Positions 1 to 64,000 of a DNA stretch of 64,000 bases are shown here, piece after piece (within the stretch, counting starts at the first letter, position 1; every line of letters begins with the position of its first letter). Under the pieces are notes generated by a model that saw only the letters and a list, made by a program, of their open reading frames with translations, searched no databases and had not been told where the DNA came from. This stretch comes from Laetmonice hystrix (taxonomy: Eukaryota): positions 13,082,001 to 13,146,000 of the forward strand of contig OZ249445.1 of assembly GCA_965235115.1 (NCBI GenBank), given 5' to 3'. The position numbers and the translations under genes were made by a program.

Positions 1-228
1 TATCATCACTGTCGTCCTTCCAGTGGAGCGTGGAGAACAAGAGGTGCTGCCACCAACAGAATACCTTACAAAGATTATACATTCGCCCTGATGATGCTCA
101 TTCGCTCACTGAAATCGGCCCTGGCTAAATATGTCTTTCGGGTTGGTGCCAGAGAGTCTTGGGTTGGCTTCCATTTCAAGAATGAGTGACGTCACGAGGA
201 GACAGCCACTGACCTTTGGGGGCAGCTC

Positions 229-329
229 GAGAGAGAGAGACAGAGAGACAGAGACAGAGAGACACTGAGACAGTGAGAGACACACAGAGACAGAGAGAGA
301 GACCAGACAGACAGAGAGAGCAAGAGAGA
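229..329. repeat. (GA)n/(GACA)n microsatellite
   Basis: Direct reading of gagagagaga cagagagaca...; explains the low-complexity ORF 106..333. Confidence 0.95.
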
Positions 330-3300
330 ACATGAGGCCCTCCTACATCGGTAAATTAAAACGTTGCTGGTGAAATTCTCTAATTATAATAAGCCCTATT
401 CATAAGCAGCTAAGAAAAAGAAAAACATTGCATTTAGACCAAATATAACTGGTCAAAAAGCGCGCACTAAACTATCCACACTTCAGTTGAAGTGTAAGCA
501 GACAATGAGTATTTCTCGATGTTTGAACGGAAGGAACCCTGACCATTTCTGCTCGCTCTATATCACCGTCATCTTTGTCAGCGATCAATGCCTCGGGTTC
601 GGTGAGAGTACCCCGGCGCCACCTGGTGGTGGCGATATTACCAGGGGTCGAGGGTCGGCTCTCGGTTCGGCTCTAGCCAGCAGTTCGTGGTGGAAGTTTG
701 GGAGGTCGGGAAGGGGCCAGAGAGAGGCGGTGATGCGGGACAAACGGGCAGATTCATCATTCTGGAAGAAACGTCCTGGCACAACCCCTGCACTCATGTG
801 GCGCCTCAAAGCAGACGTATTCCATATTAATGAGGGCAAAAAAAAGTTGGGATATGGCTGAAGCTCAGCCGGCGTTAGCCATCCATGCTCTCACAATAGA
901 ATCGTTCAAACGATTTGTGATAATGAAATTATATTAATAGCTCCTCCTTGCCAAGAAGGAAGCCAGCGTCTTGTTTGTGATTTTCTTCTGTTTCTTTTTT
1001 TTTAAATGTTTATTTTCCTGATAGATTTCCACGTGACCTTGCAACAGGCTATTCCCCAGACAGACACATGCAAAAATAACTTCATCGGAATTTCTCAGGC
1101 TAATTGAGTACTAGCAAAAAATGGCGATCAGTGGATTTACACAAATAGTGAATGGGGCCATACGTCCGGCTGTTTCATGTGCCCTCCCCACACAAAGAGG
1201 ACAGAGGGTGCAAAAAGACAAAGAATGACACGAGGGCCATGCCGACTACTAGGACTGGCCAAGTCTCATGGGCAGCCGGCTGCCACAACAAACACGTCTA
1301 TAAATGAATCTCCCACGAGACACCATTCACTGCTCCAGCTACAAGTAATAGCTCACTGCCAACGTCTCTTAACTGCTCATTCTTTTCTCGGATAGTCTTT
1401 CAGGTACTCAGACTTTTCATTCTAACCTTTAGAGAAAACAAGTGTAGACATAACATGATGTGATTGCCTCGACGCACCTGTTAAAGCAGAGAGAACGAAT
1501 GAAAAAGGGAGAAACAGGCATAGATTTGTTGTATTGTTTTGTTGTTGGTGCTTTTCTAGATACAACTGAAAAGTTTTTCATTTACAAAATTTCGTGGCTA
1601 TTGAAACAAAAAGGTTACTTGCTCCCCCCCCCCCCGGCCTCTAATGCATTATGTCTGGTTTCACATGATCAGACAATCTGAGTGTAAATCTTGTGCTGTG
1701 ATGCTGGCAGGTCAGACCTAGTGTCACATCAGTCATAACAGTGACAGCGTGTGTCATGGGGACCTGGGACAAGCGGCCATTAATGACACATCTTTTAGTC
1801 ATTCACCGGACAGAAACCATCTAGCTTCGTTTGGCCCAACTGGTCTTCCACCACCAAGGACCTACACGTGATGGGTCGGAGTGTTCGCCCCCACACCAGA
1901 CCTGACCAGCCACAGATCAATGGCCATCATGTCCGTGCCGCCTTATACACGTCCGCATCTTTGGCGGATAGAATTGAAAATGAAGGCCATTGGGTTGATG
2001 TTGGAAGAGGGATGGCTTCAGGGTGGACGACGGCGCCTGTGTCCGTGTCGCTGGCAGCAGTAAATAGTAGTGGGAGCACCCAGGGGATCACGGGCGGCTG
2101 GTAGCGGGAGTGTAGTCTAATGTGACCACATCCACGTGTCATCTTGTCTTATCCTGTTGGCTGGCCACCCAAAACTGGGCCAGCCGCTCCTATCTGTTCC
2201 TGATGTGGGAGGAGGCTGGACGGGATTCCCAACGGACACATGAGCACGTGGCCTGCAACACATAGTGATAGGATCAAGGGAGTTAATTGTAATTTGGCAT
2301 GATGAGGTTCAACATTCATGTGGAAGCTTAGACATACAGTCGGGTGGCCATGACGAGAGTCGGTGGTCAGGCACCTAATGAAGTGTAAATTTCCCGAATG
2401 GCATTATAATAAAAGGCCAACTCGTCGTTGTGATGAAACCTATAATACTCTGTACAGCTTCTTCATGTCCTTAATTGTCATTTTGAATGTTGTTGAGCCA
2501 TGTGTTTTTAAAGTGCAGCCCAGATTTCCGGCATGCATGAGCTCAACAGAGAATGTGAACCAGGATGACAACAGGTTCGTGTAAGCAAGCGAATTTTCCC
2601 AGGGAAATCAATATTTTGAACCACCCTCCTCCTGTCTGCTATGATAATATATATTTTTTGCTATGTCTGCTTCTGTCTGCTAAGATAATGTGTACCTTCA
2701 ATATTATACCATGGTGGTAAATGAAACCTTCAAGAGTGCATGATATAAAACTCAACATACTTTGTTACTACTGAACACTAGAGTATCGTTCAAACGGCTC
2801 TAAGGTAAGGCCGAGCGTATTAAAGGTGCACGGGAAAGGTCAATACACTGACTTAATCAGACTTATTTAACTTAATCGTTGGATTCATAATGTGGTCAAG
2901 CGATTTAGTAGGAATTACACTGGGAAGGTTTCTGCTGTGTCAGGTTTTGCGTAGTATTATTGTCTCTGTAGACTGCTATTTTCAAAAGTAACATCAGAGA
3001 GAATGCGAGCAATTGCAGTGACAGAACTGTTTGTCCTATTAGAGGCGTCTCATAGAGGCTAAGAATGTCAAACGCTGGTATGAATATCAATGTGAACATT
3101 TGTAAGATTAAATAACACAATTATTGTGAAAGTTTACGAAACATTTGTTTGGCGCAGATTTTCCAGTCGTGTTTGATAAAAACAACATCAATAGCCACTG
3201 TCCACTATATATAGATCTTTGCTGACTCAGAATCATCAAGAGCGCGTTATTTTACTACTAAGGACATGCCAAATTAGAAGTCTAACGTCGTCTTAAATGC

Positions 3301-3477
3301 AAACAGAAGCAAGGAACATTCTCGATTTTAGAAATAAAGAATTAATCGGCAAAGTTAATTATGTGTCCAATTCAGCACCTTATAGATGTATTTGTTCGAC
3401 AGCCACTGAGCGAAGACAGCACCTCTGGCGGCCTACCGTATCACAGGCAGAAAAAGGCGACCAATTTAAGCGAGAGA

Positions 3478-3575
3478 AGAAAAAAGACCAGAGGGGGAGA
3501 AAAAAGACCAGAGGGGGGAAAAAAGACCAGAGGAAAAAAAAAGACCAGAGGAAAACAAAGACCAGAGAAAAAAAA
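3478..3575 (+). repeat. Short purine-rich minisatellite, unit ~17-20 bp (aaaaagaccagagg...)
   Basis: About five tandem copies of aaagaccagag separated by A/G runs. Confidence 0.85.
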
Positions 3576-5671
3576 CGCGTCCTTTTTTCTGTATGTGTAT
3601 GTGTTTCCCCACATAGAACTGGCAGAGTGCCATTCACGTTGCTAGGGTGAAAGTAGAAAGCTAGGCAGCAGGCTATAGCCGCAAGGACAGGTCAACGAAC
3701 AGCCAGCCAACTGAGCCGATAGTGGAGACAGTGTGCACCAAACACTGGCTGACACGTTTATAGACAACCCTGACCATCCCGCTGATGTATTGCCTTGGAC
3801 TACATCGACACCCCAACCTTCTTGAACTGGGTGCCTTCCTTAGAGCCATCTTTAACTATGAGTTATGTTGGGCTGAAACTACAGCGTGGGGCTTTACACT
3901 GAGTCACCGTCAGTTCGGCCTGGGAGATGCGTGATAGCTCATGCCGGATGCTGATTTCGGTAATTCACGCTCCTATCGCATTTGTGCTTGCTCTGACCTC
4001 ATGAATATACCTTTTATTTGTTCCTATCACGCCCGTGGCAACCCCCAAATGCCCTCTTTATACCACTGTACTATATCATTATAACCCCATCAAGAACAGA
4101 CTTGAATTGAAAAAAGAGTGCCAACTTCATCTACGGGAAGTATCGATTGGTAGAAGGCTAACACACGAGCAGCATTACACTATGAATCATTGGACGTCAC
4201 ATACTACGACAGTATGCTGTGATAGTTTGTAAGGACATAGAGACTGGTGGACAAAAGGAAAAAAAGAAGCGAAGCGTTCTTGCTTGACGTAGCAGAACGC
4301 CAGAACAATACCACCTGGTTACAAATTACAAGCTGTTCAGTGTCCCGTCATACATAGCCAGGTGGTATCGTCATACTGGGGGGAACCAAGTTCTGCTGAC
4401 AATTGTATTAAGCTGTAGAAAAGGTCTCTGTAGGTTCCTTGTATTGTAATATCTATGATAAGGACCCTCGTTTGGTCAAGGCTCACCTAGAGGACAAGTT
4501 ATTTGTATTGAGTCAGCTTTACTTGTTTTCCTTAGTTTACAAGGACGACATATAATGGATGTGTCTACCCTGTGCGATATAGATCTCTATCACCCGGAGG
4601 ACTTATTGAAAGTAGTTACGAAATCGCAGGACTGAATACTTACAAGTGCATCTCAGATGGACGTGTAGAGCAGATGAAACAGTATTTATAGTACCATATC
4701 ATGTGGCAAGCAATTTCATAATGTGAGGCACCTGAATCCAGGTATAATCCAGGCCTAGTAAATGACTCCGATTGAACTTTTTATTTATATAATAAGAGAC
4801 AGAGAGAGACAGAGAGAGGCAGACAGACAGATAAAGGAGAGAAATGGGGCGATGTGGAAAGGTATGGAGAGTGTCTTTGGTTTATTTGGTCATTTCAAGG
4901 GTAGCCTATGGTGTCTCCCCTCTCTACCCTGTGTGATCTCGCTATAGTGTGGAGGGAAGTTTTATGGTGGTGCGGAGGCGAAGACATTACCATTTTTCAT
5001 CTTGGTGAATATGGTTACAAAGTGATACGACACCTAAATCCTATCTTGCTGAAATCCTAAACATAGTGAGTGTCGTTAAAATATACCTGTATATTATCTG
5101 CCAGTGTTCTGGGAGGTTTGAAGTCTGACAGCTCTATGGGTGGTTGCCATGTAACAAGCTCAGCAATGTCATTAAATCGTGAGCAATTATCATCATTATA
5201 ACCCCATTGTTGCCGCTTCTGGCTGTCACCACTCTTTGCACACGTTCACCACACTTTACTTCAGGCATAAGCTGATTTGGAGAGATACTCTAAAAGCTAT
5301 GTTTACGTATTTTCTCAACAATTATATTTTTTTATGCCAGTGGTATCTACTTTACACTCGCATATCGACACAACTGCAGTTACCGTGTATATTTGAAAAA
5401 TATTTATTATCTACGTTGGTATTAACTGCCTATCAAACGAGAGAGCTTAAGGGACTACGCCAGGAATTGATTTAACTGATCAAATTAGCGGCTACACACA
5501 GAGGACTAGCCGTTTACAACGTATTGAAATATTGCCAGCTTGTTGCTAATGCTTGTTTGTAGAGAAGGTTGTGGCTGTATCCGCTGTTGGACGTCGAGGG
5601 ACACCATCCAGGGATGTTTGTGCTGGCGAACGATCATTATGGTGTCGTTAACGGCACTATTCTTGTTTCAG

Positions 5672-5814
5672 ACTGTCCTAATGAATGGCTAGCGGAGAAC
5701 ATTGCCCACCTGCTGTACCTGTGCGGAGACAGCATTGCTATCAAAGTGCTCAACTCCAAGGCCATCAATGGTCGCATCACTGAGCTCGCCAGCATCATCT
5801 CAGCTCTTTGTCTG
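5672..5814 (+). CDS. FBXO47: FBXO47-like F-box protein, internal coding exon
   Basis: Acceptor cttgtttcag|, donor ctg|gtgggg. Encodes (x)CPNEWLAENIAHLLYLCGDSIAIKVLNSKAINGRITELASIISALCL, matching the recalled FBXO47 C-terminal motif EW..EN.A.LL.L.G......SKA.NGR..ELA. Confidence 0.8.
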
Positions 5815-6668
5815 GTGGGGGTCTTGAGGATGTTCGAGTTTCATTTGATTTAACTTACCTTCTACGGTTACAGACTTTGGAAACATTGATTTTGATTTTG
5901 TGTTCGATGTTACATTGTATGGTGAGATTACGTTTACCTTGGACCCACAGGAATTACAGTTTTCTGCCGTTCAGGCGAATTCAGCCCTTCTCCATCTTTA
6001 ATAGAGAATGGGGATATAACTATTTGGGTGCGTCGATCCGCTATTCTGTCCTTGGAAGGAAAGGAATGGCTGGATTATATACTGGACGGCAATGAAAACG
6101 GCATAGGTCCAAATGTATATTGTCATCATTAGTCGGATGTGCAAATTGTATTGGTTGAGAATAGGAATGATGTTTTCTGAGTAGTCTATTCCGCTGAGTT
6201 ACCTCTCTGTATACTCACTGTGTGCCGGATACGAGTGCATTATAGCGAAGTGCCGGATGTTGTCGACATGGGGCATTTTTAGCCTATGCGTTTTCATTGC
6301 CAAGTCCAGTATAGAAACATGTATGTATGTCTTGCCATCAGTTTACTCTTCCAAGCGTCTTATTGTGCGGATGAATAATGCCAGCAGCTTTGCATGTTGC
6401 CCTTCAGAAGTAGTACAAGTATATCGTGAGAAAAATAGGGGGAAGGGGAATTTAACGTCTCCCTCAAGGACGTAAGATATTGTATACGTGAAAAGTCATG
6501 AGTTTCATATATGTAAAAAACGGATCAATCCATTTATAATATTTTGGAAGAAATGTTTTAACCGGCATTTTAGCGGTTTGCCAGGTGCATCTATTGGAAT
6601 CTCCACACTGTGCCGGGGCCGGTAAGAAATAGATGTTATAGCGACGGGTTACATTTGTATTTACCCAG

Positions 6669-6828
6669 GTGTGTGTGCGTCATGACCAGAGTATCAGCTG
6701 GGTGATCCAGATTGTCTCAGAGATTTGCAGCTCGATGGAGAACACGCGCGACCGCGTAGCACTGCTTCACGGCATTGTGGAGACCTTCAAAGAGATAGTA
6801 CTGGACCTGCATGAGTACGGGGACGCAG
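6669..6828 (+). CDS. FBXO47: FBXO47-like F-box protein, penultimate coding exon
   Basis: Acceptor tttacccag|, donor gcag|gtaaat; 160 nt, phase-compatible with both neighbours. Encodes VCVRHDQSISWVIQIVSEICSSMENTRDRVALLHGIVETFKEIVLDLHEYGDA. Confidence 0.8.
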
Positions 6829-8786
6829 GTAAATAGAGTTAATCTCATTGTGGCCACAGATTGCTAGAACAGAGTCCAAGCCGTGGACAGTTCGGTGGAG
6901 ACGTGCTCAGTGTATCAGTGAATAAAGTCCACCTTTTAGTGCCTACCTTGGTGAATCAGGACATGATTGGTTCAAATTCTTCCTGATTGCTCTCAGCCCC
7001 AGTCAGGAGGCGGACTGCTTATACCCACCATCTTTCCCACGTGCGTTGTATCTCCATCCCTGTTGTGTGACTAACTTGTAAGCATAAATTTAATCAAAGC
7101 TGAATTAGAAATGTGTGAATGATAAAGTCTATTAATAAATTAATCAACTCATTTTCTGTAGAAGGCAATGATTTTCTTTCTATACGTTTATTCTGGTACA
7201 CGCTGAAATTGACTTAACATTTTACTTATCTCTTCTCTGTGTATCAGGCCTCAGGAAGCAGAGTGCAGTCTAGAAACCTATCCAGGAAGACCCCTATTAA
7301 ATTCTTGATAACTCTGTTCATTGAAGAGCTTTGTTCAGCACTATGAGGTGTTCCTCATTTGATTGGTTTCCGTTGAGCTGGTCTGACGGCTGAAGGGGGT
7401 GTGTATGTGTGTGTACAGAATGACACCTCCTCAGGTCGATACACGTTATCTTGAGAGCCTGTGTAAAAGATTAGATCGCATGAGTATCACACGCATGGCT
7501 AAATCCATTCATTATCCTCATCTCGGGGGCCCGCCATTCTCGCCGCCAGGGGGCTCTGATGCTCACGCAGGAGGAACTGGAAACAATTTTGGTTGGAACA
7601 TTGCACTTATTGACATTGGTCTCACTTAAGAATGACGAGTATTATTGATACGACGTAGGATAAAAGGGACTCAGATAGAGTGTCTGATTGATATGAGCTA
7701 TTGACAGGACACCAAGGATGCAGTAATCACTATATCAATAGTGTTGTACTGCCGCAATCCCTACGTACAAATGTTCCAGCCTAAAAGACATCAACTTCCT
7801 GAGGCAATGCACGACCAGCCTGAGACGAGGGAACCTACTATTACCCTTTATATGGGATATGACATATCGGGTTAAAACCCAGACGTTGTGATACCCTTTA
7901 TTCTTGTTGTGGGGGGGGGGGGGCACACACACAGGTAATGGACGTCGGCCATGTTGGTGGGATTTAGAAAAGGTTATTGATTCCGAAGTCATTTTGAAAG
8001 CTCATCATCGTGACTGACTGATTTCATTTATCATTTCACATTTTGATACAATTGGCAATTCGGGTCAAATTATCAGGCAATTAACCTACCAGTAGTTAAA
8101 TTATGATCCCAGATGAGGATATTCTGACATGGTCGGTACCAGAAACTGACTTTGTGTCAGCCTGAGTCAGGGAGATTAAACAGATTACTGCCTAACTAGA
8201 GTATTATCTTGTCCTTTGGCATCTACATTTGTAGTCGAAATGAGCCACTGAGCAACCGTTATATTATACATAAGATTGAATTGTGATCGGCTATACCTGG
8301 GATTTGTTTGGTGACTGTATTGTGTAGGGATATCTGATAAAAACTTAGTATACACTACCTGATGTGAATCTAATGTTTGGGCTGCAGTATGGCAGGCTTG
8401 TAATTATATCTCTGCAATGCTTTACTTCTTCAGTGAATTGTTTCTGATGGATGTACTCTGCACAAAAACGTTTTCCCCACCCCTTTGAAGTTGTGTTTTG
8501 CGACACCCAATCCATGTTGGCTCAGAAAATAGCAAATGCAGGCAATACCTTCTTACTGATACAGGGAATTTAGAAATAAATTTCCTAAATAAAAATAAAT
8601 GTGGTGTTCTTAGTACAATACAAAAAAAGACAACAGGTTGGGAAAAACCTTTTTGTGCCGAGTATACATTATGCAGAGAACGAGCGGCGTATTACCCTAT
8701 AAGTTTGTGTACAGTCAGCTAGTCTCCGCTGTCCCTGTTTGTGCCGCAGTGACATGCACTAATATGTTGCTCTGTTTACGTTTCAG

Positions 8787-8887
8787 ACGATGAAAGCAAC
8801 ACTGAGCTGGAGCACATGCTGGACGCCCAGGCACGCTTTACCAAAGAAATCATTTTGATGGCCTTCCAGAAGTCTCTCCTCGTATAA
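8787..8887 (+). CDS. FBXO47: FBXO47-like F-box protein, terminal coding exon
   Basis: Acceptor tacgtttcag|; completes D then DESNTELEHMLDAQARFTKEIILMAFQKSLLV*. AQARFTKEII resembles the recalled FBXO47 AQANFHKEVL. Upstream exons were not found in this window. Confidence 0.8.
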
Positions 8888-11807
8888 CACCATCCCTATT
8901 ATAACCTTCAAAAGGAGGTCAGCCTGAAAAAACAAACCACATTCGATCCGAGTTCCCAATATGGAACATTATCAGCCACTTTCAGATTATGCTCATAAAT
9001 TTCTTTCTTTATGATCAGGAGTTATACTGAATTGACTTGTATGCAGGCGACATCAGTCTGAGTTATCCCAAGAATTGGAATATCTACGGTCATCTTTACC
9101 AAGAAACGGACAGAAATAACAAGGCCATCCCTCTCATCTTCCAATATTTAGTGAGCGGATACGGATACATGAAATCATAATAATATATCGAAGAAGGTCC
9201 TCGGCCATGTATGTTAGATAGAGATTCGATTCTGTACAAAAGTCTCGCGAGAAAATGGTCGTTTCTAGTTTTGGTTCTCGTGGGCCTGTCAGTGGTGGTA
9301 GAGTTGCTACATTTTGCTGAGCTAAAACACATTAATGTGAGATGAGAATAGCTGAATAGAAGATAACGTGTGAGAATTTATTGTTAGCTAGGAAAGCCTT
9401 ACTATTTAGGTGAATGGGGCCTATTGACAATGGATGTGGAAACAATTTACCGGTATAATACTTACAAAAGACCACAGAAGAATGATAACGAGCAAAAACT
9501 TTAAAAATTCAGAGTGAGGAAAGTGCAAAGGACACGCAGGCGGAATACTACAAGATAATTATATGTTCAGTAACATCATACGAGCCCAGGGCAGGGAAAC
9601 AGCTCCATTTGTATGTATTATCTGGTGGTTTCCAAGAACATTATGTTATTTTAAGGAATGAACAAATTTAGAAGAAATGTCAGTTTAGCGTACAAATGTT
9701 GCACGGTATGGGTAGCCAATCTTGTATAAGTATCGTGATGCCATGGTAGTTGAGCTAATGGTCTTGTTTTACGTGTGGATTCATAGATTACTGATCCATA
9801 ACGTGATTTACAACAAGACACAATCGATCGCTGATCAGTGCTTGTTTACGTTGTTGTCGTTCGCCTTGGAGAGGCGTGTGGACGACACAGCCAGGGGTTT
9901 AGATAGATGGAGACATATCACTAAAACACACCGTAGGATGTATTCTTGTAAACTTTCCCCATGTCCTTTGAATCCGCTGAATCTGTTCTTTTGATACAAA
10001 TAGTCATTGCAGTGGGTTATGTTTGTTATAGACGGCTGAATTATCCTTGAGTTCTCATCCCAATGCCTTCCTCCTCCAGACTTAGTACACATGACTACCG
10101 CTAGAGGACACTGATGTTGACTTCGGCTGCATGAAAGGGATACTGGCTGCAGCAGTACAGAGTACAGATTTTCGCAAACCTTATTGATGGGAGGGGTGCC
10201 CCTATAGATGTGCGTGTGGTAAACATGGGAATACAGCTGTACTAGCATTCGGTGCAGTGACGACAGCCCAGCCAAACGGCGACACTTGTATTTCTCTCAG
10301 GTACAATTAAATTTAAACTGCAAGCCAAAGCAATACTCCAGAGGGGACAGACCAAGACTGTCAAATGTAAATCTTGCGGTGGTGATAAAAATTTGTGGGA
10401 ATTTAGAGTGCCACAATCTATTTCTTGATTGATTGTAGACTAGCATTATTGCTGCAGGCTTGAGACTGAGTTTGCTCGGTTTATAATAATTTAGGAGACA
10501 TCGTATTGTTTTTCGATTTTGTTCAAAATCTTGAAATACATGCGATGTGAGTATGAGGTTAAACGGAAACATTGTGATATTGTGTATTTTGAGGAAATTT
10601 ATCAGCTTCCCCTTTTCTTTGTTTTCCGGCTCCTCTTTGTAAATTTACTGGCATACATTGAACTTGTTTCAGTGAGTTATCCCAGAAGTTGTCAAGTGCT
10701 GATATTTATGTTAAACCGGTTGTTGCTGTGTGTTCTCCGCGTTTACTTTATGGAGACCTAAAATCCATAACTCACGGTATAGGTTGAGCCCGCAGTGGTC
10801 GTGGCACTGGACCAACTTTAGGCACAGTACACGGAGACTGATCGCATAGGCGGATAAGATAAATTTATTGATTTCACCGTTGAGAGCTGTGATTCAGGTG
10901 CACCCAGTGTACCAACCTAGCGTAAAGTTAGTACAAGAACATTAATTAACTTATTATAACTTTAACAAATAGATTAAGAACGGTAATGTATTTATTTATG
11001 TAGGAAATTACGCAAATTGAGAAATAGAAGTAATTATTTAAATATCAAACAGTTGGAAGGGTCTGCGCAGATAGGTTAAGTAATCTTTCTAGGGTAACCA
11101 TGACAACTTCTAGGGTGCGGGGAATAATTTTTAGAAGTTTTTAACTTAAGATTATTTATCTTGTGCTGATTTGCTATGATCTTTTCTCAGAATGCAGCTG
11201 TAAGGGTGGCATCAGCTGAAAAGGGATTGGTACATTTATCTGGATTTGTAGTTTTAGTGTCATTCCAGTGTGAATAATCAGTATAAGAGTGTCCTTAGAG
11301 AATAGATACCGTATAATAATGTGCATACCAAGAGGGAAGCAGTGGTCTGGTGTATCAGGTGAGTAGAGTAGGGAAAGTAGTTGTTAATGGTAATTTATTT
11401 TCTACTTTATGTCCTGTTCATGGCCGTGTGTGTATATGAACTTTTTGGTATACCCTTGTATACTGTTTACTGTTATCGAGTACTAAGGATATTACGTGTA
11501 CTTGTTTGAGACACGTTGAAGTTGATTTTCTATTTGGCATATATGGTGACATCCTGATACATGTTTCAAAGACTATATCAAGGTTGTGAGTGCGATAGGG
11601 ATAGAACACAATAATTATACATGCCTTCGTTATTATCAGGCAGGCATTCATTGTTAACGAACAGGAGGGTGAAAGTATGGAAATTGTGCGTAAATAGATT
11701 GTATGGTCTCTGAGATTTGTGGGATGCGTTGTGTTTTTCTGTCAAGTATGAGCAGGTATTCGATTCATTGCCCCCAGTATGAGGAGCCGTGCGTTTATTT
11801 CCCTAAC

Positions 11808-12141
11808 CACTGGGGGATCCAGGGGGCCCAAGAGGCCCGCCCCCCTTAAATTTTCCTTTCCCCTCTTTTTTAAAGAAGATGCATTATTCGGACCCTGAAA
11901 CCAGGATTCCAACAAAATTCTTTTTAAAAAAGCCTCCTATATACTGTACGTGATATAACATCGGGCCCAAAAGGGCCTCCTCAGTCATCCAGGAGAAACA
12001 TAACTCTGGGCCATGCAGCATTGAAATAGACCAAAAGGGGACCAAAATGGCCATAATTACAATAAAATCATGCCGAGCGTAGCGAGGCTAAATTTATTTT
12101 TAGGTGGGCCTCCCCTTATCAAAACCCTGGATCCCCCACTG
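11808..12141. mobile_element. GC-ended MITE-like element (ggatcc/G-run family)
   Basis: Ends cactgggggatccaggg ... ccctggatcccccactg (17-bp IR, 1 mismatch); inserted in a degenerate ttcccc/aggagcc minisatellite. Confidence 0.7.
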
Positions 12142-13160
12142 CTATCGCATGACAAGCCGTCCGATATCTTCCCAACTGTCAGGAGCCAGCCGCTGTATTT
12201 CCCCTCCAACATCAGGAGGCGCCCGTTTTATTCCCCTGCATGAGAAAACACCTGTGTCATTCCCCTGTAGCATAGGAAACCGGTCGTATAATTAATTCCT
12301 CTCCAGCAAGAGGAGCCAACCGATATATTCTCCCGACAACTGGCTATAACGTGGTAAGCCGCATAAGAATTATGCGTAAAATGAGCCCATAAACAATGAC
12401 CACGACCTTGGCTGTCCTCGTTTTGAATACAACAGACTCCCGTTGCAATTTTAATGTGCTGTTGTTCAAATTTTATTGATTCGTTTTATCAAAATTGTTC
12501 GTTTTAGTAAAATTAACAACAACAAAATAACCAAAGGTTGTCATCATAATCCACCAGAGGGCAGCTTGCACAGCGAGTAGGCCTTGCGTTTTTGATCTGC
12601 AATAGTACTGCCATCTGGTGGGAATAAACCATAAACCAAACAACCCAAGAGTGAGTCTCCAAGTTATAACAAACAATGAGTGGGATCTGAACTATGACAG
12701 GCTCCAAGATGTCAGCTCCAGATGGTTTAGACTTCAATGTCTGATATCTTCTACTGAACTACTGTTGGACAACCGAGTCGTTTTGAATGACCCCAGAAGG
12801 AGGAACAGACTAACACTACTGGTAAACTTGGTTACTTTATTCACAGTAATTTATATTGTGGGGATTGAATTACCCTGTATATGGTATAAGATAAGCCCTA
12901 TTGAGAGACCCCCTGACAAATTTTAAAAAGGCATTATATTATGAAGACAAGATGAATCCATCATGACATATAAAAAGTATTATTAGCCCAAGCAGTTTAA
13001 TATTAGATAATGTTAATTAGGTTAACAGAAATCGTCACAGTTTGGTATCAACAGTTTCAACTTTTGGATAGAAACTGTGAAACTAAAACTGCCAAATTTA
13101 TTATAAGAATGAAACTGTATTCAGTTTTGATGCAGAATTGTTTTCTACCCACTTCTACAG

Positions 13161-14305
13161 GTTGGCATGAGTACTGCTGTCTGACTCTGACTGAAGCGTG
13201 GAGATGGCGAGCTACATCAGAGACGTCGATCAAGACATTCCCCCGCACATTGATGAAAACTGGTTCACCGACACACCAACTTCAAGATTGTATCAGCTGT
13301 GGTTCACCGACACACCAACTTCAAGATTGTATCAGCTGAACAGACTGATGAACATTATGATCAGTACGATGAACAGTACGATGAACAGTAAAACGAAGAG
13401 TACAATGAGCAGTACGAGAGATGATGTAGGGCGTACCTATAGCAGGGAGCTATATGAACTTTGCACGTGAGACTCTGACCACTTCTCCGACCACTTCTCC
13501 GTCCACTGCTCCGACCACTGCTCCCACTGCTCCGACGCTTCCGTGATGGCAGGTAGGATGAGACTAACTTTTGCATAGTAGGTGCTGATCAGCTGCTAGA
13601 AAGGACGCCATTTCATCCCTCTTCTCCGGATCTCTTCGCAAGCTAGGATTAAGTTAGGTTAAGAACTGGTCACTGACAGAGCCATTTATTGAAGCAATTG
13701 AAGCATTGCATGCATGAATGACTGGCGGTGGACCGGTTTCTTTTTCAGCATATTTTTTCAGCTTTTTTTTCAGGATGTTAACTACCATATAGCCAAATAC
13801 TGTGTCTCTAATTGTGTTCTCTGTATGTTTTCATGAACGTGCCATCCCTGATTGTTCTGAAATGTATGACTGGTGGAGCCGAAAGAAAGAATTGAATGAT
13901 CAGAAGTTACAACATCGAGCTACACTTGTCAAGAGTCGGTGAGGATAGCCCTACGTTAGACTAAATTTTAATGTTCAATATAAATTACATACCAAATATC
14001 AAACCAAGCTCTGTCAAATATTTTGTTTGAAATTTTCCTTGATGAATGTAAGAATATCTTGTAACTTATCCAGGTGGCTCTCATTCTGTTTTACATGAGT
14101 TTTGGTTATGGTAAGAGTATGTCAGCAGATGATCACCTGTATGCATGTAAAATACATATATGTCCCAACTTGGTGCACGCATTTAAATAACTAAATATAA
14201 TTTAGTATCTATGCTTTCTTCCCAACAGGTTCGATTGCAGGGGGCGCCAACGGCACAGATGATCCTTCAAACACAAGTAGCACAGAGCAAGACATCAATC
14301 AGTAG
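13161..14305 (+). other. Candidate spliced low-complexity gene or pseudogene (exons 13161-13552 and 14229-14368)
   Basis: Acceptor cttctacag|, ATG 13204, in-frame 39-nt tandem duplication (WFTDTPTSRLYQL x2), in-frame TGA at 13468-13470, donor gcag|gtagga, phase-compatible acceptor cccaacag|, stop at 14305. No family recognised. Confidence 0.3.
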
Positions 14306-15755
14306 ACTCCACATAAGTCAAGACTGTACAAGACTCTCCATCAACAGAATGTCAGGTTTCACTGACTGGTAGGCTAGAATTAAGATTGCGGCGATTAGCT
14401 TCTGGTCAGGCAGGTCATAGGGACGTTAGGGACGCTGTTAGGGACACACCTCCCCACCCCTACCAGTTCACATGCATAGGCTATACATGTATTTATTGAA
14501 AGCAGGTTGGCTAGCTTTCAATAGATGCAGCAAAGTGAACTGGCTTTCATTTCAGGACAACTTATTCACAATTCATACACATACCTCTATGATTGTTCTC
14601 TTTTTTTGTTATTTTATCACAACACCCCTGACCTTGTGACTAGGCCCAGTATGGAAAGCTGAGGACGTGCAGATCTATCGCTGGTCCACTTCAGCTGTTT
14701 CGATAAAGAAAGGTTTGTATATGATCTACAGTAAAACATATTATAAGAAGGAAAGTTAGAATTTATGTAGACCTACTTAATTTATTAATGTGAAGATTTC
14801 ACTCGAACTGACATTAGTAAAACGTAAAAAAAAATTTAATCATTATATAAATTATAGTTGTTGAAAGTTCTGAATATCTTTTACCTAACTTAAGTGGTAA
14901 ATGTACCGTAACTTCAATATTTTTCAAAACAATCATATCGCTACCTATTTTTCTTCCAGGGCTCCAGCAGAATTTTCTTTAGACGCATTCAGAATTTTAA
15001 CCAAGTAGACAAATTGTTGCTTGGCTTTCGGTCATTCAGATATTAACTGCCTTTTTACCACAATTTTGACTCGTTTGTAATTTTAATTAAAAGCAGGCTG
15101 TCCTGGTTTAAATGTTGCCTGCAACTCTGCTTTTGGCCTGCAGAGTTTTTTACGAATTGATGTCCATCAATTCGATATTTTTACAGTGTGCATCAGTGTA
15201 GAAATTCGTGGAGAGTGTGAGGTCAGAGGATACAGGAAGGTCAGAGAGGATCAGGGCTCTGTCGGTCGTGGTAGAGGCTTGTAAGGTTCATCTACCGGGG
15301 GTATATAGTTAACGTCATGGTTTTCACTTGAAGTGATCTTGCTGGTTAGAGGTTAGGTGTGATTTAGGAGCTTGTGATTTTTACACAACCAATGTGTAGC
15401 AGTGTGTCACAGTTGTTGCACGGTCAGGTTTAGGTGACTCTACTTACAGGTGCGAGGGTTATTTTGATTTATATTCATTGAGGTCGGTTACGGTGCTGAT
15501 TGTAGAGGTACAGATAGTATCTATTGGCCTATACTCTCCACGAACATTTGTAGGCCTACTGGCACATTCTTCATTTAAAAGACTTAAGAGAAAAACTGTA
15601 TACAGATCAAAACTCTTTCAAAATTAGCGGTGAGAAATTGATGAACACCGCAAATGATAGCAAGACCACAGCGAGATGCTCTGGATCAAATCTAGTCGGC
15701 GGTGGAAGTGGTCATCATTGATTTCTCACTGCAGCGGAAGAGTTGTTAAATAATA

Positions 15756-16613
15756 TATCGGGTGGATAAAAAAAAACGCCCCGAACTTTAAACTTTAATA
15801 TTTCAATAACTGTGCATTATAATTCAATAAAATTTCTCTTAATATAACTTCATGATGTTATCTCCTGTATGTTAAAGTTTCAGCTCAATAGCTTTGATAT
15901 TAATCCCGTGGCGCTAAAAACAAAAATCAGTGTCTAAAAACACAATGCCGGAATTAGGTCAAATATCATGCAGCTGCCAGGTGTCCAATTTGACACCTGT
16001 TTGATGCACCGCATTGTAACTTGGGTAAAAAAGTTTTCAATATCTAGTTTTTGCATGTTTTACAATATGTATAATGTTGTGAACCACTAGATATAATAGA
16101 TTATGTGCTAATCCTAGTACTTCTAGAGAAAACCAGATGTTTACTGTGCCAAACCCTACAGAGAAACTGCAACATTAGGACGATATGACTGTAACCAGAA
16201 GTTCAAGGGGAATCGTATCATTATCACGTTTAGCAACACGTTCAGAACGCTGCTTATTTCCCAATAATGGGAAGATAATTCCCTATCAGAGATCAGGAAG
16301 TGCATTGGCGCATGTAAAAAGAGACTGGGAGCAGTATGAAGTGAAAACGGGGGACCAATTGACCACCTACTCGAGTGTGAGGCCTGGGACTCTGGTGCGA
16401 CTACCACTCGCTTTAGCCCGGCATTGCGCTTTTGTACAATGATTTTTGTTTTTAGCCCCACGGACATATTATCCAAGCTATTGAGTTGTAACATTAACAA
16501 CTAAGAGACAACATCATGAAGTGTTAGTAAGAAAATTTTCATTGAATTACAATCAATACTTTTTGAGATATTGGAGTTTAAAGTTCGGGGCGTTTTTTTT
16601 TATCCACCCGATA
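15756..16613. mobile_element. Tc1/mariner-type non-autonomous element (858 bp) with ~200-bp imperfect TIRs
   Basis: TA|tatcgggtggataaaaaaaaacgccccgaactttaaact ... agtttaaagttcggggcgtttttttttatccacccgata|TA; the imperfect IR continues inward ~200 bp. Confidence 0.85.
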
Positions 16614-18352
16614 TAATATCCATTATATATCAGTACAAAAATATTTTGCAGCAATAATGCTTTTTCACATCATTTAGAAAGTAAAGAAAAAGAATGTTTT
16701 GATAATCCCATACAAAAATGTAATGTTGTGTATAACTTTCTTAACATGAGATTTACTCCGGATTTGTAGGCCCTACCATATATAGAACATCATTTTTGTT
16801 GTTAGTTTACTTCATTTCTTCATAGTAAAATGGTCGCGAAGTCTGAATGTTGGACAAACACAGACCCGTAGTAAACATATAATTATGTAAGGAAAGTTTT
16901 TGGTTTGTTGTCTAAGTAACTCACATAGACGCTTAGTCGTTGGCGGAACAGCAAAACCTCAAAAAGCTAGGAACACGAACGATACCGTAATACTTATTTC
17001 AAGAACCAGGTCAAATAAAGGTTTAGATATTTCTCGTTATTTTGTTTGCTGCTTTTCCTCTCCCTCAAATTTTAATCTATATTAAAAAGAAATAAATAGC
17101 TATAGGGCCTAAATAGTAAAGACTACGACGACAGCAACAAAAATAAGCAAGATTTCTTCCTTTCTGCACTTTGAATTTTTATTTATTTATTTTTTATTTA
17201 TTTACTTTATCGTGATAAAGTCTTGTAAACAATATTTCATATACTCCTTTTTCGAAAAATGAAAATGCCCCCTGGCAAACTGTCCACTCGCTAGGCTACC
17301 TTGGCCACAGATGCCCTGGCTATGCCGTTGGGGGCCCCCAGATTTCAAATGAGATGACAAGCAGTGATTCTTAGGTAAAATGCAGCAACGCCTGCTGGCG
17401 GGAACTTTGAGAAACAGTATATCTGAACGAAATCAGGCCGTGAATGATGAATTTAGTTCCATACAAGTCCATTAGGTGGCAGTGCTAATAGGGTGCTGCC
17501 GTCTAGCGGGTAATATGGGACTAATCCTTATTCGCCACGAAGCGCTGCTGTCGTCAATGACGTCGTCCTGCTCTTCGCCTCGGCGCTTCAAACATCATTC
17601 ATCTGCATAAATAGAGGCATAATAATCGCATGTCAACAATTTGAAAATAAGAAAGTCTGAATTGATCATCTAACCAAATCAAATGGAAAAATAGTCCCCA
17701 AACAATCGTGTGCTGTAAGCAAGAACTTGACGAATTTGTTCCAAACATTTCCGCTAGAGGGCGGGTTCGTTTCGATCTGCAGGTGCGCGTCTGTCACGTG
17801 TCCGTGCGGCCATTCCTATGGTGGATAACGAATGTTTGTTTGAGCAGTGAATTTTCGATTTAGAAGAGAAGACGCACGATTGACACACAATTTTGAAGCG
17901 GTAAGTGTAAATAAGGTCTATTAAGGTACCGTTTGGTATATGGTTTGTGTGTGTACACCGTGTATTTAGTGAAAAAAAACTTCGTTAAAAAATGGTCCAA
18001 GACAAGAGCAAGAGGGACTCTGTCCGTCGTCAGTCGGTGACATTTCGCGTGGCATGTCCATCGTGATTCGTGGTCGCTGTCTCTGACTCGATCTCTCGGA
18101 GATATCCAGGGGTCGAATTTTATCACGGCATTCATGCCTCCCCCATGATTTTAGGAAGGCAGGGTAATATGGCAAGGAGGGGGCATGTGTTGCACGGTCG
18201 GGAAAAGGTCAGGAAAAGTAAAGCCTAAAGCCGTGTTACCTGGCCCCTGGGTCCGGTTTGTAATACTAAGCCTAAGGCCAGTAAGTGGGGTGGAGTGGGG
18301 GGGGGGGGGGGTGGTCCGGGCAACCACCCGGAAACCCCCTGGGTACACCCTT

Positions 18353-18446
18353 GCTTATTTGCACAGGAAATGACCCAATGACAGCACATGATTCTAATCA
18401 CGTGACCAAATCGATGTTGCCATTCGCCGCCGCTGTGCAAATAAGC
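18353..18446. repeat. Small inverted-repeat element
   Basis: Perfect 14-bp IR gcttatttgcacag / ctgtgcaaataagc bracketing 94 bp. Confidence 0.6.
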
Positions 18447-18482
18447 CTGGCCATGTAGTACGTACTCACTGACACTGTCTTT

Positions 18483-18976
18483 GCTCCGCGTTAAGGATGT
18501 GGGACAAGCCATAGAGGATTTACCAAATGCGTGGGTTGGCTCGGTTTCAACGCCGTTTTCAAACGGTACCTTTCAAACCCCTGTCGCGATGTCTACTTAC
18601 AATAAAATGCCCATGTTAATGTGTATAGTCTTCGCTAGGATTTTGGTGAAGGAATTGTCTATTCGGAAGGTGATTTTGACTTGTCAGGCCTTTTGTTGTA
18701 AGTTGTAAGTTCAGTCCGACTTTTTGAAACTCTCCATCGCCATTCGGCACGCGTGATAACATGAATCGGCTGGTTCCGGTTCCATTTGCACATGCGCAGT
18801 ACCGACAAACAACAATGGCCAACAGTAACGAAACTTCGGTTCAGGGTATAAAAACGGCTGTAATATATTACAGAAGGAGCATATTACTTCCTAAACTATG
18901 CGCTGCACACCGTCGGATGTAAATGGAAGTAATCGTGTATTCATAGAGATATGAATCGGTGCCGTTTCTTTATTTG
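18483..18976 (+). repeat. Dispersed ~0.47-kb repeat, copy 1
   Basis: Shares both boundaries (gctccgcgttaaggatgtggga ... tgccgtttctttatttg) with 37927-38385; moderately diverged. Confidence 0.85.
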
Positions 18977-21195
18977 GCACATATTTAGACTATGATACAT
19001 GATCTACATGCCGACATGGCACATGTCATGGACTGTGATGCAGTTATCACTGAGGTGGCTGAGAGTGAGATTCACGACAGTCTGCCGGATAACCTTAAAC
19101 ATAAACCCAGACCCGCCAACTGTATTTGACTCTCAACTACGTTGCTACGCTCAGTCCTTCATATCCTTCATAAACAAACCTCTAGAAATGGCTATTTACC
19201 ACAAAAACCAACTTTTCGCCGCAGATTGAAAAAGAAGGTCCTATGTTAGGCATCACTTTCTGCTCACAATGTGCTCAGAATGCATCTTCAGGAAAGAACC
19301 CTTAATTTCATTCAAGTGCAAGTCGGTTCAGAAAGAGACATTTTTAGCATAGAATTACATAGGCTTTTTAAGCTTCTTTCCATATGAATTAATGTTATTC
19401 AGGCATTGAATTTGAATTTTTTCTAGGATCCAGGCAGGATCCTAAAATTTAATTAATTCCGATTCTTTTGGATCCCGCCTTAGCTTCTGGGATCCCGTCT
19501 CTCCCCCCCCCTTTCCAGTTCTCCTAAAAGTTGTCAGAATGTGCTAAATGTACTGAATGCACTGTCCTTGCTTTGCTGTTGGTAGAGGCCGTGAAAATAG
19601 CTTGTAAAGTTTGAGTCAGAGACGAGGGTAACCAGAATCGGTTTTGGTAAAAGACGATGGGTAACCAAATATTTGACGACGGTAATTGTCGCTTGAAATG
19701 TCCTGTTTCTAACGATTTCTTGGTGCTAATCAACATTTAGTTTGGTTTGCGGGCTCAACATTGAAAGGGCCTGGTTACCATTTGGTCATCTAACCCATGA
19801 TTACTGAAATAATCGCAAAGAAGTGGCCAACACGCAGGGCAAATTAGATTGGTTTTAGTTACCCTAGTAACTGATTCCAGGTACCCTCGTCTTAAGATTC
19901 CAACTCCAACTCGATCTCATACGCACTCCAATTACTCGCACGGGCCGCCATGTTACGTCACTGAACAGCTGATGGCTGATCTCGCAAGAATCACAAAATC
20001 ACCTATTGGTGCACTATGTTGGCAAGCCAGCTTTCAGATTAATGTTTCCCGACATAAGTAGTCTACGACATAGCTATACCCCAATTTACCTGATGTAACT
20101 CGGGGGCTTACCAGGGTTTGACAGATCCACTAGTTTAAGGTCCGGGACCTGCCTATTATTGCTTCGGACTTGTGAAAATATATCAATGGTAGTCCGACGG
20201 ACTCTTGCCCAGTCTTGGTTAAACCTACTGTCCTCGACAGGTGGTATCTGTCGGGGCCTGGTGTCAGTCATGTAGCAGGTCACAAACCTCCATCCTCCAA
20301 GGATGCTGTCAGAGGCCTGTGGCCTGTAATGGCAATGATGATGGCAATCTTAACATTTCCATAAACACTCCATGAAATTGTGGAGTTTTGGACCAGTGGA
20401 CCCAAGAGTAGGACCAGTAAATATTCTGAGTTACTGGTCCTGGACCAGTGACCCATAAAATAATTTGTCCAACCCTGCTTACGCAATGTAAGTTATGTTG
20501 GATGATTGCGTTCATATACAGGAGGCCACCTAAAACATCGGTGAGGCTTCAGAACAAGCAATTTTAGGCCGCAAATTACCAGGTCAAACAAATTGAGTTA
20601 TTTCCTTAGGAATCATCACCAGGTAATGCAGACGCATTTGTCATATTTACTGCAAGGTGGTGGGGGTCGAACTAATTCTCGACCATTCTCCAGACAGAGA
20701 TCGTTCCCTTTGTTCAATCTTTGCTACACATTGGGTACTGCTGTTTTAGTGACCCCTCACCTGACCTAAAAATCCCCAAATGGGACAGCCCAGCCAGACA
20801 TTTGCCAAGCTGGAATTGTGGCTGCTCGATTTAGTTGAGGCACTCTTGTTGATGGCACACAAACATCCAAATCTTTGGAGAAATTCCACCAACCGCTATG
20901 TTGGAACGGTAGTACCTAGTGGGGAAACAAGGCCAAACTAGAACCCTGAATGTTCACTTTCTGATTCTGTTAGACGGTCAGATTCGTAGTCAGTTGTCTA
21001 CTACTAGGAGTTTGTCAGGATTTTTGGGAATGACTCATGGACTCGCATGTAGAGTCCTTGGATAGTACGCACACTAACGAAAGCCCTTAGTACAAATTTG
21101 TATTTACCACCGGGGGTCCAAGGCTGATCACTCTAGGTGTAGCCAAAGGCTGAACAATATGCTGTGAACAATTACAAACTAAAAAGTAGTCCTGA

Positions 21196-21512
21196 GCCTA
21201 TTTTAAAACAAGTCTTTTTTCCCTTTTCTCATCCAGTTCATCTGAAAGTGTGGTGCCTTGACTGTAACAACATCCAAGAGCTGCTTCAAATGCTGGCCAG
21301 TGATGCATGCCATCTTCAGCATCCCTTGTATGGACTGACACCACTTCATGCAATGAAGACTTTGCAAGCACCGGTAAGTCATTTGTGTCAAGTTCATGTT
21401 CTGTTGGTAGCCTGGGCTTCCTCTATGCAAGAATTGTTTCTTCTCTGGATTTGAAAGTTTGTCAGGGGCAGGCTGGCGAAAACATGGTGTGTTTGATATA
21501 CATGGTGAATGG
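21196..21512 (-). pseudogene. Decayed coding remnant of unknown, probably transposon, origin
   Basis: ~105-codon frame (PFTMYIKHTMFSPACP*QTF...HWPAFEAALGCCYSQGTTLSDELDEKREKRLVLK*) with two internal stops; further protein-like frames at ~20600-20900. Family not recognised. Confidence 0.3.
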
Positions 21513-22614
21513 CTAGCGGAAGCCTAGTTAACCCATTTGTAAACATGCTTTGGTCTGTACTGTTGACATTTTTTACAGGTTTTTCAAAGATCCAAAAGGC
21601 ATTGCCTTTTAGGAGCTAAAGGAATATGAATGCAGGAACGTTTTGAGCGATAATGACAATAAAAGTAATGGTTCAGATGTTGGATAAAAACATGAAATTG
21701 AAGGTATTAAGCACAAAGAATCCCAAATAAAAGTCATCTATAGCTTACAAAGTACTTCAAAACTTGCAGGAATCGAAATCAATTAGAATTGATTTGCCTG
21801 GTATGTAAAATGCTAATCTAGCAATTGAAACAAGCAATGCAAAGTGCCAACAGTGGTGTTACAAGTGAAATCACGTCAGTAACTACTATTGTCCCATCTC
21901 TACATACCCAGGCGAATTATAATTGTTACATCTACTTAAACTCATGAAATATATTTCCAACTTAGATTCTTTTATGAATTATGACTGGCTAATAACCCGA
22001 CATCATCAAACTTTGCCCACACGCATAGTCTACATCCATCTGCAGCCACGGGTATGGCCACTGTGACTCTGCCGAAGCCAATCTGTGCGACAGTGTCATG
22101 GGGAGCCTTGCCTCAGTGGGCACCAGCTGACTGTTGACCTGTGAGATAATTTCAGAAGTAGGAAATCTTGTGCCAAAGTACCCAAGTGCTGAGCAGCAAA
22201 CATTCCAACCTGCTGCTAAATACTATGTACTAGCCAATATACACGAGAACGGTTTTTGGGTTGTACAAATTTTACTTAAGATTACCTGCAGAAGGGTGTG
22301 CCCACCAAAATTTTGCAATTTTCCAGAACTCCTTCCATTGCAGATTGACATCAATCAAATGAAGCTGGGCAATCATTGGCACATTGAGATATTTCAATTT
22401 CAAAAGCTAATTTTGTAAGAAGTCAAATTTTGGCCCTCAAAAAAATGACCCTTCTAGAGGCCCTAGAAAAAAAACCCATGGGGTTTAGGGACCTAGAAAT
22501 TGAGGATCTTTCTACCAATAGGCCTTCCACCAAAAAAAAAAAATTCAGGCAAATCTGAGAGTGAGATGGTCATATATCACCCACTGCCTGAATCTTAAAA
22601 AAATTGCCTATTAA

Positions 22615-22954
22615 AGGTGCTATTCGTCTCGCACAGAATTTCATTTCTCCTATCATACATTGTGCACATAGTACTAGAAAAAATTCCTACCGATACCATT
22701 GGCCTGATAAACCTTCTATTAGTTTGTGTGCAGCATTTGAAACCTATCTCGGTGCGCACCGAGATAGAGCCATTTCCTATGGTGGGGCGTGTCAGGGTCT
22801 CCACAGGCCTTCTGAGAGAGCCCCATTTGTGCCGTTATCCATGAAAAATTTTGATTTCCTTTGTTGTGAATCTATTTCCATGATAGGTGGGATCACATAA
22901 ACGTCAAAAAAATAAAAAATAAAAAAATTGAACTTTTCTTCACGAATAGCACCT
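22615..22954. mobile_element. Kolobok-type MITE (340 bp), TTAA target duplication
   Basis: TTAA|AGGTGCTATTCGT ... ACGAATAGCACCT|TTAA; near-identical inverted copy at 59564-59904. Confidence 0.85.
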
Positions 22955-23790
22955 TTAAGATTACCTGCAGAAGGGTGTGGTAACCGTCAATACGTGCACA
23001 ATCAGGGGATTTCAATGAAACCACAGTCAGCTAATGCTGCTGGTCCATTCGAGCAAGCTAAGGTAGGCAGGAACAAGCCCCTGTCTCTTCGCCTGCTCAC
23101 TACACTATTCTAAAGCCCAGGGAAGGGATGGGTTGTGGCGGTGGCTGACACAACCGTTCTTGGAGCCGTTTCATGTGTCTGCAAATGCACGGTGTTCAGT
23201 CTACTGAGTCTAGGTATCACGTCAGTAAACATATGCCACGTGCCTTTAGCGGGCAGGCCCTTTGAGACAAAGAGCGATGAAAAGTAGTCTGAATCTCAGT
23301 GCTAATAGTTTTTAATGTGTCTAAACTGTCTAGAAACAATCAATACTCTGTGGAAAAGCCACTTTTGTTGATTTTGATGTAACGACTGCCTTTCAATCTT
23401 TCATCCCAACGCACATGCCCCAAGCTCGAACAACAGACATTATCAAACAAGAGATACCTCTGTTTCTATTTCTGGGACGGAAGCACACCACACTGCCTAC
23501 AGAACATGATTGTGATGTTGAAGGTTTTTAGTTCAACGTCCGACTGTTGCCTAATCGTCAAGCACTGGTTGCTCGACGGACTATTATAAACCAGCCTTTA
23601 CTGAGATAAAGCCCCAAGAGCATGAGATCTTCTCCCGTTGTTGCCTCTTCATTGTTCAACAAAATCTGCAAAATAATAACAAATGCCATTGATCAAAATG
23701 ATCTCTGTCTCACGTTTTGGGCATTCTCCTGAAATGGAGGAAGTAAGTTATAAAGCCTCATCTTAACATGCGGTGCCTTACATGACTTAA

Positions 23791-24749
23791 AGCCATATGT
23801 AGGATGTAGGGAAATTGTAGTGATTTTCTTATATTACCTCCTGCATGTTACCAAAGACGTGTAAAAATATTTGCAATGTAGAGACAATACCGTACCTCTG
23901 TGTTACCTGCAGTACGACCGAAAATTGCGATCAATAGTATTAGACCATAAAACATGCCATAATTCCACCACCATTGGATTTGAACTGGAAGGGAAATCTC
24001 TCACGTGATTTTCTATGCAATTCTTGATGCCGCAGCCAAATACGACGGCGACCTCATTGTGCATCGAGCCATGTAGCGATCACCCGACAGAAGAAGCTCA
24101 AGCTCATATTTTATTTTACAGGAAAATACATCTGTCGCATTCACATTACCGGTATATAGACAGGAGGGGGGACGAGCGGGCCTCCAAGGGTGATATTTTT
24201 TGTTGTTGAAAAATCCAACATGAGATGGATTCACCATTTGCAATCTCCCATATACCCCGGCCCCCAACATTAGCCCTGGAGGCACCAAAGCAACACTAGC
24301 ATTGTCAGCTGCTCGAAAGCCGAGAACTTACCATAAATGAACCCAGCTGTCAAAAGCAGACGCGATATAAACTCGATGTTTCGACCTATTCTGATCCCGA
24401 GCAAACTTCTTACACTTCTTCACTGATTCATTTGTACATGGACCCGGCATGATGTTTATGTTGGTTGGGAAAGCCCTCCCCATCCATGTGCACCCTGAGT
24501 GAGAGAACCTGGTTCAGAGCGAGAAACTGTGTAGGACGTCGCATTTTCATGAGTTGATGATTGTAAACAATCTACTGAAAAACGTTTTTCACAGTCGATT
24601 ATGGGGTGCAGGTTTGCTCACCAAATTTCGCAAGAATCACAAGTAAACAGATGGCTTTTGGGGTACTGTTAACTTAAGATTACATGTTTCTGTGCAGCTA
24701 GGATAAAACCAGTATGATACTAGAGAAAATTAGGGATAAGGATATTACT
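23791..24749 (-). mobile_element. Kolobok-like DNA transposon derivative with decayed coding remnant, copy 1
   Basis: Right end attact|TTAA shared with the copy ending at 52126; tentative left end TTAA|agccatat. Minus-strand frames GRAFPT...ESVKKCKKFARDQNRSKHRVYIASAFDSWVHLW*VLGF and FGCGIKNCIENHVRDFPSSSNPMVVE are conserved in the 40-41-kb copy. Confidence 0.55.
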
Positions 24750-27016
24750 TTAATTAGTGAACGGATTAATGCCTGTTGAGAAAGGTTACATTGGTGTAAA
24801 CACCAGCACCTGACTACACGGGACATGGTACAGCCTCTGGCCGTCAGCCTGCCATGCAGGACCGTGCACAGACCACTGCCACCAGTGAGTCGCAATTTTG
24901 TTTTGCATTAGTTGGTTATATATTGCAAAACGCGCATTTTGAATCGGGAATTGTGATACAATACCTCATATCTTGAGCCTTGTGGATTCAACAAAGGGGC
25001 TGGGCTTCTGAAATACCTGTCATTTATACATTTGCAAACAATCTGTTGGAAAGATACCTGAGAACTTCTGATAAAGGTCAGTGTAGTGTGGAGGATTGTT
25101 CTTTAGTTATTGTTGCCTGTTGTTGATTGTTGTTGATTGTTCCAAAAGGGAGGTGTATGCTAAGTAGGGCAAGCCCCTTACTGGGTCAATATGGCATTGG
25201 GAATTAACTAACTAATAAAGTTTCATCCCCAAGAATTACCGTTTTGATGTAAAAGAAAATGGATTAAAAAGGCACGAAATTGTGAGGTCTGACTGTTTTC
25301 TCTGAGTAAAAAGATCTGCCCTATCAGTTCCAATTTTATTTTATTTATTTATGCTATACACGTAATGGGCCATCCTTAAATCCCTAAGGTGTGGATCCTT
25401 CTGAAAAGTATCCCAGTTTGGGAGTGCTCACTATGATTCTTACAGTTACACCCTTGAATACACCCATTCTTACACCCTTAAATCATAAATTATCGATTTG
25501 ATCTTTTGAAAATAGGATTAAAGAAAGATCTGTTATTTTTCACGATATTTTAGATTTAAGAAGTTGTTAATTCGTTCTCTACATAATCAAATGTGTATTT
25601 TTTTCTCGTTAAAGGTCAGCCTGATGATGTAGTCGGAGAAGGTCAACCTGATGAAGAAGTCGGAGAGAACGCAATATTATACTTGACCCAGAGAAGTCAG
25701 ACATGAAAACAACGATTCACCAACTGTGACATTCAGAATACTGCGTGTAATGTGCTCTCAACAGTGAATGATTAGGTTTCAGACATGGTGACAAAAAGTG
25801 CGAACTTTATCTCAAAATTCGAAGGAGTTTTACACAAGAAGAGTCTAGCGACTTAAAGCTACTTAAAAAAGTGTTACTATGGTTTAGTTATGGATTTCCT
25901 GTTTTGGGCCGTGGTTTCACTATTGAGCCACTGTTGGTGGTAGCAGCACACTGTGGGATCAGATTGGTTAAGACTGACTGCGAGTCGGTATGTAGAGGTG
26001 ATAGTAAATCCACCCCGGACGGCTCCGTGGGCCTGTTACGAGGTTTCCCACCCTTTTTTCGGCCTAGTTCCAGCCCCATTCATTTCCCCTACTTGCTTTG
26101 GACACGGTTCAGACGTTTGGGCTTTCCTCACAGGAATCCTGAATGAACGAATATCAAATTCTCATAATAAATCAAAATTATTTTGTTGATATGAAAGGGT
26201 TGGGAGATTTGGTGCAGTTTAAACTCCAGAGTGAGACGTAGATGGCTGGGATGGTGTTGATCTCCTGGCTGTACACGACGTTTTGACCTAGACTTGGTCT
26301 CACACTGTAGCATGCTCTCAAAAACTGAAGAAACACAACCTTGTGTGCAAAACAGGAAAACCTGCTCTTTCAAAACCTTAGCATAGAGAGGAAACTTCAC
26401 AACATCATTGTCCCGTGTTTCTACCTTATTGTCTAGATGTAACAAGGTTGTTAGACGTGTAAATATTAGACTTATTAGACTGAAGGGCAAGATCTCAAGA
26501 ATATATGTACGGAAACCGAATGTAGGAATTTCATTTATTTACAATTTATTTACAACAGGGACAGAAGCACCTACCAGTAGTACAACGGGGTGCCTGACGT
26601 ATTTTAGAATATTTTAGGTTGTCTTTCATGTTTTCTTAATGTGGACGGAGGAAAAAGTAGGGATATACGGAATCGTAAAGTAGGAATTTCATTTTCAAAT
26701 AGGGAGAGAAAGGACCTACCAGTAGTAGAGCTGTGGTCTTTGATGTAAAGATGTTTTTCATGTAACTGCTTTTTAATTGTCATGTAGTTTAGCTTTATTG
26801 ATTGATTGTTGTGTATTAATGTAGTATATTATTTGTTCGGCAGAAAGCTTTTGTGCAGTACTGTAAAATAGGCTAAAGTTGGTGGTCGGAAAGTTTATGT
26901 ATGTAAAACCTTCATGTATTAACAAAGTATATTGTTATAATGTTGGCCCCGTGGTCACGCAGTAAGATTGGAAGTGATAGCCTATATATTAAAGATTTTT
27001 GTGGTTCCGTTTTTCG

Positions 27017-27159
27017 CCACCAGGGGGCGCTCGAGCCAGCAAGGGGCTGGGCAGGTGGTTGGTCACGGATGACCGGGCTCATCACCAGGGGGCGCTCGAT
27101 CCGGTGAGGGGCTGGCCGGGTGATCGTCACGGATGACTGCGCTCTTCACCAGGTGGCGC
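27017..27159 (+). promoter_or_regulatory. Array of three CTCF-consensus motifs, ~65-bp period
   Basis: ccaccagggggcgc (27017-27030), tcaccagggggcgc (27082-27095), tcaccaggtggcgc (27146-27159). The motif is seen directly; binding is not shown. Confidence 0.55.
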
Positions 27160-27629
27160 TCGACCCAGTGAGGGACTGGCCAGGTGACTTGCTTGGACTC
27201 AGTGGTTGTGAGTACCCGATTCTATGTGTATCTTGGTTTGTTTTCAAGGCTGGACCTGTGCTGAAGGGTTTATTATGTCCATTGTGTTACTGAGTATCAA
27301 ATTACAGCGGACTTCCATGTTAGCTGTTGTGTCATTGTGGTGCTAGGTGATGTAGACGACAAGCAAGCCGGAGTGAGATCCCAAATGTGTGAGTTGACAA
27401 GTTTATGTGTTCATCTGACTTCAGAGAAATCTGTGGTGTCATGTAGTATGTAACTGTTGGTGTAACATTCCTTTGGTCATATGCATTGGTCATTGTTATG
27501 TGTCTACCTTTGATGTCACGAATTGGAAAAAGGTTTGATTAGGCAGAGGGTTTGGTAACCTTAGTGGTTTTAATACCAAGGGGGCTCTTATTATTATTTA
27601 GTAATTTAGTAATATTAGTAATTTAAAAT

Positions 27630-30600
27630 GTTGGGCTAGGATAGGACAATGTTATGCAACTCTATTCAGGAAATTTTTATTTTCTGCCGCAGTACATCTT
27701 TGATCAGGCTCCAGATTTTAAATGCTTCAAATGATGAGGAAGCAGTGTTGGTCGTGAAAGGAAGGAAGGGGATGGGAGCATTAGATGGTCAGTTACTGAT
27801 CAGTTCGGAGCAGGAAGTTTTAAGCCTGCGTTTGTAATGAGCTGTGGTCTCACACATTGTTACATGTACATTGGGAGCTGTAGGAAACTCGTGACAATCG
27901 GACATTGGAGTGTGAGATATTTTCTGAGCGAGATCCCTACTGAGGGGTGGCCATCCAGGCAGGGACAAGTGGGTCGATTTTGGCCCTTTTACAGGGTTTC
28001 CCCCAGGATTTTCAAACTGGGGAGGGGGGGGATCAGCAGGAGCAGGACACAGATAAATCAGCAGCAGCCACCCGCATCACTTGAAGGCTGGGCGGGGGGG
28101 GGGGGGGGGTTAGGCAGTATAGTTTGTTCTCCTGCCTATAACCACTTGTTTTTTTTTCTTCATAACTCAGCAAGCATTGCAAAAAATTACTTCAAATTTT
28201 TTCTGATAAAAATTGTCTAAAATGAACTCCCCCCCCCCCCCCCACTAAGGATCCAGCCCCAGGTTAGTGTGACAATTTATGGCTGTAGGATAGCAGATGT
28301 ACACATTCAACTTGCATTTGAAATTTCGTATCACTGAAAATTAGTGGGGGGGGGAGATATCCCCCCCACAGATCCTGAGTGGGAGGGGGGGGGTTGAACC
28401 CCCCGGGGAAACCCTGTTTTTGTACCCTCGCTGAGAGCTACTGAGGAGTGGCCATCCAGGCAGGGACAAGTGGGTCGATTTAGGCCCCTTTAGTACCCTT
28501 GCTGAGAGCTACTGAGGGTTGGCCATCCAGGCAGAGACATGTTGGATAATTTAGGCCCCTTGAACCTACGGTGCTTACTTTAAGTAGGAAATGTGGGCAT
28601 GGACAAGAGCTCTATTTGACATGGCTAGTAAAGTTTTAATGGCAGGTAGTGTAGTGGCGGGTACTGAAGCGTACCTAGTCTTTAGGTATAGTTCGTTGGA
28701 GTCTAGGTATCCGATAAAAGGGAATGAGGCCGTAACTCATAATTCCTAGTAATTACAACTGGTAACTCTGTGGCTGGAGTTAATACCAGGCACATTGAGG
28801 GCACATTGTGGACTCTCTCCTTGATACGTCAGTGTCTGCCAGAATTCAGTGTAATACCTTTAATTTAGATACTTGGGGGTACAAGTTAGTGATAGGGAAT
28901 AGATAGATAGATAGGAATAGAATAGGGTAGAACAATGTTATATAGTCTGTCCCGGAAATTATTTTTATTTCCTGCCGCAGTCCGTCTTCGATCAGGCTCC
29001 AGACGTTAAATGGATTAAGGGAGGAGGAAGCAGTGCTGGTAGTGTAGTCTCCATCTGTGGTCGTAGAAGAGATTTGTTAGGTCTCCCTTTACAATTTGTA
29101 AAGCCTTTAAGGGGCGGATAAAGGATTTTTGGTAAGGAGGAGAGTTTTGGGGGAGAACTAGCTTGGGGGGGGGGGATTAGCATGATGAATTCATAAAGTT
29201 CAATGGAGAAAAAAAAAGAGAAGAAAATGGCTGCCGGTGGGTTGGGGATGGGGGGTTAGCACGATCAATTCATAAAGTTCAATTGAGAAAAAAAATAGAA
29301 GAAAATGGCTGCGGGGGGGGGGGGGGGGGGGGGTTAAACCCACTAAACGCCACCCCCGGATCCAACACTGCTTTTGGTGACCCTTAAGGGTCAAACGTAC
29401 ATCTGGAGAGGGTGCTACAGAGGGACCATCTGAAACAGGAGACAGTGGGTGAGGTCTGTATTGATCCTGTGTAAGAAAGGGGGTGGGGGTATAATAGATG
29501 GTCAGTTACTGGTCAGTTTGAGTAGGAAGTTTTAAGCCTACGTTTGTGTTGAGCTCTGGTCCCACACCTTCTTACATGTAGTCTATTGAGATTTGTAGGA
29601 ACAAATCGCACATTGGTGTGTGAGATATTTTGATTGTGAAATATCCAGGCCAATTTAGGCCCCTTTAGTACCCTTGTTGAGAGCTACAGTTGTTAAAGTC
29701 GGAAATACAATACAAATATAGGTATAGTATTCTGATTTTTGGGTCCCATATCGTGACATTGTAGCGTATTTTCAGGACAGTCACGTGGTACAAATGTACA
29801 GTCAGATTGCTTAGCAAGTATAATATTGGCATGTACTGTATAGTATAGACAAGAGTTCTATTTTACATGGTTAATGAAGTTTTTTAAAGGCAGGTAGTTC
29901 AGTTACGGATAATGGGGGGGGGGGGGGTATGGGTGTTACTCTTTCGGAATAGTTATTTCGGTATACATGTAGTTATTTTATTGGGGTCTAAGGATCTGAT
30001 AAAGGGAATGAGGCCGTACTCACTAGTAATTACAACTAGTAATTCTGTGACTCGATTCAATGCCAGGCGCATTGAGGGGAATGGACTGTCTTTGATATGA
30101 TGAGAGCCAGAATTCAGTATGATTTAGATACTTTGGGTACAGGCGATATTAAACTCGACTTGAGAGTTTGCCGTCTGTCCATCCAGACAGTAACAAACCG
30201 GAGTGGAAGATGTCTGGCTTGTTCAGCGTGGTATTAATACCGGCAATCTGAAGTTGATATAGCTTCTTATTATCTGCTGGCCAACCTGGGAATGCCACAG
30301 TATATACACGCTGAGTTCTTTAGAAATATTTGAAGGATGGGTAGAAGAGGTCAGGTGGGAGGAATTACGGTAGCCTTAATTACAGTCGTAATGGGTGATA
30401 TAATGGGTACAAATATTGGTATAGTATTCCGATTTTTGGGTCCCATATCGTGACGTTGTATCGTATTTTCAGGACGGTCACGTGGTACAAATGTACAGTA
30501 TAGGCAAGAGTTCTGTTTTACATGGTTAATGTTTTTTTAAAAGCAGGTAGTTCAGTTACGGATAATGGGGGGGGGGGGGGTGTATGGGCGTTACTCTTTC

Positions 30601-31130
30601 GGTATAGTTATTTTTTTGGTGTAGTTATTTTATTGGGGTCTAAGGATCCGATAAAGGGGAATGAGGCCGTACTCATAATTACTAGTACATATGTAATTAC
30701 AACTGGTAATTCTGTGACTGGAATCGATGCCAGGCGCATTGAGGGGAATGGGCTGTCTTTAATATGATGACAGCCAGAATTCAGCATGATCCCTTTAATT
30801 TAGATACTTGAGGTACAGGCTATATTAAACTCGACTTGAGAGTTTGCCGCCTGTTTTTTTTCTCACCACGTGTAAGTGGATGAAGTGTTGTATCAGGACC
30901 GGCTGTCCCCCCAGACAGTAACAAACCGGAGTGGAAGATGTCTGCCGGTATTAATACCACACTGAACGAGCTGAAGTTGATATAGCTTGTTATGATCTGC
31001 TGGCCGACCTGGGAATGCCGCAGTATTTACACGCTGAGTTATAAATCTTTAGAAATATTTGAAGGATGGGGAGAGCAGGTCGTGTGGGTGAGAGGAATTA
31101 GCCTTAATTACAGTCGTAATGGGTGAACAA
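27630..31130 (+). repeat. Degenerate internal direct duplications
   Basis: Repeated blocks: 27630-27760/28920-29045; 27775-27930/29490-29640; 28590-28880/29845-30140/30500-30820; 29700-29800/30410-30500; 30140-30400/30820-31130. Confidence 0.8.
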
Positions 31131-31546
31131 AGGCCCGTTTTGAATTGGCGGCCTATATGGCCATTGTAGGATCAGTACTAGTTGTGACGTCAAAGGTTGA
31201 CCCATATCATTGACTTGTGTTGTGTGACCAAAGTGAATGTTATACTTTCAGTTATGTATTGTATGGAGTCATAGATTTCAATGTTGTTGGGTGAACTCAT
31301 ATTCTTGTTGACTTATACAGTAGGGATCTCACTCTGGTTTGCAGTTGTCTACTTCACCAAGTACTTTGATGACGCAGCGGTTGACATGGCGGTTCTGCTG
31401 TGATTTGGTACTTAGTAATACAGTGGGCATGTTAAACCTTTTCAGTACAGGTTCGGCCTTGAGAACGAACTGAGGTACGCATGGACTTGGGTACTCGTGA
31501 TCACTGGGCCTGAACAGGTCACTTGGTCAGTCTCTTGCTGGGTCGA

Positions 31547-31689
31547 GTGCCCCTGGTGGAGAGTTCGGTCCTCTGTGACTGATCACTTGGCCAGCCTCTT
31601 GCTGGATCAGCGCACCCTGGTGGTGAGCTCGGTCATCAGTGGCCAATCACCTGCCCAGTGCCTTGCTGGCTCGAAGCGCCCCCTGGTGG
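31547..31689 (-). promoter_or_regulatory. Array of three CTCF-consensus motifs, reverse orientation
   Basis: gcgccccctggtgg (31676-31689), gcgcaccctggtgg (31610-31623), gtgcccctggtgg (31547-31559). Confidence 0.55.
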
Positions 31690-32884
31690 CGAAAAACGGA
31701 ACCCCAAAAAAAGTTGAAATATAGGCTATCTCTTTTCGATTTTTACTGCGCGGTCACGGGGCATTTTTTTTTGAGAAATAAAAGAAATATATATATAACA
31801 AATTTTCATCTTTATTATCACACAACACATACAATACGAAACTTAAAATTACCTAGTGTCCACGCTGGACGAATATCGTGAAAATACTTAGTATTTTTCG
31901 GAAACATTTGAGGCAGGAAACGGCATATTGAATTGAATACAAGGGACTGAACATTGAAGCAATACACAAGATTAGTACATTGAAGACAAGGGATTGAACA
32001 AATATAAAATTTACATCGGAATATTACAATAAATAGAACATTACACTGAATAAATGAAGTTACAAGATTAGAATGTATCCCCTGCTGCAACATACTTTAA
32101 AATAGTAAAACCTTGAACTTTAACATACGTTTACAACAGTACACCTTCAATAACATACTTTTAAAACCGGACAACCTTCAATAACATACTTTTAAAACAG
32201 TACAAACTCCAACAATAAATACATAGATTATTACACACAATTGAATTACAATTACACAAGAAGAATAATTCAAGCGCTACTAAACATGAAGAAACAAGGA
32301 AAAATATCTGAATGAAAGAACATTAAATATAATACATAGGGAATAAACATTAAATTAAAACAGTAACGAACATGACAGTGTATCAAGGAAAAACAAGCGC
32401 ACAGTAACAAATTAAACAGAATGTATCCCCTACAGCTGTGATACAGCATATGTCAAACACATAGATTAAAAGAGTAAAACCTATTAGGGAGCACCTGGCT
32501 AACCAACATTGAAACTCTTCAAAACTTATAGTAAAACCTCTATTAGGGAACACCTGGCTAAACAACAGTGAAACTCTTCAAAGATTACAAACACTTGACA
32601 GCTAGTATGTACCCCGATGTGGACTAAACCCGTACCTTTAGGAAACAATTTTCTGTCAGTCACAAAGTGTTCCCTGCGTGGTTTTACTGTAATACCTGTA
32701 GAGAGTACCGTACTCTATGTCAACAACTTTACAACATTCCAGATATACATTGTGATCACATTTCATACAACCACATAGTATTTCGAGTACCAAATTATTT
32801 GGAGGCAGGAAACTGGGGGGGGGGGGGGGGGGGGGGGGGACCGGGAAATAGCGAGTCTATTTGAGTTGAGAAGAGAACAGATAT

Positions 32885-33130
32885 TTCCAGAGCTATTAAA
32901 TTTTATATAACAAGAGGAGATGAGAAATAATTCAAGAGGTACCAAATTTTATATAAGAGGAAGAAAAGAGTTAAATATTTCCAGAGCTACGAAATTTTAC
33001 ATGAGGAAGACTAGATAAATATTTCAACAGCCACTAAATTTTATATAAGAGAAAGGGAGAGGTAAATGTTTCAAGAGCTACTAAATTTTATATAAGAGGG
33101 AGAGAAGAAATTTCATATAAGAGGGAGAGA
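32885..33130 (+). repeat. A-rich degenerate minisatellite (agagctactaaattttatataagag)
   Basis: About five degenerate copies. Confidence 0.7.
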
Positions 33131-33522
33131 TATTTTAAATAGAGCATGACTGGAGGAAATAAAAGAACAAACACAAGAGTGAAAAAAGAAACGCACTACA
33201 CGTATCCCCTGCTGCTCTGGATACATTACTGTATCCCCTGGATACATGGCTGTATCCCCTGCTGCTGTGGATACATCACATTTCAAACATATACTTTATT
33301 CATATTTACCCAGGTTTTTATAGTAAAACCTCCAATAGGGAATACCTGGTTCACAAGGTGAAACAATTTTAAATGTTTGACTTGATAGTTTGAAACACCT
33401 ATCAGGCCCGAGATGGAAGACCTTCTGTGAACGAACACATACTTCTATCTAAGGAATTACTCGTGTCCGTCACAAATTGGGGCTCGAAACTGTTTGGGCT
33501 GAATGCACCCATCCTTTACACC

Positions 33523-33833
33523 GGGAGGTGGTGGTGTCGGCATGGCAGTACGGGAGGTGGTAGTCTGGTCATGGTAGTACGGGAGGTGGTGGTCTGGTGT
33601 TGTCACGGCAGCAGTATGGGATATGGTAGCCTTGTCATCAGTCATGGTGGTGGTACCGGAGGTGGTGGACTTGTGATGGCAGCAGTACCGAGGTGGTGCC
33701 CTCGTCATGGCAGAGTATGGGATGTGGTGGCCTTGTCATGGCAGCAGTACCTAAGGTGGTAACCTCGTCATGGCAGCAGTAGGAATGTGGTAACCTCGTC
33801 ATGGCAGCAGTACGGGATGTGGTGGCCTTGTCA
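33523..33833 (+). repeat. ~32-bp minisatellite (gtggtggccttgtcatggcagcagtacgggat)
   Basis: About ten degenerate tandem copies. Confidence 0.85.
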
Positions 33834-34194
33834 GGGACATTGGAATGGTCTCGGAGGTCTTGTCTTGTATACCAAGTGGTGATGTCAATACGACCACTGA
33901 CCCATTTACACACGGTCTCTGAAACATCAAACACATTAAAGGTCAACGTATATATAAACCTCTCAAAAAAGTTCTGTTAGACTTATTTCTGTTCAATTAT
34001 TCCTCTTTGATGTATTTTACAACACAACTATTGATTTATATACCGTGGTAGAGAACATGAAATTTGAATAAATGACCCCCAAAGGAAGCCAGTACATTAA
34101 GAAATCATTGAACATGAGCTAAAGAAAGATGAAGGTCACGTTTTTAAATTTCACAAAATTCTTGCTAAAACAGCTGTGGAGAAAATCATTGATC

Positions 34195-34510
34195 ATGGTT
34201 AGGCTTTCAAGTCTGGAGCAGGCTCGTGCAATTGGTCTTTTGGTATCAGCATGGAACAAAGGATGTGTTGTCAGGCATTCAAGGCATTGGCTTCAAGTAC
34301 GATATTGTCAGGCATTCAAGGCTTCAGGCTTCAAGTACGATGTTGTCAGGCATTCAAGGCTTCAAGTACAATGTCAGGCATTCAAGGCTTCAAGTACGAT
34401 GTTGTGGGGCATTTAAGGCTTCAGGCTTAAAGTACGATGTCGTCAGGCATTTTGGTGTGCACAGGCAAACCATCTCCAGGCATTTTTTGTGGAACAGTGG
34501 GTCGAATCGG
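34195..34510 (+). pseudogene. Tc1 transposase N-terminal HTH remnant split by a minisatellite
   Basis: MVRLSSLEQARAIGLLVSAWNKGCVVRH...[repeat]...VVRHFGVHRQTISR, matching the Tc1 paired-like motif RAIG.L..G....VARHFGVH..TISR; frameshifted by the repeat. Confidence 0.75.
34267..34452 (+). repeat. 31-38-bp minisatellite (gttgtcaggcattcaaggcttcaagtacgat)
   Basis: About five to six copies, each beginning with the VVRH codons of the transposase. Confidence 0.85.
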
Positions 34511-34522
34511 GCATTTAATTAA

Positions 34523-34688
34523 AGCGACAGTCTCGTCCTTCAGCATTGCCATCCTAACGGTCGATGTGCTGTTTATAGACGTCAGTTCCCATGCTGTAGC
34601 ATAGGAGCTGACGTCTATAAATAGTAGGCCTACATCGACTGTCAGGATGGAAGCCTATCGCACAATGCTGAAGGACGAGACTGTCGCT
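34523..34688. mobile_element. 166-bp almost fully palindromic MITE, TTAA-type end
   Basis: TTAA|agcgacagtctcgtccttcagcattg ... caatgctgaaggacgagactgtcgct|TTAC; further nested stems (ccatcct..gtcgatgt, tttatagacgtcag). Confidence 0.8.
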
Positions 34689-35339
34689 TTACAGCATGCG
34701 TAGACTTTATGTACGGTGTATTGATGCTATATTGGTGGCTATACAAGTTATTGATGTTTTCATGTAAAAACATGATTTCAGCTTTCCTCATTGTGCTTAG
34801 GCTGTCTTTTGTCTGGTTGGTAAAAATTGAACGATTTTATCCACAGCTGTTTTAGCAAGAATTTTGTGAAATTTGAAAACGTGACCTTCATCTTTCTGCA
34901 GCTCATGTTCAATGATTTCTTACCGTACTGGCTTCGTTTGGGGGGCATTTATTCCGCAGTTTCATGTTCTTCACCACGGTATATACATCATAGTTGTACA
35001 AAGATATCAAACAGAAATAATTGAACAGAAATAAGTGTAACAAAACGTTTTTTGAGAGGTTTATGTATATGCATGTGTAAAAATTCATGGTTGTTCCATA
35101 ATCAGTTTGTAACAGCTCAGCAGAAAAGTTTAAATCAGTCGTAACACTGCAGGACTTGTGGCTTTGACCACACTAAACTTTGTCACCTAACTTAATGAAT
35201 TAATTCGGAAATGTCACACGATGGGGGACAGGATCGACACTCTTAATGCTTACCTTTGACATATACATGTCAAGGATTAGATTTCTTTAAAAAACGACTA
35301 TAAGACAAACAGGATGGGGCAGGGACATCTACCTGTTCA

Positions 35340-35945
35340 ATGACTACCGTCAGAGCCGTGGGTTGTCTCGGAGGGTTTCTTAGTTCTCAGAGTTATGTGA
35401 CACTGTCTATCGCACCCCACTCACAACTTGTCTCTGAAACATTAACGGTCAATTTATACCTGCTCACATACATGCATGCTCAATGTTTCTGGGAGCTTTA
35501 TGATTGTACTCAAGCAGACCTTTCATCTTTCTACAGCTCATGTTCAATGATTTTTTACCGTAACGGTGGGATAGTGAGGTGGGACGTTCCAAAGTATCGC
35601 GCTGAGCACCCAGAATTTCCTAACCTGAATGAGCTCAGCGATGGGTTGTTGCAAGCAAATCGCTTGTTGCGTCGCCTAGTGTAGCACCAGCTTTAGGTGA
35701 CACAAATGAGGGCAGAGACTGTCACTCTTTTCGTTTACCTTTTTTGTTCAGTGATTATACCATGTAGTCACAGCCGTGGGTTGTCTTGGAGGTTTCAAGT
35801 TCTTGAAGCGGTTGCATGAGACACCGTCCAATCACAGGCCACTCACGACTTGGCTCTGAAACATTAACAGTCACTTTATACTTGCTCACCTACATGTGTG
35901 TAAAATGGTTCCCGGCTATTATATAACTGTGCTCAAGCAGATTTT
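35340..35945 (+). mobile_element. Additional Tc1-like fragments (two direct ~170-bp copies plus a C-terminal-like frame)
   Basis: 35340-35510 is similar to 35765-35940; shares ttcatctttct.cagctcatgttcaatgatt with the TIR; frame HPEFPNLNELSDGLLQ...RRLV resembles a Tc1 C-terminus. Confidence 0.45.
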
Positions 35946-36989
35946 GGACTTGCCGTCACTGCACTCGACTTGCTGGAATGGTCTGGTATGGTATGGTCCA
36001 GTATGACCAGACACGCAAAACTCTTGACCCAATCAATATCATCTGGTAACCCGGTTCTAGTCTGTCGTCACTGACCCGGGGACATCGTGTCACCGCAGCT
36101 CGTATATGTGTCAAACAGCACCACACTGACTAACTTTCAACAACTAATCATTTGTCTTCTTTTATACACTGCAAATGTGCCTTAGCGACTCACAGAACAT
36201 CTTGAGTTGTCAAAGGGCATCGCTGGGTTCAGCCCCGTGCGTGGGAGGATGCTCAGAGTGTAGTGGGACCGCGATTTGTTTTGATTTAAGATCTGGCTGA
36301 AGAATGCTTGTAAGAACTGTCCTGATTGGTCGCAAGGTTGTCGGTGATTGGTTAAATCTCCTGAGCTAAATATGAGTTTTGCTCCTGGTTATGCCAGGGC
36401 GTATACGTAAGCATACAAAGCACCTAAACGTTACGCACTGGTCACAGGATGATCAAGATTGGCAGTAAAGTATAAATTGCTCTATCGCTGCATGACCCAC
36501 TGCAGTTCACCTCCAGCGTTTGTGGCTCCCCCCGTGGGGATCAGGGGTAAGAATGATCCTGAGCTCAACCCCTGGCTGTTTGTGAAGGATGACAATTGGG
36601 GCAAGAGCTGGTGTGGGGAAGTTGTTGAGTGTTTGATTTCTCTGGCTGGCCCTTACTGGGGCATCAAAAGTTTTGGTATGTCCACCATAATGTACCCCTC
36701 ATTTAGGATACAACATTATAATAACAATTTTCTGTTTCTCAACTTTCAGATCCTTTATAAAAAAAACAAGCAAAGGGTCTGGCATTTCGGTTTCCACTTT
36801 GCCGGTACGTGTAGTCCTAGGGAAGACGTCTGGATGCACAATTAGTGGAAAACTGATTCAACTCCAATCTGACATGGAAGCTGCACATGGAATTCTAGTA
36901 TGTACATGGCATTTTGATTTATTGTGATGAAATTTTGAAGAGGCTGGTTGTGCACGAAAGTTGCAACAAAGTTGCATATTGTACGCCTT

Positions 36990-37480
36990 AAAGGTGCATA
37001 TTATCAGGAAACAGGAAAAATCGGTATTTCAAAGAACTTTTGCTGTTTTTATGAAGAGATCCTTCATAAAAATTGCTTGGTAAACACAGACAGACTTATC
37101 AGTTCCATTGTGCATGAGAAATCGAAGTTTTTGGAACCCCCTTGCTGGCCATTTGGAAAAACGCCTCTGCCCACCGTTTGCATGTCAATTTTGTTGACAC
37201 ACGTGACACTCAGAACCCTCGAACATGCTCAGACGGTTTGTTTTGAAGCACTTAACGGCTCACGAATGCGACATGGAGATGGCGAGTATAAACGCTGAAT
37301 ATTTCGCGTGTATACGTTTAGTGTTATCAGTCAGGAAATTGTCTGACACTCGATCGTGGTGGAAGGAGTCGGGGAAACAATGGCGGCTCGGGAACGAATC
37401 GTGCGTGTCTTGCGTGTCACACCCCCGCACTATCATGCTCTCTCGGCACTTGAGGTACCAACACCTCGCCAATGACCCCC
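36990..37480 (-). mobile_element. Possible Kolobok-like end with a decayed THAP-like frame
   Basis: TTAA|AGGTGCATA end with no partner found; minus frame IVRGC...FPD...DRVSDNFLTD loosely resembles THAP C-V-GC / FP / VCS.HF motifs. Confidence 0.25.
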
Positions 37481-37926
37481 TTGCCTTGGTTTCCGAGACT
37501 GACTTGCTATCTTTTTCAACTTCTATATCTTTCTTTCCTTGACCAGTTCTCTGCCGATTCCGTAAAATACTTTTTGGGTGGCATTCTGATGCCAAACGAT
37601 GCCGAGTGCAACTGCTGAATTGTTTACAACTAAGTGAAGCATGTGACCAAGCACCTGCAGAGAGTGCACACACAGGATGTGACGCAGTATCCGATTACAT
37701 GGGTTGATGGGAGGTTGTCTCCCAAATTATGGCAGGAGATGTGCTATCGGGAGAAATCTGTAAGTTTAGTCTTATGGCACCTACTTGTGCTGCATACACA
37801 GCGATAACACGTGCCCATTTCGGACTCAAGTGAGCCCCCCCCCCCCCGGACAAACCTACCTGGAGCCAAAACCAGTATTACTATCAGGGCTAATGCATTT
37901 CAGTGTCAGTTTTGAGTTGGTTAATA

Positions 37927-38385
37927 GCTCCGCGTTAAGGATGTGGGAGAAGTCATAGAGAACTTACCAAATGCGGCGGTTGGCTTGGTTTCAACGCCAA
38001 TTTCAAATCCCTGTCACGATGTCTACTTACAATGAAATGCCCGTGTTAATGTGCATAGATTTCGCTAAATCATCGTGCAAGACATCGTCTATTCCCAATG
38101 TGATTTTGACTGTACGGGCCTTTTGTTGTAAATTGAAACCGCCGTTTCAAGCCATTTCAGCTCCTCCGTTGCCATTTTGAAAGGAGGTCGGTTTCATTTG
38201 CACATGCGCAGTACCAACAAACAACAAAGGCAGACAGGAATGAATCCTCAGTTCAGTATATGAAAACAGCCATAATATATTACAGAAGTGCATTACTTCC
38301 TAAACTGTGTGCTGCACACCGTCAGATGTAAAGGGAAGTAATCATGTATTCGTAGAGATATGAATCGGTGCCGTTTCTTTATTTG
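37927..38385 (+). repeat. Dispersed ~0.47-kb repeat, copy 2
   Basis: Homologous to 18483-18976, with small internal deletions. Confidence 0.85.
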
Positions 38386-38789
38386 AAGGGATTTTGCAAA
38401 ATCTCTATGACTCTGCCAACGACCCTAATACGCTAGTGTATATGGGAGAGTCAACGGCTATGATGTCACATGCCTTAATCACTTAAGTTATTGATTGTTA
38501 CGGTGTTCTTACGAATCTACCAACCATGAACCATCATGTGCTGTCTACAAACTGTCAATATTTACCTACAAAATATTGACAAGTAATATTCCTCAGAATA
38601 GTGTTTACTACCCACACCCCTCACTAGAAGGCAGCAACATTGACGTCTTTGCACAATAATGACGCTGAAGGGCATGCGGAGATATCGGCATTGACAGTAT
38701 GGTGTGTTGAATGTCGTTAGTCGAGAAGACTTTTCTGACAGCTGGATTTCCCACTAGGCCAAACCACTGCAGCCGTCTGAGCAATGTTT

Positions 38790-39020
38790 GCCACCTGCCT
38801 TTGTGCTTCTGCACAACCACCGTACTATTCACCCAGTCAGTCGGCTCGACTACTTTCTGGATAATATTGTGTCGTCCTATCCAATCAAGTTCCTTTTTCA
38901 GCTTTTCCTTGAGGGCGACAGGCACTCTCTATGGAGGACAGCTGGCTTAGCATCAGTACTCGTTGGGACATTTCCCGATGCCGTCATAAAAATCCTTGTA
39001 TTATAATTCATTGGTCAGCC
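38790..39020 (-). pseudogene. Old Gypsy (Mag/K02A2.6-like) pol fragment, pre-RT/RT N-terminus
   Basis: YKDFYDGIGKCPNEY...RVPVALKEKLKKELD...IIQKVVEPTDWVNSTVVVQK, the typical RRVP.AL...LK.EL / EPT.WVN..VVV.K motif. Confidence 0.8.
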
Positions 39021-39406
39021 TGTTGAGCTCTTTGTTGGCGAAGGCAGGCATTTCCATGCTCGGACTAACGTCACTGTCATCCACAGTATGAGTTGCCCGA
39101 GAGACTTTTCTAGGCAACCTTACATCCTATGAATAGGCAGTGCGTTTTCATTGCATACTTGGAACTCTAACCTGTGTTCAACGTCTCTGTGAGATCTACA
39201 CAGGAGCACATAGCAGACATGTTGGGCTTGCGTCTTGTCTATTGTATTGGGCCTCGCAAAATCATGTTAAAATGTTTGTGGAACTTCGCCGATGCTTTGG
39301 TGAGCACCAGTGAATCCCAATTCATGGAAGGGTTTGGAATGCCTCACTGCATTTCAGGAGAATCTTTCACTCTGACACTATGTAATGTTGTGTGAAAAAC
39401 AATGTA

Positions 39407-39599
39407 CCGTATATGTCCCTTTAGCCACGCATGTGCGTGTGCAGAAAAGCAGTGCGCGGCAATAGGGAGGTTGTGCCGGGAGCTTACAAAATTTTACACT
39501 AGGTGACGCATCAAATACGGGTTTCCGGCACAGCTTGTTTGAAAAAATGCAGGGGGTGCGTGGCAAATAGGTAGTGCGCGGCTAAAGGGACATATATGG
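39407..39599. mobile_element. pogo/Tigger-type MITE (193 bp)
   Basis: TA|ccgtatatgtccctttagccacgca ... tgcgcggctaaagggacatatatgg|TA. Confidence 0.85.
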
Positions 39600-39783
39600 T
39601 AAACGGAACACATGCATTTGCTACTGGGCAGAAAAGATAAAAAAAACTTCACCTGATGCATGTCAGAGTATAGTGTGAAATGTAAGAAAATTTTAGCGAT
39701 TTTCTAATATTACTTGCTGCATGTTACGTGTACGAATATTTGCAAAGTCAAATAGGGACAATACCTGCATGTTACCTGCAGTA

Positions 39784-40591
39784 AAAGTTAAAAAATAATT
39801 CATTTTTTTACGCAATGACTGACCTACCACACACACACACACATGACAGTTTCAGTTCAGAGAGACATAAAATATTTAATTTTACTTAAAGAAAGACCCT
39901 AGTCTTGTCTGTTTCATTTCATTTATGGCTTTTCTAGACTCTTCTTTTAGCAAGTCTTGCAGTTTGTATTGCAGTCCAGCATCTGAGTATTCTGCTGTTG
40001 CAGAGCAAAGTCTGAAATATGGCACGGTTTCAGTTCAGAGAGACAAAACATATTTAATTTTATTTAAAAAAACAGTCTTGTCTGTTTCATTTCATTTACG
40101 GCTTTTCTAGACTCTTCTTTTAGCATGCCGTTTTTTCAACAGGCATGGTAGTAGGAGGGGGAGCAAAACCGTTAGCTTAATGTGTGATGAAAGCCTGGCG
40201 GGGAAGGTGAGAGACTGGGCCTAGCAGCCGTGGTGGGGCCGTGGGGATGGAAGTCGGGCGGGTAAGGTGAGACACGTGGCCGGCCATGGTGGGATGGAAG
40301 TGGGTGGGGGGGGGGGGGCGTGTTGGTGTTGGGTCGGCAGGATGCCAGCCAGGCGGGTATGGGGAGACAACAGTGTTATGACTAGCCACGGCTGGCTGAT
40401 TCTCAAAGGCTGGTCGCTGATAAGGGGTGACCAGTGGAGTTGGTGCAGGGATATGCCGGTCGCTGGTCGTTAGTGCCGGGTGGTCGCTTATAAGGGTGGA
40501 ATTATAGTGTGAAGTGGTTAATGCAAGGAAATGCGGTCGCTAGAGGCGGGTGGTCGCTTATAAGGGGTGGTCTTTAACAGGGGGACCACTG
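39784..40591. mobile_element. Insertion at a TA with a pogo-like MITE right end
   Basis: Absent from copy 1 (ctgcagTAcgacc) versus ctgcagTA[insert]TAcaacc here. The right end has ggtcgcttataaggg subrepeats and ggggaccactg; no matching left TIR. Confidence 0.55.
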
Positions 40592-40954
40592 TACAACCAA
40601 AAATCGCAATCAATTGAAAGAAAAACGTGCAATGATTCCACCACCATTGGATTTAAACTGGAAGGGAATTCCCTCACGTGACTTTCTACGCAGTTATTAA
40701 TGACGCAGCCAAACAAGATCGTCCTCATCGTCCAGCAAGCCATATAGCGATCAATAGTAGCCCAGACATAACTCATATTTTATAATATAACGAAATATAT
40801 CCGTATCATCTGTCGTATTCACATTATGTAGACAGGAGGGGGGACGAGTGGGCCTCCAAGGTTGATATTTTTTGCTGTTAACAATCCGGCATAAGAGGGT
40901 TTCACCGGTTGTAATCTCTGTTCTGCCCTGGGCCTCGCCGCCCGGCGTGCTCAG

Positions 40955-41126
40955 TCAGCGTGCACGCCCGTATATAGACCAGTCATACATAGGTTAACCA
41001 TCTTTCGCACTGGTTGGAAATGTATTCCATGAAACGAATGATGGTACTTTGGGTCAGTGCCTTAAGCTGGTCGAAGGCCGATGAAATGTATCCAGCGGGG
41101 AGGTAGGGAAGGGACAGGACAGGACA
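40955..41126 (-). pseudogene. Probable Mutator (MULE) transposase fragment
   Basis: VLSLPYLPAGYISSAFDQLKALTQSTIIRFMEYISNQ then, after a frameshift, DWSIYGRA; resembles the MULE L.LP.LP...I..AF..L....Y....W / WS.YG..RTNN region. Absent from copy 1 of the host element. Confidence 0.55.
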
Positions 41127-41377
41127 GCACCAAAGCGCTTTCGAACACCGGCATTGTAAGCTGTTCAAAAGCCAATAACTTCCCGTAAATTCATCCAGCA
41201 ATTAAAAGCAGCCCCGATATAGACTAGGCCTTTCGATCTATCCTGATTCTGAGCATAATTCTTACGATTCTTCACTGAATCAGTTATGGTAGCCTGCAAG
41301 CAGCATGTTGTTGGGAAAGCCCTCCCCCTGGCAGGTGCGAGCCTCGCTTTCGTCTAGCGCAATGCACCCTGGGGGAC

Positions 41378-41542
41378 AGTGCTTGGCTCAGGCCAAACTG
41401 TGTATGACGTCACGTTTCTGTGAGTGGATGATTGTAAACACCCTAGGCAAAAAAGCGTGCCGAGTTTTTCAGAACCGATCAAGTGCTTGGCTCAGGCCAA
41501 ACTGTGTATGACGTCACGTTTCTGTGAGTGGATGATTGTAAA
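41378..41542 (+). repeat. 104-bp tandem duplication; second copy interrupted by the retrotransposon and resuming at 51930-51977
   Basis: agtgcttggctcaggccaaactgtgtatgacgtcacg... at 41378 and 41482. Confidence 0.9.
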
Positions 41543-43387
41543 TGTGACCCTCGTATAGGTAGCGTCAGGGTCGGTTGGGGGATACAAAGGACTTTAATGC
41601 GCTGTTGCTGTTTTAAAGCATTTTATTTCAGTATTCACTCGACAAGTGCCAATGTTGCAGTGCCCAAAACAGGTCAGGGGCTAATACCCGAAAAAATGGA
41701 AAAAAAGACAATTATTAACATGGATCAACATGGTTCAGTTATGACCAACCTTACCAACCCCTGTCACGTTTAGTTCTTAATTACATACACTGCAAGTATA
41801 GTATAATATTCTTGATGTCTGTTATTTCCTTTACATGTACATATTTCTCATAGTATTAACTCTTATGTTACACTCTTAACACTCCGATCTTCCTCATAGT
41901 AATGCACACATAACTCTTCTGTGATACGACTAACACTCAAGGCTGAGTTAACAGCTGTACCGAATACGTGAAAAATAATAGGACTACAACTAAAATGCGA
42001 AATGATGACAGTAATACAACAAACCACAAAATTAGGATAACACACCTATGACAGAGCCATCTAGTCTCAGCTTTTACCAGTGCCATAAGGGACCTCTACA
42101 GTGCTTACTCCTGAGCACTCAACTGGGGGGATTCTCCCCTCAGATAGAGATATAACGTAAGAAACCTAGAAATTTGAATATAACATAAATGATAATAGAA
42201 AAGTATGCGGGAATCCCACAACTGCACTAACTAGCGGAAGCTCTGTTCTATATACGCATGTTGCCTGTGCTTATTTCACTTGGATATGATAACCACACCA
42301 TATAAACCTTCTGTCATGTCTCAAATAATCAATTTATCCTTGAACCTTGTGCTCACCTGATATTTAGTGAACGTTGTATATAACACGGTAACTCTCCTCA
42401 CCCTAAAGTAACCATTGGGAATAATCCCTCAGAAAATATCCTTTAATCTCCTCTTTTAAGGTTTAAAGTGGCGGTAAATAAACACTACTTACTACCAGTG
42501 GATTCATGCTGTATGACCAGCATTTAACTGGACATGTTTGGAAAACCACTGAGACTATACCACAAATATACCTTTTCGGAGAAACTACATAAACAAAGGT
42601 CGGAATTTACCATGAAAATAGGGCAAATCCATCGCACACTAATTTACAAACCAACTCAAGCTAGTAACTGGTTAATCACCCATTAGTGAACTAGAGTCTT
42701 ACTTTCCATAGTCGAGAGCACTGTGTGTACACCTTCTTCACCAACTCTTGTTAAATAATATATATATCCTTACAACTTACATATAAGTTCATGGATTGCA
42801 GTAACCGTCTGCTGATACATATTACTAATCCTCTCCCTGACTCTCAGTCTCACCATTAGCCTACATCCGTTTCATGGACACCACGTGTGCTGCCACATGG
42901 CTGTCCTCACTCCATGTGCTTACTATTGCCCTGCACTATAATACTGCTTCTAATCTTCCCATAGGACTCACTTTGTTCTGTACGGGCGGTATACTTTCGC
43001 TGATAGTAGAACTATCCTAACCCGAATCAAGGAAAAGTAAATAGAGAAATATACCAGATTTAAGAAAAGACTCACCAGTATAAGGATTCTGTCTGTGAAG
43101 CTGTGTCTTATGTGATGGTCTGCAGGCAAGTGGCAGAGCCCTGCTCCTGCCTCCCGCACATGTGCTCAGCATGGGTCATTGCAGGGGGCAGGGGTGGTCA
43201 AGTGGCGCTGACCTTTGACATCAGTAGCGTACGGTGCGACTGACCTGCCCCACACCCATAAACACCCCCACCCTGGAGTGGGATGGACCTCCCCTCTTCC
43301 TGCAACCCCAGCAGCCCTAACCAGGGGTCCCAGATGGGTGACCCTGCAGGGGCCACATATGGGTGTATGATATCCTCCAGGGTTACA
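41543..43387 (-). repeat. 3' LTR (1845 bp)
   Basis: tgtgaccc ... gggttaca; constant 8542-bp offset to the other LTR, identical ORF-track entries, no mismatch at spots checked by eye. Confidence 0.97.
41622..41627 (-). terminator. Candidate polyadenylation signal AATAAA, ~80 bp from the LTR end
   Basis: + strand tttatt; equivalent site at 50164-50169. Confidence 0.5.
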
Positions 43388-43400
43388 TACTCCCCTGTTC
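43388..43400 (-). other. Polypurine tract
   Basis: Minus strand gaacaggggagta immediately before the TGTAACC start of the 3' LTR. Confidence 0.85.
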
Positions 43401-43437
43401 AAATTCGCTGGACCTCCAGCGAACTCACACTACGACT

Positions 43438-46400
43438 CTACTGCCTAGCACCAGCAATCATCTGTGCCAGGAGTAGCTGTGTCTGTGCTATTTGTGCAAG
43501 TACAGTCTCATCTGTCGCCTCCCTACAGACTTCCTCTGAATTAGCAGCCTTTGGAAGATGGTGACGGTTTCCATGGAGACCTGCAGTGGTTCGCTTGGAC
43601 CGCCTGGGGGCTGGCTGTGGCCTTTCGGATACGTCGTCATCTGACTCTATTGCCCCCGGCGTCTCACGCTGCTCCCCTGTTCTTTCTATTGCAGGCCCCT
43701 CATCCCTTGCTTGACCCTGGGGAACTGCTTCCTCCTGCTGCTGTATGGGGCCCTCAGGATCACATCCAACCCTGGGACCTGGATCACCTTGGGACTCCCT
43801 TGTTCTGTGGGTACCAGAGGTACTGGCAAAGACCCCTTCCCCTCGGTGTGGTCTGACTCTGGGTCGTACAGCTGGCCTAGGTGCCTGGCTGCAAAAGAGG
43901 ACCCTCCCCTCCCCCTCAGAATCAGAGCTGCCACTTTCCTCAAGGAGCGGCCTCTCCTTCTCCTTCCTAGGGAGTACAGGATGGGTATCTTGATGGTTCA
44001 GTTGATCTCCCCCTAAGTCACCAAGGACTGGCTCAGGAGCCTGCAGGATGTCCCTACGATTGAGGGTTTTCCTAGGACCTCCCCCCTGCAATGGCTCGAC
44101 CATGTACACAGGGCCCTGGGGATCTGGCCGGGCTACAACTTGGTAGGGAGTTGAATCCCAGTAGTCTTGCATCTTGTTCCGGCCAACAACTGACCGATTA
44201 CGGATAAAGACATGTGTCCCAACTTTCACCCCTTGGTCATTGGCTTTAGGCTCATGGTAGGCCTTGCGCCGTAGAGCCTCCTGCTGACTGTTATGGGTGG
44301 CCTTGGCAAAGGCATCGGCCAACCTCCTGTAGTGGTCGGCTACCCACTCATCCACCCCTCTATTAGGTCTGCCCTCTCTGTGGCCCCCAACCCCAAAAAG
44401 CTGGTCCACTGGGAGCCGCGGTTCCCGACCAAAGAAAAGATAACATGGGGAATACCCCGTTGAAGAATGCGGGGTGGCATTATAGGAAAATACCAGTTCT
44501 GGCAAATGTTCAGGCCACCTCTGCTTTTGGGCGGGCAAGAGTGTCCTCAGCCGATCATGCATGGTCCTGTTAAATCTTTCACACTGCCCGTTGCCCTCTG
44601 GATGGTAGGGTGTGGTCCTTGATTTCTGTATGCCATAGATCCCACACAACTCTTGGACAACCTCGCTCTCAAAGTTGCGACCCTGATCACTGTGGATGCG
44701 GTTGGGCACGCCAAACCGAACAAACCAATCACGCACTAACACTCGGGCCACAGTTCTTGCCTTCTGGTCGCGAGTAGGGACTGCCTGTGTGAACTTAGTG
44801 AAAACGTCAGTCATGACCAACACATTCTCATACCCTCCAGCTCCTACCTCAAGTACTGTGAAATCTATTGCCAGGATCTCAAGCGGCCTTCGGGCTTGGA
44901 GTGACCCCATGGGGCTTATCACTTTCTGCCCCGCCTTAGCCAGCAAACATCTGTGACAGTGACGGAGATGCTGCTCTACATCTTTTTGGAGGGACGGCCA
45001 ATGAAAACGTGCTCTCAGCAGTTGCACTGTGCGCTCAATACCCTGGTGTCCTGCTTCATCATGCAGGGCCACCATCACCCTCTCCCTACAGCATGCTGGG
45101 AGAAGCAACTGGATCACTTCCTCCCCACCAATGTTGGCTCTACGATAAAGTACTCCCTCTTTTGTCACCAACTGTGGGAGACAACGTAACAGCTTTTTGA
45201 CCCCTTTGCTCTCTTTAGCAATCTGCCTTTTTGAAGGGTGCCTTCCCTGCTTGTGAAAGTGGAAAAGACGTGACATTTCTGGATCTGCCTGCTGCCGTTC
45301 AACCAACTCAGTGGAGGACAACTGTGGTAGTGTGTGGGTAGTGATAGGCTCTGTCCCCGACCCCCGGGTTTGCACTTCCTGCAACCAGACTGGGTCCATG
45401 TGGTTTGCCCACTCCTTTCTTAACTTGGGTGGCATTGCAGTGCACTGTGTGGCAGAAGGGATGACCTGAAGTACCACTTCCTCTATTGCCTCATGACGCC
45501 AATCAGCTGGCGCTTGGCCATGATCACTTTTTCGAGACAAGGCGTCAGCATTTGCATTGGCTTTGCCCGACCGATACCGGATATCAAAGTCAAACATTGC
45601 CAGCTCAGCTGCCCAGCGAGTCTCTACTGCTCCCAGCTTGGCACTACTCTGGAAGTATGACAAGGGGTTGTTGTCCGTGTACACAGTGAACCTCGACCCA
45701 ATCAGCAAGTCCCTAAATTTGACTGTCACTGCCCAGCGCAACGCTAATAACTCCAACTTCATGGAACTGTAATTTGACATGTTCCGCTCATTTGGCCGCA
45801 ACCCACGACTGGCATATGCCAGAACAACCCTGCCCCCTTCCTGGTCCTGAGACAAAACCGCTCCCAGACCCTTGTAACTCGCATCGGTCTCCAGAATGAA
45901 AGGTTTGGTGTAATCCGGATACCCCAAGACAGGTGCATGAGTGAGCCTGTCCTTCAACTGCTGGAAGGCACCCTGACACTCCTCAGACCACTTCCACTCC
46001 TTACCTGCCTCAACCACCTTTCTCTTTCCTCTCTTTCTGGCAGGCCCTAAAAGCCCATGAAGTGGGGCCGCAATACTGGCATAGCCAGGCACAAACCTCC
46101 GATAATATCCGGCCAGTCCCAAAAATGACCTAACGTCATGCTCTGATTGGGGCACAGGCCACTCCGCCACTGCCCTGATCTTCTCAGGATCTGGCGCCAC
46201 TCCCTCTGCCGATACCCTATGTCCTAGGTAGACAACATCCGGCCTGCCCAACTTACATTTCTCTGGCTTTACCTTTAAGCCCCACTGACCCAACCGGGTC
46301 AGCACCAGATCAAGACGCTCCACCATTTCATCGAACGTTCGCCCGAACACCAAAATATCATCTAAATAGATAAGGAGGAACTGGAAGTTAACGTCCCCAA

Positions 46401-47880
46401 AAATTTTGTCCATCAACCTCATGAAGGTTGCAGGGGCATTACAAAGGCCAAAGGGCATCCGCGTATACTGGTAAAGCCCACCGGTACCAACCCTGAAAGC
46501 CGTCTTTTCACAATCCTCCTCGCGCATGGGCACCTGGTAGTAGCCATGGGCCAGATCGAGGGCACAGAAGTAACGAGCTCCCTTTAGGGCGTCAAGGGCC
46601 TCCTCAATCCTGGGTAGAGGATAGGCATCACGGTGTGTTTTGGCATTAAGGGCGCGGTAATCAACACACACACGCAACTTTCCATCCTTCTTGCGTAGAA
46701 GGACAAGTGGGGCGGCATATGGACTAGAAGACTCTTGAATTATACCCTGCTCTAATGACTTTTGTAAATATGCCCTCACCTCTGCCCATTGATGGGGTGG
46801 GACCATGCGATGTGGGACCTTGACAGGCACATCATCCTTCAAGATTATCCGGTGCTCTACAGCAGTGCACAGGCCGACATCATCATCATCTTGGGAAAAT
46901 GTACCCTCATGGCGAAGGATCGCGTCTTTCAGCAGCTGCTTTTGCTCAGCAGACAACTCTGAGGACACATCCACCCTTTCCCATACATCTTGCACTACAG
47001 CCTCACTACCTGTAACATCACTACCTAACTGCCTACCCACCTGCTCAAATGTAACGGTCTGTTCATCCTGCCGTGACCTAACCCTAGGTGTCGCCTCTGC
47101 TGCAGCCAGCTTACCTATCAATGATCCTGCAGTAAGGTAGACATCACTGTCCCCCCAATTAGCAACCTGGACTGGGACCCTACCCTGAGCAGTGACCGTT
47201 ACTGCGCAGCGACCCACTGACACACTTGCTGGCAAAGATCCACTTCCCTCCACCTTCTCGACCAAACCTACAAAGGGTTGCTCTGCTCTTCTGGTGGTAC
47301 AAGAAACTACAACCAGGGAGCGTGCTGGCAACCTCACTGGCTGACGACCAGCGACTCGGACAAGAGAGGGTGTGGCCCCTTTTGCCTGGACCTCCTCACA
47401 CTGAGCTAGGGCTAGCCCCCAGCCATCGTCCCCACTTAGTTTCTTTCCCCTAAGCCTTTCCTGCACCCTCCTCAGAATATTACATCCTATGACCCCTGGA
47501 ACCCTTTTTTTTCTAACTGCCATAGACCCAGTAGGGTCCTTCACTACTAAGAAGCCCATACCCTCCAGGGTTTCTCCCTCTACCTTTAAGTCTAACTCCA
47601 CATAACCTAAATAGGGAACTTCTAAGCCCTGGGCCCCACTGATCTTCAAAAACCTCGACACATCAGTAATCTCCTTCCCTGACAGGTGTTTCATGAAAAA
47701 CTCCTCAGTCACTGTGGAGACTGCAGCACCTGTGTCCAACAAACACCTTACCCCATCGACTGGTCCCAAACCAACAATAGCCTCGGGGCACACTCCCACT
47801 GCATTCTCCAACACTGAGCCTGCTCCTACTTCCTGGCAGCCCACCACGTGGCCCTCCGTGGGAGGCTCTGCTAGTTTAAC
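43438..47880 (-). CDS. pol: Pol polyprotein (protease, RT, RNase H, integrase, long low-complexity C-tail), predicted to be entered by -1 frameshift
   Basis: LLDTGA (DTG at 47728-47736), RMPFGLCNAPATF, IYLDD (YLDD at 46357-46368), LETDAS..GLGAVLSQ, HHCC, IDF / SDQGRNFES / NGQCERFN, GPY/F-like domain. Uninterrupted 1469-aa ORF; the frame is open upstream to the slip site. Confidence 0.97.
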   Translation of the reverse strand, partial: VKLAEPPTEGHVVGCQEVGAGSVLENAVGVCPEAIVGLGPVDGVRCLLDTGAAVSTVTEEFFMKHLSGKEITDVSRFLKISGAQGLEVPYLGYVELDLKVEGETLEGMGFLVVKDPTGSMAVRKKRVPGVIGCNILRRVQERLRGKKLSGDDGWGLALAQCEEVQAKGATPSLVRVAGRQPVRLPARSLVVVSCTTRRAEQPFVGLVEKVEGSGSLPASVSVGRCAVTVTAQGRVPVQVANWGDSDVYLTAGSLIGKLAAAEATPRVRSRQDEQTVTFEQVGRQLGSDVTGSEAVVQDVWERVDVSSELSAEQKQLLKDAILRHEGTFSQDDDDVGLCTAVEHRIILKDDVPVKVPHRMVPPHQWAEVRAYLQKSLEQGIIQESSSPYAAPLVLLRKKDGKLRVCVDYRALNAKTHRDAYPLPRIEEALDALKGARYFCALDLAHGYYQVPMREEDCEKTAFRVGTGGLYQYTRMPFGLCNAPATFMRLMDKIFGDVNFQFLLIYLDDILVFGRTFDEMVERLDLVLTRLGQWGLKVKPEKCKLGRPDVVYLGHRVSAEGVAPDPEKIRAVAEWPVPQSEHDVRSFLGLAGYYRRFVPGYASIAAPLHGLLGPARKRGKRKVVEAGKEWKWSEECQGAFQQLKDRLTHAPVLGYPDYTKPFILETDASYKGLGAVLSQDQEGGRVVLAYASRGLRPNERNMSNYSSMKLELLALRWAVTVKFRDLLIGSRFTVYTDNNPLSYFQSSAKLGAVETRWAAELAMFDFDIRYRSGKANANADALSRKSDHGQAPADWRHEAIEEVVLQVIPSATQCTAMPPKLRKEWANHMDPVWLQEVQTRGSGTEPITTHTLPQLSSTELVERQQADPEMSRLFHFHKQGRHPSKRQIAKESKGVKKLLRCLPQLVTKEGVLYRRANIGGEEVIQLLLPACCRERVMVALHDEAGHQGIERTVQLLRARFHWPSLQKDVEQHLRHCHRCLLAKAGQKVISPMGSLQARRPLEILAIDFTVLEVGAGGYENVLVMTDVFTKFTQAVPTRDQKARTVARVLVRDWFVRFGVPNRIHSDQGRNFESEVVQELCGIYGIQKSRTTPYHPEGNGQCERFNRTMHDRLRTLLPAQKQRWPEHLPELVFSYNATPHSSTGYSPCYLFFGREPRLPVDQLFGVGGHREGRPNRGVDEWVADHYRRLADAFAKATHNSQQEALRRKAYHEPKANDQGVKVGTHVFIRNRSVVGRNKMQDYWDSTPYQVVARPDPQGPVYMVEPLQGGGPRKTLNRRDILQAPEPVLGDLGGDQLNHQDTHPVLPRKEKERPLLEESGSSDSEGEGRVLFCSQAPRPAVRPRVRPHRGEGVFASTSGTHRTRESQGDPGPRVGCDPEGPIQQQEEAVPQGQARDEGPAIERTGEQRETPGAIESDDDVSERPQPAPRRSKRTTAGLHGNRHHLPKAANSEEVCREATDETVLAQIAQTQLLLAQMIAGARQ

Positions 47881-49001
47881 GGTGGCTGACGAGGCTGTAC
47901 CTCCGGAGCATGGTTACGGTATGGACGCTGGCGCCCTCTCTCCTGCTGCTGACTCTCAGCCCCTCTACATTCTCGGGCAAAGTGCCCCTCTCTCCCACAC
48001 CTAAAGCACCTACCCTGGCGACGGTGGGTGGAGACCCGCTGCTGAGGTACTACCTGGCACCTTTCCAACAACTTCGCCAGTACCTCCCCCTGCTGGCGCA
48101 GCATCTCCGTCTGTTGTATCACTGCCGTCTCCAGGGCAGAGTGGGTGAGACCTCCAGTGGGTGCGCCTACCTCCTCAAACCCTACCTCCTCTGCCTGCAC
48201 CTTACCTCCACTACACCTCCAGTGCTGCAGAGCAAGATCGCGCATCCCAAACACACCAAGGCTGGACTGCTCGGTGTTTAGGCGTCGCATCTCCTGCTGC
48301 AGGACAGGGTCCGCTACCGCACCAGCTAACCGCTTTTTCAACACTTCATCCCGCCGACTTGCAAGCTGGGGATCTAATTTTGTCATCCGGTCATAAAGAT
48401 CGACCAAGTCAAGGGAGGCCGTGAGGACACTAATCCCCTCCACTTGTCGATAGGAGTAGAATCTTGCCTGGAGCTCATCTACAGCGACCCCATCGCCGAA
48501 CACCCGTTGTAACACCCCCAATGCCTCGTCTACATCCTTAGGGCCCCTCAACACAAGTTCCCTACGTGCTTCACCCTTGAGGTTATTTAGCACAAAACTA
48601 AGTGCAGCCTGACCCGAGAGGTGATGCAGCTTAACAGCCTGAAGCACTTCCTGGGTGAAGTCATTGACTGTCCGTGGATCACTGGCCGTAGGCTGTCCCA
48701 GATATTGCCTTATTTTGTGGCCCTCCAAGGTGTATGTGGCTGGGCCAGCCTCAGCTGCCAGTACTTGGACAGATGCCGCAACACTCGCATCTGCTGAGTC
48801 ACCCCCTTTGGACCCCCCTGGAGTGGCTACAGCCCCATCACTAACTGTCAGTGTCCCCTGGGTGGCCCGCGCCAAAGCTGACTCTGTAGCAGCTAACTTT
48901 TCCCGCAAGTCACGCACCTGTTCTTCCACCTCCCTCCTAGCTGCTTCTCTAAGTTTACTGGTTTCGGTCTCTAAAAGGGCACGGACAGCAGCCTCATCCA
49001 T
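47871..49001 (-). CDS. gag: Gag (376 aa from MDEAAVRALL) with N-terminal coiled coil, capsid-like core and CCHC knuckle
   Basis: Open ORF; CFRCGREGHFAREC at 47967-48008. The first ATG is 49001; the ORF track's upstream 20 codons overlap a polypyrimidine tract/acceptor. Confidence 0.93.
   Translation of the reverse strand: MDEAAVRALLETETSKLREAARREVEEQVRDLREKLAATESALARATQGTLTVSDGAVATPGGSKGGDSADASVAASVQVLAAEAGPATYTLEGHKIRQYLGQPTASDPRTVNDFTQEVLQAVKLHHLSGQAALSFVLNNLKGEARRELVLRGPKDVDEALGVLQRVFGDGVAVDELQARFYSYRQVEGISVLTASLDLVDLYDRMTKLDPQLASRRDEVLKKRLAGAVADPVLQQEMRRLNTEQSSLGVFGMRDLALQHWRCSGGKVQAEEVGFEEVGAPTGGLTHSALETAVIQQTEMLRQQGEVLAKLLERCQVVPQQRVSTHRRQGRCFRCGREGHFARECRGAESQQQERGRQRPYRNHAPEVQPRQPPLN
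47874..47880 (-). promoter_or_regulatory. Predicted -1 ribosomal frameshift heptamer G UUA AAC
   Basis: Last two gag codons TTA AAC precede TAG; the -1 frame GTT AAA CTA GCA... is the pol frame; a potential stem-loop follows. Confidence 0.75.
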
Positions 49002-49022
49002 AGTGAATACTAAAAGTTGAAG

Positions 49023-49110
49023 CTGTAAGAGTGAGAGAGAGGGTGGAGAAAAAAAGGACAACCCAATGGAAGGTCAGACCAATGGAGAGAGAGAAGGAGA
49101 GTAGGTCAAC
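49023..49110 (-). promoter_or_regulatory. Strong splice acceptor 21 nt upstream of the gag ATG
   Basis: Minus strand ...gtcctttttttctccaccctctctctcactcttacag|cttcaac; further pyrimidine runs upstream. Confidence 0.65.
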
Positions 49111-49860
49111 AGGTGAAATACCCAAAGTTATACCAGGACATGAATGGGTCCCATCATCTCCCTACCATTGGTGGGCAAAAAAAGAAAAAAGGTTCTTTCT
49201 CTAAATACACCCTGTACCAAGTTCCTGACTCCTAACAACCCTGAAACAGTTCATCCTAACAAACCGTTACTAATACCAATACCATGAATATCACCTTTAC
49301 ACACTGTATACCCTTACACCTGTATACCTTTACAAACGGTTTAATACTTTTAGGTCATGAAACATTCCATACACTCGACTAACATAGGCCAAATGTCCCA
49401 ATTTCTTGGCAAGAAATTTAATGAATTAAACAAAGTAACTCCAAGGCTACAGTAAGACACATTAATATGGAACGCTAGTACTCTCGGTCCACTTTTAACT
49501 TGATGGCCACACCTATAGCATTATCGTGACAACAACACTGGAAACATCACGTTACTTTGAACTCCGATATGTGGTATGAAGTAACCAACAGAATTACCAA
49601 CAATCTGATACAATGGAGCAAACTTAAGGCACATAACCACAGACTCCTTTAGTTACCTTTCGTTTTTCCTTTTCTTTACAAATAACCCTTCTGTTCTATT
49701 TTCTAGAACCACTTGACATTCTTACAGATGATAAGTCATCACAGCATTACCAACTGATGTATAAGAATCGGTCGGAAAAGAGTTTCTGCACACCTTGACA
49801 CAAGCCGCTTGTACTTGTACTTGTACTTGAACTTGTAGCCTACCCGCTAGCACTTCTGTG

Positions 49861-49914
49861 TCGCCCCCTGGTGGTCCTCTCATGGGTTGGCGCTGACGTC
49901 ACGCCCCCTGGTGG
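49861..49914 (-). promoter_or_regulatory. Two CTCF-consensus motifs in the retrotransposon 5' leader
   Basis: Minus strand ccaccagggggcg at 49861-49874 and 49901-49914, 40 bp apart, with a tgacgtca palindrome between them. Confidence 0.45.
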
Positions 49915-50063
49915 TCACCCTCACACCGTCGTCTGGTGGTTCCGCCTAGACTGCCGCTGCCTCACGCCTCAGTCGTCTCCCGGCCCGGTTCGTCTCCCTC
50001 CTGTAGGGGAGTCACCCCTGACCTGTGTTTTTGTGGCATCGTTTGATACTGCGCTGCCTTTGT

Positions 50064-50081
50064 ATCCCACCGCTGCCACCA
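50064..50081 (-). other. Primer-binding site complementary to the tRNA-Leu 3' end
   Basis: TGGTGGCAGCGGTGGGAT, 3 nt from the LTR; the complement ATCCCACCGCTGCCA+CCA matches the recalled 3' 18 nt of metazoan tRNA-Leu(AAG). Confidence 0.9.
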
Positions 50082-50084
50082 AAT

Positions 50085-51929
50085 TGTGACCCTCGTATAG
50101 GTAGCGTCAGGGTCGGTTGGGGGATACAAAGGACTTTAATGCGCTGTTGCTGTTTTAAAGCATTTTATTTCAGTATTCACTCGACAAGTGCCAATGTTGC
50201 AGTGCCCAAAACAGGTCAGGGGCTAATACCCGAAAAAATGGAAAAAAAGACAATTATTAACATGGATCAACATGGTTCAGTTATGACCAACCTTACCAAC
50301 CCCTGTCACGTTTAGTTCTTAATTACATACACTGCAAGTATAGTATAATATTCTTGATGTCTGTTATTTCCTTTACATGTACATATTTCTCATAGTATTA
50401 ACTCTTATGTTACACTCTTAACACTCCGATCTTCCTCATAGTAATGCACACATAACTCTTCTGTGATACGACTAACACTCAAGGCTGAGTTAACAGCTGT
50501 ACCGAATACGTGAAAAATAATAGGACTACAACTAAAATGCGAAATGATGACAGTAATACAACAAACCACAAAATTAGGATAACACACCTATGACAGAGCC
50601 ATCTAGTCTCAGCTTTTACCAGTGCCATAAGGGACCTCTACAGTGCTTACTCCTGAGCACTCAACTGGGGGGATTCTCCCCTCAGATAGAGATATAACGT
50701 AAGAAACCTAGAAATTTGAATATAACATAAATGATAATAGAAAAGTATGCGGGAATCCCACAACTGCACTAACTAGCGGAAGCTCTGTTCTATATACGCA
50801 TGTTGCCTGTGCTTATTTCACTTGGATATGATAACCACACCATATAAACCTTCTGTCATGTCTCAAATAATCAATTTATCCTTGAACCTTGTGCTCACCT
50901 GATATTTAGTGAACGTTGTATATAACACGGTAACTCTCCTCACCCTAAAGTAACCATTGGGAATAATCCCTCAGAAAATATCCTTTAATCTCCTCTTTTA
51001 AGGTTTAAAGTGGCGGTAAATAAACACTACTTACTACCAGTGGATTCATGCTGTATGACCAGCATTTAACTGGACATGTTTGGAAAACCACTGAGACTAT
51101 ACCACAAATATACCTTTTCGGAGAAACTACATAAACAAAGGTCGGAATTTACCATGAAAATAGGGCAAATCCATCGCACACTAATTTACAAACCAACTCA
51201 AGCTAGTAACTGGTTAATCACCCATTAGTGAACTAGAGTCTTACTTTCCATAGTCGAGAGCACTGTGTGTACACCTTCTTCACCAACTCTTGTTAAATAA
51301 TATATATATCCTTACAACTTACATATAAGTTCATGGATTGCAGTAACCGTCTGCTGATACATATTACTAATCCTCTCCCTGACTCTCAGTCTCACCATTA
51401 GCCTACATCCGTTTCATGGACACCACGTGTGCTGCCACATGGCTGTCCTCACTCCATGTGCTTACTATTGCCCTGCACTATAATACTGCTTCTAATCTTC
51501 CCATAGGACTCACTTTGTTCTGTACGGGCGGTATACTTTCGCTGATAGTAGAACTATCCTAACCCGAATCAAGGAAAAGTAAATAGAGAAATATACCAGA
51601 TTTAAGAAAAGACTCACCAGTATAAGGATTCTGTCTGTGAAGCTGTGTCTTATGTGATGGTCTGCAGGCAAGTGGCAGAGCCCTGCTCCTGCCTCCCGCA
51701 CATGTGCTCAGCATGGGTCATTGCAGGGGGCAGGGGTGGTCAAGTGGCGCTGACCTTTGACATCAGTAGCGTACGGTGCGACTGACCTGCCCCACACCCA
51801 TAAACACCCCCACCCTGGAGTGGGATGGACCTCCCCTCTTCCTGCAACCCCAGCAGCCCTAACCAGGGGTCCCAGATGGGTGACCCTGCAGGGGCCACAT
51901 ATGGGTGTATGATATCCTCCAGGGTTACA
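50085..51929 (-). repeat. 5' LTR (1845 bp)
   Basis: Same sequence and length as 41543-43387; followed on the minus strand by the PBS. Confidence 0.97.
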
Positions 51930-52699
51930 TAAACACCCTAGGCAAAAACCCGTGCCGAGTTTTTCAGAACTGATCAAGGGGTGCAGGTTTGCTCATCAAA
52001 TTTCGCAAGAATAACGAGTAAATAGATCGCTTTTGGGGCAAATCTGGTAAGATTACATGTTTCTCTTCAGTTAGAATAAGGCAGAACCCATGTGATACTC
52101 GAAAAATTCGAGAATTTACCATTACTTTAAACTTGAATGGATATGCTAAGACCTCAACGTTTCTGCCCTCTACTGATTAGTGGAGGTAGTAGATGCTATA
52201 CTGAGGAATATTACTACACCGATTATACCTCTAAAGACAAATTTTTGACAGCTACTATTTTTCCTGGAATGCGATCTGCTGTACCGAACTTTTAGACAAT
52301 CTTCCTATAATTTCCTACAATCTCAAGATCATAGCATTTAGGGGAGGTCACTGGAAGGGGTTCAACTCCGAGCGTGGGGGGATGAGGCCTACCAAGGACT
52401 CCCCGCTGCTGCAACTGCTGAACTGAAGTTATTTTCATATGAGCCGGTTAACATTACTGCTTGAAAATTACACAAAAGTTGAAACATGTTATTCTCGTGT
52501 ATGAGAAGTTTGGGAAAGAATTATCCCAATTTCTCAAATGATCATGGGCCATGGCTAGGGTATGTTGCGGCATGGGGCCACGCTTAGGCCATGGTTGATA
52601 ACTAGTAAGGTTTGCAGGGTAACTTGTTGCCATAGGACATACGGACCAAATAGACTGATGATGTGCAATCAATCACGCATTTAGCCTAGTCAGTTTGGG

Positions 52700-53760
52700 A
52701 TGTTGAAATGGCTACACGATGCAGTCCAGTGACGGAATTCCCGAGGTGGTAGTGATTCTGGATGGAGCTGACATTAAAGGTCCCCTAGTTACTCTCCCCC
52801 CGTTCCAGTTAGTCAATTTGTACCCACATGTGAAATATGATGTCTCACAGGCGCTGCAATGTCGAGAAAACCGTGAAAGTGTGCTCCAGCCGGGGTCCCG
52901 AGTAAACACTGTCCATGTTTTTGTTGTTGAATTCAAATCTGCCGCTGTCGACAAATGGCGCTATGACTGACGTCATTGCATCAACCATCCCAAAATACCC
53001 CGCTAGGCCGCTTCCGGGGAATGCCCCACCGCCCCACGCCCCGCAACACACGCTGGGCCATTTCAGTCGATGCTCGCACCTCGGTACGTGGAGGAGCAAA
53101 CTAGTACTGGTATTGGCTATAGACTATATACTAAGATAAAATATTCATCGCTCATCCTCTGCTGAGAAAACGGGGCTTGTTGTAGTGGCTACACTAAAAC
53201 GGTTGCCAGAGGAGTCTGCTACGCGAGGAGTGTGCTCGGTGTGCTACTCGTTCTGTGCTACGCGACTTAGCCGAGCTGCCGAGGCCCCGGTGCCCGTTAA
53301 CACGCGCATAAGGAGGGGTGCTATTTACTCGAACTTTACACTAGCATATCATATTTCTATGTTGTAGACTCTAGTCTAAGTCTGATAACGATGCGTAGCG
53401 TAGTTTATGAAAAATCGCGAGTTCAAAATGAGTGTGTGCCAGCGGCAGCCTTCCCACCCGCGGGGCGAACCGTGACGCCGCCGTCCCTCTCAGAGCACCG
53501 CCGTTCGTCGGGCTGCCACTCACTGACTCAGTGACACGTTCGGCAGGCGAGGTGGCGAGGGCCGGGGTGGGGGTGTCTGTGTGTGTAGGGACAGCAGTAG
53601 GGGGCCCGGAGCCCGTTCCCCTAACATGCCTAACCTCCTGTTCGCTGTCCGCCATTTTCCGCGTGCTCCTCTCGGGAAGTAGATGCAGTCACGTGGTTAT
53701 GCGCGCGCATCAAAGGAATTCCCCCGTTACCCAGCCGAGGCAACATGGCAAAATCGCGCG
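52700..53760 (-). pseudogene. Possible decayed retroelement ORF1/gag-like 5' region
   Basis: GC-rich leader, aaaatggcgg start (MADSEQEV...), NRFSV motif, several broken frames; no diagnostic domain recognised. Confidence 0.2.
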
Positions 53761-54731
53761 GAGACGCAGGCATGATACCATCATGGTACATCGTCGGTTC
53801 TCACAGTAAATCGGGTTGGTTCCACTCAAATTTATTACGATAAGTGCAGGGGATCCATATGGGAGGGGTCAACTTCCTGGGGCGAATAAATAGTGCCACT
53901 TTAAAGTGATGCTCGCCCGCTTTCCCGTGGTGAGTTAAACCTCTGTTGGGCGACCTTGTCTGACCAGTCAGGTCACCACGCTGGCGATTTGTCTAAAATT
54001 ATTGGGCGAGTGCGCTTTTTCCTGCAATCACGTGCCCCCACAATGGCAGTCATCATGATACTTCCGGGTACGGTAATGTACATGTACATGTATTTGGCAG
54101 GTTGGCATTCAGAGGAAGAGAACTTAGAATGTTCCGTAGGTTCTATGTTCTCCAGTTACCCAATTCCAGACCTTCTAGAGCCACAAGGCAGCACCTTTGA
54201 CTGTACAGATTTCTGTGGGTTGAATGGCTGCGCAGTTGTCACATGGAGGGCAACTAACCCTTCACCTGAACTAGCCCTGCTGGCAAGTTCATTTACAGCT
54301 GGGCTCATTAAATTTCTAGTTAACTAGCCCTGCTGGCTAGTACAGCAGAAAACGCATAAGTCAGAGATGCCTATGTTGGAAAATTGGCCATCTCGGATGA
54401 CTTCAAGACGTCTGACTTATACATAAGCCGGATATCTTGTAAGACAGATAAAAATCTCTGGGCCACTTGAATCCGACTTATGCATTTTCTACTCTAGGTG
54501 ACTTTCCCCAATTTCCACCTCTGAGTTCATTTCTACCAGAATTGTAACATCAAAAACATGAAAGTGACATATTATAACCAATATATAACATCCAATATTA
54601 TATCCAAGTGCAGGCATCACAATTCCAAAATGCATTGTTAAGAGCCCTAATCAGTAATCACTAACCTTTAGATATTGGCCCAACGTTGTATAGCACGGCA
54701 TCACCAAGTCCAAGTGGTCTTGTGTTGTATG

Positions 54732-55450
54732 GCAGCACAATGTCACAAACTGTCCAATTGGTCCGATGTAGCTTGCAGCACAATGTCACAGACTGTCCAA
54801 CTGGTCCGATGTTGTCTTGCAGCACGATGTCACAGACTGTTCAACTGATCCGATCTTGTCTTGCAGCATGATGTCACAGACTGTCCAACTGATCCAGTGT
54901 TGTCTTGCAGCACGATGTCACAGACTGTCCAACAGGTCCAATGCTGTCTTGCAGCACGATGTCACAGACTGTCCAACTGGTCCGATGTTGTGTTGCAGCA
55001 CGATGTCACAGACTGTCCAACTGGTCCGATGTTGTGTTGCAGCACGATGTCACAGACTGTCCAACTGATCCAATGTTGTCTTGCAGCATGATGTCACAGA
55101 CTGTCCAACTGATCCAATTTTGTCTTGCAGCACGACGTCACAGACTGTCCAACTGGTCCGATGTTGTCTTGCAGCACGATGTCACAGACTGTCCAACTGG
55201 TCCGATGTTGTCTTGCAGCACGACGTCACAGACTGTCCAACTGGTCCAATGTTGTCTTGCAGCACGATGTCACAGACTGTCCAACTGGTCCGATGTTGTC
55301 TTGCAGCACGATGGCACAGACTGTCAAACTGGTCCGATGTTGTCTTGCAGCATGATGTCACAGACTGTCCAACTGATCCAGTGTTGTCTTGCAGCATGAT
55401 GTCACAGACTGTCCAACTGATCCAATGTTGTCTTGCAGCAGGATGTCCAT
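54732..55450 (+). repeat. 44-bp tandem minisatellite, ~16 copies
   Basis: Unit gcagcacgatgtcacagactgtccaactggtccgatgttgtctt, head-to-tail with no spacers. Confidence 0.97.
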
Positions 55451-56222
55451 GCACATGTTGGCTACAATCACCAGAGTCCTCAGCAGTCACTGCAACATGA
55501 AAACTCAGAATAGTCATCAAACAAATATTGTATTCAACAAAATTATAAAAGACTATGCATCAAGCAAAGCATTATTGCATTTCCTACTTTTTATTTTAAG
55601 GAATTCCTCATGTTCTTTTTCTTTTTTAATTAATAATTTCTTTTGGAAAATTGGTGCAATAAATAAATTCTGTCTGGCCATACCCGAAATAAATAATGTG
55701 TTTGGAAATAAATAATGCGTCTCATGTGAAATAAATAAAATTTTGCCACGAGGGTTGGAAGAAAATAATTGAGGCAGTCCAATCTTTGAAATTAAAAAAA
55801 AATATTCCCAAGAAAAAGACTAAAGATCTACTAAAGATCTATCGGCTTGTCCTGCTAGGCAGGCCAGGAAAAGTTCTACCACATTTTCCCTGTCACATGT
55901 TGGTTTACCTATATAGCACCTTGTTCATACAGCAAACTTTGATGGTGATGGCCGTATCATATATATTTATGGTGGCACACAAAAAATGAGGCTACCGACG
56001 GGGCCGCGCACCTGTCCGACCACCAGGTAGGCCTGACGCAAGGGCCCTGCTGATTAGCGCCACGATTCCCTGAAAACTTCTCTAACATTTACCAAACATG
56101 TCATAAAACAACCTATACTCAGCAAATCCCACCATGCCAAGCTAGCTTAGGCACGTCCAACAACTATCAAAAGAAGCACACAAATCATTAGAATAAACGT
56201 ATTTTGTACTAAATTCCCTTAC

Positions 56223-56296
56223 CTGATGAGGCGTACCTAACGTGAACATGGCGGCGGCTCGATCTGCTTTGGGGATTACAGGCAGGGGCTCCCCAC
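56223..56296 (-). CDS. Candidate exon of an unidentified minus-strand gene
   Basis: Branch-like ctaac plus acceptor ccaacag|, donor cag|gtaagg; 74 nt open frame (G)GEPLPVIPKADRAAAMFTLGTPHQ; contains gccgccgccATG. Confidence 0.4.
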
Positions 56297-56582
56297 CTGT
56301 TGGATCATGTAAGATCAAAGGGTTAGACACCTAGCGGATACCTGAAGAACCGCAAATACGTGCAGAGACAGCCAAAACTACACGTCCATGCGTAGAACCG
56401 TCCAGTTCTATGTTCTACATGCATGTACCAGACTGCTATATTTAATATTTAGTTATTTAGATCTTTAGAAAAAAAGTTATTTGCCTTCAGAGTGGATACA
56501 ACTGTGAATGGGTATCTAATTTAAGGGAGGGGGGCGCATTGTCGGACTACTTGTAAAGTGTCTCCAAATGATCCGCTTTCAT

Positions 56583-56838
56583 CAGTGGCGGAACCCCCGG
56601 GGGGGGGGGGGGCACGTGCCCCCCTTACCAAAATAGAGAAACTCTATTGTTCGGAAAATTAGGTCTTCGGCGCCTGCGTAGGACCGGTGCCCCCCCCCCG
56701 GTCAACGCCCGGTGGTCAACGCCCGGTGCCCCCCCTCGGTGGTCAACGCCCGGTGCCCCCCCCCCACCCCCCACCCGATCAACGCCCGGTGGTCAACGCG
56801 ATGCCCCCCCGGGTCAACGCCCCTCTGGATCCGCCCCG
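56583..56838. mobile_element. GC-ended MITE-like element with internal ggtcaacgccc repeats
   Basis: cagtggcggaacccc ... ggatccgccccg; about six ggtcaacgcccggt copies inside. Confidence 0.55.
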
Positions 56839-58448
56839 GGCCTTGACTCCAAGGGAGTAGGCCTATCATGTTCTGAGCCCATAGTCCCCCCCCCCCCCAT
56901 AGTCCAGAAGGCCTTGCCAATAGACGATTCAATGGCAGACTAAAGGGAGGGTCGCACTACAACGATAACGATAAACCTTAACGATAGAAAAATCGCTGTA
57001 GTCAGTGGCGGCGCTAGGGGGCAAGGGGGGGGGGGCAAATGCCCCCCAGAAATTTTAGTTTGCCCCCCATTTAAATCTGCCATTTAAGGATGAAAGTGTA
57101 TGACATATCTCTTTGCCCCCCCCCCCCCCCCCGCCCCGATTTTCTGTTTTTCTTTATATTACATTCTCGGACTGTCAAGCTCGCACGCGTTCAACATTTT
57201 CGGGTTGTTGAATGCCTTCCAGAACGTAGATCACTTTCGACGGATTCCTGCCATCTTAAAAGCATCTGTATACTACAATTTTACCTGGGCTTCACTCATT
57301 GAATCATCCCCGAAAGCCTTCTTAATCATTCGAATAGTTTTAGGCGGTGGAAGAAGGGGCAGGACGGCAGGGGGCACCCGCCTCAGTGGCGGACTTAAGT
57401 GGGGTAGGGGTTACTTGGATTGCAACCCCCGTTACGAAATAAATTGTCTTTTTTCCTGCTTGAAAGGTTCACACAAAACATACACAACACCCCCCCCCCC
57501 CGCACCCACAACGCCCCTCCCTTGGCACCCCACAACCTTAGCACAAACCCAGATCCGCGCCCCCCGCCCAATAATCTTATTGGGGACTGACCCCCCAATA
57601 ATGCTGTCCTTTTTATTTATTGATGACATTATTTATTATTCCTCTAGATCTGTTTTTGAATCTGTATGATACAGCCATGTTTCACTACCTCAAGCAAAAC
57701 GGAGGAGCAATATTGCATCAAGCAACCCCCATGCACCACTTATACAGGGGGGGGGGGGGCTGGGGGCATTGCCCCCCTTGAATTTTGACAACCTCAAAAG
57801 GTCCAACATTTGGGAGGCATATGTTGTAGTGAGATTAGCTGCCACGTAGTGCCCTCGGCTTAATGCAATCAAAATTCACAACTTTTAATAAAGAGTTCTC
57901 GGACGCAGCGGTGCACAGCGTCTGGATCTTTTGTGGAAAATTTGTACCGGTACCTCTGAACCGTGTGCCCTAAAGAAAGGTCCACTATTTTGAAAGAAGG
58001 TCAAAATGTCTATTTAAAAAGGTCCACAATTTTTTTAGAAAAGGTCCAAAATGGCAAATGCCCCCTCCCCCCTTGGAGATTTGATAAAAATATCCCGATC
58101 TATTATTTGTTCCACCGCTACTGGGTTTTTGGCAAAATATGATAAAAAGTTTGCTTATCTACTCGCCCTGTCATTGTGAATGCGAGGGTCACACCGTATA
58201 TACCCAAACGTACTCATCGGTGTCCGCCGGCTAATTACTGAGTAGTCCCATTGGGGTGTGGCTAGTCACGCATGCGTAGTAAGGTCCCCTCTGAGTATCT
58301 GCATCATGGCCGCTCTCCCGGTTCCCGAGACAATGGCTGGCTCGTATATGATGTGATGTTAAAACACACCGCAATCAATTCATGTTTCTCTAAATTCCCG
58401 CGCTGGCGCATATTGACCATGCTACCCATTTAATGTGATTCGCCTCAG

Positions 58449-58612
58449 GTGGACTTATGACAGTCCAGGTAAAGTAGAGCAAAGTTGGAATACTGTTTGA
58501 AAACAAATCTGTCCACTTGTCCACTCCTCCCGACTATCTCTTTTATATCTCCTTTATATCTGCCCCTACAGGCTGATACACCATTGTTGGGGACCATTGA
58601 CTGTGAACTCGC
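58449..58612 (+). CDS. Candidate small exons 58449-58468 and 58572-58612 of an unidentified + strand gene
   Basis: cctcag| ... cag|gtaaag; long pyrimidine tract plus cctacag| ... gc|gtgagt; joined frame MTVQADTPLLGTIDCEL. Confidence 0.3.
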
Positions 58613-59483
58613 GTGAGTGAGTATTGATGCGTTACCATGGTTACAGGTAGGCTTTTACTAGTTTATACCGTCTAACGTTATACCAATTGCCCGACTCACT
58701 CATCCTGTGATGATGGCAGGCCCGGCTATCCTTTTAGTCTCTTTGATGCCCTGTGCAATAGTACCTTTTTGATGTCCTGTGCAAGAGTGCCTCTTTGATG
58801 CATGCCCTGTGCAAGAGTGCCTCTTTGATGCCCTGTGTAAGAGTTAAGGACTGGGAGGGGGGGGGGGGTCGACCCCCCCCCCCCCGCTCAGAGCCCCTAG
58901 TTTTTTTATAGGCTACTATTGTCTGCGTACTGATGCCCACCTTAAGCGCTTCTGATGTGTCGCTTTGACGGCCACATCGTCGACCCCCCCCCCTTCCGAG
59001 AAGAATTCTGCACAGGCGCCTGACGTTACGTAGTATAAATTATATCAGGATGAAGAGGCCTCATTTTATGATTATAGGTGATTTCCTAAATTGAATAGCA
59101 CATTTACATGCGACATGACACCCCGTCAGCGGAAGGCTACATGTATCGATCATGGGAGTAAGTGAGTAATGGTGGTTTTACGCCGTGTCGGCATCCAGGG
59201 CCATCTTCACGGCGAAAACACAGTAAAAAGACTTATATCCCGCATTGATCATGGAGGGAACTATATTTTCATGGGGGCGGGGGGGGGGGGGGGGGCGGAA
59301 AGAGGTATGCAATGCGTTACTGCTGCCACTGAATTAAACATCATGATAAAGTGATGCTTGGAATCCATGAAATAGATAAGTACTATATACAAAATAAGCT
59401 AAATATGTTCAAAGAAAGACACTTTCAAAAATCCAGAGGCCTACATGTGGGCCAAAGCTGAGTGACTTTCAGGCTATTCCTGA

Positions 59484-60562
59484 TTTCTAGCTCTACTGGT
59501 TGGAAGCCAGTCAAGCTTATGTGATGGCGCGTCGTCCGTTGTCCGTCCGTCTGTCTGTTTTAAAGGTGCTATTCGTGAAAAAAAAGTTCAATTTTTTTAT
59601 TTTTTATTTTGTTGACGTTTATGTGATCCCACCTATCATGGAAATAGATTCACAACAAAGGAATTTAAAATTGTTCATGGATAACGGCACAAATGGGGCT
59701 CTCTCAGAAGGCCTGTGGAGACCCTGACACGCCCCTCCATAGGAAATGGCTCTATCTCGGTGCCGACCGAGATAGGTTTCAAATGCTGAACACAAACTAA
59801 TAGAAGGTTTATCAGGCCAATGGTATCGGTAGGAATTTTTTCTAGTACCATGTGCACAATGTATGATAGGAGAAATGCCATTCTGTGCGAGACGAATAGC
59901 ACCTTTAAAACAATTTGGTTTCAACGAGATAACTGCAACAAATCTTAATGGATTTCAACAAAACTTTTTACATGGGTTCATATGGCCGATATCTCGAACA
60001 ACTTTGATAATGAAATCCATACAGAGACAGTGTTTTCCATTAGGCAGAAATACTTGGTCGCCCATGCGAAGATCAGCTGGCTTCTCATTGTTTGTGCTTG
60101 GGATTTGTATTGAGTGCATTAACTTGGACAAACCATAGACCTGAAATCTTTTTTCAGGCCTATGGACAAATCACGATGGATTTAAATAACACTTTGAACA
60201 TGGGTTCATATCTCGAACAAGTTTGATAATAAGCAAAATCAGGTTACTGAAAGTAGGTCAACTGGCGTCCAATTGGTCGAGCTTCTTACTCCATAACGTT
60301 ATCAAATAGGCCCTTTTGATATTTCCATGAATTTGGTATAGCGATTCCTATAAACCTATTAACCTTGAAATCTTTCCTATCCATGCGGCCTAAGTGGGTC
60401 AACTGCCTTTTCATTGGTCATACTTGGGATTGGTTTCAGCGAACAAATCGCAATGGATTTCAATGAACCTTTCGACATGGGTTCATATGGGCAATATCTC
60501 GGACGATTATCTCGGTTCAATGTTTATATAATATCAAGAAAATGTTGAACCATGCTACCAAT
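59484..60562 (+). mobile_element. HINE/DINE-1 (non-autonomous Helentron)-like repeat
   Basis: tttctagctc start with short hairpin, (gtcc/gtct)n microsatellite, then repeated core catgggttcatat...atatctcg at ~59970, ~60200 and ~60477 (again at 61875). 3' end not identified. Confidence 0.55.
59564..59904. mobile_element. Kolobok-type MITE (341 bp), inverted copy of 22615-22954
   Basis: TTAA|AGGTGCTATTCGT ... ACGAATAGCACCT|TTAA; inserted right after the HINE-like microsatellite. Confidence 0.88.
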
Positions 60563-60829
60563 AACTAAGCAAATATGTAAACACTAGATTTCAATATGTA
60601 CGAAAACTGAAAGATACAGAGTAAAGCGTAGGGTTAAATGTTATTTAAACATTACTTAATTATCTATTTTACTGAATAATCGAAATATAAGATTACATAT
60701 TTCAAGTAGAACTAAAAAGGAGCCAACGGGGGAGAGAAAATGTCTGAATATCCCTTCTCTCGACTTTACAAGACTACTTTTCAAAACTGACACTTGACTC
60801 GATTAAAGGGTGAGCTACGGCTATGCGTT

Positions 60830-61245
60830 GTGTGGGAGTAATCAGTGGAGTGTTGAGGGTATTAATCAATGGGGAGTGTGGGGGTGGAGTGTTTGGGATA
60901 TTAATCAGTGGGGTGTGGGAGTAATCAGTGGAGTGTTTGAGATATTAATCAGTGGGGTGTGGTGGTAATCAGTGGAGTGTTTGAGATATTAATCAGTGGG
61001 GTGTGGGAGTAATCAGTGGAGTGTTTGAGATATTAATCAGTGGGGTGTGGTGGTAATCAGTGGAGTGTTTGGGATATTAATCAGTGGAGTGTGGGGGCAA
61101 TCAGTGGAGTGTTTGGGAGATTAATCAGTGGAGTCGTGAGGGGGCAATCAGTGAAGTGTTTGGGATATTAATCAGTACAGAGTGTGGGGTAATCAGTGGG
61201 GTGTTTGGAATATTAATCAGTACAGAGTGTGGGGTATCAATCAGT
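60830..61245 (+). repeat. 44-bp satellite A (two ~22-bp aatcagtgg subunits)
   Basis: Unit aatcagtggagtgtttgagatattaatcagtggggtgtgggagt. Confidence 0.92.
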
Positions 61246-61867
61246 GAGGCCTTCGGTTCATCAATCAATCAGTCTAGAGTGTGCGGTATCAATTAGTGAG
61301 GCGTTCGGTTCATCAATCAATCAATCAGTCCAGAGTGTGGGGTATCAATCAGGGAGGCGTTCGGTTCATCAATCAATCAGTCCAGAGTGTGGGGTATCAA
61401 TCAGGGAGGCGTTTGGTTCATCAATCAATCAGTCCAGAGTGTGGGGTATCAATCAGGGAGGCGTTCGGTTCATCAATCAATCAGTCCAGAGTGTGGGGTA
61501 TCAATTATTGAGGCGTTCGGTTCATCAATCAATCAGTCCAGAGTGTGGGGTATCAATCAGGGAGGCGTTCGATTCATCAATCAATCAGTCCAGAGTGTGG
61601 GGTATCAATCAGGGAGGCGTTCGGTTCATCAATCAATCAGTCTAGAGTGTGCGGTATCAATTATTGAGGCGTTCTGTTCATCAATCAATCAATCAATCAG
61701 TCTAGAGTGTGCGGTATCAATTATTGAGGCGTTCGGTTCATCAATCAATCAGTCCAGAGTGTGGGGTATCAATTATTGAAGCGTTCGGTTCATCAATCAA
61801 TCAGTCTAGAGTGTGTGGTATCAATTATTGAGGCGTTCGGTTCATCAATCAATCAATCAAGCCAGAG
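61233..61867 (+). repeat. 52-bp satellite B, ~12 copies
   Basis: Unit gaggcgttcggttcatcaatcaatcagtccagagtgtggggtatcaatcagg. Confidence 0.95.
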
Positions 61868-62619
61868 TTTCTAGATGGGTTCATATGGGCAATACCTCGG
61901 ACGATTATCTCAGTTCAATACATAACATCAGGGAAACGTTGAACCATGCTACCAATGTCGGGTTAAGCCAGTTGAGCGTCAGTCCCGTGTCGGGCTTGTT
62001 GGCCTTCTGGTAGTGGCATCTCTGTTACCAGAATATAACTGTCAAAAAATGGGGGCGGGACAAAACCATACTGTGGGGAGGGGGGGAAGGGGGTCGCCCC
62101 CTTGCCCCCCCCCCGGTTCCCACGCCTATGTCGATATATGACATGCATGACATGCAACGGACCCAATGGAGGATGAAGATGATGTTCCCCTGGCAGACTG
62201 TCTGGGCCAGACCACCACTGCCCTAAGTCTACCTGAACCAATGTCGGAGGAGGACTAGGGGGCCGTAGACGACAGCTGCCCACTCCCACGACATGTTGGA
62301 CGAGGGATGGGAAAGCCGTATCACCCAGGAAACTGATTTACCAGAGCGCCCCTCCCCCCCCCCCCCCCCCCCCCCGAACCGTATGGCAGATATTGTGAAC
62401 TCTTGAATCGAGTCACGGTCACCATACGGTACCGAGGGGTTGATCAACATCAGCATCAAAATGTTTGAATTTCTACGAATATTTTTATTCTTAGGATCTC
62501 TATACAAAGTGAGTAAGAGCAGACAGAAACAAAGATAATAGAAATCTAATAAACACAGTGTTTTTACTTGCCTTTCAAAAAAAATTAAGAGCGTACCTTC
62601 TTTAATTGTGAATTTTGGG

Positions 62620-63157
62620 TTCCGAGTGGAGTGTGAGGGTAATCGGCGTTGTGTGTGGGGGTAATCAGTGGAGTTCTGAGAGTATTAATCAGTGGGGAGT
62701 GTGGGTGTGTTTGGGATATTAATCAGTGGGGGTGGGGGGTAGGTAATCCGTGAAGTGTTGGGGATATTAATCAGTGAAGTTTGGGGGGCAATCAGTGGAC
62801 TGTTTGGGATATTAATCAGTGGACTGTTTGGGATATTAATCAGTAGGTGTGGGGGCAATCAGTGGACTGTTTGGGATATTAATCAGTGGGGGTGTGGGGG
62901 CAATCAGTGCAGTGTTTATGATATTAATCAGTAGGTGTGGGGACAATCAGTGGACTGTTTGGGATATTAATCAGTGGGGGTGTGGGGGCAATCAGTGGAG
63001 TGTTTGGGATGTTAATCAGTGGGGTGTGAGGGGGCAATCAGTGCAGTGTTTGGGATGTTAATCAGTGGGGGTGTGGGGGCAATCAGTGCAGTGTTTAGGA
63101 TATTAATCAGTGGGGTGTGTGGGGGCAATCAGTGCAGTGTTTAGGATATTAATCAGT
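62620..63157 (+). repeat. Second block of satellite A
   Basis: aatcagtggactgtttgggatattaatcagtgggggtgtgggggc units. Confidence 0.92.
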
Positions 63158-63253
63158 TATACCGCGATAGAGCGATAGTGTCTGGCGTTCACTGATTGGC
63201 TGTATGCCAATGAAGCTGCCCTATAGCCGGGCCTGCGTGTCGGGAATCTTATA

Positions 63254-63537
63254 GGCCATGGGCCAGATATGGTCCCCGTGCACCCCCCCCCCCCCACCAC
63301 CACCACCACTCAACAAAACAATTGAACCATACCCCCTTATTTTCGTTTGGCCCGAAAGTCAAAAAAACGACATAGGGTACCCTTACAAAAGCAATCAAAA
63401 CATGGAGTGCATCCCTGAATTTTCAATGTTAACATGTAATTTCGTGTTCAGTAGATCCAGGAGCTTCAGAAAAAAACAGTTTTGTTGAGTGGTGTGGGGG
63501 GGGGGGGGTGCACAGGGACCATATCTAGCCCATGGCC
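63254..63537. mobile_element. MITE (284 bp) with ~70-bp imperfect TIRs and TA flanks
   Basis: TA|ggccatgggccagatatggtccccgtgcacccc..ccactcaacaaaac ... gttttgttgagtgg..ggggtgcacagggaccatatctagcccatggcc|TA. Confidence 0.8.
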
Positions 63538-64000
63538 TATCAGGGTAACCCCACGTGATACTAAGAGTTTGCACATTAGACCATTGATGGCATTGAGAAG
63601 TCTCTGTGGTTGTGTTTTGGTTCCGATCAAACATTTTGATGAGAGTCAGACTCTGGCTGATGTCCAGATAAATATTACTGTACCATAAAATAATCTGAGA
63701 TAGGATGTCACTGGGAATACACGTAGACAAATGTTGACATTTTACGTCTAGATTCGGTGTTGTGAGAAGAAATTAACAGTTAATGATTCATTTAAATGTT
63801 GTTTAATTAGCCCGCTTACTGAAAGATCGAAATATAAGAAAACAAAGCTGTACTCTTTGAGGAATGATCTGTGGATTGTACAAAAGTGAGATGTAATTCA
63901 AGTAGGCTTATGAAGCAAAAAGGAGAGGACGGGAGAGAGAAGATGTGTAAATCTCCCGTCTCTCATGTTCCGAAAACTGCCTTTCAAAACTCGCACGTGT

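Follow-up and report, generated by a model that had tools for sequence, protein, structure and literature searches.

Drosophila hpRNA loci are long inverted repeats with a loop, and they make endogenous siRNAs (PMC10317233, PMC10292708). They are non-coding, multi-copy or fast-amplifying and often located on one chromosome, and their function lies in the double-stranded stem. A locus in Laetmonice hystrix, found in a stretch of 64,000 nucleotides (contig OZ249445.1 of assembly GCA_965235115.1, positions 13,082,001 to 13,146,000 of the forward strand; hereafter the window), would be alike in these respects, and its arms are predicted to cofold into the extended intramolecular duplex expected of an hpRNA. 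However, fly hpRNAs are typically young and fast-evolving, whereas the putative Laetmonice stem is old and strongly conserved and has an unusually high share of G-U, at ~16% of its pairs. We know of no hpRNA-like locus described in a spiralian.

A G-U pair is read as A-C on the opposite strand; therefore, a helix under selection acquires one-way transition differences between its halves. This strand-specific signal serves to tell which strand of a conserved RNA structure is read. It usually comes from short helices (tens of bp) compared across species, whereas here it is found within one locus, over ~580 bp and in 90 columns. Engineered hpRNA[G:U] transgenes of plants carry one-way C-to-T changes with 18-26% G-U pairs, which leave the RNA hairpin intact and break the perfect DNA repeat, and they avoid DNA methylation and self-silencing (PMC9263138). 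Their wobble fraction and their decoupling of DNA from RNA match the Laetmonice arms. However, they are man-made and altered in the sense arm by C>T only, whereas both arms and both transition kinds are involved in Laetmonice. A benefit of breaking the DNA palindrome in the Laetmonice family is a conjecture. Our literature search for natural long inverted repeats with wobble differences biased one way turned up no direct precedent.

Invertebrate giant microRNA hairpins are highly paired, span hundreds of bases to >1 kb and are conserved in lineages (PMC12553114). They extend known conserved miRNA genes, whereas the Laetmonice window lacks an Rfam match and the loop measures 0.9-9 kb. Like the locus, foldback and TIR transposons have long inverted arms that include tandem sub-repeats, are non-coding inside and occur in many copies. 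They differ in that the Laetmonice arms are not at the ends of their unit and are better conserved than neutral evolution would leave them; neither a target-site duplication nor an empty site was seen, and the flanks are homologous in all copies compared.

Parts of the locus

The features of the locus, in window coordinates, are as follows.

25880..26944, + strand: left part of a larger colinear non-coding unit common to copies
26936..26941, + strand: hexamer TATAAT, which resembles a TATA box and lies 4 bases ahead of the left arm; candidate core promoter element
26945..27530, + strand: left arm, 5' side of the proposed stem; 77% identical to 31175-31765 in reverse complement
27014..27200, + strand: three tandem 64-65 bp units in the left arm, each beginning with a CTCF-consensus-like CCACCAGGGGGCGC motif
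27531..31174, + strand: variable interior (loop) with internal direct repeats and poly-G tracts
31175..31765, + strand: right arm, 3' side of the proposed stem; paired with the left arm in the predicted fold
31519..31692, − strand: mirror set of three 64-bp units, the internal repeats of the right arm
31766..31790, + strand: T-run followed by GAGAAATAAAAG, with AATAAA at 31777-31782, right after the right arm; candidate 3'-end signal
31791..35566, + strand: right part of the larger shared unit; colinear copy matches extend up to ~35566

The CTCF-like motif matches the consensus exactly at 27017-27030 on the + strand and at 31676-31689 on the − strand; the right-arm motif is therefore convergent with the left-arm set. 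If bound, these motifs might give the arms a role at the DNA level that adds to their conservation. At the TATA-like hexamer, GTTATAATG is present in most copies, those of the C20 subfamily included, and the hexamer may serve as a promoter element. The putative 3'-end signal is kept in 26 of 26 right flanks compared, and the flank diverges soon beyond it. The interior repeats comprise 71-bp tandem units and units of about 660 bp and 1.27 kb. The interior is G-rich on the + strand and poorly conserved among copies, in which the arms lie about 0.9 to 9 kb apart. The + strand as a whole is G+T-rich from ~26500 to 31700, and the sign of the skew reverses just beyond the right arm. The G excess also spans the poorly conserved interior, where selection on a stem does not explain it.

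Within the larger unit, the left part has identities of 81-94% / 70-92% among copies, and its rare variants are strand-symmetric. The right part contains a second, ordinary inverted repeat (33949-34190 and 34830-35069), which is balanced with 8 G-T type and 11 A-C type transitions. No ORF of at least 130 aa is present in the unit, and Pfam searches with ten ORFs returned sub-threshold noise only. Rfam, miRNA precursors included, gave no match at gathering score in the whole window. Neither a TIR nor an LTR bounds the larger unit.

One-way mismatches and the predicted fold

The alignment of the left arm with the reverse complement of the right arm has 579 columns and 76.9% identity. The transitions on the + strand are 90 of G-T type and three of A-C type, accompanied by 41 transversions (two-sided binomial p ~3e-23 for the transition bias); a slightly longer local alignment gave 92 against 5. 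A sequence-only reading of the window had noticed this bias in the columns 27145-27265 against 31441-31560, and its counts were reproduced exactly (T/C 14, G/A 12, C/T 1, A/G 1, one transversion and one indel). It had seen the same bias along the rest of the ~580-bp arms and had proposed a full alignment with the substitution classes counted; the bias proved to be stronger over the whole arms, with no balance between the classes. The finer details that it described are also real. TG doublets occur 10 times against 3.6 expected (GT doublets twice), and T-versus-A differences number 18-23 against 6-10 A-versus-T differences.

The transversion mismatches lean to U-U (~23) over A-A (~8), and among the tandem wobbles 5'-UG-3' outnumbers the other kind by 10 to two. 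U-U mismatches and 5'-UG-3' tandem wobbles are the better tolerated forms in RNA helices. As a control, no such bias exists in the window's three other inverted repeats (8:11, 12:12 and 7:5). The ratio of G-T type transitions to transversions is 90:41 in the arms, compared with ~0.35:1 per direction in these other repeats; therefore, a one-way mutational input may add to selection. All 27 paired copies examined are biased alike, with 84-99 G-T type transitions, 3-12 A-C type transitions and 51-68 transversions. An assembly artefact was rejected because the pattern recurs in all of these pairs, and two genome-size contig sets (X1 and X2) cover the stretch.

The + strand arms are predicted to cofold at −894 kcal/mol with 537 inter-arm pairs, compared with −617 kcal/mol and 429 pairs for the − strand arms. 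In the window copy, 75% of the columns are Watson-Crick and 16% are G-U. The stem had been expected to stay paired despite ~25% divergence; by these column counts it would be ~91% paired at a DNA difference of 23%. The four sequencing runs found come from one sample, and none is on record as RNA. A 58-Mb contig set from the same sample (X4), likewise not on record as RNA, covers the arms far above the prediction from DNA copy number, although contig depth is unreliable. Its coverage begins near 26.99 kb and ends near 31.75-31.9 kb, which is a weak hint of transcription. Two A>G differences, at 27053 and 31322, occur in this set only, and they may derive from other family copies. The genome carries several A_deamin (ADAR-type) loci and a Dicer dimerisation domain.

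The copy family and its conservation

Both arms are found, always in one order, at about 42 loci: ~35 on the chromosome of the window (C11), six on C20 and one on C10. All 69 whole-genome matches to a 29-mer common to both arms fall at these loci, and every left arm adjoins a right arm in the same order wherever the matches listed for both arms reach. Among the 40 best candidates scored, the arm searches returned only the family itself, and nothing else in the window matches; no small-RNA target came to light. The copies were compared mainly as arms with short flanks. In all copies compared, the arms lie inside a colinear, non-coding unit of ~10 kb. Because of this larger unit, the initial framing of the locus as one element bounded by the repeat was wrong. 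Copies also have homologous, colinear flanks to the left and right of the repeat, which therefore does not mark the ends of a mobile element.

The left arm is 92-99% identical to those of 29 other copies, whereas the sequence outside it is 70-90% and the sequence inside it 77-85% identical. The right arm is 95-100% identical to those of 20 other copies, compared with 68-85% on its inner side and 62-91% in the outer flank beyond ~31885. The ~100 bases just past the right arm (31785-31885) are also well kept, at 91-96%. There are almost no indels in the arms, which are kept 3-5 times better than their surroundings. The C11 and C20 subfamilies have 65 G-T columns in common. The bias is old and did not arise at the window locus.

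All copies already carry the diverged arms; therefore, they give no polarity for the old changes, and the polarised changes are those since the C11/C20 split and within the family only. Since the split, A>G occurred 10 times and C>T nine times. Among rare variants in the arms, A>G accounts for 24-25 and C>T, the commonest transition per site, for 33-36. The arm rates of rare variants are 2-7 times lower than those of flank and interior, where no strand bias is seen (per site, C>T 0.37 and G>A 0.38; A>G 0.37 and T>C 0.39). At Watson-Crick columns, 57 rare transitions keep the pair and 30 break it. On the copy tree, pair-keeping and pair-breaking changes number 23 and 3 on internal branches but 81 and 39 on terminal branches; purging of harmful changes would produce such a contrast. 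Apparent reversions from G-U to Watson-Crick number 58 on terminal branches, and these may partly be errors of tree reconstruction.

Several columns have changed on both arms with the pair kept. Columns 237 and 552 went from C:G to T:A, columns 197/213 went from G:C to C:G, and at column 466 A:U, G-U and G:C all occur among copies. By a rough estimate, ~0.3 such coincidences would be expected by chance. The double-arm changes could stem from gene conversion between the arms, which is the likely origin of those at columns 197-213. When arm partners were shuffled among copies, 2100 ± 9 mismatches were obtained against 2071 observed, and columns changed on both sides numbered 22 in the shuffles and 19 in the data, so that the observed number is not above the shuffled one; this control is weak because shuffling destroys the subfamily structure. 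The three internal direct repeats, which had been suggested as a symmetric control, were also counted, but their 14 polarised changes (A>G 3, C>T 1, G>A 3 and T>C 2) are too few to serve as one.

A probable conserved hairpin RNA and the alternatives

We consider it probable, at roughly 60%, that purifying selection has shaped the arms, acting on a hairpin RNA of the + strand in which G-U and U-U are tolerated. The arms would form the stem of a long RNA running from ~26.95-27.0 kb to ~31.8 kb, which would be the functional core of the ~42-locus family. If selection maintains pairing in the stem, C>T or A>G changes on the + strand, which turn Watson-Crick pairs into G-U, would be tolerated and would accumulate. 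A-C transitions, most transversions and indels would be removed or compensated on the other arm. The outcome would be DNA arms 23% apart and an RNA stem still ~91% paired. We infer that the pairing takes place in RNA and not in single-stranded DNA, and the transcript ends and the role of the RNA proposed here are likewise read from the DNA. The likeliest use of the stem would be as a dsRNA substrate, either for Dicer-type small RNAs as at fly hpRNA loci or for the binding or editing of dsRNA by proteins. The sequence-only reading had offered, as one candidate cause, prolonged strand-asymmetric mutation or selection for an RNA stem. The selection half of it gained support from the conservation block that coincides with the arms, the symmetric flanks, the pair-keeping changes on both arms and the purging of A-C changes on internal branches.

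A purely mutational cause is unlikely. The C and A of the + strand would have been deaminated through a single-stranded intermediate (RNA or ssDNA) or under heavy germline transcription, much as happens to the heavy strand in animal mitochondria and to non-template strands in genes, and the G-T pattern would be a functionless by-product. Such a process accounts for C>T and A>G both occurring on one strand, for the G+T richness of the whole 5-kb domain, interior included, with a skew that flips at the end of the right arm, and for G-T transitions above the transversion-based prediction. However, strand bias is absent from the rare variants that these same copies have in flank and interior, and the asymmetry that goes with transcription is mild, at tens of percent rather than 30:1. 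It also leaves unexplained the better conservation and near absence of indels in the arms, the greater rarity of A-C changes on internal than on terminal branches and the pair-keeping changes on both arms, and the unit lacks transposon hallmarks. Hard-wired ADAR hyper-editing is quite improbable as the source of most old G-T columns, with later evolution supplying the rest. Here an ancestral, almost perfect hairpin RNA would have undergone heavy A-to-I editing; an edited retro-copy would then have founded the family, or near-neutral A>G changes at edited sites would have been fixed. The G of old G-T columns has a 5' T in 44% of cases, compared with 22% for intact A, and the TG doublets are as expected from UA>UG; the several A_deamin loci and the two A>G differences confined to X4 also fit. 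However, the 5'-T enrichment is largely an effect of these doublets, which CpG>TpG change or selection for stable UG/GU tandems explains equally well, and the X4 differences have the other possible source given above. Recent A>G changes show neither depletion of 5' G (28%, background 30%) nor enrichment of 3' G (28%, background 26%), and about half of the polarised changes are C>T. Copies have homologous flanks, and neither the poly-A tail nor the target-site duplication expected of a retro-copy is present. The earlier proposal of ADAR editing with retro-copying predicts one class of change and a neighbour preference, and it is not borne out by the polarised changes, which include both classes in similar numbers and lack 5'-G depletion among A>G.

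Deamination of cytosine on one strand, by an APOBEC-type enzyme on exposed ssDNA or as CpG decay filtered to one strand, is very unlikely. The TG doublets could be CG>TG changes in both arms, and among rare transitions in the arms C>T has the highest frequency per site. However, A>G is as common as C>T among polarised changes, and C>T is not enriched at CpG (3' G in 6%, background 16%), after T (31%, background 29%) or after C (17%, background 22%). The arms are also conserved, not hypermutated. Methylation decay at CpG was rejected, since CpG sites are not hypermutable in the family. The neighbour check thus showed no ADAR, CpG or APOBEC preference among the polarised changes, and the strand-specific C-to-U deamination suggested earlier found no confirmation in it. 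Because A>G and C>T occur in similar numbers and without neighbour preference, neither ADAR alone nor a cytosine deaminase alone explains the pattern. It is extremely improbable that the arms are two independent opposite insertions of differing repeat subfamilies or the neutrally decaying termini of a foldback/TIR transposon, even though they hold tandem sub-repeats as foldback arms do. The 29-mer matches lie only at family loci, the left and right arms are adjacent and in the same order wherever the matches listed for both reach, and the flanks are colinear in the copies compared; the copies carry both arms in the same arrangement, which is at odds with an origin from two insertions that already differed. 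Neutral decay would moreover have left balanced transitions, which is what the window's other inverted repeats show.

Selection on a hairpin RNA may be extended to a more specific, tentative proposal, which we regard as possible but doubtful. The locus would be a naturally evolved G:U hairpin, one of a conserved, chromosome-restricted family of ~42 loci that encode a dsRNA stem of ~580 bp. One-way transitions would part the DNA arms by 23% and thereby remove palindrome instability and homology-dependent DNA silencing, while wobble pairing keeps the RNA paired.

One-way mismatches between inverted arms need not be a fossil of deaminase or ADAR activity; they can mark a selected RNA helix. Such a pattern also names the transcribed strand without RNA data. 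The ~42 paralogues in two subfamilies form a data set on the evolution of a long stem through wobble intermediates. To our knowledge, endogenous hairpin RNAs in spiralians are essentially uncharted. If the hairpin is expressed, the family would represent a candidate spiralian system for long dsRNA or small RNAs and would parallel, in nature, the engineered G:U hairpin. Should the stem feed a small-RNA pathway, Lophotrochozoa would have a first hpRNA-like system, one of unusual age and conservation, and its confinement to three chromosomes would suggest a chromosome-linked conflict or a regulatory role.

Mismatch bias between the arms

The two arms of the inverted repeat are located at the following positions:
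26945-27530, left arm
31175-31765, right arm

In an inverted-repeat alignment, the arms share 76.9% identity over 579 columns, and their transitions run almost entirely one way on the + strand. Ninety leave G opposite T (G-T type, a G-U wobble if the RNA folds), versus 3 of the pair-breaking A-C type (binomial p ~3e-23), and there are 41 transversions; a somewhat longer local alignment gives 92 versus 5. The bias proposed by the sequence-only reading thus extends along the whole arms, and its hand count for 27145-27265 was exactly recovered (T/C 14, G/A 12, 2 transitions in the opposite direction, 1 transversion, 1 indel). The excess of TG doublets that it had noticed was also confirmed: neighbouring wobble columns read TG 10 times and GT twice, with 3.5 of each expected. 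The transversions are uneven too, with more T/A columns (U-U on the + strand) than A/T columns. Between ~26500 and 31700, the + strand is rich in G+T, a skew that changes sign directly past the right arm.

Three other inverted repeats within the window were used as controls. Their transition directions are even (8:11, 12:12 and 7:5), and their transversions outnumber their transitions. One of these, a second inverted repeat in the right part of the ~10-kb unit shared by the family copies, is present in many of them and provides an internal control:
33949-34190 and 34830-35069, second inverted repeat, 83-87% alike, mismatches even (8 vs 11)

Each arm contains three tandem 64-65-bp units, each opening with a near-perfect CTCF consensus (CCACCAGGGGGCGC), and the two sets are convergent. 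Exact consensus matches number 5 in the window versus 0.01 expected, and near-matches occur in the remaining 64-bp units of both arms. The motifs include:
27017-27030, + strand, CTCF-consensus-like motif in the left arm
31676-31689, - strand, CTCF-consensus-like motif in the right arm

Hairpin family and the shared unit

The window (C11:13082001-13146000) belongs to a 627-Mb genome in which arm searches found at least 40 near-copies of each arm, with identities to the window's arm of 92-97% (left) and 92-99% (right). A 29-mer common to both arms occurs 69 times genome-wide, in all 69 cases at hairpin-family loci on the chromosomes C11, C10 and C20. Together, the 29-mer matches and arm searches give ~42 loci: ~35 on C11 (0.55-27.0 Mb, in both orientations, in four loose clusters with a spacing of roughly 0.2-0.6 Mb), 6 on C20 (12.7-15.9 Mb) and 1 on C10 (5.59 Mb). 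Wherever both searches reach, the left arm is followed by the right arm in constant relative order, 0.9 to 9 kb apart.

Outside both arms, the copies are homologous and colinear from ~25880 (25348 in some copies) to ~35566. Therefore, the picture of a single element bounded by the inverted repeat must be replaced, as the arms are not at the ends of the multiplied ~10-kb unit. The homologous flanks also do not fit a foldback or TIR transposon. The shared unit has no long ORF and no repeats at its termini, whether inverted or direct; it gave no significant Pfam match and matches no Rfam family. The locus is a hairpin-shaped core within a larger non-coding unit, most copies of which lie along a single chromosome.

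Other features of the window lie to the right of this unit. The ~410-bp repeat just past it does not belong to the unit: it is common and dispersed, and many chromosomes carry copies at 80-89% (C1, C2, C4, C7, C10, C12, C18, C19, C20 and C29). An apparently intact Ty3/gypsy-type LTR retrotransposon looks like a very recent insertion, and a self-comparison of the window detected two tandem-repeat arrays.
36040-36451, dispersed repeat
41540-51931, - strand, Ty3/gypsy-type element
41540-43389 and 50082-51931, its LTRs, 1850 bp each, 99.95% identical
43438-47847, - strand, its pol, open, 1469 aa (protease, RT, RNase H, integrase)
47871-49061, - strand, its gag, 396 aa, with a zinc knuckle
54676-55447 and 60827-63157, tandem-repeat arrays, periods near 88 bp, 75-92% alike

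Conservation of pairing and direction of change

Left-arm identity among the copies is 92-99% (70-90% just outside, 77-85% just inside), with hardly any indels, and that of the right arm is 95-100% (68-85% on its inner side, 62-91% farther out); ~100 well-kept bases follow the right arm. The copies were picked by left-arm similarity; the right arm, which had no role in picking, is even better conserved, and therefore the conservation is not a selection artefact. A DNA-level role of the CTCF-like motifs could add to it. In these copies, the rare variants of the flank and interior are strand-symmetric, at 2-7 times the per-site frequency of the arm, and hence mutation pressure in one direction does not act across the element today.

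The comparison covered 27 pairs of left and right arms, of which C11 and C10 supplied 22 and C20 the other 5; these chromosome sets correspond to the two subfamilies. All 27 are biased (G-T type 84-99, A-C type 3-12 and transversions 51-68 columns each), and 65 G-T type columns are common to both subfamilies. Therefore, the asymmetry is older than the family and inherited, and is not a process acting at the window locus. At Watson-Crick columns, rare variants comprise 57 pair-keeping versus 30 pair-breaking transitions (A>G 24, C>T 33 among them). In a tree of the pairs, pair-keeping transitions outnumber pair-breaking ones by 23 to 3 on internal branches (p 9e-5) and by 81 to 39 on terminal branches (p 2e-4); harmful changes seen on young branches alone are a classic sign of purifying selection. 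Both arms have changed together at several columns of their alignment: C:G to T:A at 237 and 552 in C20, and G:C to C:G at 197 and 213, where a short conversion tract between the arms may be an alternative cause. A:U, G-U and G:C are all found in different copies at column 466, which traces the full path via the wobble intermediate. A rough estimate puts the pair-keeping coincidences expected by chance at ~0.3. Conservation, symmetric surroundings, pair-keeping variants, the copy tree and the both-arm changes point to selection on pairing.

RNA helices tolerate G-U mismatches best, then U-U, and tandem wobbles as UG/GU, and the surviving arm mismatches fit this order. ViennaRNA predicts -894 kcal/mol with 537 inter-arm pairs for the + strand arms, versus -617 kcal/mol with 429 pairs for the - strand arms. 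Singleton variants in the arms show more G>T than C>A on the + strand (30 vs 5; per-site rates 0.087 vs 0.020), and the two are equal in the flanks. Such an excess is consistent with U-U and U-C mismatches being better tolerated than G-A; one-strand oxidative damage is another possible cause.

The sequence-only reading had also offered ADAR editing and strand-specific C deamination as causes. To polarise changes, the single deviating state among the four (left or right arm, C11 or C20) was taken as derived if the other three agreed; on the + strand, A>G (10) and C>T (9) exceed G>A (5) and T>C (2), i.e. 19 versus 7 (p ~0.03). By eye, the tandem 64-bp units carry GCAAG in 4 of 6 and GTGAG in 2 left-arm units; therefore, C>T and A>G are adjacent. 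A 5' G precedes 28% of polarised A>G events versus 30% in the background, so there is no ADAR signature, and a 3' G follows 6% of C>T events versus 16%, so there is no CpG effect; neighbour analysis gave no TC/CC preference, and CpG sites of the family are not hypermutable. With both A>G and C>T and no neighbour preferences, one deaminase, of A or of C, is therefore not the whole story. The locus fits neither an ADAR-edited retro-copy nor a cytosine-deaminase footprint, and neither activity alone is supported for the polarised changes; both are possible contributors to the oldest changes only. In the 65 old shared columns, which are unpolarised, G is preceded by T in 44% versus 22% for intact A. 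This enrichment is largely the TG-doublet effect, which may stem from UA>UG, from CG>TG or from UG/GU being favoured as the more stable tandem wobble.

Some observations do not follow from selection on the stem alone. G-T type transitions per transversion are several times above those in the control inverted repeats; therefore, either the stem is very old with transversions purged, or one-way mutational input was added to the pattern. Stem selection gives no explanation for the G excess in the badly conserved interior, which may be compositional (G-rich repeat units, poly-G tracts) or an old transcription-linked asymmetry. The many apparent G-U to Watson-Crick reversions on terminal branches may reflect pairs truly restored, conversion or errors in the tree. 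The pairing molecule could possibly be single-stranded DNA rather than RNA; however, a DNA hairpin tied to replication is less likely, given that family copies lie in both chromosomal orientations. Apparent homopolymers of G (in one case C), 13-27 bases long, occur in the hairpin interior and right flank and are either real or a sequencing weakness; contigs appear to break at 29304-29344.
28089-28108, 28229-28243, 29312-29333, 29913-29926, 30566-30580 and 32812-32839, apparent homopolymer tracts

Candidate transcript and known hairpin systems

Candidate transcription signals adjoin both arms:
26936-26941, TATAAT, 4 bases ahead of the left arm, kept in most copies
31777-31782, AATAAA, with a T-run, directly past the right arm within its well-kept bases, in 26 of 26 flanks compared

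Among contig sets from the assembly's own sample, a 58-Mb set (X4, library type not on record) has a depth profile unlike that of the two genome-size, DNA-like sets, which stay within about tenfold over identical bins. X4 covers the two arms (26991-31718), the right one ten times more than the left, and has little coverage of the flanks and of large parts of the interior.

Summed contig depth by region in X4 (contig depth is unreliable)
Left flank: 0-4
Left arm: 220-590
Interior: 0-191
Right arm: 3156-7307
Right flank: 14-66

This profile is a hint: such depths would be consistent with a 3'-biased poly-A RNA library and a transcript that extends from arm to arm. X4 has A>G at 27053 and 31322, absent from the DNA-like sets. 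ADAR-type deaminase domains are found at several genome loci, and a Dicer domain is also present.

Hairpin RNA loci have been studied in Drosophila (PMC10317233, PMC10292708), and the present locus would work like one. Its closest conceptual match is man-made: in plant hpRNA[G:U] transgenes, C-to-T changes break the DNA inverted repeat, and the RNA hairpin persists via 18-26% wobble pairs (PMC9263138). A literature search, incomplete in coverage, found no natural long inverted repeat with such a one-way pattern.

Of the three causes proposed by the sequence-only reading, selection for an RNA stem is the sole one to fit the conservation, the symmetric surroundings and the pair-keeping changes. 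The best explanation, to which we give a probability of about 0.6, is a conserved long hairpin RNA of the + strand, whose stem would evolve via transitions that wobble pairing tolerates.
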